Assembly: GCF_028641065.1 (NCBI RefSeq)
Contig: NC_073410.1
Coordinates: forward strand, 9,238,001-9,302,000
Direction of reading: 5' to 3'
Source: Leucoraja erinacea
Taxonomy: Eukaryota
Length of the DNA stretch: 64,000 bases
Both the position numbers and the translations under genes were made by a program. The notes below the pieces were generated by a model. That model was not told where the DNA came from. It made no database searches and saw only the letters and a list, made by a program, of their open reading frames with translations. Below, piece after piece: positions 1-64,000 of this stretch; the first letter of the stretch is position 1, and the number at the start of each line of letters is the position of its first letter.

Positions 1-1230
1 CAATCAACCGTGCCGGAGTTGGTTCTGTTTCCTCAATTGCAGATACAGCATTTGACTGAGAAACCATTTTGTGTTGGATTTTCCTGAGAATCTCCCGATG
101 TTTATCTTTACCTCCCAAAATGTCATCATAATCACAGTCTGCTGCAGAACAGTAATAACAATCAAATTCTATTGCCACATGCCTGCGATTGTTGGTGTGA
201 TCATTCATAACTCGCGCAAGGCACCACCACCAGGAACTTAACCAAATCCATATATTCCTCTGAAAACATTCACTCTTGAAATCCTTTTCCATTGCTCTGG
301 GAATTTCTGCTTGTTCGGCTGAAACATTTAATATGTATGTATTGCTTATCACACAGTAAAAAATGGAATTCCATGTGCACTGAAAAATAATATTTCATAA
401 ATATATCAATGTCACACTACACGGTACAAATTCAGCTAATTGCAAAACGTGCTTCCTTTGTGTTCCAAAGGAGATATTCTGGGAAGAAAGATATTTCATT
501 CTGTGACCCACTGTGTTTTATCAATCAAAACTCTGACAGGTTCTAATAAAGAATTGCAATGCATAGAGACCTCAAGATGACCCTCCATCTCCATCTCCGC
601 TGTATTTTTTGGATATAACGAGGTCTATTCTTGCAGTTAATGCAAAAAAATTAACTATTAAAATTTAAACAACATTATATGGTCGTAAATCCTTATTATA
701 GAGCTCTATGAAAAATCGCTTAGATTTAGAATGGCAGTTCTTTAGATGTAAGTGGCAGCGTTCTTGAATGCGTGAGTCTTTGTCCCTCTCAGAGACTTGA
801 CTGCATGAAAACAGAAGCCAGTGCAGGACTGAAACAGCTCTGCGCTACCAGGGGTCCAACAGAGACCACCTCATTTGCCCCACTTGGATGAATGTTCAAG
901 AGGGCACGGTGCCAATTTGAAACAAAAAAAAACATGGGGGGAAAAACTGGGCACCCTGGCTAATAATCTACCCCGCAACTAAAACCTAAAACCAGATAAT
1001 CTGGTGACCATCATATTGCTACTCATGGGAGCTTGCTGTGCACAAAGGTTGGCAGCGGTACTTACTACACTGGGACGCACATCAAAACTGTCAAATAATT
1101 TGGGGTGTCATGAGGTCCAGAGAAGTGATTATATAAATGTAAATCTTCCTTTTCTTTCAGGATCAGGGTCCTCTTTCTGTTGGAAAATCTTCACCTATCC
1201 ACTCAGAATCAAGAATGCACAAACATTCTT

Positions 1231-4202
1231 TCATTCCTGGATTGACCCAGGTCTCCATGTATGACCACCGCCTCCACCTTTCACAGCAGAGAACCTCGGT
1301 CTAGGGGTGGGAACCGATGGCTTCTTTTGCATATCTTCCCTGGACGGGAATTGAAGAACTGATGGTTCAAAGGCCACTTCCGAACTGTCTCCAGCTGCTC
1401 TCCAGTGTTGGTGAGCCAGCCCATTGCTGTAAGATACTTTGGCTGATACCGGTGGGGGGGAGTTTGGCGCCGACATCCACACGGGTTCAGCGAGTGTGGT
1501 GGCTGACCGCGGGGCAATAACTGTGGTAGTGATAGTCGGCACTGGGGTTGAGAAGCGTCTGATCTCGAACGCTCTTGCTGTCTTCACAGGGACCTGCTTT
1601 GTGGAGATAAAGGATTGTTGGCCTTGTGGCGCGGTTGGAGCACATCCTGACCACCCTTGTGATCTCACGGTGGATTCATCGCAACTGAACATGGCTGGAT
1701 TTAATTGATAAGGCTGACGTCTCATGAAATCAATGGCTTTTATTCCAACCTTCTGGTTCCCACCTGGCCTCCACTTCTTCTCTGCTTTAGGGATTGTTTG
1801 GGACTTGCTGGCTGCTAATGGATATGATGGGGAATAAATGGGGTTATAACCAATTGGTGGCGGAGCCCGGATGTTGGGAGAATATTTCCACGTAGCAGGG
1901 AGGGAAGGAGTGGGAGATGGTCCTCTTGGCTGGGAAGAGTGGGTTGGCACTGAATCAACAATAAATTTGTCCATGCGACTTTGTCTCCTTGCAAAAAGTT
2001 CTGCTCCTTTTCCTTTCAACTGCAGGGTTGCTGGTGTATTGGTTCCATTCACCACTGGATAACAACTGCCAACTAACTGAGACTTTAAATGAGGCTTTGG
2101 GGCTACAGGAGGAGGTATACTTTGCCTGCGTGCCTGAGACTGCATAAAGTTAGAAGCTTCGGCACCAAGACTCAAAAAGTCTTCTTCAGGTCCTGATTCA
2201 AATCCTGCTCCAATGTGATCTGGCTTCTTTTCATCCAGATTTTGTACCATAGAAAGAAGTTCAGGGTTTGGTGAGGTTTTTTTCTGTTCAGTCTTTGTAA
2301 ACATCGGCTTCCTGGTGCTTCTGCGACGTGACTCTTGCAAGATGCCAGTTTTAGAAGCAGGCACTGAAATTCGTTGCTCTCTTGTGGCCAAGCTCTCAGA
2401 TGGCTGGTTGGATGTCCAAGCTGTTGATGATGTGCTCGCAATGGAAGGGGCGTTCACTACGGCTTCAGAAGGGGCTTCGCTCCTTTTCTGTGGCAGCAGT
2501 GTTGAGGAAACGCGAAAGGTAGCGGTGCTGGTGACCGGAGCCTGAGGTGGCGAATATGGAGTTGCTGTGAATAGTGACGTCATCAATGGTGGTGGTGACA
2601 TCACTGCAGGTGGTGGCGACATCATTGCCGGTGGTGGTGACATCACTGCAGCTGGTGGTGATGTCATGGTACAATCTGCTGACCTTGCTGCGCATGGTGG
2701 TGACATCGCTATGATTGATGACACCATCACCGCCGGCTTTGGCGAGTTCACCGCGGCCGTTGTTGGCATCGCTGTGCATTCTGTTGTCATTGATGTAGAC
2801 AATGGTAACATGACTGTGGTTGGTGGTGACATCACAGCAGGTGGAGGTGACATCACAGCAGGTGGTGACATCACAGAAGGTGGAGGCGACGTCACAGGAG
2901 GTGGTGACATCACAGGAGGTGGTGACATCACAGGAGGTGGTGGTGACATCACAGCAGGAGGTGGTGACATCACAGCAGGTGGTGGTGACATCACAGCAGA
3001 TGGTGGTGACATCACAGCAGATGGTGGTGACATCACAGCAGGTGGTGGTGACATTACAAGAGGTGGAGCTGACATCACAGCTGGTGGTGGTGACATCACA
3101 GCAGGTGGAGGTGACATCACAGCAGGTGGAGGTGACATCACAGCAGGTGGAGGTGACATCACAGCAGGTGGTGGTGACATCACAAGAAGTGGATGTGGCA
3201 TCACAGCAGGTGGTGGTGGTGGTGGTGCTGATATTAAAACAGCTGCTGGCAAATAATGTGTTCCCATTCTCATTGGCACTGAAGCTTTCATTAGTTCAGG
3301 TTGAGGGATGGCATTCACAGTTGGCCTGGAGACTACCGCTGCTGGAGGTGAGAAAGGTTTTGTTGGTTTGTTTTGCACAGCAGCTTGTTCCCAGGGTTTG
3401 ACAGGAGCTGTATTTGTTGCACCTTGCCGATACAGCACTGGAGCACAGACAGAGTGTACAGGACTCACATGGCTCTGTTGACACCCTGGAGTAAATGGTC
3501 TTGCTGTCCAATTTGCCACCCCAGGTAGGCCAGGGGGACCTTGTACGGTGTGCTGTGAATGGTGCTGCTCACTGGGCCTTGGGTAACTGGTCTCTGCACG
3601 TACTATTGGCGACAGATTCATTTCTGTGCAGTAGTTCAATGCGTCCGAGGCTGGATTCCCAGCACACACAGTCGTACTCCTGGACCAGGCAGGGACTCCA
3701 TTCATTGCGCTGCACCTCATCACTTCAGCCTCTGGCTTGGCTTTCATTGGTAAATTGTGTTGTGTCTGAATTGGAGGTTCCTCCAATGCATAGTCCTTTG
3801 CTCGTTGTCTCTGATGTTCAAATAATATAACGCCCTTCCCTTTGGTTGCAGTTAGACCATGGGGCTCAGATTTGGGCTTTTCAATGTCCAGGTAAGAACT
3901 GTCCCAGTCTGATCCCATTGACTGATTTGTCAAACTTTTTGCATCAGAAAACGCATCTTCGTCAAATTCAGACTCACTGGTAGGCAGCAGTTCCCCGTCC
4001 TCGTCCATACTCTGCTTCTCCTCGTCTACACTTCCATAACTAACGAGGGTGTACTTCTTTGCCCTTTGACGGCGCTTCTTAAACATAAGAACCCCCTTTG
4101 AGTGAGGATTTGGTGCAGAGGTGAGGAGAGATGCGATGGTCTTGCATTTTGTCCTGGCCTCCTTCGCTTGCTTCTCCTGCACACTTTCACTCCGATGCAA
4201 CT
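1231..4202 (-). CDS. SYNPO2L: Synaptopodin-2-like protein, last (4th) coding exon including stop codon
   Basis: The ORF has synaptopodin-family motifs ESVQEKQAKEARTKCKTIASLLT, KGVLMFKKRRQRAKKYTLVSYG, SESEFDED, GFESGPEEDFLSLGAEA, LKGKGAELFARRQSRMDKF, WKYSPNIRAPPPIGYNP and DFMRRQPYQL. Acceptor ttgcAG at 4204-4203; phase 1 joins exon 3 as A|AG (Lys). TGA at 1233-1231. Confidence 0.95.
2575..3227 (-). repeat. Coding tandem repeat, 21-nt (some 18-nt) unit encoding PPAVMSP
   Basis: Plus-strand unit GGTGGTGACATCACAGCAGGT. Dense array at about 2816-3227, with degenerate copies down to about 2575. Confidence 0.95.
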
Positions 4203-5520
4203 CTGCAATGTCAGAACACAAAGGAATAAACTAACAAGCTTCTGAAACATTACTGTGAACACAAGAGAATTACACATCCGAGATTCCAAGTGTAACAAAA
4301 TAATCCCGCAGCACCAAAGGGTATTTTCCTTAATCAGCCTTGTTCAAAACAACAACAATCCCTCACATATTCTTCATGTTATGCTGCATTGGTTTTAATC
4401 ACAAATGGAAAGTGATATGGAAGATATTAACTGAGAAGTGATGAAAGTAATCAGATCTGTTTTAAACAAAATGCATATTTTAAACATAATCTCAGTTTGT
4501 GAAGTGTTGGACAGTATCTCGGTCCAGGACTGTGGAAAAAAGAAGTGTCGAGGATTGAATCTTCTGCCCTTATGGAGATTTACCATCAAACAAAGTAATA
4601 GCGTAAGACAGTATGGAGATTCCCACGATTCTGCTGCCTGACATTAACTCTCAGTGAGCTGGTGCTGTCTGAGTCAGATTCTGGGTACAAGTACCACCCC
4701 AAAATCAGTCAAAAAAGTTTAAAAAACTACACTGGTTCTCCACAAGGAAACGGCCCTGTTGCAGAATTTCAGATAAGGTCATAAACATTCTCCCTCTCAG
4801 GTGGTCATAGAAAAAGGGACATGGCATTCCCCCTGGTGCCCAGGGCAATATTGATCACCCAAATAATACCAGTAAAAAAAAACAAAATAGAAACTCAAAA
4901 TGCTGAATAAATTTAAATGTAAACAGAAAATGTTGGAGATACTCAGCAGGTCAGGCAGTATCTGAAGAGAGAGAGAAACAGAGTTAATATTTCTGGTTGG
5001 AGACAATTCATCAGAACTCTAGAGCTTTCTATTTTTCACTTACGTGGATTACCTGGTTATTATGTTGGTGATCCCTTGTTGAGCACAAAGTGGCTGCAGT
5101 ATATCCCAATTTAAAATGGGATTACATTTCACAAGCTCATCTCAATCAACTATGGGTTATCCCAATGGCAAAGGACCCAAATCATTGATGGCTGCCTTCC
5201 TCAGAAGCTGCATTGATACTGGGGTATGAGCTGACAATGTCGTTACTAACACAAACCATACCTGAACCAGGAGGGTATACTGTAACTATACACAGGAGTA
5301 ACTTAATTCTCCATCACCGTGTGTTTAGCAACACTAAGATTAATTATTTAAATTGCTGGCATTAATACACAAATTATTTATTTCAACAACCCATGGGCAA
5401 AATCTTTATCACACCACTGATGTAATCTTCACAATGAAATGCTTTAACACATTCTTTGAAAATTAAAAGACCACCTCGAAACCCTGAGAAACTCAACAGT
5501 GTATCTGCATTCTGTGATCT

Positions 5521-5858
5521 GAGTCACAGAGAATGCAGCATAGAAACAGGCTCTTCGGTCCATTGAGTTCCTTGTTGGTCATCAGCAACCTTTTTACACA
5601 TAGACTGCGTTAATCAATTTTATTTATTCTCCCCAAATTCTTATCAGTGCTCCCGGAATCTATCACAAGGGGCAATTTCCTGTGCCCAATTTCCACCCTG
5701 CCTATCTAGAACATAGGAGGAAACTGGAGCACTTGAAGAAAACCTATGCATTCACAGAGAGAACATGCAAGCTCCCCTCAGACAGTACCCGAGGACAGGA
5801 TTGAACTTGGGTCTCTGGCACTGTAAGACATCGACTCTGCTAACTACACCACTGTGGC
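5521..5858 (-). mobile_element. tRNA-derived SINE (HE1/V-SINE-like), diverged
   Basis: Similar to the copies at 30579, 54582 and 57374. B-box-like AGTTCAATCC on the minus strand; CR1-like tail GAAACAGGCTCTTCGG. Confidence 0.7.
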
Positions 5859-6099
5859 TGAGGAAATACAAGCAGATCAGGCAAATCAATGATGCCAGCT
5901 GCATTAAATGATCTCCTCACAGAGGCTGAGTAGGATTGGCAAAGAAATGGAAAGCTGATTGCCCCAAGTGTCTTTGAGTAGCTGAGCAAAGATAGTGCCC
6001 AAGATGTAAGATTAAAAACCCTGCTGCTCTGGCCAAATTGTGCACTAAAGCTCAGACGAGATCAGAAGCACACCGACTGCGTGACCTCAAGCACAGAAA

Positions 6100-6310
6100 C
6101 TGCTGGAGAGACTCAACGGGTTGAGCAGTATCTGTGGTGAGAAGGGAATGGTCGACGTTTCTGAGAAGGGAAAGTAATTGAGACTCTCAATCCTGAAGGA
6201 GAAGCTTGACCCAAAACATCGACAATTCACTTCTTTCTACGGATGCTGCCCACCCCGTTGAATTCCTCCAGCAATTTGCTTTTTGCTGCAGATTCCAGCA
6301 TCTATAGTCT
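6100..6310. mobile_element. Fold-back element made of two inverted Penelope pLTR-like halves
   Basis: TGCTGGAGAGACTCAACGGG...GCAGTATC is imperfectly complementary to GATGCTGC...CCCGTTGAATTCCTCCAGCA. Same family as 32095 and 41006. Confidence 0.65.
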
Positions 6311-7663
6311 CTTGTACCTCCCTTGTTTGACCTTGTCCGTTCCTTCTAAGGCACGGGTTAGGCACAGTGCTGGTGAATTGATGTAAAGGGGCAAACCACA
6401 TATTGAAGATTGATCATCTTGTGGTGTAAAGGGTGCACATGTCAGACTGAGAACCTGTGGAATCTGCTCCTGTGGTACTCTGAGGGATGAGAACTTAAGT
6501 CTGATGGAATTATGCCAGAGGCAGGGTGTTTACAAGTATATTTTCCAGATTCACAATCTCCCATCTCCAGGAGTGGCCTGTGAACTTCCCCAATATAAAT
6601 CACGTTACTTTTATTAGAAAGGAAATTGTTGATTAGAACCTCATCGGTCTGTTATTCCACAGTTCACCACTGGGGACACCGCAGTACATCAGTGGCAGGA
6701 AGATAAAACTGCAACAGGATAAATCGAGAATAATTCATCTGAAGTCGGAAAGGATACCTTAGAGGTGGGGACTGAATTCCTTCAGTGAAAATACCCCCTG
6801 CCTGTAGTTCTGCTTCTTCCAAGAAGCAACTAGACCTCACCTTGACTTTGTGAAAAATACAATGAGCAATCAGCAAGTATGTTTTATTTTTCATTCCCCA
6901 GATATAAGCATCACAGATAAGATTAAATACCCTTCTCATATTACCCCTGAGCTGCCTTATTTATACACCACTGAAATCTATATGTTGAAGGTACTTCCAC
7001 TGTGCTTTTTCATTGTTCTGTCCCAGCAAAGCTTCATGCAGGTATCACTTAACAGGGTTAACACTTAACATTTAAACAGGTTACAGTCATCTGCTATCTT
7101 TGACTTTCCAATGGTGGACTTTCTGGTTTAGGAGATGCTTCCAAAGGATTCTTGCCAATGGACCACAGTTTGCAGTAATGATGCACTTGTTATTGAAGGG
7201 TGTGAATCCTTAGGGTGGTGGATGGAATGATAACAGAATGATGACCTGTTTTGTCCTGGATAGTGTTGAGCTTCTTCAAGATTCCTGGCACTGAACCACA
7301 CTAGACAGGTAAAGATTATGACGTTATGCTTCTGAATTGCATTTAGATAGCGGAATAGCTTTGGGGATTCATAGACTCCTGCTCTGGAGATGACCTATCT
7401 CTGACATGATATATTTACGTGAAATTTCACGACCGGTGCTTGTTCTAAAGCGATGGAAGGCGCCGACAGTGCTAACCAATGGTATATATTCTCCATTTAC
7501 CTCCCGTCTCACATTCACCAGGATTGCTGGGCTCCATGACAGACTTTGTCCCAACAAGAACCAGGGAACTGATTTCACATTGCGATGAGAGTGACTGCTA
7601 TGTCATCATGATAGTACGTGTGGCATCAAAAAGGTTTGTAAAACTCAAGTCAGTGGGCTGTAA

Positions 7664-7703
<40 letters not shown>
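7664..7703 (+). repeat. G40 homopolymer
   Basis: Counted directly from the sequence. Confidence 0.9.
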
Positions 7704-7705
<2 letters not shown>

Positions 7706-8434
7706 ACACTTCAATTGTCAATGTCGTGCATTGCACCATACAAGATGGTTGTGGCTGTTGGGGGTCAATCATCTCAGCCCCAGGAGAGTACTGCTGGAGT
7801 TCCCAGGAAGAGAGTCCAAGACCCAGCCATCTTCAGCAGCTCCATCAGTGACCACCCTTCCATTACAAGAAACCGCGGGATGTTTAATACCGTTCAAAAC
7901 TCCTCAGCAAAAAAGACGACCAATCTATACCTCCATGCTTGAAACACAGCTGGAAAACATTCAGCATGCGCTAATAAGTAGCAGGTAACATTTGTACCAC
8001 AGGAGTGTCAGGCAATGGTCATCTCCAGCAAGAGAGTGTTTAACCACTTCTTGATAGTCAACAGAATTACTATTTCTGAGTTCCTCGTCATCTACTTTCT
8101 GGTGGTCAGCATTAGTCAGGAAATAAACTGGACCAAAAAAAATAAAATAAAAAATAAGTGCTGGAGTAACTCAGTGGTCAGACATGGACTCTGGCAAACA
8201 TGGATAGATGACGTTTCGGGTCAAGGCCTTCTTCACACTTTGTGTCCTTTTATTTTATAAACCAGTTTGGCAGTTCCTTGTGTCTTCACTGAACTTGATC
8301 AGCAACTTCAGGATGGCGACTACAAAAGCAGATCCAAAGCTATGTATTATCAGTGGGTGACTCACTAACACCTCAACACTTTTCTACCATTGACAAAGTG
8401 CAAGGCAGGTGAATGAACACAACTCCAGCAACAT

Positions 8435-9140
8435 TAAGAATAAGGAGCAAGCCATTTAGAACGGAGAAGAGGAAACACTTTTTCTCACGGAGAGTGGTGA
8501 GTGTGGAATTCTCTGCCTCAGAGGGCGGTGGAGGCAGGTTCTCTGGATGCTTTCAAGAGAGAGCTAGAGAGGGCTCTTTAAAATAGCAAAGTCAGGGATA
8601 GACTTGGTTTATACTCTCTAGAATTTAGGAGATTGAGAGGGGATCTTATAGAAACTTACAAAATTCTTAAGGGGTTGGACAGGCTAGATGCAGGAAGATT
8701 GTTCCCGATGTTAGGGAAGTCCAGGACAAGGGGTCACAGCTTAAGGATAAGGGGGAAATCCTTTAAAACCGAGATGAGAAGAACTTTTTTCACACAGAGA
8801 GTGGTGAATCTCTGGAACTCTCTGCCACAGAGGGTAGTTGAGGATAGTTCATTGGCTATATTTAAGAGGGAGTTAGATGTGGCCCTTGTGGCTAAGGGGA
8901 TCAGGGGGTATGGAGAGAAGGCAGGTACGGGATACTGAGTTGGATGATCAGCCATGATCATATTGAATGGCGGTGCAGGCTCGAAGGGCCGAATGGCCTA
9001 CTCCTGCACCTAATTTCTATGTTTCTATATGGTGAGAAGGCAGGAACGGGGTACTGATTGGGGATGATCAGCCATGATCACATTGAATGGCGGTGCTGGC
9101 TCGAAGGGTCAAATGGCCTGCCCCTGCACCTATTGTCTAT
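8435..9140 (+). mobile_element. CR1-clade LINE 3' fragments; a younger copy (about 8600-9026) is nested in a related copy
   Basis: ORF 8633-8938 (RGDLIETYKILKG...TRGHSLRI...FFTQRVVNLWNSLP) is a typical CR1 ORF2 C-terminus. It is followed by a 3' UTR and TTTCTATG tail. The host copy resumes at about 9027 (ATATGGTGAGAAGGCAGG). Confidence 0.9.
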
Positions 9141-10135
9141 TCAAGAAGGTGAATACTATCAGGGACTCAGCAGCATTCACAAGAAAGATAACAGTGAATG
9201 AAGAAAGTGACTCATCATCTCTTTCTCCAGGCCAATTGAGGATGGGCAATAAATGCTGCCCAGATGTCAAAAAAACCCATGACCAAAATTGCAGAAGAAT
9301 GTTGACAGACTGGAGGCTAACATTAATGAATCTTCAGATGATCGAGGAAAAATCATTACACCGCAGGTTTATTGGAAGTATCCCCAAAACACATTTCTGA
9401 TCGATGTGTTAAAATGTTGCTATTATTTTTCCAGCTGACCTTCTATGAGGTAATCTCAATTTATTCTGTGAGAAAGGGTAACATTCCAGCCTCAATGAAT
9501 TGCACATTGTATCGATGTGTTAAGTGCTGACGTGTTTGGGAAAAAAACAATTGCATTTATTAACTATTGATATATTACTGGGATATTGAAACATATCCAT
9601 TTGCTTTCGGTTCAGCTGATTTCATTTTGATCATTTCTATTAAATGTTTCTTTTTGACCAGCTAATGAGTTGCTCTTTCTATAACACTGGTATAAAAAGC
9701 TATAAGAACATGCATGGAGTCTGCTCAAATGCATCGATTGAATATTTAAGCCAATTCAAGAGATGAGCTTATTTGAGGTGCCGGACCCCTCCTGGAAGAG
9801 AAAAAGATTAATATATATGTACTGTAAATAGAAGATTTAGTTGATCATGAATGGTAGTGAAATGGAAACCTGACCAATAAAAACTGCCAGTTGGAAATTT
9901 TATTGCACCCAGATGGATATGCTAGATGGTTGGGTGTGGTAGGATTTTGTAACTAGATATCACCTGGAATTGAGCCTGTTCCGGGCCAGGGGTCAAGGCA
10001 AGGAATGGGACCAGGAAGGGATTCTGCAAAAATCAGGGAACAGTAGAAGTGGTTGGCAAAAAAAGGACAGAGGCTCAGAGTTGGGGTGTAATGATCAGGT
10101 GAGTGGCCAGTGGAGAGGAGGGGAAGAATAAGTGG

Positions 10136-10136
<1 letters not shown>

Positions 10137-10180
<44 letters not shown>
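10137..10180 (+). repeat. C44 homopolymer
   Basis: Counted directly from the sequence. Confidence 0.9.
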
Positions 10181-12004
10181 ATAGGATCTCATGGGATCAT
10201 TGGGTTCACCAAATGGCACAAGATAAACCAATTTGAAGTGTAGGGGTTGACACCACTTTGGGGGTTCATGGCATTTGGCTTTGTTAGCCCAGACCAACGG
10301 GAAGGGAACACAGTTTGGAGATCAGAGAGCTTTCGGACCAAGGTCTTGGAGCGTGGGGTATATCAGTGCAGTGTGGCTGTAAGGCCAAAGTGTCCTAACC
10401 AAAATCTGCAGTATTAAGACATCATTGTCCCAAGAGTTGTTCCCAGGACAATTTAGTCCAATTTTCCCTTTAATGTTCCAAAAGGGGCATTGGACTGGGA
10501 TTGATGCATTCTGTGCAAAACTGATGCAAAAATCGTTTCAGGAACACAGGGGTGAATCACTTCAAGAAAACCATAGTGTAAGTTCTGGAATTACATAAAA
10601 TCACACAGAAGTTATCATAATTCAATTTCACTTTGGCAAAAAAAAGTCTATTTTAAAGCATGAAACACTGGGGGGAAAAAAGGGCTCTTCAAAATTTTAA
10701 GGAGCTCATGTTAATTTTGCTACAACAACCACCAGCAGCAACAGGTCCTCTCCCGCTTCTCCCACCAGTTGTAAACACTAGGGACCCGAAAATGTCACTG
10801 TTCACTATCAATAACGTGCCCAGGGTTGAAAAATAAAGCCAGATCATTTCTTTACGTTCTCAAAGAAAAATCTACACCACCAGAGTCTAGCTGAGTAAAT
10901 AGTTGCAGTCACAAAGTGATGATTTGCAGAGCAAACGTCTTTGGCACCATTGGTAGTTTTGAAACTGTACATCTATAATTTTTAACTGTGTAAGATATAC
11001 CACGGCTAACAACCTTTTGAGTATTTGTTTCTGTGGTAAGGAGTAAACTGAAATCTCCATACTCTTGCAGTAAATATTTAAAACACATTGAATAAAATAA
11101 TTTGGTGCTGAAATGTTGACCTTCCATCTTACTTTGGGTTACAGGCATGAAACTAATTTCAATTGTAAGACTTTTAAGTATAGAACAAAAATTAATTGTA
11201 GACCATTCACAGTAAAATTAGCTAACACTTTAAAAGTATGCACACATTCAAATACCTGCATAAACTTGATGCTTGCTGGTTTTCTTTTCCGGTTCTTCAG
11301 TTTGTGATCTCTGCATTCTGATAATCTTTGGAGTATTACTTTGTGTCCTCAGTTCCATATAGACACTGTAATCACTCATAAACTGGAGTGAGCCCAAGAC
11401 TCTTAAGTCTGCCAAGCTCTCTTATCGCCTTTTACTCCCCTTGTCAGACCAGACAAAAGGACGGTTAAGAACTTCTGTCCGTTTGACTATTTTTACCCAT
11501 TACATACCAACTAGTTGTGTGATGGGTTTAAGCATCTGTCTGCGCTCAAACCGGCCTTCAAGAGATTTTTTTCAGACAAGTAAAGCTAAAAGAAAATTGT
11601 GGCGATTGACACAAGAATGAAATGTGTCAAAGTGTCAGGCAGTGATGTCATTAAAATACTTTTCATACTCATAACTGTGGGATAAGCAAGAAAACATTGT
11701 TTCAAAAGTCAAGTAAACATGGTCAAAAGATGAATATACTTTAGATCTATAAATTGACCCCAGTGGAAAAAAGACGTTGGCTGCAAAGTGTGGCAGTAAG
11801 CAATATTAAGAGGATAATTCTTGTCTCCTTATATAATTTAAGGCATGTTTAATTTTAAATGCTGGAGTTTAAATAGGTCATTAGTGTCAGCAATTCATGA
11901 ATGTTAGACACAAAAAAAAAATCCTCTTTATCCTCAACTCTCTTCAATGGCATTTCAATACTAGAAGCAACTTCCTCAAATCTTCATGAGTTCTAAGAGC
12001 AAAT

Positions 12005-12115
12005 TAATCCATTCCGCCCATCACGTCAAAGCCGCCATTCAATCGTGGCTGACCTGTCTTTCCCTCTCAACCCCATTCTCCTGCCTTCACCCCATAACCG
12101 CTGCCACCGTTACTA
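12005..12115 (-). mobile_element. CR1 3' UTR fragment
   Basis: Reverse complement of the GAGAAGGCAGG...CAGCCATGAT...GAATGGCGG segment at 8915-8990. Confidence 0.7.
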
Positions 12116-12766
12116 AAGCCTCAATTTCCTGAGCCCAACCTTGGATTTTCTGACACCACGCGCTCTCATTCCCTTTCCCACCATCCCTACACATCTTGCA
12201 GCCATCACAATCTAGCAATCTAAAACTCCCTATAAAGCCCTACTTTATCGTTCTTATCGCCAGTGACTTGCAGTCACCAAATCTTACTTCCAAAGTTTTC
12301 TGGTCTCTACCTAGAAATCTCATTGACAAGGGTTGCTATATTAAACCATTGTCACACCAATACAGTGGAATCTGTATTTACCTGAACACTTGCATCCATC
12401 CCACCCTATAATTATCCCAAAGTAATACATTTTTCTTCATCAAATAATAGAATGTTGTTTTATTCGAAAGGTTTAAAGGATAGCACTATTCTAGTAAATT
12501 AGAAATATATATATATATAAATACACGGCGCTTTCATGGGTATGTTTAAACAACTGTTTTCAAGTCTTGACCATAAGATCACACAGAGTATCAAGTAACA
12601 GACAGCAACTGACGTGCTTTTCAGAGAGTTGACCTCATATCCTCTAAACCTCTCATGTTCCACTTAATAGCAGCACATTGAACACATCAGAAAAGCCCAG
12701 AGCATCGGAGGACTTTAGGTTTAAAATTATTTGAGACTATCTTAGAAGGTAACTAAAAAAACTTAC

Positions 12767-13863
12767 TGGCTTGCTTGGCCTTCTCTTTGTAGGTGGTGGT
12801 TAGCACCTCGTCCACGGGGTTGTTCACTGGGCCCACCATGGGCACCAGCTGTGTATCCCTCAGGCTGGGCATGTTGGGCAGGCTGGCGGTCGGCAGCAGC
12901 TTCTGCTCAGGTGAGCCGGCCTGGGCGTGTACCTCCTGGAAGCCACTGTCAGTTTCCGACGTGCCCAGGATCCCCTGTCGCAGAGGGACATCTTCGCCGC
13001 TGGACTGGGCAGACCAGGTGTTGGCATAGGCGGGGTTGGTGTTGGGGTTGGTGTTGGGGTAGATGGGGTTGGTGTTGGGGTAGGTGGGGTTGGTGTTGGG
13101 GTAGGTGGGGTTGGTGGTGGGTTTGGTGGTGGTTGGGGTAGGTGGGGGTTGGTGTTGGGGTAGGTGGGGTTGGTGTTGGGGTAGGTGGGGTTGGTGGTGG
13201 GGTTGGTGGTTGGGGTAGGTGGGTTTGGTGTTGGGGTAGGTGGGGTGGTAGTTGGGATAGTTGGGGTTGGTGGTAGGGTAACAGGGAGTGGGCTGAGTGT
13301 GGCTGCTGGGGGTGAGGATAGTGTGGGCGAGACCAGGCTTGGGGTAAGTAGCCATCTCCACTTTGGGCTGCCAGATATTAATCTTGGCTTCCACCTTCCT
13401 GGGCTGAAACATCCTCGGGATTGCCCCTTGGGCGAGGCTGGGATGATCCAGACAGGCGGATGCTGCGGGTTCCGGCGACAGGGGACTCAGAGGGGAGCGG
13501 CAGTCGCTCCACACCGGCTCCGGGGCACTATCGTACTCGCTCTGCTCCGACGTCTCGTCGGCCGATCCCCGCACTGGCGCTCTGGGACCCGGCCAGCGCT
13601 TCTTCTGCCTCCGCTGCCTCTCGCTGGCCGTGTGATCCGCGTCGCTGTCGGTCTCACCGTAATACGCCTCGCTGTCCGGGGGCGATGTGTAGCACTCCGG
13701 CTGGCCACGGAGCCCGCTGGTGCCGCGGGATGCCTCTGCCTTCACACTGGGGGGCTCCCGCATTAGCCCGGGGACTTTTGAAGTTTCTTGGCTCCGTTCA
13801 CAGGGGGCGGTGGCCGGGCTGGTCTCAGATTGAAAGCTGCCAGTTGCCGGGCTGCACGAAATC
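12767..13863 (-). CDS. SYNPO2L: SYNPO2L coding exon 3 (1097 nt)
   Basis: Acceptor ttctAG at 13865-13864. The phase-2 junction AG|G continues ISCSPATG...MREPP in frame. Motifs YTSPPDSEAYYGETDSDAD and VPMVGPV...DEVLTTTYKEKAKQA. Donor GTAAGT at 12766-12761. Confidence 0.92.
13030..13278 (-). repeat. Coding tandem repeat, 21-nt unit (plus strand GGGGTTGGTGTTGGGGTAGGT), G-quadruplex-prone
   Basis: Directly visible. Encodes TNPTYPN, HQPHLPQ or PPTPTT depending on frame. Confidence 0.93.
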
Positions 13864-14629
13864 CTAGAAGAGGATTCAAGTTACTGGGATCAGAAGCGAT
13901 GGAACAATTAAACCCGGGATAGACTAGCACCCTCCTGGATTAGTGGCATCTCAGTGGCTGGCAGTGGCTGGCCTGGAATCAGTGGGTAAGAACGCCCGTC
14001 ATGGGTTCAAATATCAAGTGTGCGAAGTCACTCTCTCTCAGTCCCTTCAGCCAAGTTACAGAGATAAACTTTTAAACCGCATGTGGCTTTGTAGATGCTG
14101 AGGTTGTGGGGAGGGGACGAGGGCGTGTTGGGCGTTTTAAAGAACAGAGGCAGAAGGTGATTATATAACCCCGTCCAGTCGGATCTGACCATATCCTCCC
14201 CTGCCTGATTACCTATACATCCTTAATATATCTCACCCATGAATGCACTTCATGACATATTCCCACTAAAGTGTCCCCTAACACCAGAAGGGTTGAACTT
14301 TCTGCTAGTTGCAGTTATTCCACCCTGGAGAACTTGGCCAGGAAGTGTAATAAACATGATGTTCATCACACCTTCATTTCAGTACGTAACTAGGTTGACA
14401 TGCCTGGAACAATAATCAAGAACAGAATCTATGGGTAATATTTCACCACATGCAGTGTTGAGAGACCCTGGAATTCCAAACAGATGGAATAACATTTCTG
14501 CACTCTATCATATTCCTTTATCATTGAACCTTAACTGGGTTTGCCAAACATTTAAAAATCTAAGGAATGATAAACTGCTTAAATAAAGGAACTCAAGTGT
14601 TTGCATTTTAGACCGTCCGTGTTTAGTAC

Positions 14630-14781
14630 CTCTTGACCCAGATGCGCAGAGTCCCGTCTGAAGAGTCTATGATGTTCATTGCATCTGCATGTGAAATTCC
14701 ACTGCAAGATCTTCCATTGATGGTCAGGAGGGTATCATTCTCACGTAGCCCACCTCTACAAGCTTTCCCTCGCTTCCGCAC
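14630..14781 (-). CDS. SYNPO2L: SYNPO2L coding exon 2 (PDZ domain, C-terminal part; 152 nt)
   Basis: VRKRGKACRGGLRENDTLLTINGRSCSGISHADAMNIIDSSDGTLRIWVKR fits a PDZ domain. Acceptor ttccAG at 14783-14782; donor GTACTA from 14629. Confidence 0.93.
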
Positions 14782-17264
14782 CTGGAATAATCCGAGTAAA
14801 AGGATCTGTGATTTGATGCTAAACTCATTATTTTGCACTATTTAAAAAAAATCTCCTTCACATGAAATAAATGAATCATTACCTCATGCTTAAATTTTGG
14901 TTGGAAAATGAACTCTTATGCTCACTCTCCCAGATGTCATTTTTCTATGTTTCTATGTTTCTATGTGATCTGTGTTTAGTTGATCTGTTACTATCAGGAC
15001 AATGAAATCAGCCAAACTGGAGCATGAGATTGAGAAATGTTCAGTTGGAGTTACACCCAATGCCAATTGTTTCAGAAACTGGAGCTAGTTTTTAAAACAT
15101 TGTGGTAGAATTCAGCAATAAAATGAATTATACTGCAGAAGAATGAATTATCTTGACACGTTGTTGCTAATTGCATCCATTACGGATATTCTTAGAAATA
15201 TTAATAGGCATAAAATACATTAATGGGAAAATTTCCAAAATATATAAATATGAAAAAAAAAATCCAATTTGACCATTATACACAAGTGATGCCAATAAAT
15301 GGTGCTGTTGAATTCAGAAAGTCAGTTTTGATTCAAGAATTGTCTCAGGTTGAGAGATTGACAAAAAAATATTTTTTGCAAAAATACATTTTCTGCTTTG
15401 TTAATGAAGCCACGTCATAAATAGAATAGAATAGAATAGAATGCATTTATTGTCATTCAAACCTAGGTTTGAACGAAATATCATTTCTACAGTTTTTTAC
15501 ATTACAAAACAATCAAGACCCACACTTAACACAGTTTACATAAACATCCATCACATTGAGTCTCCAACATCTCCTCACTGTGATGGAAGGCAAAGTCTTT
15601 ATCTCTTCCCTTTGTTCCTTCTCCCATGGTCCAGCAGTCCAACTGCAGTGTCGAGGCGAAATATACCAGGGATGTACAAAAAATATTTATAAATTACACA
15701 AACAACTGTACAATTTTGCTGGTCCATGTCCAATCATTGTACTTGACAATATGCAACCAGTTTGGAGCAAATCCCTAAGCTGGAGACAATCACACCCGAA
15801 ACGTTTGCTGAATTTGTGCTGAATTTACCAATAACCCTGAAAGCAGAAATATTAGGTCAACATCAGTAATTAGAGGTGAAGTCAATCCTACTCAGAAACT
15901 CCTAGCAGCTAACAATTTGTGCACAAAAGCTACCAGCACACTTATAAATTACTGTTCTTTTGAATATCAATTTACAAGTAAGTGTCTTCAAATCCCATCT
16001 ATGCTGAAGAAACTAAATACCGAATGTTGACTTGTTTAAAGGAAGATTCAAATGCCCCAAAACTTCGCAGGTGAAAAAGAAATCAACTATTTATTCAAGG
16101 TGTCCTACTTTCCCTCATGTCCCAATGTCCTCCGTAAACATCACCCGTGCAATCCAGTAACAGTGGAGAAAAGTGCCTCGAAAAGTATAGAGATGACCAA
16201 AAGTATAGAGATGACCAAAAGAATTGGACAAAATTATTATGATGTAGAACGCAGATTCAGATTCAAATAGCTAAAGACAACAAGGACAATTATATGTGGG
16301 TGACTTATTGGATAATGTCACTAGATAGCTGATTATAGGAGTTGTCCAACTCCTGGCATTGCAGCAGTGAAAATTAGTCATTGTCCAAATCCTGATTTTG
16401 ACTCCGTGAGTTATTGGGTGGGGATTACACAGAGGTTAGACGCAATGCCTTTGCTGAATAGCCTGCTCTTGCTTAAACAGCAACAGTGAGTCAGATATCA
16501 AAAGGTGACTCTTGTTTGTGAAGCAGTGCATCAGGAAAACATGTCCAGAATAGGACTGAAATAAGGTCCGACCAATATTTTTTGCAGAGTGGTTGATATC
16601 TGAAGCCAGAGAAGATGGTAGAATCAAATACCAGCACTGTGTTCAAGAGGCATAGAGACAGGCAGTTGACTAGGCAAGGCACAGAAGGATGTGAACCCAA
16701 TGAGGGGAAATGGGATTAGTGTGGATGAGCAAACAGTCACCATGGATCTAGAGGGCTAAATGGGCCATTTCTGTGCTGTATGACTGACAATTGAACAGCA
16801 TGTCAAGATGATTGGTAGCTAGTACATAAGATTTGTTCAAAACGCAAACTCAGGAGGTTAGGCAGCATCTGTAGAAGGAATGGACAGTTAACATTTCGGA
16901 TCAGAAGAGAATGGACAGGTGATGGTTTGGGTCAGGACCCTCCTTGTAATCTTTTAGCTGTGCAGCATTAAATTTTAAAAGCCAAGCACAGCAGATGCTG
17001 GAAATACAAAATATAACAAAAAATGCTGTCAATAATTAGCATGTCAGACAGTATCTGTGGTAAGAGAAATAGATTTAATGTTTTAGTTCAATGACCATTC
17101 ATCAGATAAACATTAACCGTTTCGTTCATTTCCAGCATGAAATTCCAAGTAATATCAACAAATTACACTGACATTTGTTCAAATTGTGCTTCATAAACTT
17201 CAATCTTGTGATCTTAAAACAAAGTAATCCCCCAAGCTGGGACAAGATTTTCACAGATAGATAT

Positions 17265-17680
17265 CAAAGAGGTCCACAAAAGATTAACGAGTTTGGTTCC
17301 TGACATGAGGGACTATGGTTACATGGATAGACAATAAAAGGTTGTTTTTTTTGGAGGAAGCTGATTGACATATAAAAAATGATGAGGGATATGAACAGAG
17401 TGGATAAGGGGGGGTGGGGGGGGGGAGGCTTTGATAGAGAGATTAAAAACTAAAGGTAACAGCAATAAGAAAAAGGGAAAGACTGACAAAAATCACTTAT
17501 GCAACATGCGATTAGAATCTGCAATGCATTATCTGCAGATGTGGTGGGAAGCATGCTTCATCGTGACCTACAAGAGGGGATATTTGGTGGAGACAAATGT
17601 GCAAGTTTCTGGAGAAGGGCCTAGTGGTAGAATTAGGTGGGCTAAATGCCTCCTTGTGTAATCTCCTTATGTTCTATGGT
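17265..17680 (+). mobile_element. Old degenerate CR1-like LINE 3' fragment
   Basis: Residual similarity to CR1 ORF2 (CAAAAGATTAACGAG...CTGATTGACATATAAAAAATGATGAGGG) and a TATGTTCTATG tail. Confidence 0.5.
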
Positions 17681-18339
17681 TCCATCTAATGTACAAAGGG
17701 GAATACAAACTAATTTAATCCAATCTATCTTCTCGATTTAAGTGCAGTATATTTTGGAATCTCCAATACTAGTGTGAAGCTCAAAGCACTTTTCGTGGGT
17801 TCAATTGGCATGGTAAAGAAAATATTTGTGGTGTACGACTCACAGGGACAATGAGGAGATTTGCACTGAAGTGTTTAATAGTGGAAGAGCTTGCATTCCT
17901 CCAGTATCTGTCACAGCCTTAGTAATTTACAATCATTGACATACTTTACAAGTGTATGCACTTCTGTAACTTAGGAAATGCAGCAGCCAAAATATGCATA
18001 ATAAACTCCCATAATCAGCAATGCAATGACCTTGATGAATTGATTGGAGAATTAATATTGGATCAAACTTCATATTGGACCCCGATACTCAGAGGACGTT
18101 TTGTGAGAAGATGTGCAATGGAACAAGTTCACTTGTGCAAAGCACAATTATTGCTGACGATGTAGATGAATCACACTGACTATGCATATAAATCTCAATT
18201 ATTAAAAAAGTATCAATCTTATCAAGATTGTTTGGAAGAAATTAGTGTCATTGGAAATAACAGCGTGTGCATTTTGTGACAGATAACAAGAAAGGTCAAT
18301 GATCCCTGTGATTGTCATCTTGTAGGGCATGACCATTTA

Positions 18340-18580
18340 GTTTGCAGATGTAGTACTGAACACCACAGGAGGTCCTTTTTCCCTGTGGCTATCAAACTGT
18401 ATAACTCCTCCTCTTCTGTCGTGGGGCAGACTGACTCCCCCCATCCTCCCTCCCAACATTTGTACATCCCCAATCCTTTCCACTCGTCACTTTAATTTAA
18501 TGTTTCATGTTTCTTGTGTTTTATGACAGTTGACAGACCAACTTCCCTCCTGGCATGAATAAAGTTCTATCGTATCGTCA
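18340..18580 (+). mobile_element. LINE 3' end (Rex1/Babar-like)
   Basis: Encodes TEHHRRSFFPVAIKLYNSS. The 3' UTR ends AATAAAGTTCTATCGTATCGT. Confidence 0.6.
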
Positions 18581-21139
18581 TGTGTTAGACAACGATAACT
18601 CCCTGATCTTCCCTTCATTGATGTAAAATAACAGCTTGTCCATACTGACTGCAACCTGCCAAAGATTGGCAGATCACTGACTGAGCTGGCTTAACTGCCC
18701 AAGTGGTGTAGACTTGCTCTATGAATTGTTGTTTACAAACACTTATTTTCTGATAACTAAATGACAATTATTTCAATCAGTGTGACTCCCTGATAATATT
18801 TGCACAATAGTCAGACATGACCAAATAATGGAAGCACAGGTCAGCTATAATTTTATTTCTCTCAATAGACTGTCTCATGGTTCAGAATCAACGTTAATAA
18901 ATACTAATATTCAACTGAAATCGTAGACATATCACAGGATGTGGCTTCTAATAGCAGTTGAATCGTCCCTGTATGGTTTGCTCAACCTACAGAATGATCA
19001 ATGCTGCTAAAAACTGCCCTGCATTGACCGCAATGTGCAAAAGTCTGTCTTTGTGAACCTGCCGAGTTGAGAGTTGAAGGCAAATCCCAAATTACTCAAT
19101 GCCCGAAAATAGCAATCGGCTCAATGACAGGTGTTATTGCAGGCGGTCCACACATTGCAGGCACTGCGCTTGGCTGTCATTTCACATGCATTATCTCTCC
19201 GCACACAGTTTATTTAAGGCACTAACTTATCTGGAATGCATGTATACCATTCCTCAGTAAGTATTGAGAAACAGTTTCTCTCACTCATGGCGCAGCAACC
19301 ATAAGTGTTTTTTAAGAGGCACAACCTATTTTCACTGGCTGACATCACTTTGTAACCTTCATTTCTTTCTCTCTGGGGTTTGCGTATCAGTTTCTTTCCT
19401 CTATCTTTTCCTCTACTTTTGAGAGCCAAGGATGTGAGTTTTTTTTGTGCTTTATTATTTATAGGAATTTAGTTGTCTAAACCTGGAACTGTTCCTGTTC
19501 GGACTTTGGGGATACCTGGATTGGATTGCATTGTGACTTCCCTGCACTTAGTTATGAAACACATGCGTAAACAAGAACCAACTGGCTGAAATACTGATAA
19601 AAACTTGAAATTAGCACCTTCAACAAAATGATTTACAGTGGGAAGATGACACAGTAATCTTGATGACAAGTTTAATTTGAACTTTACATAGTACATCTAA
19701 TTGTTGTGCCTTGGCATAGAACATTCAGGGCAACTTTAAAAAAAATATTTGACTGCAAAATCAAAGTATATATTGTTTCAGCAAAAGTGCAAACAGAAGA
19801 CTTTATTTTCAACCCATCTGATAAAAAAGTTATTAATTTTGTCAACTTTTCTAATGGAAAATAAATACAATTGCAGATCTTGGAATTATCCAACCGTCAC
19901 CCTTATCTACAACCTGACTGGGTTCCTGCTTCATTCTCAGCTGGTGACATGGAATTTGAAGTGCCTCTAACTTTGGTCCCTATCACCTCAAATGACATTG
20001 GCAGCAGGCACATACAGCATTAACGGAAGGGATTCATCAGTTCAAACTTAATATATTTCACATTTGCCTTTGGGTTAAAATCTTGGAAATCATAGTTAAT
20101 GGCACCCCATAGGCACTGTCACAACTTGGGATCCTGGTGAAATACAACATCATGTTTTGAAAGAAAATTACAGATGAGTAATTAGTGTCCCTCTTGCCAG
20201 CAATCCCCAGATCTTGTGAATTGAAAAAATCACCTTAAACTTACAATCCACAAACATCCTTCCAAAACCACATCTACCTGGTGTCAGCTGACAACATCTC
20301 ACCCTATGAAGTTAATGCATAAATTATATTTAAAATTAATTAAAAGGCAGACACACTAATTAAGAATGTTAATACACTCTGGTGCATCAGCTCAAAGTTT
20401 CAATCTAGACATCAGGAGCACTTAAAAAATAACCTTCTCAAAAGTCAATATTTTAGTTTTATTATGGAATTATGCCATATTACCAGGGCTAGTATGCACT
20501 GTTAATCCTCATTTATCTTTGAGATAGTGGTGGTGAGCACTTTCTTAAACTGCGCTGGTTAAGGTACTATCACAATGCTGAAGGAACGTATGATAGATCT
20601 CATTCAGGTGGAGTGATTCCAAGTAGGTTTATTTAGTTTCCATGGACCGACCACCCTTGTCCTTCTTAGTGGCAGAGACTGCAGTTTGGAGATTCTGTTG
20701 AAGTTGCCTTGGGAACTGCAGAACATTTGTTGGTGCACCATGCTGCTAACCAGATGTGGAGGGGAGGGGAGGGAGAAGGAAGGGGACAGAGAGGGAAGGG
20801 CTGGAGATGAAGAACAAACCCTAGTAACAGAGGTAATGACCAAATAATGACAGCTGTTGGTTGTGTTGGTTGGATGTGAGATAAATACCAACTAGGATAC
20901 CAGGGAGAATTAGTATACTTTGAAATGGACCTTTTACCTCAGAGAACAGACAGAGCTATGATTTATTTGCACAAATGTTTAATTGCCCCCAAAATCAGTG
21001 GTCATCTGTCTTGCACCATGTTGCTCTGGTGTGGGCTCTGGTACATATTCCTGGTTACCATACAGTTTCCTCCAGGCACGTGCAAGTAAGTCTTGAACTG
21101 TGCTGGTGAAGGTAACATCACAATGCTATCGGATACGGT

Positions 21140-21232
21140 CACCACGCACCATGCGCGCATCATGTGCACGTCATGCATCGTGACGCATAAATGATGTTGC
21201 GTAAATGACGCCCAAGTGGGACAGGCCCTTAA
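21140..21232. mobile_element. One end of a Harbinger-like DNA element
   Basis: A CpG-rich segment ends in AAGTGGGACAGGCCCT followed by TAA. This is the exact reverse complement of TAA+AGGGCCTGTCCCACTT at 54843-54861. Confidence 0.55.
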
Positions 21233-21364
21233 AAATTAAGAATCAAGGGGCACAAGGCAGGGAAGAAAAAAAGAATCTCTATCACTAGAGTAAAGGTGCA
21301 AACTAATGGGGCCAAAATTGAAGTAGTCCTCTGGATCTGATGGCATGGATCCTAGGATACATGG

Positions 21365-21555
21365 TGTTTAGGAAGGAACTGCAGATGCTGGTTTACATTG
21401 AAGATAGACGCAAAATGCTGGAATAACTCAATGGGTCAGGCAGCATTTCTGAAGAAAAGAAATAGGTTACGTTTCGTGTCGAGACCCTTCTACATCCTCA
21501 GTCCGTTGATGTTGCCTGACCCGCTAAGTTACTCCAGCATTTTGTGTCTATCTTT
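21365..21555. mobile_element. Penelope pLTR-derived short element (partial fold-back)
   Basis: GGAAGGAACTGCAGATGCTGG...TGCTGGAATAACTC...ACGTTTCGTGTCGAGACCCTTC, then an inverted arm GTTACTCCAGCATTTTGTGTCTATC. Confidence 0.7.
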
Positions 21556-21559
21556 AATA

Positions 21560-23005
21560 TCTGAACTCCATAGATGCTGGAGAATTCACAGTGGATTGGA
21601 GGATCACAAGGAAAATGGCACTGTTCAAAAAAGGAGACAGAAAGTTGGAAACTATAGACCAGTTAACATTATATTTGTCATTGAGAAAATGATTTTCATT
21701 ATTCATGATATTCATTATTAAAGATGTAACAGCAGGACAATTAAAAAAATGTCAGACAAAATGTCAGACAAACAATCAGAGTCAATTTAGTTTGAGGCAA
21801 GGGAAATTATATGTGACAAATCTACAAGGACTCAATGAGGATGTAACAAATAGAATGGATTGAGGTGAACCAGTAGATTTGGATTTCCAGGCATTCGATA
21901 AGGTGCCATGTAAAGGTTCATTGAAAAAGGCAAATGGGCATGGGATGGGGGTTAATATATGGGCATGCGTCGGTGAGAGGCTAATAAATAGAAAACATAT
22001 ATTTACGAGGTGGGTCATTTTCAGATTGGCCAGTCACGAGGGGGATGTGGCAGTCTTCAGGCCTGGGGCTTCAAATTTTTACAGGCTGTCCAGGGGAATG
22101 AATGGTTTCAATTTTACAGATATCTATTAGTCGATTTTGTCCATGTTGGAAAATACACAAAATTCACTCAATATAATAATCTACTGTAGAGAAAGGCATC
22201 AAAAGCACATAAGAATGATGTATTAAAAAAATAACTATGAAAAACAGAGGCAGAGAGGGGTTGTTTGTGGAAATCGACTTTTCTGTGCATTGAACTTTTG
22301 AATTTAATAATATTATGCATGAACATCCTTAGGTTTGGTGCCCATAACCGTGGGACAACCTGTACAATCAACATTGATGACGGGTGATCTTATTCAAATA
22401 AAGTTTGTCGATGTTAGAAAGATACGTAAGATATGATAAGGACATAAATCACCTCGAAAATTGCACAGTGAGCAGGTAACAAACTGGCAGATGGAAAATA
22501 ACATAGGAAAATATGAGACTATTTCAGAAGGAAGAATGAAATAGCGAATTATTATTTAAATGGAGTGAGATTACAAGTTCCCATGGTGTGCTAAGGTGTT
22601 GCCTTGGTGCATGAGACACAAATGAGTGGTATGCCGGACAGCAAGTAGTTAGGAAGATTAATGGGAACATTGGCCTTTATTTCAGAGTATGGACTACAAA
22701 GGTCAGGAATTCTTGTTGCATCTTTACAGGGCACCAGAGTATGAATGTGGTTTCAGTATTCATGGTCAAGGAAGGATATATTTACATGTAGGCAGTGCAG
22801 AGATCGTTCACTATTGATTCCTGCAGTGAAAGGGTTGATATATGTAGAAAGGTTTTGCAGATTGGGCCCGTGCTCATTGGAGTTTCGAAGAGTGAGAGTT
22901 GATCTTATTGAGACAGACAAGATTCTGAGGAGAATTAGCAGGGTGAATGCTGAGTGGATGTTTTCCATAGTGGTGGTATCTAGAGCTGGGGAATCGGCTT
23001 CGGAA
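21560..23005 (+). mobile_element. Long, heavily degraded CR1 LINE (reverse transcriptase region)
   Basis: Remnant peptides KKGDR/GNYRPV, LDFQAFDKVP and SLEFRRVRVDLIETDKILR; many stops and frameshifts. Confidence 0.8.
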
Positions 23006-23965
23006 TAGGACCTTTCTTCAGATGAGTCACATATCCATGCCTTCCAGAGATGCTGCTTGACCTGCTGAGTTACTCCAGCACTTTTTTTTGTTGTAAACCG
23101 GCATCTGCAGTCCCTTGCCTCTAGCTATGTGTGGTGCAAGGAAGCAAGGGTTTTGCAAAGAGAGCAGGAAAATGGTGTGTTGACCAATATTAGATTATCC
23201 AAAAATAAAAACAGAGAATATGTGAACCACTCATCAGTGATTTTGTTTCAGATTTTCACCATCTGCATTTAAAAGAATTCTCAGTTAGAGCCATAGTTAT
23301 TTTATGGAATAGTAAGCAGGCTATCGGTCTACTCCCTCCCTCTGTTTCTTAATTAAATCAACCTTACAGTATTTTAGATTATGGTCTATTAAGTGACTTG
23401 GCCAAAATCTTACTGCTGTTGACATTGGTGTCGATTGCACATATATAGCACTTGAAATCAAAATTGCACCTGCTCTCGCCATTTTACCCATAATAGCTTT
23501 GTCTGGCATTGTGGTCACGTGACCATCGGCACGTTGCCAGTCATTCCCATTCTCCTGGCCTTCTCCCTGACAGCAATCTGTCCCAATCCGTGTAAAATGC
23601 TTGTGGATGGAAATGAGCTCCGGAATGCCATGGCATGTGGTACTGGATAAAAATAAAAACTATTGCAGTATGCGTTCCACATCCAAAAATAGGACATCAG
23701 AGTGGGGAGGGAGCATTTGGCAATACTGTATATTCAGGAGCTGACCTAATATAAAACAATGCAACAGCTCAAATAAATAAAGGATAAATTAAATTTTTCC
23801 ATGCAATCTCGGTCTTTGGAAGGCAAGAGAGCCTTTCGCTTTATTAATACACCAAATCCTTTCACCTCATTCATTATCTTGTTACAAATATGTTGCCGAT
23901 TTTAAATGCTTTTATTTGATTTCTTTATTTTCTATTAAATCGTTGACAACATTAGCGACGCAGCA

Positions 23966-24297
23966 GTGCTGGTTTCCAGCGTGCTATCAAAATGTCAGTT
24001 GGAGGGATCACATCACCAACGCCCAGCTCGATGGGGAGATTCCATCTCTGACCGAGAAAATCAGGGGGAGAAGGATGAGGCTCGCTGGTCACTGCCGCCG
24101 CCACCCAGGAATGCCGGCAAACGAGGTTGTGCTGTGGGAACCCACCCATGGAAGACGTGACCCGGGACGGCCAAACAAGACGATGCTGAAGACGTTGATG
24201 GAAGACGCATGTGCAGAGACAAAAGAGGAGCTTGCCAGCTGCATGGAGGACAGAGATGTGTGGTGCGTCCTTCACCGTGCCCGTCGGAAACCAGCAC
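23966..24297 (+). mobile_element. RTE-clade LINE ORF C-terminal fragment
   Basis: NVSWRDHITNAQL...IRGRRMRLAGHCRRHP...VVLWEPTHGRRDPGRP...MEDRDVW is a typical RTE/RTEX post-RT region. Confidence 0.85.
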
Positions 24298-26317
24298 CAC
24301 TTAAATGCGTTGCTGAAAATAAATTTCCGCAGAACCTATTCTCATTTCATGTTTTATAACTCTTTTAAACAAAACACATGGACATAATCCACTTATATTC
24401 TATTCCAAAGCCTAAGATTGAAAGATTCTCTAACACAGTGAATTACTGGTACCAGAGAATGGTATCTTTTGTGCCAAGCAGGTGCTTACCTTATTCTTCC
24501 AGAAATAATACAATGAAAATGGATCATAAATTTGTCGCGGCCTCCTTACATTCGACCAAAACAGGAGAGAAGGTGGTGAGAAGACATGGAGATCAGGGGT
24601 GGGGAGAGAATAAAATGGAGATGAGAAACAGGACTCAGAGAGAGCTTTCCTTAGGAACCAGAAACCAAGAAGTGAGCAAGAGCAACCATGGACGACTAAT
24701 CCTTTTGTTCTTGGGTTCAATCTGCCTGTCATCAACATCAACCACATCCCACCTATGAAAGTCACGCTCATTAATTCTTCACAACCCCTTGACAAGGAAG
24801 ACTGAGCACCACTTTCAGTCAAGAGAAGGTTGTGGATTCATTTCACTTTGACTCTCATCCTGACCATCATCCTAGACTTCATCGAATAGCCTACCATTTC
24901 ATCCAAAGCCTGGCTCAGTGGTGTTCTGAAGCCGCTGACATCCATTAATAGCAATCTAATGAGCCCTAATCTCTTTCTTTGGCTGTTTTCTAATGATTGA
25001 GTTGCCAGACTGGAGACACATCTGATCATATAATGCTTATGAGGGGTCAGTGGCCATTTATCCCATCTATTCATCTTGCGTATTACCAAATCTCATTCTC
25101 ATGCAAGGAGTCACTTTGGCATCACAGGAAACCAAATAAAGCAGACAGTCATGTTATGCGATAAGACTGTTTCAAGTTCACTTCATTTGATTGCAGCCAT
25201 CTATTTCCAAGTATATTCTATTAAAAAAGGGAACAATTTCCTGCTTTATCTTCAGCATATCATAAAATGAATCTAGCAATGCCCCAATGATGAAATGTCA
25301 GCCCTGCTTTCCCCTGTGATTTGGTCCGTAATTACCCATCTATCAACATCACAACAACAGATGATCTGATCACTTGCCTCATTGCTTTTTGTGGAATCAT
25401 ACTGTATAAATTGGCTGCTGCATTTATTCACACACTAATAACTACATTACCAAAGTATTTCATTCGCAGTAAAATCATTTGGATATTCAGACATTGTAAA
25501 GGGTATTGGATAAATTCAATTTTTTTCATTCTATGAAAACATTTCTGCTTCAAGTAACAATAAACCAGAAAATAGAATGAAACTGCTGTATTCTCGCTGT
25601 CTTTCAAGTATGATTTAATGGCCTTCATTGTTCATGAATAAATAAATGTACTGTTCAACACGTAACTGAGTGTACAAACTGGAACAGCCTCAGATCAAAC
25701 CTCTAATCTGTGGTCAGACACCAATCAGGCAACAATTCTCCTTAGTATTCTGGGTTTCTGCTTCTGACTCTGCCGAGTGTGGAATTTCTCTGAGCTCTAG
25801 CTTGTTCTTGACTAAGATTACATGATTTCCATGCATTTGCCTATTGCTTTGTCTCAAAAAACACACTTATAATTCATACTACTGCAAGGTTCACTCGTAC
25901 CCCAGCTAGGACCATTTGAATTTTGTCAGATTTATAAGGGGTCAGTGGCCATTTATCCCAGCTATTTATCTTGCCTTTTACTAAATCTCATGTTGGGAAT
26001 CACCTTTTGCATTTCAAAGTCACTTATTCTATTTAAAGTACAAAAGGAAGTTGGTGCCTGGTGCTTGTTAATTGGCTGTATGATGAACTGAAAGCATTAG
26101 CAAACTGCAACTTAGTTGATTGTCACCTTGGGACAAGGTCATTCTGAGGAGGTAGGTTAATTGGGTTGTATTGTAAATGACAAAACAACTCTCTGAGAAG
26201 GGTGCTACAATGATCTGGGCAAACCTCAGGGTGGACAGAGAAATCGTTTTCATTATGTATCCAGTGCTGTTCACCCACCACAAAATGCGCCCTGGGCACA
26301 GTGGCAGTGGCAGAACC

Positions 26318-26445
26318 CCTCACTATGGGTGCTGTCTGTACTGAATTTGTACGTTCTCCCTGTGACCGTGTGTGTTTTCTCTAGGTGATCCAGTTTCCTC
26401 CCAGGTTCCAAAAACATGTAGGTTTGAAAGTTCATTGGGTCTGTA
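26318..26445 (+). mobile_element. Partial HE1/V-SINE-like SINE core
   Basis: GGGTGCTGTCTGTACTGAATTTGTACGTTCTCCCTGTGACC matches the core of the other SINE copies. Confidence 0.7.
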
Positions 26446-26459
26446 AAGTCAGTCACATG

Positions 26460-26604
26460 CAGTGGCGGACTGGGTCTAAAAATATTGGTTGCCAGGAGAC
26501 AAAGGGGGCCCACTTCATCAGGGGCCCACTTGATATAGGGGGCCCACTTCATCAGGGGCCCACTTGCCATCGGGCAAGCTGATACCCTGGCCAGTCCACC
26601 ACTG
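26460..26604. mobile_element. hAT-type MITE, 145 bp
   Basis: 14-bp TIRs CAGTGGCGGACTGG / CCAGTCCACCACTG (one mismatch). Perfect 8-bp TSD GTCACATG at 26452-26459 and 26605-26612. Four internal GGGGCCCACTT repeats. Confidence 0.9.
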
Positions 26605-27289
26605 GTCACATGGCATCTTCAGTCACATGGCTTGCAGGTGGCTTGGTTGACTTTGGGAAGAATCTCTTCCATTCTCCCAACAGATGGTGTGGTTATAGTA
26701 TGATAGAATAATGCTTGAGGTTCCAACGTTTATTGAATGAGGCAGTCTCTTTAGAGAAACTCTTTTTCTCTCTTGTTCTCTTGTCTCCCTGTGCTGCAGC
26801 AAGGAAGAATGTCATTGTCCCGTCCGGGACATATGACAATAAAACACTCTTGACTCGACTCTGGACACAGCTTATCATTCTTCAATACTGCACTGCCTCC
26901 TCCAATATAAAAGCTTCGCTGTAGCATTAGCAAATAGAATTGGGTTCTACAAGAAGTCTTCTCTGTAATGCCTTCATACTAGTTATCTGAAATTGTGCAA
27001 GAAAGTGATGATTTGGTCACTCTCAAGATCTCCTCACATAGCTACAAGGACAAACATTTCCTCTGTCTAGATCAGAAACAAATACTTTCTTCTTTCCTGG
27101 ATTGGTTCAGCTCTAATAATATTCAAGAAGCTCTACCAGAGCAGGACCAAGCTGCCTGCTTGATGGTACACAATATACTAGCCTAAATATTAATTCCCTC
27201 CTGTGGCAATGCAAAGTGGTTGAGAGCAGTTACTTTCCTGGATGACGCTGATATAGTACCACCCAAACCTGCATCCTTGGCTATCAATA

Positions 27290-27785
27290 AGCTGGATAGG
27301 GTGCAGAGATAAACTGGAATGGGTGCAGAGAAGATTTACAAGGATATTGCCAGGACTTGACGGCCTGAGTAGTGGTTGAGCTGGCTAGGATGTTATTCCT
27401 TGGGGAGCAAGAGGATGAAAGGTGATCTAATAGCACCACATAAGATCATGAGGGGAATTGATCGAGTAAATGCACAGAGTCCTTTACGCAGAATAGGGCA
27501 ATCAAGAACCAGAGGGCATAAATTTAAGCTGAGAGTGGAAAGATTTAATAGGTATCTGAGGGGCTTTACACACAAAGAGTGCTGGGTATGAGGAACAAGC
27601 TGCCAGATTGGTTGATTGAGGCAGGTACTATAAGGACACTTAAAATATATTTGAACAGGTACATGGATAGGAAAGGTTGTGAAGGATATGGGCCGGCAGG
27701 CAGGTGGAACTAGTGTAGATTGGGCATTTTGGTCAGTGTGGGAGAGTTGAGCCTAAGGTCCTGTTTCCATGCTGTATGACTCTAA
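27290..27785 (+). mobile_element. CR1 LINE 3' fragment
   Basis: SLGSKRMKGDLI...KIMRGIDRV...SRTRGHKFKL, followed by a 3' UTR ending CTGTATGACTCTA. Confidence 0.85.
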
Positions 27786-29479
27786 TAAGAAAAAATAGAG
27801 CATGTGGCTCTTCAAGTTGCACACCAACCAGATTTAGAAACATATCGTGGTTCATTCATCATCCTACCTCCCAACCTAATGTAGTATTGTGAGAGTACAT
27901 TCACCAGCAGTGTTTCAAGAAAGTGGCTTACCATTACATTCTGAAAAGTAGTCAGGAATTGGCAATAGATGCCTGACTTGCCAGTGGTAGCTTGATCTAC
28001 AAAACAAATTATAAAACATTCAAAGCATTTGGGGAATTGTGGATTGAGGATTCCATAAAAAGGAAGCAATTCCACAGCTGATCCACAGCAATCAGTTTTT
28101 ATTTGTTTATTTTGGGAAATGGAATCTTTACTAATATAACCAAGCAAGAGATTAAATGGTGCAGGTGATATTAATTCATTTCTCATGAAGCACAGAATGT
28201 TCTGGAGCAAGGGGACATAGACTCGTGCTAGGCTATTTCTTCGCTCCATAGATGCTGCCACACACGCTAAATTTCTCCAGCAATTTTATCTACCTTAGAC
28301 TCATGGTAAACTACTTATGGGAGAATAACTACATTGAACTGGTGGGCTTTGGATTTTCATTGATTGAGTAAAATCAAGATGAATTCTGATAGATGTTTGG
28401 ACCACAGAGATGAAGTATGAGAGTGGATAAGGGAGGGGATCAGCCACAATGAATGATGGAACCGTTTCAAAAAGCTACAGGATTTGCTCTGAATCCTGCT
28501 TTTTATATTCTTAAAGAATACCATACTTATAATGGATGCAGATTCATCATTTATGGCTATTGGCTAAATAGACATGAACCTGATTTCCATGTTGAGAGAA
28601 GAAAAGATTCAAGGATGTGGTCTCCTCAAAAAACTGCAACATTCCATTGACTTCAGGGATATTTGGCCTATGAGCACTTGAAATGGAAAATGAGGAATCA
28701 AAATAATAATCAGAACCTCAGGTCCATGGGTTGGGAGCACAAAGAAACTCAACGTGATAGGTGAAAGGAGCGCACCACCCCACAAACTACCCAATACCCA
28801 CACCATCAAGAACCTCTTGCCCAACTATGAATGATTATGCTGTTCTCACATTGATCAGAACCACAGGTAGAGGTGGAAGCAAGTCCTCCTCAATCCTGAA
28901 TGATTACCTGACAAAAAAACCCTAAACACACTTTAAAATTATAATTTGGCTTCTAGAAGGAAGTGCTGAGAAATAATCAACATGTCATAAGGTCATTTCA
29001 TTATTTTTGTGGACTGAAACAATTTTTAGTCCAACCATAGAGCTTTCAACACCATCTCCACATCTGACACCACACACAGGGCTGTGCGAGTCATCGCATA
29101 CTCAATGCACGAGGTTGCCTTTGGGACTAGCTAGATGGCATTTCATGATATGAAAGAACATTCTGTTGAGCTTAAATATAGTTCTGACTGACAATTTCGA
29201 CCTGATTTCTTGATTACTGATGACACATGGAGTGTAACTTGCACCTGTCCCACCTAGGTAATAATCAAGTGGTGTAAGTGGACATACACAAATGGACACA
29301 AATTATACATTATTTTAATTGTCAATGGGTTGAGAATCAAGCAGATCTACAATTAAGGTGGCGATGCATTATCTCCCAAGTATAAATTGGTCATTTGGTT
29401 CATAAAATTAGTCATAATTCAACTCTCTAAAGAATTAATATGTTTGGTGGCAGATGTCTCATTTAAACTTGAGATTTAG

Positions 29480-30110
29480 AGTCAACAGCAGATACACCAT
29501 CTACACTAGTCCCACCTCCCTGCATTTGCCCTACGTCCCTCTAAACTTTTCCTATTATTGTACATGTCCAAATGTATTTTAAATGTTATAGTACTTGCCT
29601 CAACTACTTCCTCTGGCAGCCCATTCCATACACCCACCTTGCTCTGTGTGGAAAAATTGCCCCTCAGCATCCTATTAGTTCTTTCCCGTCTCACAAACCT
29701 GTGGCTCTTGATTTCCCAACTCTGGGCAAAAGACTACATATCCCTCATGATGTTAAACACCTCTATAAGGTCACCCTCATCCTCCTGTGCTCCATGAATA
29801 AAGTCCTAGCCTGCCCAACCTCTCCCTATAGCTCTGACCATCAAGTCCTGGCAACATCCTCAGAGTTAGATGTGGCCCTTGTGACTAAAGGGATCAGGGG
29901 GTATGGAGAGAAGGCAGGTATGGGATACTGAGTTGGATGATCAGCCATGATCATATTGAATGGCGGTGCAGGCTGGAAGGGCCGAATGGCCTACTCCTGC
30001 ACCTATTTTCTATGTTTCTATAATTCTCCTCTGCACTCTGTAAAGCTTAACAACATCCTTCCTATAGCAGAGTGACCAAAAATGAACAATATAGTCCAAA
30101 TGCGACCTTA
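29480..30110 (-). mobile_element. CR1 LINE fragment (minus) with a younger plus-strand CR1 3' end inserted at about 29863-30020
   Basis: Minus-strand ORF GNFSTQSKVGVWNGLPEEVVEA. The insert is nearly identical to 8870-9026. Confidence 0.85.
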
Positions 30111-30578
30111 CCATTTGTAATGTTAGAACAAGTGTTCCATCTTAGTGTGCAGTTTCAACATTTGATCCTGGGAGTGAGGATTTAATTGTGAAGAGGCATG
30201 AGAGATGTTGCTGCACTTTTCACAAGAACAATCAGCTATAAAAGCAGGCCTGTTCAAGGGGTTCAAAGGTATTTATAAATAGCAGCAAACTCTTTCCACT
30301 GGTAGGTATGTCAGTAACTATGGGGATAAATTTACAAACGTCATGGAAAAAGTGGGGGGATTAGGAAAGGTTTCAACGCAGGGGGATGCTGTGACAAGAA
30401 ACAATGGGGAGACAGAATTCAGAAAGGTATTTAAAAGGGAAATGGATAAATGGCTGAGGGAGAGAAAAGTACAGTGTCCTCCATAATGTTTAGGACAAAG
30501 ACCCATCATTTATTTATTTACCTCTGTACTCCACAATTTTGTGATCGGGGCTTAGCGGGGCTCCTTTACTGGATGTGA

Positions 30579-30888
30579 TTTTAGTTTAGTTCAGAGATAC
30601 AGCGCGGAAACAGGCCTTTCTGCCCACTGAGTCCGAACTGACCAGCGATCCTTAACACGACATTAACACGATCCTACACATGCTAAGGACAATTTACACT
30701 TATACCAAGTCAATTAACCTACGTCTTTACAGTGTGGGTGGAAACCGAAGATCACTGAGAAAACCTACGCAGTCACAGGAAGAAAGTACAAACTCCGTAC
30801 AGACCGCACCCATAGTCGAGATCAAACCCAGGTCATCATAGTCGGGATCAAACCAAGCAGCACTACCGCTGCACCAATGCGCTGCCCC
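30579..30888 (-). mobile_element. HE1/V-SINE-like tRNA-derived SINE
   Basis: A-box-like TGGTGCAGCGG and B-box-like GGTTTGATC on the minus strand, a conserved central core, and a CTAAA-repeat tail. Confidence 0.8.
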
Positions 30889-31574
30889 TATCTGATCTGA
30901 GTAGTTCCTGGGAAATTCCATCATTCTAAGGGCAGATTGACATTCATAAAATGAAAATGAAACTAAATTATTTAATCTCAAAATAAATGCTTCGAGAATG
31001 TGATCTGATGTTTTTTGCAGAAATTGGCGCAAAAAGTGAGAAAAGGAGGATGATTTTCAATGTAACATGAGAGGTTTGTCAAAGCAGAAGTTACAACAGG
31101 GAAATTAACAAATATGTGAAAAGGAAAAAAATGCAGGGTTCTAGTAATGGAATACAGGAAGTGGAATCAATTGGATATTTATTTCAAAGAGTTGGCACAG
31201 GCAAAATTAGTCAAAAAGCCAAAATGTGCATGCACCAAAAGCTTTTCACTATATCTCAGTGATAATAAACTAAACTAAACTAAAGCAAACTAAGTGTTTA
31301 ACCAAGAGACGTGTTGCTCTGCCTTAAGTCTCTGTGAAATACTGAGCACTGGGAATGCTCTCTGGCAAGGATTCAGCAGCTGTGCTTTCCCATATCAAAT
31401 CCCATATCACCATTTCCACTCATTCCAACAAGCAGACAGGAACTCGGTTCAAGCTCTGATTTAAAGAACAGTCCTTCAGAGACTGTGGCAATGGAAGAAC
31501 AGTGCCCGTGTCCACAGATAATACTCTGTTAACTGAGCCAGGTGATGTCACCATCGATCAAGCCAAAATGCGGG

Positions 31575-31712
31575 GTGGGAGATTGCAACCTTCACATGGT
31601 CCGCCCTGTTTCGACAAATGCAATCAACCTGCTGTGCACAATCAAATAAAATCAAATAGAACAAGTTGTCCTACAACTTTAGGCTGTGCACGCCATACGC
31701 AAGAAGAAGAAG
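31575..31712 (+). mobile_element. Short retroposon 3' end with (AAG)n tail, family unassigned
   Basis: A second copy at 35230-35288 plus 36039-36123 is split by an L2 insertion. Confidence 0.7.
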
Positions 31713-32094
31713 CCAAAATGCTAGCAAGCAATGTCCAAAGAGCTTCTCACCTTTCCTATAGTCAGAACTGCATGCCTCGTATTCAAATTCTCTGTCAAGC
31801 ATTCAGCCGAGAAAAGGATGACCTTTTCTTTCCATCAGCTCATTGAGAGTGACCTTATCCCTACCCAAAAACAAATAAAATCCAGTACCGTCACAAGATG
31901 TGGGGCAAATCTGTAATTTATTGTGGGAACAATATTTAGCAATAAATGAGAGCAGTCCTCAGAAAATATGTTTTCTATATGCCCTTTGTAATTTCGTGCT
32001 AAATTTACAAATAGTTATAGGAGATTGGCGAGAAGCATAATAAATGTTGTAATCTTGAGGTTTTTTTAATTGCTTTGCAAGCTTCTATGCAAGA

Positions 32095-32218
32095 AGAAGG
32101 GTTTCGGCCCGAAACGTTGCCTCTTTCCTTCGCTCCATGGATGCTGCTGCACCCGCTGAGTTTCTCCAGCATTTGTGTACCTTCGATTTTCCAGCATCTG
32201 CAGTTCCTTCTTAAACAC
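32095..32218 (+). mobile_element. Young Penelope pLTR-derived short element
   Basis: GAAGAAGGGTTTCGGCCCGAAACGTTGCC...CCAGCATCTGCAGTTCCTTCTTAAACA; near-identical to 38914-39033 and to the reverse of 33685-33770 and 41006-41098. Confidence 0.8.
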
Positions 32219-32709
32219 TTCTAAAATACTTAATTGTCCCTTTACTTTTCACTTTAGTTCATCTTCTCAAAATAATCCATTTAATTGATCCTTCAACGAG
32301 TGAAAATATTTTGAGAATGTGCAATCTATGTGCCTTATCTGATTATGAACTGCGCTGGTGACCCCATATTGATCTGTCATGCGAATTAATTATCTGCAAC
32401 ATGATCTGTCACTGCCTCGATTTATCTACTACCATTCATGCTTTTGTTCGATCATTTTTAAACCTAATTTTATCTAATCCCTGCTGCCTGTGTCCTAATT
32501 GATACTCATTATATTTCTGAGTACATTTTCCAGTTCCATTTATCTTATTATCAGCATCATATTAGAGCAACACAGTGAATGAGTGAGGTAGGTTTCAACA
32601 ACTTGTATAAAATTAACTCATAGGAGAATAAAATATTTTGGCACTTCACAGAATGTAATCAGATAAAAATGAACACCAAGCCAAATTTGGAGATACTGTC
32701 GTATCATCA

Positions 32710-33435
32710 CCAGGGGCGTGGCATGATTGGCAGCCCCGCCAACTGTCTGTCCGTTTTTTCATCTTTTTTACTTTTAGGGCGTGTTAAAAGTTTGTGTAAA
32801 TGTTCTCCAGTTTGCTTTATGTGGGGGTCGGGGGAAACTTTTTTTTCTATTCTTACCTTGCCGGGGATGCGATTACTTTTCAGGTCGTGACTCCGGTCGC
32901 TCTGCGGCCTAACATCGATGGAGCTGGAGGCATCCTCGGACTGACCTTGAGTGCACCCGTGGGATGTGGACTTAACATTGGAGTCAATCCCTTGCCTGGG
33001 ATCGCTCCAACCGCGGCCTGTAGGCTTTACATCGGGAGCTAGCAGTTTCGGGAGAGACTGAGTCGGGAAGCTGCAGTGTCGTGGAAGGTTCAACCAGCCC
33101 CAACGCGGGGTTCGATCGCCGTCGCGGGGGAGCCGACATCCCCCCGATGCAGGAGCTGATCACCCCAACGCGGAGGGCCCAAATGCCGCCATCTATGGGA
33201 GTCAAGATTGTTCCCGTCAATGGAGGGCTCGAGGCCCCTGACCGCGGGAGAGCTAAGGGAAGAGATTTAACTTTTTTTCGTCCTCCATCACAGTGAGAAA
33301 TGTGGAGGGGTGGCAGTGGTGGATGTTCATGTGTTATGTGTGTTCGTTGCTTTTTATTGTATGACTGACTTAGCAAATGAAATTCCTTGTATGTTGCAAA
33401 ACATACTTGGCTGATAAAGTATTATTGTGATTGAT
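32710..33435 (+). mobile_element. CpG-rich interspersed repeat, probably a non-LTR retroelement 3' region
   Basis: Abrupt GC/CpG-rich block in an AT-rich intron, ending GATAAAGTATTATTGTGATTGATT. No recognisable protein in any frame. Confidence 0.5.
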
Positions 33436-34509
33436 TCTTTTCAGAGGAGACTTGAATTTTGAAGTGATTTTTAATCTTTATATTCATATTTCAAATTGTC
33501 ATCAATTTCATGTGATAACATTGAATAACAAACCACCAAATGGTAAGTAAAATTAGAGTCAATGCACATTCTGACAATCTCCTACACTGTATATTTAGTG
33601 GCACTCGTTATTGGTGGTAATGTACCCTGAATAAAGTTTAACATTTAAAATCAGAGATATCTCACAAGAGCAATCTGAACATTGGTACACAAAAAAGCTG
33701 GAGAAACTCAGCGGGTGCCGCAGCATCTATGGAGCGAAGGAAATAGGCAACGTTTCGAGCCAAAACCCTTGATTGGGCTTGAATGCAATGGACCTCTGTT
33801 GACTTAAACCAATTAGATGATGCATATCAGCTTGAAGAGACCCAAATCCATGCTCCTCTGTTGTCCTGCAACACTCTCCTGACAATGAGCAAGTCTATGA
33901 GAAATTTCCTTTTGACCAAACAAATAAAAATGCTTATATCCCAACATCATAATATGCTCATATTTCCAAGGACCTGACCAATCAACTACTTTTCAGCTAC
34001 CCAGTTTACCTCATTGTCCTTCTCAACATTTATCACAAATTATTATTTCCCCCAATAATGTTTCTCTGGCCACAAATAAATGTTTCAATGGACACAAATA
34101 ACATAGATGTTTGATATGGACTGCAACTTAGACATGTCTTGGCTGCAACATTCACTATCCTAACCTTAAATGCCACCATTAATCTCTCCAAAATCCAGCA
34201 TCACAAACCTTGCTCAGACCTGTTTTACACATTTTCTCTGAAAACGTTCCCCAGTGCCTGCTTTTCCCACTCCTTCACTTTCTTTTTGCACTCACTACAC
34301 TCATTAGACACAGGTCTCATTACTATACCTATTCCAAACTGATAAGATTTATTTTTAACCTGAATCTATTCTGCAGCCTCTAATTCTAATTGAAAGGCAA
34401 GACTGCTCACCTGCTCATTTTGAACCGTTTCTGTTATCAACATTACAACTGCATCGCTGCCTTAAACTGAATGTGACATTGGTAACACACAGACAATGAA
34501 AAATAATTG

Positions 34510-34628
34510 TGTAGGAAGGAACTGCAGATGCTGGTTACATACCGAAGATAGACACAAAATGCTGGAGTAATGCAGCAGCATCTCTGGAGAGAAGTAAGGG
34601 GGGTGACGTTTCGGGTCGAGACCCTTCA
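34510..34628 (-). mobile_element. Penelope pLTR-derived short element
   Basis: GTGTAGGAAGGAACTGCAGATGCTGG...GGTGACGTTTCGGGTCGAGACCCTTC. Confidence 0.75.
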
Positions 34629-35049
34629 AATCGGCAACTTATTTAAAGTAGTGTAGATTTGCAATCTTCTGAACAAAGAATGACTGAATTGACAATTATT
34701 TTCATACTCTATCAGAACATGAGGATACAAGTATCCTGAAAATCTGAAATATCTGTGGTGTTGGCAATGGAGACAGCTTGCTGGGAGGGATATTTCTGAT
34801 CCAATACTGTCAGCTCACATACAGGTCACAAACATGCTTTTTTCCCGTATTATTTATACCATCTGTTTCCACTTTCCAATGTGATTACTGTTCCAGCGAA
34901 GTATGTAATCACCGATCAGTTGCTAAAGCCGAAAAACAGGGCAAGGAATAAAGCAGTTATCTGGAATCACAGAATTACCTTGCACAGAAGAAGGCTATTT
35001 GAAACATGATGTCTGTGCTGGCTATGTGAAAGCGCCATGGATATACTTG

Positions 35050-35207
35050 GAAGATAGACACACTTAGCGGGTCAGGCAGCATCTCTGGAGAAAAGGAATA
35101 AGTGACGTTTTGGGTCAGACCCTTCTTCAGTCTGACCTGCTGATTTGCTCCAGCTTTGTGTGTCTATCTTCGGTGTAAACTAGCATCTGCAGTTCCTTCC
35201 TACACAT
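35050..35207. mobile_element. Penelope pLTR-derived fold-back element
   Basis: GAAGATAGACAC...GACCCTTCTTCAGTC...GTGTCTATCTTC...GCATCTGCAGTTCCTTCCTACAC. Confidence 0.7.
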
Positions 35208-35288
35208 GGATATACTTGACATTGTTAAAGGGGTGCGAGATTGCAACCTTCACGTGGTCCGCCCTGTTTCGACGAATGCAATCAACCT

Positions 35289-36038
35289 ATGTCATTAAAA
35301 CCTCCTTCTTTCATCTCCGCAACATCGCCAAACTCAGACCCTCTCTCACACCGCCCGCTGCTGAAAGATTCATCCATGCCTTCATCTCCTCCCGACTGGA
35401 CTATTGCAACTCACTTCTCCTTGGCATCAGCTCCACCTACACCAACCGACTCCAACTGGTCCAGAACACAGCCGCCCAACTCATCACCCATACCAAATCC
35501 TGGCATCACATCACTCCAGTCCTCAAACAACTTCACTGGCTTCCCATCTCCCACCGGATCACCTACAAAATCCTGATCCTCACCTACAAAGCCCTCCACC
35601 ATCTCGCCCCCCCATATCTCACAGACCTCCTCTCCCCCTACCAACCCTCACGGTCCCTCAGATCCACATCAGCCGATCTCCTCTCCATCCACGTCCAACC
35701 TCCACAGTTTTGGGGACAAAGCCTTCTCCAGGGCAGCTCCCAGGCTCTGGAACTCCCTCCCCCAACTGATCCGCGTGTCCCTCACCATCTTCCAGTCCCG
35801 CCTCAAGACCCATCTCTTCACCTCTGCCTATCCTTAGCCCCACGTGCCGTCCCTTTTCATCTGTGCATTAATTGCCTCATATTGTGTTTTGTATTGAATT
35901 CTGTATTTACTTTGTGTACTAGTCATGTCTCTACTATTTATTTCATTCCCCTTACATGTTTTTCCTCTACCTGCTAAATTTTTGTAAGGTGTCCTTGAGA
36001 CTCTTGAAAGGCGCCCATAAATAAATGTTATTATTATT
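35289..36038 (+). mobile_element. L2-clade LINE 3' fragment
   Basis: FFHLRNIAKLRPSL...IHAFISSRLDYCNSLL...HITPVLKQLHWLPI...APPYLTDLL is a classic L2 ORF2 C-terminus. AATAAA and (TTA)n tail; flanked by an AACCT duplication. Confidence 0.92.
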
Positions 36039-37302
36039 AACCTGGTGTGCACAATCAAGTAAGATCAAATAGAACACGTTGTCCTACAACTTTAGACTGT
36101 GCACGCCATACGCAAGAAGAAGACGTTGTTAAAAGAAAGAAAGAATACATTTGTAAGGTGCTTTGCAGAACCTATGATTGCCTCAGTGCAATTTGCATCC
36201 ACTTTTGTGGTATAGTCACCTTTGTAGTTTTGATATTTAGTGACAATTAAGAATCGTTCCAATATTATTCCAGAATGGGGACTCGGAAATGAATTGAAAG
36301 CAAATGTCAGTATCCTCCTCCCCTCTTATCTCATGGAGGATTTATTTGGCATCTGACCTCCAAAATCTTTTGGCCGCTGCCCGCGTTAATGTTGCATGCG
36401 TGCCGAATGATTCAATCAGATCTAGCGAGTTTCTACATCATGTGCGAATATTCCCAATTACCAGCCAGGTTGACTAAATCAACGGGCTTGGCAAAGATTT
36501 TGCTGAAAATAATTCAGCTGGTCATGTGTGTATATCCGTGTTGAAGGATTCTGCTGGAGATGCATTGGAGCCGGGTGATATTGATTCCACGCGCATAGCC
36601 TCAGCAACAGGGTAAATCGATATGATACATGTGCAATCCTGAGAAGAGTTTGGCTCCTGCAAAATCCCCCGCGGTACGCACACGCCGCCGTTCAAAGTTA
36701 GTCTGACTTTACCGACCGCTTTGACACGTTCGGGGTCTTTGCCCCAAGTAATTTGAGATCAAAGTTTAAAGTACTTGGCCGGTGCGAAAACGGAATCGAG
36801 CATAATAGCAGTAAATTATGTCGAAATACGGTGATTGTGTGTGTGTGTGTGTGTGGCCCGAACTCCGTAAACTATTTGCAGATGAAGGCAACTTCTGGGG
36901 TGTCTCTTGGTATGAGTCTTTCTTTCTGGTAATCCCCTCCAATTTGGGGGGCAGTTAAGCGTATTTCCCTCGTCTACCTTGGTTTGAGGGTCTCTTTCTC
37001 GGCAGGGCTCTGAGCACGTATCTTTGGAAATGAGATATATCGCTATCGGTCGCCCCGCGCTCTCTCTCTCATTTCTCTGCGGGCTGGGGTCCAAAAGGGG
37101 GGAGGGGGAAGAAAAGGCTTTGCTCGGGTACGGATCTCAATGAGTTGGGGTCTACCTCTATGTTGCGGTGCCTACTTCTCGCCCCTACCCCACCACCTCT
37201 CTGTCTTGGAGTATCTCTCTTTCATCTGGGATCCCTCCTCCGTTGGGAGCTCTCCCTGACCGGGTGTGGGGCGGGGGTTAATGTGCTGGGCCGCTGTCCT
37301 AC

Positions 37303-37407
37303 CTTGGCGACTCGAAGCGGCATGTTTTGTTGGGATCCTCCATGTAGCCTGAAACCCCAGGGCGCGCCACCACTCAAGGTGACCAGGGTTTCTTCGCCGG
37401 TCCCCAT
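37303..37407 (-). CDS. SYNPO2L: SYNPO2L coding exon 1 (start codon, PDZ N-terminal part; 105 nt)
   Basis: MGTGEETLVTLSGGAPWGFRLHGGSQQNMPLRVAK has the PDZ GAPWGFRL motif. Donor AAG|GTAGGA at 37302; phase 0 matches exon 2. Confidence 0.95.
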
Positions 37408-37720
37408 GACCTCCTCGTCTCTTCAGCAAACGCTATGTCCCCGGGAGGTCTCCATAGCCCTGGTTCTCGCCATCATTCACATCTTGAGCGAGGTGACTGG
37501 TTGCGGCCGCCGGGAGGTCAGTGCGAGACACTCGTTTGTGCTCTCCTCCCCACAGTAAAGCAGCAACAAACGTAAGGGGCTCTTGGTTGAAAGCCAAATT
37601 TCAGCACATGTTACGTCAATCTCACAGCGCTACTGTGGAAAGATCCATAAGGAGAATGCAAATGCCTGAGTTAAGGTTTAAAACACCACTTTAAATGTCA
37701 GCTGAAGTGCCCCTTCTTGG
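37408..37720 (-). promoter_or_regulatory. Probable SYNPO2L 5' UTR and proximal promoter
   Basis: CpG-enriched region (about 36.4-37.6 kb) around exon 1. CRE-like TTACGTCA near 37611 and E-box CAGCTG near 37699. The TSS cannot be determined. Confidence 0.45.
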
Positions 37721-38799
37721 TTTTATCTGTTTTGTCAGCACCAAAAACAACACCAAAGGCATAATGCTGGGATATGCGATTAGGTACCAATTGTTTCCAG
37801 GATTTGCACAGCGAGTTGCAGCGAAAGTATTTTGGGACGTGTGTTCAATTCGAAAACTTAATTGTGAAAGGATAATATCCGTTCCTGATTGTTTCGGCCA
37901 TGCTCTGGGTTCCAATTTAATTTCGGTTTAGATTGCAAAGAATAACATTGAGGTCGTTTCAGGTGTTGAATATGCGGACACTCGCTACGCCAGAAATATT
38001 AATTGTGCACATTATTACATAGGAATTGCCGCTTCACAACATTAATGCCAAAACAGCGTTTGATTCTGCAGGAAGATTTGCTTGAATAAGTCACAATGTT
38101 ATGTTAAAATTGGATCGTTCAAACTGTACAGTCAAATACATAGCATCCCAGTCACTGTTGCGCGGTTGGAAACGAAGCAGCTATTTTTTTGCCTGACAGA
38201 GCGATTTATTTCAGTAAGATTTTCACAAATATAAAAAGTATCTCTCTCTCTCTGCACAGATGCTGCTTGCATTCCTGAGTCCAATTCAGATTTATTTGTG
38301 TTTTTTCCCCATATATTGTTTAATTATCTGCTTTGCAATAGTTACATTGGGATAGTTAATATTCGCCTAAGTAAACAGACCCGAGATGAACTTATGAATA
38401 CACTGTACGGCCATTCAGCCCATCAGGTCCATGCCAGGTCCGCAAAGACCATTTTTTTTCCCTCGGGAGTCCTGCAAATAATTATCTTACATATGGACAT
38501 AAAGGTTTGTTGTAACTCAAGTTATTCCTTCACTCCATAGATGCTGCCTCACCTGCTGAGTTTCTCCAGAATTTTTGTCTACCTTTTGGATTCCTTGCTC
38601 TCTATGGGGTGGGTCAGATTAAGTCCTCAACCCAGAACATTAATGCAACTTCTCATTGCCAAATTTGCTGAATGTTTTTTTTGGTTTAAATTTAAATCGG
38701 CAGCACCTTTATTTTTTATGATGACTTTGAAAGGCACTGAGAGTATGGATGCTGAGAGGTTGTTCTTCTAGAGCAGGTGTCTGCAAGTAGTAGCCCAAA

Positions 38800-39560
38800 G
38801 TCCGATATCTACTGTTTCCGTGGTTCGATGTGTGGACTTTTATACATCGGCGAGACCAAACATTGACTGGGCGATTGTTTTGCTGAACACCTATGCTGGG
38901 TCTGTCTATACGAGGTTTCGGCCTGAAACGTTGCCTATTTCCTTCGCTCCATAGATGCTGCTGCACCTGCTGAGTTTCTCCAGCATTTTTGTGTACCTTC
39001 CATTTTCCAGCATCTGCAGTTCCTTCTTAAACACTGGGTCTATACGACATGGGCTTACGCGATCTCCTGGTTGCCAAACACTTTAACTCCCCTTCCCATT
39101 CTGACCTTTCTGTCCTGTGCCCCCTCTGATGTCAGATTGAGGCCAAACCCAAATTGGAGCACAAATTTTGCTTCGACAGCTTACACCCCAGTGGCATGAG
39201 TATTGATTTCCCTAACTTCAAGTAACGCTTGCAGCCCCCTCTTTCTCTCTCCATCATTCCTCCATCCTAGTCATTGTACTAGTCTCTCTCTCGGTGGGTT
39301 TCATTGAATGTATAACTTGTTTTCTCCTAGTCCGCAGCTAACAACGTACCACATTTCCTTGATCATCGTTAAGTTTGTCTGCATTTCTTTCATTCATCTG
39401 TTCTATATTTCTCTTTATCATTATCCATATCTCGCGTTGCCATTTCCCCTGACTGTCTGAAGAAGGACATATGACTAGTGTACTGGAGTCTGAAGCAGGG
39501 TCTCGACCCGGAATGTCACCTATTCCTTCTCTCCATAGATGTTGCCTGATCCGCTGAGAC
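38800..39560 (+). mobile_element. Penelope-like element relic: GIY-YIG endonuclease remnant plus 3' pLTR
   Basis: From 38807: IYCFRGSMCGLLYIGETKH*LGDCFAEHL. After a nested insertion: DLLVAKHFNSPSHSDLSVL...PSGMSIDFPNFK*. Downstream is CTGAAGCAGGGTCTCGACCCGGAATGTCACC. Confidence 0.85.
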
Positions 39561-39799
39561 CGAGGGTCACCAATGAGGTAGATAGTTGTTCAGGACTCTA
39601 ACTATGAACCAGTCCATTTAACACAACCACGGGGTCTTTCTTATAAATCAAACTGATCCCCATCAGCTAGATAGAAACAAAAGCTGGAGTAACTGAGTGG
39701 GACAAGCAGGATCTGTGGAGAAGGAATGGGTCGAGACCCAGTTACTCCGGTATTTTGTGTCCATCTTCGGTGTAAACCAGCATCTGCAAAACACATCCT

Positions 39800-40500
39800 T
39801 ATCGGCTTACGAACGGGGATGGTTGGGGATCAGGCCCTGCCGTGCTGTGTGTGTGGGGCCTGGGGCCGCCTCCCTCGACCGACGGCGGCAGCAACTCCTT
39901 CTCCTCTCAACGCCGGCAAATGGCGCCGGGCTTCACTGCGCGCAGTGAGCATGCGCCACACCCGGCAGCTTGTTGTGCGCCGTGACGCAGCGCGTGCGTC
40001 ATTGCGTCAGCACGGCAGGCGGGCGGGCGAGAGACGGACGTGGCAGCGAGCGGAGAGAGGCCTCGGGAAGGCGGTGAGTAGCCGGCGGAGTAGTCGCGGT
40101 CGCGGACCCGGCCGGGGGGGCTCGGGCTCAGGCTTTCAGCCGGCTCTGGCATGGACTGGACCACCGGTGGGCGCGAATGGCATAGGCCTAGGCCTTTGCT
40201 TGACGGTGTGAGGCCAAGGCTTAGCCCGATGTAGGCGGTGGATGGGCCGGGGCCGGAGACGGAGCCGGCGGCTGGTAGCTGGGGCCCGGCCCGGCCCCAT
40301 GCAGCCTGGGGCAGTCGTGAAGCGTTAAGTGGGCTGGAGCTTCCAGGGAATCGTCCCACGGGAGTGCCACAAGTACAAGGCCTCCACTCCCTCAGTTCAG
40401 GGCCTTGCCGGCGTTTCGTTGAAACAGGTTTGCGCCCAAAAGGCGGGTGAGGCCAAGTCTTGGGCCTGAAGAGACGGGAATGATGTTGAGCAGGATCCTT
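39800..40500 (+). promoter_or_regulatory. SEC24C: CpG-island housekeeping-type promoter of SEC24C
   Basis: Very GC/CpG-rich. YY1-like AAATGGCG (39918), NRF1-like GAGCATGCGC (39947), CRE-like TGACGCA/TGCGTCA three times (39983-40009), GC box GGCGGGCGGG, and GACGTGGCA (40037). Confidence 0.8.
40010..40073 (+). other. SEC24C: Probable non-coding first exon of SEC24C (5' boundary uncertain)
   Basis: Strong donor GCG|GTGAGT at 40074 within the CpG island. The ATG-containing exon at 52706 starts with an acceptor, so an upstream exon is required. Confidence 0.6.
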
Positions 40501-40884
40501 TGCTGGTTTCGACGCATTTCCGCATTTCCCCCCCCGATTCTTAACATACGCTGGACTCCTCCGCTGTACAATTTCCCTATTGAACCCTCTTGACCATGTG
40601 ATGTGCCATTGGTTGAGGCCACTTTATTTACTGAAGTTGTAGTATGAAATATTGTAGCGTATTTCAGTGCATCCTGGCGCATCAGATGGGGGTGTGATCA
40701 CCTGCAGTTGACGTTTTTTTACATTTGTTCTCTATCTCTCTACATCATCGTCTCTCTCTCGTTTCCCTTTCCCCAGACTAGTCTAAAACAGTCTCGACCC
40801 GAAACGTCACCCATTCCTTCTCTCCAGAGATGCAGCCTGTCCTGCTGGGTTACTCCAGTTTTTTGTGTCTATCTTCTTTTTTTT

Positions 40885-41345
40885 ATTTAGAGTCATAGAT
40901 TAAGACAGTGTGGAAACAGGCCCCTCGGCCCAACTCGCCCACACCTAGTCCCACTTGCCTGCGTGCGCTTGGTCCATAACCCTCCAAACCTGTCTTATCC
41001 ATGGTTACACAAAAAAGCTGGAGAAACTCAGCGGGTGCAGCAGCATCTATGGAGCGAAGGAAATAGGCAACGTTTCGGGCCGAAACCCTTCTTCAGACCG
41101 ATGGGGGGCGGGGGTGGGTGGGGACCTCCCACTGTCTTATCCATGTACCTATCCAACTGTTTCTTAAATGATGGGATAGTCCAAGCCTGAACTACCTCCC
41201 CTGGCAGCTTGTTCCATACACCCATCACCCTCTGTGTGGAAAATGTTACCTCGAGGATCTTTTCCCCTTCACCTTGAACCTATGCCCTCTGGTCCTCGAT
41301 TTCCCTACTCTGGGTAAAAGACTCTGGGTAAAAGTACCCGATCCA
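40885..41345 (-). mobile_element. CR1 3' fragment interrupted by a pLTR-derived element (about 41004-41131)
   Basis: Minus-strand peptide MGVWNKLPGEVVQAWTIPSFKKQLDRYMD. 14-bp duplication CTGTCTTATCCATG at 40990-41003 and 41132-41145. Confidence 0.85.
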
Positions 41346-41407
41346 TTTGTGGAATGGCAGAGGTTCTGGAGAAAACTTATCAATGCATCAAAATGCAACT
41401 GATTTAA

Positions 41408-42875
41408 ATATTTTTATTTGACTTTCACAGCAATTTGCATACATACAATGGTAACAGACAGTGCCGGTCAAGGCATAATTGTGCAACAGTATGTAAGCGA
41501 CCCTCAAAGCCCTTGCCCTTACCCACCTTCAACCCACCCGAATCGGGTCGAAACCAAACAGGAACAAACAACACTCACATACATACACATCCACACAAAT
41601 ATGGTAAGATAAACGAAACAAAAAGTACTTATATAAAAAAAAGGTCACTAATAACAGTAATTAAATAAATAAGTGGGGGGTGGGGGGTGTTAAGGGGAGA
41701 GCAGCTGCAGTAGAGCAGAACAATGGTGGAGAGCACTCAGTCTTCTTCCGAGTCCAGGGACAAATTGAGAGAGTTAACAAGTTCCAAGAAAGGGTTCCAT
41801 GTATCTAGGAATGTCTTGGTAGAGCCTTTGAGAGAGAACCTAAGTTTTTCAAACTTTAAATTGTAAAGCACCTTCTTAATCCAGCGGGTGTGTGTCGGGG
41901 GACAGGTGAGCCTCCAGCAAGATCAGTCTCCGGGCTAACAAGGTTGTAAAAGCTAGAACCCGTTTCACCGCAACAGAGAGGTTGGTGTTGGGAGGGGTAC
42001 CAAAAATGGCTGACAGTGGGTTTGGAGGAATAGTCTGGCCGTAGGCTCTGCTTATCAAGTCGAAAGCACTCCTCCAAAAGGCTGCTAGCTTAGGGCAAGA
42101 CCAAAACATATGGCTATGGTTGGCAGGAGATTGATTACATCTGTTGCAGGTGTCCCTAACAGCGGGGTAAATTCTAGATAATCTTGCATTTGTGTAGTGG
42201 ACTTTGTGAAGGACTTTGCATTGGATTAGGCCATGACGGGCACATATGCAGGAAGAATGGGTCAAGTCCAAGGCAGAGTCCCATTGCTGGTCTGTTAGTT
42301 TTCTATTCAGCTCGCCCTCCTACGCAGCTTTTAATGAGGAATGAGGTTTCAATATAAACGACCCTAACAAGTTATACAAAACAGAGATGCATTTCTTCCG
42401 GTTGGGATCTAGAGCTAAGATGGTATCGGTCAGGGTTTCAGGGGGGCGATTTGGGAAATGGGGGAATGTCTTCTTCGCAAAATCCCTAATCTGGAAAAAA
42501 CGAAAAAGGTGGGAGTTTGGGAGGCTATAGTTGGACGAGAGCTCCGCAAAAGACGAAAAGATGCCATCCTTGTATAGGTTTTTGATACTACTGATACAGT
42601 TGCTATGCCAGGTTTTGAATGCGTGGTCTGTACTTGAAGGTTTAAAGATGTGGTTTTTAAGCAGTGGGGTCAAGATGGAAGGGCCTTGTAAACCAAGTTT
42701 TTCCTGAGTTGACTCCATATCTTGAGCAAGAGGGATGAAATTGAGCCTGCACCCACAGATGTTATAGAAGGGGCAGTTGGGAGCATAGGACAGACCGCAA
42801 CGGGAGATGTGAACTCGCCTTTTCCATGTGTACCCAGGTCGGTAGGTGGTCGCAATCATCATTCATCCAATACAG
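41408..42875 (-). mobile_element. L1-clade LINE, 5'-truncated (ORF2 C-terminus plus 3' UTR)
   Basis: ARHGLIQCKVLHKVHYT...CNRCNQSPANHSHMFWSCPKL (CCHC knuckle) and FFQIRDF are typical of fish-type L1 ORF2; frameshifted. Confidence 0.9.
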
Positions 42876-43074
42876 GAGTTTTGCAACTTTTACATTAATC
42901 TGACCGAAGAGATGAGTGAACATCTCACCTGATAGAGGAGATGAGTTGGTCTCACCCGAAAGTTGAGATGAGTTGATTTAACTGTACAATTGTCTTGTAT
43001 AATGAAGTGCAGTGGACAACTTGCATGCTAATAAATCAAATCAGATAATACTATACACATATAACCAAGGCAAA

Positions 43075-43610
43075 ATGTGTAGGAAGGAACTGCAGGTGCT
43101 GGTTTACACACAAGATAGACACAAAAATCCAGCGTAACTCAGAGAGTCAGACAGCATCTCTGGAGAAAAGGAATAGATGATGTTTCTGGTTGAGGCTCTT
43201 CAGATTGAGTGTCAGGGGAGAGGGAAGCAAGACATATGAAAAGGTACACAGATCGTCCAGTCTGCACTTGGCATCGCTGATATCGGAGTCCAGACCTGGA
43301 ACAGCGGATACAGTAGATGAGTTTGGAGGAGATGTAAATGAACTCTTTCTTACCTGAAAGGACGGTTGAGGTTCTTGGACAGAGTTGAGTGAGGAGGTAT
43401 ATGGTCAGGCATTGCACCTATGGTTGCTGGGGAAGGTACCTGGGGAGGCGGTGATTTGGGTGGGAATGTTAACCAGTTGCTGTCTAGGGAAAGGGGGGGA
43501 GATGGTAAGACGTGACGAGTGGTGGGATCCCGTTGTAGTTGGCAAAAATGTTGGAGGATTATGTCCTGTATGCGACGGCTGATGGGGTTAAAGATGAGGA
43601 CTTGCGGCAA
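43075..43610 (-). mobile_element. Second Penelope-like relic (linker plus GIY-YIG N-terminus plus pLTR)
   Basis: VLIFNPISRRIQDIILQHFCQLQRDPTTRHVLPSPPLS and SSKLIYCIRCSRSGL, followed by a pLTR ending CTGCAGTTCCTTCCTACAC. Confidence 0.8.
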
Positions 43611-44229
43611 GTACAAGTACAAAATATGGAACGATGAGCAGGGTACAGAGAGCAGAATATAGATCTCGGTGTTGTATCGTAGTACTTCTAGAGACAAAGT
43701 TCAATGTCTGCAATGAGGCATGCCGGACAAGATCCGAGCTTATCGAAGGACCGATCAGAAGTCTGAATACAGAGGCTCACCCAAAAAAAAGCTGAGTTGA
43801 TGCCTCACCAGACAGAAGGCTCGTTTAGCAGTGTGGTGGTACTCCATAAAGAGTAGTATCCTCTGGCATTGCTTTACTCAGTCAGGTTAGATTATTGTGA
43901 TTGCACTTTTATTTACTCCAGGCCAGCTAAAGAAAGGTCCTGGCCAGAAACATAATTTGCCTATTCCCTCCACAGATGCTACCTATCCATTTGATTTCCT
44001 TTATTTTTTTTGATCAAGATTCCAGCATTGGCAGTTTTTTCTGAATTGTTCGAGAAGTGGTTTTGTCAGCACCTTGTAAAGCATTAATTTTCAGGTGAAG
44101 CTACTCCTGAGGTGGGACATGGATCCACAGACTTCTGATGTGGGAGTTGTCCACTAATCAGTGCCAACACCTCCTCTGGAGATACATTTTGTTCACACTT
44201 GAGGACACTTGTTCCTGGATAGTTTGAGT

Positions 44230-45120
44230 TGTAGAGCTATACAGCAGAAACTATCTCTTTGGCTCACCTTGTTTAATCTGACCATGTTTGGACCTTTTGG
44301 CTCATCCCATTTTCCTATATTTGACCCATAGCCCTCTGAACTCTTCTGATCATATATTTGTCAAGAAGGCTTTTGGAATTTGTAATTGCATTTGCTTCTA
44401 AAGCTTGCTCTGGCAGTTCATTCCAGATACGGACAATTTTCTGAGTGGAAAAGGTTACCCCTGATGACCCACTTAAATCTCTCTACTCTCATCATAAGCC
44501 TTTGACTTCTAGTGTTTGAATCTTCTACCCTGGGGAAATTAGCTATGAGCGTTCATGTGATCCATGCCCCGCATTATTTTGTCAACCTCAGTAATGTCAT
44601 CTCTCGGCCTCCTACACTACAAAGGGAAAAGTCTCATCCATTGCAACCTCTCCCTATAACTCAAGCCAACAGGTCTCAGTTACATATGGGTATTGTCTTC
44701 TGCTCCCTGTCTAACTTAATAACACCCTTCCTTTAGCTAGGTGATCAGAACGGCTCACAGTACTCCAAAGGCAATCTTGCCCATGTTGTGAGCCGTTCTG
44801 ATCACCTTTGTACAGCTGTATTATGATGTCACAACTTTTGTACTCTATGTTCTTCCCATTGAAGGCAAGCATGCTAAATGTTGCCTTCACTGTCCTGTTC
44901 ACATGACTTGCCACTTTCAGGGAACTGTGCACCTGTACTCGCTGATCTCTCTGTTTTCCAACGTTTTCCAGGGCTTATTGTACACACCCTGCTCTGGATT
45001 GACATATCAAAGTGCAACTACTCACTCATGCCAGACTTAAATCGCATTTTCCATTTCTTTGGTATCTACCCAAGATCCCATTGTAAACTTGGATATGCTT
45101 CCTCACTGTCAATTTTCCTC
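44230..45120 (-). mobile_element. Degraded CR1 LINE fragment
   Basis: HSSLKVASHVNRTVKATFSMLAF...IEYKS..IIQLYK is a CR1 post-RT motif. Confidence 0.8.
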
Positions 45121-47374
45121 TTTGAACAGCATGAATGAGATTCAACTGAGTTGTTAAATTATTGGTTGTTGGTTCATGAGAAATTGGTACCAGTTAGGTG
45201 TACTGGAAAGTTTATGATTGTGGTAGATAGGCTGGTGATTTTTTTGCCATGCTGCTGCATTGAGTTGTTGTGCATCCAAGGATTGCCTGTTGGGGAATCT
45301 CTGAAATCTAATGGTCTTGTGATGTATTCAAATTTGCTAAACTGGAATTAAGCCAAGCTCAGTAATAGCGTAGCATCTTTAAATGGACTACAGTTTTGAT
45401 CATTCCCCATGTGCCCACCTAATCTTGTAGGTTACAGATGTCTTGTGTGCATATTCCAGCACACATCTTGCCATTTCTAGTGACTTGTTGGAACATAAAG
45501 AGAAGAACATGTATTTTACTTTAAGATTGTTAGATCACTGCTTTTATATCACTTCCCAGGATAATGTGGGAGAGTATTTCTTCTTAGACTGAGCCGCAAA
45601 TTCAGCTCAAAGCTATGTAATCGCATTTTTTCTTTTATTATTTTATCTCCATCACTCTGGGCAGAATCATGAAGTGGTTGCATTGTTTGTGTTGCTGCCT
45701 ATTATGAGAAAAAATATAGATGCTGTTACTTTCCATTCACTTGTCAAGTTTATTTAAAAAATGGCTACTTAGTCTGCTTTCTCAGCCCTTTCTAAAATCC
45801 TATTCCAACCACATCTAAAATCCTAAAATCATTATTGGGGGCTTCTGCATTTTCATATAATCTTTACTCTGAAGTATTCTTTCCCCATTCCCTGTTGTCA
45901 ATATACATGGCTTAATTTTAACAGCCCTCTCGCATGCCTTCTGCTCTCATTTCAGCAGTTTCTCCCAAGTTCTATCACCCATTAACTTCTTACCAATAGC
46001 TGCTGAATATTTTTGACCCATGTCAGTTCTTTGTCCTGCAGTACATTGTTTATTAGTGCATGGTCTTCTAATGCTAATATGGCCACATTGCATAGGTGTC
46101 AATGACCTTTTGCCCTTCATTTCCACTCATACCTCTGCTTTTCCTTTATGGTTGGCGACAGCTTTCCATTTGTCATATAATGTGGATTTTTTAACTTTTT
46201 TTTGTCAGAGGGCTTTTCTCCTCATCCAAGTTGTCTGGTTTTGAGAATTTAAAAATATTTGTCCACTGAGTACTCTGCAGTGAGTACACCGCAGTCTTCA
46301 TAGGAACATACTATAGAACTTTATTTATTCAAGGGAGGAGTAGATAAATAAAGTTCTATCCTATCTTATGAAGGCTATGAACTGATTATTAATTTTGAAC
46401 AGATATCTGAGAAGATAAAGTAAAATAAAACTACTTGGTGATAATTAAACCACATGGGACTTTAGAACGATGTTGAAACAAATTATAATTTGTTGCCTCG
46501 TCTAGATCACGTGGAAGGTGAGCAGAGTCCATGAACTAAGTTTCTTTTAAGGATAATCCAAAATACCTATGGTAAATGCAGCTGATTACTGTGTGTCCTC
46601 TCTTTGCTCAACAGTGAGCATGAATGGTTGCAATAAAACACATTTTGACCAAGTTTTGTTCTGAATTCAGTGTGCAAAGACCAGAGTGATTTTAGTGGAA
46701 TAAAAATGAACTGCAGATGCTGGTTTATGTCAAATCGGACACAAAATGCTTGAGCAACTCAGCTGAGACTCTAACATTTTGCATCTACCTGAGGTGATTT
46801 TAGTGGACTGTCAATTGAAGAAAGATTAATCAGTGCTTCCTAAATTATAACTGCTTTCCTAAAACCTATAACTGAAATGATTTACTGTTTTGCATATGAT
46901 TTGTCTTCAGTGATCAGTTACTGTGAAGTTGCAATTAAGGAAGATTGGCCAATATGTGATGAAGCTTATAACAATAAAAGATTTTAATAACATGCAAGAT
47001 CCTGAACGGGAATGGCAGAATAGATGTTGTGATATTGTTTCTTCCAGGGACTTTGTGCTACATTTACAGAATTTTGAAGTTAGGGTTGTCTCAAGTTGGA
47101 CATGTAAAACGAAGATTGTACTTTCATAGGAAAGTAAATCTCTGATATTCTCTATCTTTGAGGACAGTGATTGCTTAATCTTGGTTTATACATTCTTGAA
47201 ATTAAAACATTTTTCAATATTGAGCATATGAGGATTTGGGCAGGAACGTGGCAGGACACACAGAATCACCATGACGATTATCAGAGCAGCCTGTCAATTA
47301 GCATTCGTACTGCTAATCTGAAATATCAGTGTAAAAAGGCATGGTGTCGAACTAGGAAGTTTTGATGCAAAGGA

Positions 47375-47775
47375 CATGCAGTGCTGGAGGTACACAACAG
47401 GTCAGGCAGCAGCATCTCTGGAGAACATGAATAAGTGATGTTTCAAGACCCATCTTTAGACTTGACCCGGAACATCACCTATCCGTGTTCCTGACCGGCT
47501 GTGTTACTCCAGCACTTTGTGTTCTTTTGTGTATTAACCAGTATCTGAGTACAGCAGATTCTGGAATCTTGAGCAAACAAAAAAGTGCCAGAGGAACACA
47601 GCAGGTCAGATGGCATCTGTGGAGGGAAACTGACAGATGACACATCTGGTCGGAACCTTTCTTTAGACTCTGAGAAGGATCCTGGCACAAAATGTTGTCT
47701 ATCCACAGATGCTGCCTAACCCGCTGAGTTCCACCAGCACTTTTTTGTTTGCTCAAAATTCTAGCATCTGCCATC
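47375..47775. mobile_element. Two adjacent fold-back pLTR-derived elements (about 47375-47545 and 47552-47775)
   Basis: GCAGATTCTGGAATCTTGAGCAAACAAAAAAGTGC pairs with GCACTTTTTTGTTTGCTCAAAATTCTAGCATCTGC. GTGCTGGAG...GAACATGAATAAGTGATGTT pairs with AACATCACCTATCCGTGTTC...CTCCAGCAC. Confidence 0.75.
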
Positions 47776-49933
47776 TCTTGGGTATCCATTTTGGAGTATT
47801 GCATACAGGTTTGGTCTCTGCATTTAAGGATAGATAGGGTTGCTTTGGGGACATTGCGGAGAGGTTTATCTAGACCCCCGGGTTAAAATTGTTGCTGAGT
47901 GATGAGAATTTGAGCAGGTTCGACCAATATTGAAGTTTTGAAGAATGGAAGATAATCTTAATGAGCCATATGATTTTGAGGAGGATTATCAAATAAATTC
48001 TGAGTGGGTGATGTTTAGAACTAGGCATAGATTCTGATGATTGATCGACTTGTGCTTTGTTATTCTGAAGTATTTTCTTTGCACTTTCTGACTTTGTTTC
48101 CTCATTAAGACACTTTCCTCTACCTGCTGTTTCTATATAATATGATTTTGGGCCTTCCTTCTGTCCCTCCCTGTATTTGATGTGATGCAATTGTAATAAA
48201 ATTAAGGTGTGTATTATTTTATAAATATCTCGCACAAATTTGTGTTCATGTATCTTTGAGTTTTACATGTTAAAAAGATTAATTACAGTGGGCACAATTT
48301 TAACCATTTATGCTAGGGAATTTTTAAAGTGACAATAGTTAAAAGTTGGAGCTCAGCCACTTAGGAGGAAATTCAGAACGTTTTTTAATGACAACTGATA
48401 TTTGAAATTTTCTCCCACTATCATATGTCTGTAATATTTGGTTATTTAAGAATGTATCCTATTTCTGTTGCTTATCAAGCTATGATAAATAAATATCTTG
48501 GCGTAATAGTCAGCTTATCAAATTTCTGAATAGCTTCCTTTTCGTTCCTATTAGTCATACCTCTTTGGCAATCCAGCATTTTGGTAAGTGGTTGAATTTG
48601 ATTATGAAATGCTGCAATAACTACACTTCGCTGAAAAATAAATTGGCCTCCAAGTGTATTGGTATTGCTGTTTCTTTATCTTGCAATGCTGAGAAATCCA
48701 TCTTCTCTAGAGATCAGTATGTTTATGGGATGCAAAATAATGGAGAGATGAGAAAAAATGTCAAGATCAGAATTGAACAGAATAGTGGGGGAAGGGTGAT
48801 TTTCTCAGTGACATTTGACATTTGAACTAAATTGAACTTGACATTTGAACTAAATATTTCATTCAGAATGTGATAATATTATCTGAAACATTAAGATTTA
48901 AAATTGGATTAAATCATTTCCACATGTTGATCAGCGAGTTAATTTATGGGGGCAACACAATATATGGGGACAACCAAGTGGGCACCTTAGTTTGACATTC
49001 TTTTGCTTATCATGAGCCTGAATGCTTTGCTGAAGCTTCTCGTGGGCAAATCCTTAGTAAGGTTCTTCAGTTGTCTTTATAAAAAAAACTTGCTTTAATT
49101 ATAAAAAGGCATGAGCATGGGTTTCTTCAGTCTCAGTTAACAATGTGTCACAAAGTGCTGGAGTAACTCAGAATGTCAGGCAACATCTTTGGAGAACATG
49201 GATAGGCGATGTTTCGGGTCAATTTATTTGGAAAAAACTCAAGTTGCTGATGCACAGGAGCAACTTTGTTAAGATTGAGCTGCGAGAGATTTTTTGTCAT
49301 TTTAGCTTGGAGATGTCTCAAATTTATTTTAGTGATTAACATATATACTTGTAACTACCAAAGGGAATTGTTTATTGTCGAGCTCGGTATTGTATTCGCA
49401 CTACATTTTTGAAACTGTTGAGTTCCACAGTTATTTCTGTCTCCGCCCCTGACATTGAACAATAATTGTCCAATTAGTGTTGTTGTAGTAGTTAAAAATA
49501 AAGCAGACTGCAAGAACTTGTGAACCATGGCTTTGTTTTTTTTTAATTGAAGAAGCATATGCACATGAATAAACACTGCGGTTTGATATGCTGTTATTGG
49601 TTCCTGTTCAGGTCATCCTGCCTACCAGTTTATTCAACATACACATTCAAATAATCCCTCATTTTGCTGAACTGAGTGTTTGGCTTTAGGATCATTCCAG
49701 TCTGTTCACAATCAACAAATATAGTGTGTTTAAACTGCAACTTTAAGTACAACCTTCCCTGGAAACAATTATCCCTCATTACACTGTTTGAAAGACAGAG
49801 GTTGCCCATTTGAGTCAGAGTTGACGTCTTTCTCCAAGCACTGAATTCCATCAAACGGAAGCCAAAGGAGATTCTTAGAAATTTTCAAATATAGAAATAG
49901 ATTCTTCATAAACAAGGGGGTAAAAGATTATCC

Positions 49934-49959
49934 GGGGGGGGGGGGGGGGGGGGGGGGGG
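49934..49959 (+). repeat. G26 homopolymer
   Basis: Counted directly from the sequence. Confidence 0.9.
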
Positions 49960-52742
49960 TGGGCTGAAGATGCAGATTTGAGGTTATGTTCTTCCTTTAT
50001 TGTGCTGACAGAAGAGGAATAATGAACTTTACTAATATCTCTGGGACAAATATGAGACATTGTTAGGTCCTGCTTGCATAAAATAATGGGCTATTTCAGG
50101 TCTCAAGTTCCAAGATGAGTTGATTTGACAAATATTTGACAGGCGCTTGACAACATTGATACATGTGAAGTTATGTACCTTAATTGGGAAAAGCCAGAAG
50201 GATAGAGTATCACTTACATAGTGATTGTTAAACAGCTGGATGTCCTACTACATTGAGTAACCAAACATGCAGGTAAACCAAGCTGTTAAGGCAAACGGCA
50301 TCTTGGCCTTCACCAGAGCTCAATGTATTATCCGGGATTGGAGTATTGTGTGCAATTTGGTCACTGTCTTGGAGAGATAGAGTGCAGAGAAAATGTTCTT
50401 GGCAGATTCCCAGAATGGTGGGATTATTGCATAAAGTCAAATCGACTTAGTCCTTATTCATGAGAGTTTGGAAGAATATGGATTTATTTATTTAAAAACT
50501 GACATGTTTTGGCAGGAAGTGTGCATGGAAGATAACATGTTAGACTTTTCTACCACAAACCTTTGAATTGCAGAATATATTAAAGAAGCAACCAGATTTC
50601 TATGCAGGATGTGAAATGTGATATATGGCCAGCGTGGGAATATTGTATTGAGATAGTGATTTTTGAATGGCAGAACTGTCTTTAATGGCCCAGTTTTGTT
50701 TTGTATTTCTAAGATCAATGGCTAGTTGCTTCTGCAAGAACAGTTATGTTTACATTGTTGGGGCACAGTACTCAGCTCACCTACATATGTGAATGTTGTA
50801 CTCTGTAAAAGAACGGTACACTAACCACATTAATAACGTGTGACACAGAAGGTTGCCGGGTATGAACCTTGTTGCTGGGTACTTGACTCAGTTGTCGCCT
50901 GTGGTTCACTGATAAGTTGAAATACTTGAGAAAGATAGGATTCTGACAGAATTTTAATGGGGATTGCTTAAATCTGAAGTACTTTGATGCTTAGTGGTTA
51001 TCTTGTGTTATTGTCTGTAAGTTTGCATTTTAAGGTCCAAATGAGTAGATATTGAGCATGTGTATGATTGAGCTTTGTGGATAGCTTCCAATAAATCCAG
51101 GTGCCTAGTGCTGTAAATATACTTAGACTCATCTATTACCTCGGTATACAATAACCTACAATAGCTTTAGTTTAAAAAGTGCCTTGATTTTTAATTTTGT
51201 GTTTGCTTTCAAATCTTTGTGGAACACTTCTAGTCTTGCAGACTCTGACATCTCCATTTGTTTGGTGCAAGCATCTAGTACATTCATTATCCACATTTCT
51301 TTACAAGTGCCAACATGGACTGCATGCAACATAGGCTGTATGGCTTGGAATTGCCAAAGTATTTTAATGTCTAAGAAAATGAGACCAAACCTATACCGAA
51401 AGCAGCCTAATTTTGGAAATACAACCAAATTATTTTCAGCATCTCATGGCTGATTACTGAATATTCTGCAAAATATAATCTGGGGTTTTCTTACATTTTG
51501 GTACTATTGTATGAGAATAATGCTGAAGCAGCAGTTCGGCAATAAAAGTTGAATTATCAGCCAATCGCCAACATTTCACTCCCACTTCGTTTTGGTTCTG
51601 TTGTACAGCATTATTCAGTTTCAGTGTATTAAATACCGCAGGATGTGATGTAATGCAAGCCACAGGTTCATATGCTTGTGCCCTCTGCAGCTTGTTGACA
51701 AATTACTCATTTCCACTGATACATCCTAGGATTGCAGACAATTACCAAAGTCCACATCTGTTTGTTATCAAATATGAGTAATGATCATGCAGAATATATT
51801 GCTTTGTCTTGTAACCGCAATAAGATTCTTCAATACCATTAGAATATGGAAAGTTACCATTGTGTTCATAGTTGAATGCTTTCTCTACTTCCTTGTTGGA
51901 TAGCTGTGGCAAAGTCCACATTGTACAAAATTGTATGGCTGTCTGTACGCTAATGGATGCAGATTAATGAAGAAATCCAGATGGATTTAGAACTGACAAA
52001 TACATAATATATATTCCTTTGTCTCATTTTCAACTCTGATGAAGGTATTTCATTCTGAAGCATTGATTTTCTTCTCCAATCGCTGAGCACTTCTAGAATT
52101 TTGTGTTTTTGATTTAAATTTTAATGCCTGCAGTTTTGATTTTCAAATACATTCAAGCTGATTTAAAGTTTATCTTGTACTCTGTTCATTTAAGCTGTTT
52201 AATGCTGTTCCAGAGTTATTGCTTTTGTAGTGTGATTTCACTGACAAAGATAATACAATACAGCTATATAACATACCATTTCCAGAAGGTCTCTGTCATT
52301 TTAAATAACATGCTGTTACTCAACCTCTCATTATCTAACTAACCGGTGTAGGATGGAACTGTATATGCTGGTTTAAACTGAGGATAGACACAAAAAGCTG
52401 GGGTAACTCAGCAGGACAGGCAGCATCTCTGGAGAGAAAGAATGGGTGATGTTTCGAGACTGTCTGACTGGGGAACTGGTAATGCCATTGTGATACACGG
52501 TTTAGAATTGGTGTAAAGCTGCTGGTTAAAACTGGATGGACAGTCATTGCCAAAGCCTGTGTGTGCAAACAGTACGGTGCACTAATTTGTCAATGCAAAA
52601 ATTGGGAACCTTGCAAGGTGAACTTGCACATTTCCTTTAATGAAAAATAGTCAGTGGAATGGAAAGAATATGACCGAATAAATGTTCTTTCTGTATTAAT
52701 TTCAGGTAACATTAGTTTGGGGATGAACTTTGTGAAATAAAG

Positions 52743-52914
52743 ATGAATCAGCAAGGTCACATGGCATCTTATGGACAGCCCCAACCTGGCTACCAAGGGT
52801 ACCACCAGCAGCAGTTGGCTTATGACAACCAACACATGACCGGTGTCCCACCCCCTCAATATGGACCATACAACGGACCCGTCCAAGGCTACCAACAAAC
52901 TGCTGTGCCGCAAG
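52743..52914 (+). CDS. SEC24C: SEC24C first coding exon (exon begins at 52706)
   Basis: MNQQGHMASYGQPQPGYQGYHQ...YGPYNGPVQGYQQTAVPQG resembles the SEC24C N-terminus (GQPQP, YNGPVPGYQQ). Acceptor tttcAG at 52704-52705; donor G|GTATGT at 52915. Confidence 0.88.
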
Positions 52915-54581
52915 GTATGTCATCAAATAACACAAAACGTAATTGATGCAATGTTGAGCAGATGCAAAACCTTTCTTTATGTAATTTTCCTTGGATTTCT
53001 AAGATGTTGACATTCACTGCTTTCAAATATGAAGTGCGGTCATGAATACATTCTTTTGAAGTTTTATTTGTTCCATCTGCATTCTTGATCCACCGTGAGT
53101 ATTTGACTATCAGGCAGATTGAAGACATTCTGGAAATACTTGTATTTTTATCAAGCTGTGCAACTGCAGAAATATGTTTCAGTTTTTGCAGACTTAAACC
53201 AGCATTTTACTTAAATTTGTTTAAAGAATCTATGTTGGCCACGTTTCAGGTTGTTGAATTAACTCATTTGAAATTTGGCTTTAACCTACTGCCGTCATGA
53301 TAAGATGCAAACTGAGTATGAAATACTGATTTTTGAGGTTCAACAAAGATAATGTGCCAAACTAACAAAAAGTTCATGAAAAGGAATCGGGTGCTTTTTG
53401 CAGAAATAATATTAAACTGCAGACAAATGCATTTTTATGAATTTAAATGCATCGCTAAAATGGTCCTTTCTGGCAGGCATTATACACTCCTCACCCCTTG
53501 CGTTTGGCAAAGATGTAAAATATATCCATGTTCAAGAGTGATGGGGGGGGGCAAATTAGCACAGGATGATTTTTATTGGTTTGCTTATGCTTATCGAAAA
53601 AAAATTGTTTCTGAAACAGTCGTTGCTTTTCACTTTTCCTTGTTCGACATTTATCCACGATTCCTCGGTTGTCAAATGTTCTCACTTAATTTATTTGGCA
53701 GTGCTTTAAATTGTACCTAAATATCTCCAGCAGCTGTTCTTTGTTTCTTCAATATTGGAAATAAAATGGGTTATGCAATGTTGATTTTCTTTTCTAGCCA
53801 AAGTGTAATCTCTATCGAATCCCATGGTTTTTGTTAGTGCAGTTTCATGTACAAGTAAAAAAAAATTTAGTTTAAAATTGAATAGAAGACTAAGAGGGGA
53901 GAGCTCTTAATGGTGCTTTATATTACTTTATCTGTGGTCCAGCGGAAAGCAATCTGTTTGTTAATGATGCATTAAGGTAGATTTTGAAAGGATTGCCTCT
54001 GAAGAAATTATGTCATTTTTAAGCAGTGAACAGTCTAATAATGAAATAACATCCGTAATTATGGAAAGATTGCAGTGGTGCACTTCTCTATCTCAAATTG
54101 CCAACACTATTTACTTTGTAGGCATTGTTAATATCACAACTGTGCATGCAGAGCATTTTATTATTCTGTTGCTTTCACACTTCTGTTCTTGAGGAGGAAT
54201 TGTGAGAATCTAAGGCTATTAAATTCGTATTTGTTTATTAGCTTTGGGCATGTGGGTATCTTCTGTTTGTACTTTCCTCCGCATTGGTTTGGTCGGGTCA
54301 CTAGGCTGGAATCCAGGGTCCTGGCCATGTTGATACGGAACCGCAGATGCTGGAATCTTGATCAAACCCCAATGTGCTGGAGGAACTCAGCTGGTCAGGC
54401 AGCGTCTGTGGGGGGGAATGGACAGGTGATATTTTGGGTCAGAATCCTTCAATTAATTAAATTTGGGTATGTATAAATCTGCGATTAAAGAAGACCTGCT
54501 GTCAGTAATAGTACACTAATTTACAGAATGTTGCTTAAAAACTCTTCTAATATCCTTCAACTTGGAAATGTCATCTTCATT

Positions 54582-55022
54582 GTTTAGTTTAGACATACAG
54601 CGTGGAAGCAGGACCTTCGGCCCACCGAGTCCACACCGACCAGCGATCCCCGCAAGTTAACACTATCCTACACACACACTAGGGACAATTTACACTTATA
54701 CCAAGCCAATTAACTTACAAACCTGTACGTCTTTGGAGTGTGAGAGGAAACCAAAGATCTCAGAGAAAACACACGGGGTGAAAGTACAAACTCCGTACAG
54801 ACAGCACCCATAGTCGGGATCGAACCAGTGTCTCCGGCGCTATAAAGGGCCTGTCCCACTTACGACCACTTGCTGGCACCCGTCATAGTCGCAGCAGGTG
54901 GCCGAAATTTTTCAACGTGTTGAAAATCAAGCGGCGACCAGAAAAAGGTACGACCCTTTGGGCGACTACTCGCGTCCATGCAGGCGTCGCCCCGTGACAT
55001 TAAGGCTGCGCCACCATGCCAC
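54582..55022 (-). mobile_element. HE1/V-SINE-like SINE with a Harbinger-like fragment (about 54846-55000) inserted in its tRNA head
   Basis: B box GGTTCGATCC on the minus strand near 54817-54826. The insert begins TAA-AGGGCCTGTCCCACTT and the SINE resumes at TAAGGCTGCGCCACC. Confidence 0.8.
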
Positions 55023-56890
55023 CATTTAGTCAGCAGATCATTAGTCTTCCCTTTAGTCTGCAGGTCATTCCAGAACCTCACTTAACATATCCCTATCAAA
55101 ACTACTTGATTTAGGAAGAATTGAAGATGAGCAGTAATTTCTCGTTTTGCCCAATCCCATAACTATGTTTAGTGCCTGTAACCTTACAGAGCAAGATTGT
55201 GTTTTAAATGGTTTTACATCTTCAATTTGCTCTTCATAAATCTTTGTATTGGTTGCAAAATCCCGTTTTGTAAAAATTTATGAATTAAAATTGAGCCCTG
55301 ATAGATTATTTTTAGTTGGTCATTTTATTAATTGCTACATTTTTAATTAAATTCAATGAAGATTTGACGTTTTGACTTCTAATGCAAGAACTGAATAATG
55401 CTTTTATTTCTGTAATGCCATTAAATTTTCATCCTGCTTTATCGCATGAAGCAACTTTCCATCAACCCTTTGTTTAGAGCATTTCAATGGGCTATAGTTG
55501 TGGAATTTTTTAATTGAGTTTAATTTTCCACACTTGTGACAACACATGGCAAATTGTATGTTGCCCATAAGTCAGCATTTGCACTTGCCTTCTGGGCTGG
55601 GCTTGCAATGTCGGATTCTCTCCACTACACAGTGATTTTTGCCGTGTTCAAGCCAGACAAGTAATCTTGCCGATAAGAACATGTTTACTCACAACTCTCC
55701 AAGGGAAACATTGACTGATGGCGAAATCACACCTTCAGCCTTGATGTCTGTTGCAGCAGTCAGGGTTCTGCATTTCCTATAATGAATAAAAGAAAAGATT
55801 ATATCTTGAAGAATGAAAAGATTATTTGGCAAATGCACTTTAACAATTATGTCCTCATGCAAAGCAAGTTTAAAAATATGTCAATTTCCTTTTCCTACCC
55901 TTGGGTTTAGAGTTTCCATGAAAATGAATTGGCTGCAAGACCTGATTCGAAAGTTTAAAACAGCTGTTATTTTACCGTGTATAAACCGTGAGATATAGTT
56001 TTTGTTTTGTGTGTTATCCAGGCCAATCATTCCATAAGTCATGTGATCTCTGGTGCAAACACGAAATGAAACAAAATGCAGAATATAGGGTGACAGCAAC
56101 AGAAAAATGCAGATTAAATTAAAGTGCAAGGGTGTAATGATGTAGATTGGGAGAATAAACTAGTTTTGCTTAGTAGACTGGGCGGCATCCACAAATCTGC
56201 AATTTCTTGCGGCTTTGGGTATAGCAGCTGCCATACCCAGCTATAATGCTGACAGAAAGGATGCAAAAAGTGCATTGGAAGTGACCATTTTATATTTTAA
56301 GTCTGGTGGGTTAGAATTTTTAATTAAGTTCAAGTTAGAATTTCTACATAATGTTCATCTTTCATTTTTTAAAATAAGTTAGCACAATTTGGGAAGCATT
56401 TTTTTAAGTGCTTTTGTTGTGTGTAATTATCCCGACAACTGCTTTCATTGCAACGAACACTTTCGGGGATACACCTGTATCTCGTTATGGTATTTCACGT
56501 GACCAATGATTCAAGCCTTCTTCATGTCCCCTGTTTTCTGTTGAGAAATTCAGTTATATTTTTCTAGTTTATTGAGGCAAAGGCAAACAGCTCTGTATAA
56601 ATTGACCCAAATTGTAACTAATTTTAAGCGTTTTTGTTTTAAATGATAGACATACCAAAATTGTCAATTCTTTACAAATACCTGGTTTATTTGAATCTGG
56701 AACCATGCCATACTTGTTCAAAAATTAAATTGTAGGATTTCCAGTGTTCATCATTTTATGCAATTTCTATTTTTTCTAATTTGAAAGGAATGTTAAACCT
56801 CTTGATTTTTGAAATAATGTAATCTCATAATTAAATAGATGCATTTATTGTTCTTTGTATTAATTAAAATTCTGTCATTGTTTCTTGTAG

Positions 56891-57023
56891 GACCTTTGAG
56901 GCCAGTACCAGGATCAGCCCCAACCTCAATTCCTCCCTCAACAACTGCACAGCAGCCAGTATATAATCAGTATGGGCAGGGAGATGTACACAATGGTCCT
57001 GCAGTACCCGAGCAGATGCAAAG
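56891..57023 (+). CDS. SEC24C: SEC24C second coding exon (133 nt)
   Basis: GPLRPVPGSAP...YNQYGQGDVHNGPAVPEQMQR (compare QFGQGDVQNGP...QMQR in SEC24C). Acceptor ttgtAG, donor GTTTGT; phases 1 and 2 are compatible. Confidence 0.9.
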
Positions 57024-57373
57024 GTTTGTTGAAGTTTATAACTTGTAGGCTGATAGATTAGAGGATAGACTGAAACGCATTGAGACAAGAGATAGAAGGA
57101 TCTTTCTTCAGCTTTGCCAAACATCAATTTACAAAATATGTACAGACCGGTAACATGATTTAATGAAATGCAAAACTGAACGTTGTTATACAAATGGGTG
57201 CTTTGGAAACTTTATTATACAGGGTAAAAATATAACCATGTCCTTTATGGAAAATATGCAGCATTATGTTGGACCAAGGATGTAACGTTCTTCTTCATGT
57301 AATGTGCATAGATTTTTGTGTGTAACACATCTCGTCATCCAGCTCATGCCAAACAACGAGCATTCAGCACACT

Positions 57374-57680
57374 TTTAGTTTAGAGATACAACACGGAAGC
57401 AGGCCCTTTGGCCCACCAAGTCTGCACCGACCATAATCCCTGCACATTAACACTATCCTACACATGCTAGGGACAATTTTACACTTGTTGTACCAAGTCA
57501 ATTTAACCTAAGTACCTGTGTCTTTGGAGTGTGGGGGGAAACCGAAGATTTCAAAGTAAATCCACACGGTCATGGGGAGAATGTACAAACTCCGTACAGA
57601 TGGCACCAGTAGTCAGGATCGAACCAGGGTCTCTGGCGCTGCAAATGCTGTAAGGCAGTAACTAGACCGCTGTGCCACCG
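57374..57680 (-). mobile_element. HE1/V-SINE-like SINE, near full length
   Basis: On the minus strand: A box TGGCACAGCGG, B box GGTTCGATCC, central core, and CR1-like tail ending TCTCTAAACTAAA. Confidence 0.85.
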
Positions 57681-59141
57681 TATCATCACTTTCTTATCAT
57701 GAAGATCCACTTCAGAAGCATTTCAAATAAAAGCAGCTGCTAATGGCTAGTTTTTAATGCTTTATTTATAAAAATGGCTTGATATTGGGCCAACAGTGGA
57801 ATGCACTTCAGATGCTGCATGTTTTGGTATTCAAATCAGCATATGACAGGCTGCTGCAGGGTATCTGAACTTGATGCTTTTGTGATCATTAGTTGCCATG
57901 ACTTCTATTTACAGTGAAGGTATTTTTTTTTAATATGACAAAATTATGCCAATCTTAATGTAACCACTATGGGATAAGATTAGCTGCCTGGGAAGACTAG
58001 AGAGATATACCAAAAAAGAGGTGGGAAACAATTCAGCAGCTCATTTAAAGTTTGCATATTTGTCATGAAGTTTGCTTCTGAGTACTCAGCACTTGAAATG
58101 TATCTTCCACAAGCAACTTGGTCACAAGGTTAGCTTCCAACTTCATCTCCCTTCAAATAATAAATACCATGTCCTGTTCATAGAAATGAAAGTCGCGTAT
58201 CCCGGTTTACTGATTGTTAAAACTGAGTTTGAATGCCTGCTAATGTTTCTGCCATTCAAATAATCTCTAAATTGAAATATGAAAAATTATACTGTTAATA
58301 ACTTTTGAAGATGAAAATGCTAAGAATCACTGAGATACATACCGTTAATTTAATAAATGTTAATTACTTACAACTCATCCTCTGACTCCCAACACACGCC
58401 TCCCTCAGTGGTTCCTCGCTGAAATGAATTAAGTTTCTTATTCTGCAGCACATCTCAGCTGATGCAGGTTGACCAGACAGAATCTTCTGCTGTGCAGCTT
58501 GAAAACACTGAGATTGATACTCCACATTTGTATCATGAGTTGGAACGACTACAGGGAGGACATGTCAGGAAGTTTGGGACTTCAGTTGACACCGGGTTAC
58601 ATTCAAGCCCTAAATTTTCTGACAGTTGTATGAGGACATTTGGACAAGGTGTCTGCTGGAATTTCTCAGTAAACATTTAAAGTATTTAGAATAGTAACAT
58701 TGAATTAAAAACTTTGAAATGAACCTGGCTATTCTCAAAAATGACTTAACTGGTAGATCCCTTTCTATCAGCTTTGTTCTATTCAAATGAATAGGTAGTT
58801 CCCACAATAGGTGTAATGTGTCATGATTTTAGTAGGTAATTTATGTGTGGTGTAATTTGCTGGGCAATTGCACCTGTTTCATGCACTGCTGAAGTCCATG
58901 AAGAGGCCAGCATTGGAACACAGTTGAGAAATGGTTTACAAACATGCAGTATGTTTGAAGCTTTGAGTGGGAATGCTGAATGTTCGCATTTATGCACTCA
59001 ACCCCAGACACTTTACAGGAAGGAAGTAAATTTGCCTGCCTTCAGAGTAACTGTTACAGTTCAAACTGTGTTTTATCCCAGTTCATACTCTGGCTCTGCA
59101 GTTAAAAACATTCCAAATTAACTGTTGAAATCTTTTTGTAG

Positions 59142-59320
59142 GGTTCCACAGTCTCAGCAATACATGCCTGGGAATACACTTCATTCTGGTAGTCAACCGA
59201 TGCCATATCAACAGTATGCACCCTCGCTTAGTCATGCTCAACAGTTACCAAACCAGATGGCCCACATGCAGATCACTGGAGTTTCCAGCAACAGTGCATC
59301 GCCTGTCAGCCAAGGTTACG
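59142..59320 (+). CDS. SEC24C: SEC24C third coding exon (179 nt)
   Basis: RVPQSQQY...QLPNQMAHMQITG...QGYG. Acceptor ttgtAG, donor GTAGGT; phases 2 and 1 are compatible. Confidence 0.87.
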
Positions 59321-60916
59321 GTAGGTAAAGTTAAAATGATCTTATACAGTTGAAGTTGTGAAATAGTCGTGTACCTCATAGGACAATCATTTGCCATTTC
59401 TGAGAACAGCATTCCTAATATTTTTAAGAACATCATAGAATTCTCTGGGTAATTTGAGCAGCAGAGGTTGCAATACTGGGCAGTGGAGGTTGGAATTGAA
59501 CCCAGGTCATTCTGCTAGCTGGGCACCACCAAGTTATTTTTATGAGAGCCTGTCAAGACAGAGTGAAGAATGTTTTATTGTCATGTGCACTGGGAGAGGA
59601 ATGATGAAATCCTTACTTGCTGCAACTTTACAGGCTTATTAATGTAAGAACATAACATAAATGTATAGTATCAAAATGCAATCATTTACTTGATGATACT
59701 GGATAACCAATAGTGTAACAGACGTATTGTCGAACAAAAACAAAGTCCATAGCAGATCATTGCTGAGGTAGGGCTGTGCAGTATGGATCAAAAGCCTGAT
59801 GGGAAGAAGCTATTCTTGAACATGGGTGTTATGGTTCTCGGGCTTCAGAACCACCTTCCCAATAGTAGCAGTGAGATGAGTGTTTGACCAGAGTGGTGTA
59901 ATGCTGGTCAGTGACCAAGAAGAAATTTGTGTCACTGTTGCAACCGCAGGCCCTGGAGAACACGAGCCGTCTGGGATGATATTAACGTAATTACATGAAT
60001 TAATGCTTTCAAAAGTACCTGTGCCCCTTGGTGAGGGTGTTGCTTTAATTCATTTGGCTTTTATTTGCGTGTAAATTCGTGGAATATTTTATTTGCATGA
60101 AATTCACCATCTATCGCCTTAGAAAATAAGTGGAATTGTAAGTAAGTGTCTTTATGTAGGGTCTTTGTGCTAATGTATCCAAAGTTACACTGTTGTTTTG
60201 TTTTGTTGGGGTAAATGTATACAAACCGTAATGAAAGATTTAGACTGAAATGCGTGCCTTTGAAAAAAGGAACAAGGTTTGAAGAAAGAAATTTGAGAAC
60301 TTAATTTCATGTGAATAATGAAAAGCTCAGAACTGAAGGACCATTAGCATTTTGGATGTGATGGGACAAGAGAAGATTGCAAAGAAGACGATATAAACCA
60401 CGGAGGAACTTGAAAGCAAAGATATTGGACAGCAATCTGGTTATTTGAGAGGCTATAGAAGTTGAATGGAGCTGGTGAGATGGAGTTGGATGTGGGTCAT
60501 TACCATAAATGTAGAACTTGCAGTTTCTGCATATCTTATTGAAGTGCATCATTTTGATGATAATCAATTCTGTCCCTTTAGGAATTGATGGGGGGTGCTT
60601 TGTCCCTCTCAATTAATGGAGTTCTTTACTATTCTGACTACATTTCTAAATTGTCACCACTTTCAGGAAGTAATCCCACTTTTAATTGATATACTAGACA
60701 ATTTGTGCTGCACTTTTCTCCCTTTTAAATCACAAATGTTCATATCACAAGCATTTGGTGCCTGGTTAATAATGAAGGCAAGGTGCAAATGCCTGAAATG
60801 GTTATGAAATGTATGTAATTCTTTCTGCCTCATTTGTGAACTATATTAACTCGCTGGCTGTTTTTACTTTTGTTTCTGTATGAATCTTTATGACTGTAAA
60901 TATATTCTATTTTCAG

Positions 60917-61321
60917 GCCCGCCTGCTTCTCGTCCTCCAGCTGCAACTAGTTTGCCGCCTGTGGGTCCAGCAGCGTATTCTGCAGCGCCTCAGAATATTC
61001 CCTCAAGCACACCGCAAGATAATAGCCATCCTCAGCATCCTTTTCCTGGGCAACCCTCCCCAGTGTCAACCTTCTTGTCTCCTCCCACATCAATAGGTCT
61101 TACGGGTGTGATTCATCCTCCTTCAGTTGGAATGCAAAGACCTCCTACGATGCATGGACAACCTCTGCCAGGGCAGCCTCCATCGGGACCTTATCCACCC
61201 CAGCCTAATCACAGATCTTTGGGTCCACAGCCTGGTATGCCAGGACCAATCCCTGGTGCTCCAACACAGGGCTTTCAAATGCATCCAGCACCTAATCAGG
61301 GATTTGTACCACAACAGAACG
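60917..61321 (+). CDS. SEC24C: SEC24C fourth coding exon (405 nt, Pro/Gln-rich)
   Basis: GPPASRPP...QPNH...GFVPQQNG. Acceptor tttcAG, donor GTAAGC; phases 1 and 1. Confidence 0.9.
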
Positions 61322-61851
61322 GTAAGCTTTTATGCAATACATAGAACAAAGTTTTCTCTGATCGATATCTATGCTGCAGAATGATTTTCAGAACTGTACT
61401 GCCCAGGAATGAAAATATTTCTGTCTCAACCACATGAGCCCCACTTTCAAATATGAGTTCTAAGTAAAAGCAGGAAGGGAAGTTGAGCAACTGAATATGT
61501 TTTCCCAGCAAGATTTTGAACGTGCTGCCTAAAAGGGCTGTGGAACCAATCCAGTCATACATTATAATGAGGAACTGGATGGATGCATTACACAATTCTG
61601 GGGAAGATGCTCTGAAGTGGGGCTCAAAAGATAATTTTTTTGAAAAATTATGCCGTCTAGATGTTACAGATGCCTACCTTGCTGTGTACTTTTTATTAGA
61701 TATGCATTCTGCTTAGTCTATTTTATAAGGGTGACTATCCAATTTGTCAGTGAATTTGCACAAAAGCAAATTGTCGTTGTAAGAATGGATAGTGGTGTTC
61801 TGTAAAGTTGGGATATGCTAGTCTGCCACTTACCTTGATGTGATGTTCTAG

Positions 61852-61976
61852 GTTCCTTTGCGCAAATGAGGGCGCCCCAACCAAATTATGCCGCACCTTC
61901 CACTGGAGCACCAAATTACAGCAGTCAACCTCCACCTCAGCAGAAACGATTGGACCCGGACAGCATTCCAAGCCCT
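61852..61976 (+). CDS. SEC24C: SEC24C fifth coding exon (125 nt); the gene continues beyond the window
   Basis: GSFAQMRAPQPNYAAP...QQKRLDPDSIPSP contains the SEC24C/D hallmark RLDPDxIPSP. Acceptor ttctAG, donor GTAAGC. It is absent from the ORF track because it is short. Confidence 0.93.
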
Positions 61977-62687
61977 GTAAGCACACTGGTTTTTTTTGTT
62001 TTTGTTATTCTCCCTGTTGTGTTCTAATGTTTGTAGAACTGCTCAGTAAATGTTCTCACTTTCTGCTCGAAATTGGTTGAAAAGGATTCACTTGCATGGA
62101 TATGTTGGAGATTTGAATGTAAACCACCCCCCACCCCCCAAACTTTTTTCAATGTGTTTGAACCCATGTTCACAAGTCGTGTTTTTTTAATATAGCCTGT
62201 ACGTGTACGTAACCAGCTTGTGTGTACGTAACAAGCTGTGTCTAGTAATAGCAATTCCTGCACTAGCAAATTGTGTTACTTGGATCCAATTTTCTTCAGA
62301 ATAGTTTGGAATTCTGGTGGTCTTACGCTTGTGGGACAAACTAGTTCATTCCTGATCTGGTATCAATATCTTGAGAGTACGAGATGTAGAAAGAATGAGA
62401 TGTAGAAAGAGTGAGGCTGTTAGACAAGGCAGCAGGATTGGACCTGAAATGCCAAGATAGGTATTGAGGCAAGGTAATAAACAACCTTGCTATAAGGTGC
62501 TTTAAACTTGTAATCCATTGTGGCACCATTACAGGGCTGATTTATTTCTGATATATCAGGTAATGTTTAATTACCATTGTAGATTTTACTACATCTGTTA
62601 GTTGAATACCTAGCATCCATGTATTATACATGTTATACTAGTATTATACATGTTATTTTAACGTACTCAAAAATAATTTTAACAATA

Positions 62688-62850
62688 AAACATAGAAAAT
62701 GGGTGCAGGAGTAGGCCATTCGGCCCTTCGAGCCTGCACCGCTATTCAATATGATCATGGCTGATCATCCAACTTGGTATCCTGTACCTGCCTTCTCTCC
62801 ATACCCCCTAATCCCTTTAGCCACAAGGGCCACATCTAACTCCCTCTTAA
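62688..62850 (-). mobile_element. Young CR1 3' end
   Basis: Near-exact reverse complement of 8862-9025; TTAACA occurs on both flanks. Confidence 0.88.
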
Positions 62851-64000
62851 TTAACAGTTGCGCTGTTGCTGACCACATGAATTTAGATACCCAAATCAGG
62901 CTGTATCAATATGTCTGAAAACGATCTAAGATATATGTAATATGTCCAGGGTAAAAATGCAGCATTCCCAATCATTGCAGATGTTAAAAATCTAATACCA
63001 AAAGTGCTAGAAATACTTGCCAATAAACCAATATTGAATATTTTGGCACCTGTAACTATAAGACTCCTGAAGACCTAAAGTTCACTTTTCAGGCTGAGCT
63101 TTTAAGTAGTTTAGGTGGACATGAAGCATGTGAGTTAATTGGTGATAATGCTTAGAAGAGTCTCTGGAAAGAGTAGTAGAACTGTGAATTTGATAATTAT
63201 TTTTGAAACCAATGCAATAATGGGGAGATTGTTGGTTCTTTGTGAATAGGTGAGTTTGAATGAAGTTATTTCTGTTTGTGCAGTTGTCCTCAAGACTTTG
63301 GATTGAGTGTTTGCAGAATTTATGAAAGCAGATGATTCAAAGACCTTGAATCTTTGTTAGGGAGTGTTTAAATTATACTGCTCTTAATAATTTTTCTCAG
63401 CTTTCTACTTTAAACAAATATTTTCAGATCAGTAAATGCGTAGATTAGTGGTGATTTTTTTATAATTGAAAAGGAAATGGTTGAAAAGAGAATTCTGCCA
63501 GTATCCCAACACTTTTGCATAGGTTGCCATAGATATACATCGATCTCAGGGAAAAGAGGTACTATTTTACTTTAAGCAGTTGCAGTGATTTTCTTTGTGT
63601 TTTGCACCATTTGGAATTAATTCTGGTGAGGATATTTTAATTATCGAAATTTCCCTACCCAGGAGATGAATGCGGTTGCTATGTTGCAAACATCCTTTCA
63701 CAACTAACCATTTAATCATACATGGTCGGTCTAATGTGTTTCGCTTTCTCAACTCATTTTTGTGTCTGGGAAACTGGCATGAATGAAAGAAACATTAAAA
63801 CCACACCATATAATTTTCAATCGTTTTTATTAAATTGCACTTAATTTTAGCACATTTTCTGAATTAATATTGAAAAGCACATAATTGAAGAGCTAACACG
63901 TTTATAGATGGTATTATTTTCCCAGAATATTTTCTGGAAATGTTGATTTTCTTTTAAGGCAGTTAAGAGGTCTTGCATTTGGTATTGACGTGTTTAGATA

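What the first reader, a model, noticed from the sequence alone, without database searches (positions are those of the whole stretch)
41004..41131. Abundant short Penelope-derived elements carry a minimal hammerhead-ribozyme-like core
Seen (minus strand, 41099 to 41066): GGU-CUGAAGA-A-GGGU-UUCG-GCCC-GAAA-CG-UU-GCC. This gives the CUGANGA and GAAA core boxes, a stem II capped by UUCG, a 3-bp stem I (GGU/GCC) and a vestigial palindromic stem III (AACGUU). A second variant has GGGU-CUCG-ACCC-GAAACGUC-ACC (for example 34603-34628 minus and 40792-40812 plus), with U-G versus U-A variation that preserves stem II. More than a dozen mostly degenerate copies occur in this window; this one has a 14-bp TSD. 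Established: Penelope-like elements carry minimal type I hammerheads in their pLTRs that are proposed to cleave as dimers. Inference: a retrozyme- or SINE-like non-autonomous family has seeded ribozyme-like motifs through host introns on both strands.
Basis: partly seen in the sequence, partly recalled or inferred. Interest (0 to 1): 0.7.

Follow-up and report, generated by a model that had tools for sequence, protein, structure and literature searches.

The report
Penelope retrotransposon stub with minimal hammerhead
This is the clipped end of a known kind of jumping gene (a Penelope-like element) carrying its already-described minimal self-cutting RNA motif; an estimated million such stubs litter this fish genome, they decay like dead DNA and likely do not cut host RNA, but their shared start point likely records where the element's RNA begins.

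Summary
The motif and the 14-bp TSD are real, but this is not a retrozyme or SINE family. It is the 3' end (pLTR) of an autonomous, Neptune-type Penelope-like element (PLE). I found its ~3.85-4.0-kb RT + GIY-YIG unit in tandem copies. Sampling 1.11 Mb gives about 1.0 million pieces genome-wide, about 140,000 with intact core boxes. Related PLEs from other organisms carry a hammerhead at the same place, with different paired stems (13 of 34 loci, controls 0), so the motif is a genuine PLE hammerhead. Inserted copies show no preferential core conservation (6.2% vs 7.3%, p=0.18) and no compensatory change in stem II. The active fold is predicted disfavoured, and this copy is likely antisense in a SEC24-family intron. 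One informative detail: 30 of 74 non-inverted young copies start at the hammerhead's 5' edge, only 2 at its cut site. The copied RNA is therefore likely uncut and may begin there. The scan found this family before in other windows of this genome. Known kind; modest interest.

The parts
41004..41131 (-). Whole insertion: 5'-truncated 3' end (pLTR, short 3' end, no tail) of a Neptune-type Penelope-like element
   Evidence: 97-99% identical to the closest genome copies; many of these continue upstream into a GIY-YIG ORF end
41066..41099 (-). Minimal type I hammerhead motif: 3-bp stem I, CUGAAGA, extra A, 4-bp stem II with UUCG loop, GAAA, ACGU palindrome, predicted scissile bond between 41069 and 41068 (after GUU)
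   Evidence: fits the published consensus of PMC4209133 supplement; cleavage untested
41100..41125 (-). C-rich end of the element's 3' UTR; the 5' junction lies about 29-30 nt upstream of C3, a minority class among copies
   Evidence: x-drop alignment to long copies
41126..41131 (-). 6-7 extra bases at the 5' junction; possibly a micro-inversion of a 3' UTR motif (inferred)
   Evidence: sequence against long copies
41004..41065 (-). pLTR downstream of the hammerhead, ending at the first (+94) of the element's two 3' ends
   Evidence: 3' ends cluster near +94 and at +129 (29 of 107 exactly at +129)
40990..41003 (.). Target-site duplication, copy 1 (14 bp)
41132..41145 (.). Target-site duplication, copy 2 (14 bp)
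40890..41290 (+). Older dispersed repeat interrupted by the insertion (the target); its family was not identified
   Evidence: joined flanks align continuously to other copies, 75 of 125 hits span the junction

Best explanation
The insertion is the clipped 3' end of an autonomous Neptune-type Penelope-like retrotransposon, likely pasted by the element's own endonuclease and reverse transcriptase from an RNA that was likely not cut by its hammerhead, and it is likely inactive where it sits. SHOWN: the parent unit is 3.85-4.0 kb from hammerhead to hammerhead (hammerhead, short end +94, tail end +129, in-frame ATG about +162, RT, CX4CXXC linker, GIY-YIG, CT-rich 3' UTR). Stubs number about a million, carry 9-15-bp TSDs, end at two fixed 3' sites, mostly start at the hammerhead's 5' edge, and decay evenly. 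INFERRED: as for Anolis Poseidon, the protein binds RNA downstream of the tail, nicks target DNA and starts reverse transcription internally at the +94 or +129 site. On an RNA that begins at the initiator-like motif just ahead of the hammerhead, the copy runs off after 95-135 nt and gives a solo stub. Longer copies, including this one (to about -30), need a tandem, read-through or circular template. In the parent lineage the hammerhead likely cuts slowly, as a dimer or with help from the protein, to process tandem transcripts. Stubs lack the sequence downstream of the tail and a partner ribozyme, so they likely neither propagate nor cut host RNA.
For: Parent: GIY-YIG ORF end upstream of the motif (PF01541 E=0.004, below Pfam's cut-off), RT (PF00078 E=8e-6, below cut-off), 1,580 homologues at E<=1e-20 with RT domains, full tandem units in L211, L212 and L215. 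Genuine hammerhead: 13 of 34 related PLE loci from metagenome contigs have a min-HHR 92-272 nt after the ORF, about 7 distinct stem sets; antisense and ORF-interior controls 0 of 34. Uncut template: of 74 non-inverted young copies, 30 start at -6..+2, 11 at +3..+13 and 2 at +26..+30 (scissile +28); the position is the same for short and long 3' ends (median 0 vs -1). Possible cap trace: an extra G precedes the start in 14 of 30 and 8 of 13 copies (p about 0.03 each, post hoc). Neutral decay: core 122/1969 vs control 142/1944 substitutions, p=0.18; essential G12 is A in 59 of 199, a CpG rate. Folding: stem II probability <=0.05 and hammerhead fold 1.7-6.6 kcal/mol above the MFE for this copy; double-hammerhead -11.7 vs dimer MFE -24.8. 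Literature: monomers inactive and dimers weak (PMC4209133); Anolis HHR protein-assisted, not needed for insertion, unprocessed RNA the dominant substrate, internal initiation needing 172 nt of ORF (PMC11167929).
Against: No RNA 5' end was mapped; the reads laid show no place where many molecules begin. In 30 loci holding the element's 5' region, about half of the copies that reach the hammerhead edge continue upstream, and several template jumps also fall at -3..+5 (read by eye, output partly cut). That fits an RT pause as well as an RNA end. The extra-G excess is weak, post hoc, and absent in copies starting at C3 (15 of 43, p=0.31). The junction set includes a few copies of sister families whose upstream sequence was not in the reference panel, which slightly inflates the peak. 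Cut-and-religated RNA would leave the same genomic record as uncut RNA. Folding programs ignore tertiary contacts and protein help. Neptune is assigned by linker motif only, without a tree.
Confidence: 0.8

Rival explanations
1. The stubs are ordinary premature 5' truncations: RT starts at the 3' pLTR and stalls or jumps at a structure or protein roadblock at the hammerhead's 5' edge (for example the predicted helix between the purine-rich core and the upstream pyrimidine tract), not at an RNA end.
For: Folds of long copies pair GAAGAAGGG with the upstream CU tract. The peak tails from +11 to -6. Template jumps and inversion junctions fall in the same zone.
Against: The edge is fairly sharp near -5/-6, an initiator-like YCAGTCT is kept across families whose EN domains differ widely (initiator consensus recalled), and there is an extra-G excess. 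In Anolis, initiation needs sequence downstream of the tail, which a terminal 3' pLTR lacks.
Confidence: 0.35
2. The short copies are a non-autonomous SINE- or retrozyme-like family with its own master genes, spreading through ribozyme-made circular RNAs.
For: Stubs outnumber long copies (39 of 507 pieces have EN sequence within 600 nt upstream), have their own TSDs (31 of 292 vs 2-4 in shuffled pairs) and are abundant in poly(A) RNA reads. Vertebrate retrozymes derive from pLTRs, including in one chondrichthyan (bioRxiv 2026.07.22.740005).
Against: 5' ends are ragged, every diagnostic variant examined also occurs behind an EN ORF, only 51 of 507 pieces have a same-strand neighbour within 150 nt, and no unit starts at the scissile bond in excess. 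Retrozymes are defined by tandem units each holding a complete hammerhead.
Confidence: 0.08
3. Some intact copies act as cis or trans ribozymes on host pre-mRNA; this copy has an improved 3-bp stem I.
For: 38 of 199 full-span copies keep core, stem II, palindrome and stem I, roughly 75,000 genome-wide by extrapolation; family RNA is abundant, so partners exist in trans.
Against: This copy is antisense to the SEC24-family gene and 3.6 kb upstream of the SYNPO2-family ATG (exon 1 inferred). No sense-strand copy in either gene within the window keeps an intact core; orientation is 14 sense vs 13 antisense (counted). Decay is neutral and the fold is disfavoured.
Confidence: 0.07

Closest known systems
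Minimal type I hammerheads in pLTRs of metazoan PLEs: Xena, Poseidon, Neptune (Cervera and De la Pena 2014, PMC4209133; text parts 1-2 of 4 and supplement file 2 part 2 read)
   Same: CUGANGA, extra nucleotide after A9, G10.1-C11.1, GAAA, palindromic ACGU, NUH; located in the pLTR; mostly single truncated copies; pairs on opposite strands.
   Different: Among the shortest stems listed (I 2 bp, II 4 bp). About 140,000 intact cores estimated here against about 4,000 and 9,000 reported for coelacanth and Xenopus (descriptors differ). No shark or skate term in the searched supplement file; file 1 could not be searched.
EN+ PLEs of the Neptune clade (Craig et al. 2021, PMC8557442; passages)
   Same: RT then C-terminal GIY-YIG with CCHH, CX2-5CxxC linker, partial tandems, inverted 5' copies, 30-40-bp optional tail, heavy 5' truncation.
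   Different: No tree was built, and Nematis shares the linker. The extreme stub number is specific to this genome.
Poseidon of Anolis carolinensis, PAc (Frangieh et al. 2024, PMC11167929; parts 1-2 of 4)
   Same: Hammerhead at the ORF's 5' end, two 3' ends bracketing the tail, no RNA-seq ends at the cut site.
   Different: PAc's ORF starts inside stem II; here the first in-frame ATG is about 160 nt downstream. PAc lacks the Neptune linker. Its activity was tested; this one was not.
Metazoan non-LTR retrozymes (PMC7229834, passages; bioRxiv 10.64898/2026.07.22.740005, parts 1-3 of 5, supplements not seen)
   Same: Type I hammerhead, pLTR ancestry, non-coding.
   Different: Retrozymes are head-to-tail arrays, typically with canonical hammerheads, that make circular RNAs. 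These are dispersed solo or head-to-head stubs with TSDs.

Membership tests
Minimal type I hammerhead of PLEs | Core boxes CUGANGA and GAAA, U16.1-H17, extra nucleotide before stem II, G10.1-C11.1 | tested here: met
   consensus
Minimal type I hammerhead of PLEs | Palindromic remnant of helix III allowing a dimer | tested here: met
   ACGU in all four subfamily consensuses
Minimal type I hammerhead of PLEs | Located in the pLTR of a PLE | tested here: met
   about 130 nt after the GIY-YIG ORF stop and again at the 5' end of tandem units
Minimal type I hammerhead of PLEs | Stems kept by compensatory change | tested here: inconclusive
   Seen between lineages (but the descriptor demands pairing); absent among copies of this family (10A/17T 5 of 317, p=0.23)
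Minimal type I hammerhead of PLEs | Self-cleavage as dimer or with protein | not testable with these tools
   folding predictions only; RNA-seq libraries unsuited
EN+ Penelope-like element | Single ORF with RT and C-terminal GIY-YIG (CCHH) | tested here: met
   all copies inspected carry stops or frameshifts, longest open stretch 800 aa
EN+ Penelope-like element | Partial tandems forming pLTRs, inverted 5' copies, 30-40-bp tail | tested here: met
   tandems; 166 of 507 pieces head-to-head; tail +94 to +129
Neptune clade | CX2-5CxxC linker between RT and EN | tested here: met
   C-X4-C-X2-C in L061, L064, L066 translations; feature from PMC8557442
Neptune clade | RT phylogeny | not tested
   no clade-labelled reference sequences at hand
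Non-LTR retrozyme | At least two tandem units, each with a complete hammerhead | tested here: not met
   solo copy with TSD; only intact core in the window; 51 of 507 pieces have any same-strand neighbour within 150 nt
Non-LTR retrozyme | Expressed as small circular RNA | not testable with these tools
   only poly(A) and single-cell Illumina runs were laid
SINE | Own master lineage with a fixed 5' end and head distinct from the partner element | tested here: not met
   ragged 5' ends, no non-PLE head, variants shared with long copies; no tree built

The most novel reading that the evidence does not exclude
Most of the million stubs are 'strong-stop' run-off copies of the first 95-135 nt of a capped PLE RNA whose start sits on an initiator immediately ahead of the hammerhead. 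The genome then holds a million-fold in vivo record that PLE reverse transcription initiates internally on uncut RNA, and that the hammerhead is a normally silent switch 30 nt from the cap.
Probability: 0.5. Interest if true: 0.55.

Novelty: new member of a known kind. Interest (0 to 1): 0.3.

Why it matters
As a motif it is ordinary: minimal hammerheads in PLE pLTRs have been in print since 2014. Its value is as a large natural data set on an open question, what the PLE hammerhead does and what RNA is copied. Junctions at the ribozyme's 5' edge and not at its cut site extend the in vitro Anolis result (unprocessed RNA is the substrate) to genomic insertions, and they predict a testable RNA start. 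It also warns that motif scans in this genome will return on the order of 10^5 hammerheads that evolve neutrally.

Tried and rejected
Rfam scan: no hammerhead family at E<=5. Compensatory stem II change among 326 copies: none above non-partner controls. U17 as CpG decay: rejected, 23 TG vs 2 CA vs 8 CG in the main sub-lineage shows a master-level change. Length-based truncation: rejected, same 5' position for both 3' ends. Splicing at the AG just before the hammerhead as the source of the 5' edge: no shared exon in the extra bases of 31 TSD-flanked copies. A donor-like site after the tail turned out to overlap the ORF's ATG. RNA runs: no RNA holder listed among indexed runs. Four raw-read runs were laid at 1-5% of each run; no begin/end pile-up, most reads only 90-95% alike, fragmented libraries, so not informative on cleavage. 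They gave near-zero depth on unique sequence at 31-50.9 kb, so host exons were not confirmed. No match in phages or PDB sequences. The ESM Atlas gave no result. Long-context dimer energies are not comparable and were not used. Literature searches found no paper on hammerheads in skate or shark PLEs or on junction clustering at the hammerhead edge; subscription papers, Repbase, Dfam and the bioRxiv supplements were not searchable and may hold this family.

Full report
Positions written +n or -n count from the hammerhead's C3 (window 41096, minus strand) as 0; the predicted scissile bond lies between +27 and +28.

1. Observation. The motif is as described. The 14-bp direct repeat flanks a 128-bp insert. 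With one copy removed, the flanks rebuild a continuous older repeat (75 of 125 hits span the junction). A family HMM finds 31 pieces in the window, but only this one keeps both core boxes and stem II. Rfam does not detect it. A structure descriptor gives 75 hits in 111 evenly spaced 10-kb samples (1,109,900 bases) against 3-6 in five shuffles; all but 3-4 belong to this family.

2. What it is. The closest genome copies (30 loci kept of 40 scored) have variable amounts of upstream sequence. In many it is a CT-rich 3' UTR and the end of a GIY-YIG ORF. Longer copies add an RT domain and a C-X4-C-X2-C linker, the mark of Neptune and Nematis PLEs (PMC8557442, passages). Two copies that ran on past the tail led to the element's 5' part and to tandem units of 3,846 and 4,002 nt from hammerhead to hammerhead, with a first in-frame ATG near +162. 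All units inspected carry stops or frameshifts. The named relatives of highest identity are chondrichthyan (59-63%), so the host is likely a cartilaginous fish. The window copy is thus the 3' end of this element, cut at about -30, with the short (+94) 3' end.

3. Abundance and anatomy. The HMM finds 507 pieces in 1.11 Mb and 0 in reversed sequence, about 1.0 million genome-wide (bootstrap 0.86-1.16 million). The samples come from large contigs only. Of the 507, 166 are head-to-head pairs, 39 have EN sequence within 600 nt upstream, and 51 have a same-strand neighbour within 150 nt. TSDs of 9 bp or more occur in 31 of 292 candidates against 2-4 in shuffled pairs. The 3' ends cluster near +94 and at +129, the PLE tail.

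4. Is the hammerhead real and selected? Between lineages, yes. Of 80 metagenome loci encoding relatives I examined the 36 whose match reaches the ORF end; 34 had enough downstream sequence. Thirteen carry a min-HHR 92-272 nt after the ORF, in about seven different stem sets, while antisense and ORF-interior controls give 0 of 34. The descriptor demands pairing, so position and controls are the independent part. Those relatives mostly have 3-5 bp in stem I; the four subfamily consensuses here have 2. Among inserted copies there is no selection. In 199 full-span copies the ten non-CpG core positions differ at 6.2% and ten invariant control positions at 7.3% (p=0.18), and G12 decays at a CpG rate (59 of 199). 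No stem II pair shows co-occurring changes above non-partner controls. U17 is a master-level variant, not CpG decay. ViennaRNA gives this copy a stem II probability of at most 0.05 and puts the hammerhead fold 1.7-6.6 kcal/mol above the MFE; the double-hammerhead is 13 kcal/mol above the dimer MFE. This agrees with published behaviour: monomers inactive, dimers weak (PMC4209133, parts 1-2 read), and cleavage only with protein in Anolis (PMC11167929, parts 1-2 read).

5. Where copies start. In 107 young copies (at least 86% identical over the 3' part; copies starting after about +50 excluded by design), the 74 non-inverted ones start as follows: 15 upstream of -12, 4 at -12..-7, 30 at -6..+2, 11 at +3..+13, 2 at +14..+25, 2 at +26..+30, 10 at +31..+47. 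The peak does not move with the 3' end, so it is set by position, not length. There is no excess at the scissile bond, so the inserted template was uncut or religated. A few sister-family copies inflate the peak slightly. Just ahead of the core lies a conserved YCAGTCT that resembles an initiator (consensus recalled), and an extra G precedes the start in 14 of 30 and 8 of 13 solo copies (p about 0.03 each, post hoc; not at C3 starts, 15 of 43). With the Anolis finding that RT starts internally and needs RNA downstream of the tail, this fits run-off from the RNA's 5' end. Stalling remains a serious rival, since template jumps and inversions also cluster there. The window copy itself passes the peak and belongs to the minority.

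6. Host context. A SYNPO2-family gene lies on the minus strand (ATG 37407, PDZ exon 14626-14841, large exon 1234-4230). A SEC24-family gene lies on the plus strand (first coding exon near 52743; Sec23/24 domains just beyond the window). A CpG island with a donor-like site near 40074 suggests a non-coding first exon, which would place this copy in SEC24 intron 1, antisense. RNA reads did not confirm the exon. Within the two genes, copies are 14 sense and 13 antisense, and no sense copy has an intact core (counted). Family RNA is abundant in poly(A) libraries (17,178 of 12.9 million reads in X23), with no begin/end pile-up, but those libraries cannot show ribozyme ends and may come from a related species.

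7. Verdict. A new member of a known kind: a minimal PLE hammerhead in a Neptune-type element, spread as neutral stubs. It is not a retrozyme or SINE by the tests run. My searches found no paper on this family or on junction clustering at the hammerhead edge, but Repbase, Dfam, subscription journals, the bioRxiv supplements and supplement file 1 of PMC4209133 were not seen. The scan reported the same family several times in other windows of this genome; those notes are not independent support. Other papers seen as passages only: PMC3846280, PMC2377424, PMC6155905, PMC7229834.

Noticed in passing
window 1234-4230 (-), 12756-13880 (-), 14626-14841 (-), 37225-37422 (-): SYNPO2/SYNPO2L-family gene; the large last exon holds a long (V/A)MSPPP-type tandem repeat expansion (about 2576-3221) in a 999-codon open frame.
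   Followed up: partly
window 39500-40500 and 52705-64000 (+), continuing in L069: CpG island and SEC24-family gene divergent from the SYNPO2-family gene; first non-coding exon inferred only.
   Followed up: partly
window 21410-21547, 35057-35163, 47380-47522, 47578-47748, 6094-6278: Head-to-head inverted pLTR pairs forming 100-200-bp palindromes; a third of sampled pieces genome-wide are like this, often centred on natural palindromes at about -1 or +16.
   Followed up: partly
L181-L210, downstream of position 1560: Most loci that hold the element's 5' region jump after 50-300 nt straight to the 3' UTR or pLTR, deleting the ORF; this looks like frequent RT template switching between the two ends of the RNA.
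   Followed up: no
L179 (G000:C36:5000001-5010000): Cluster of short internal tandem duplications of the hammerhead region within several copies.
   Followed up: no
TTCG subfamily, +10..+24: The UUCG variant creates an alternative 6-bp hairpin that sequesters the GAAA box (probability up to 0.54 in short contexts).
   Followed up: partly
window 41879-42862 (-): LINE fragment with a zf-RVT domain (PF13966 E=5e-5), about 750 bp from the insertion.
   Followed up: no
P0061 and P0118: PLE ORF pieces appear inside database proteins named as host genes (a kinase-domain isoform in Hypanus, XIAP in Biomphalaria); probably annotation read-through.
   Followed up: no
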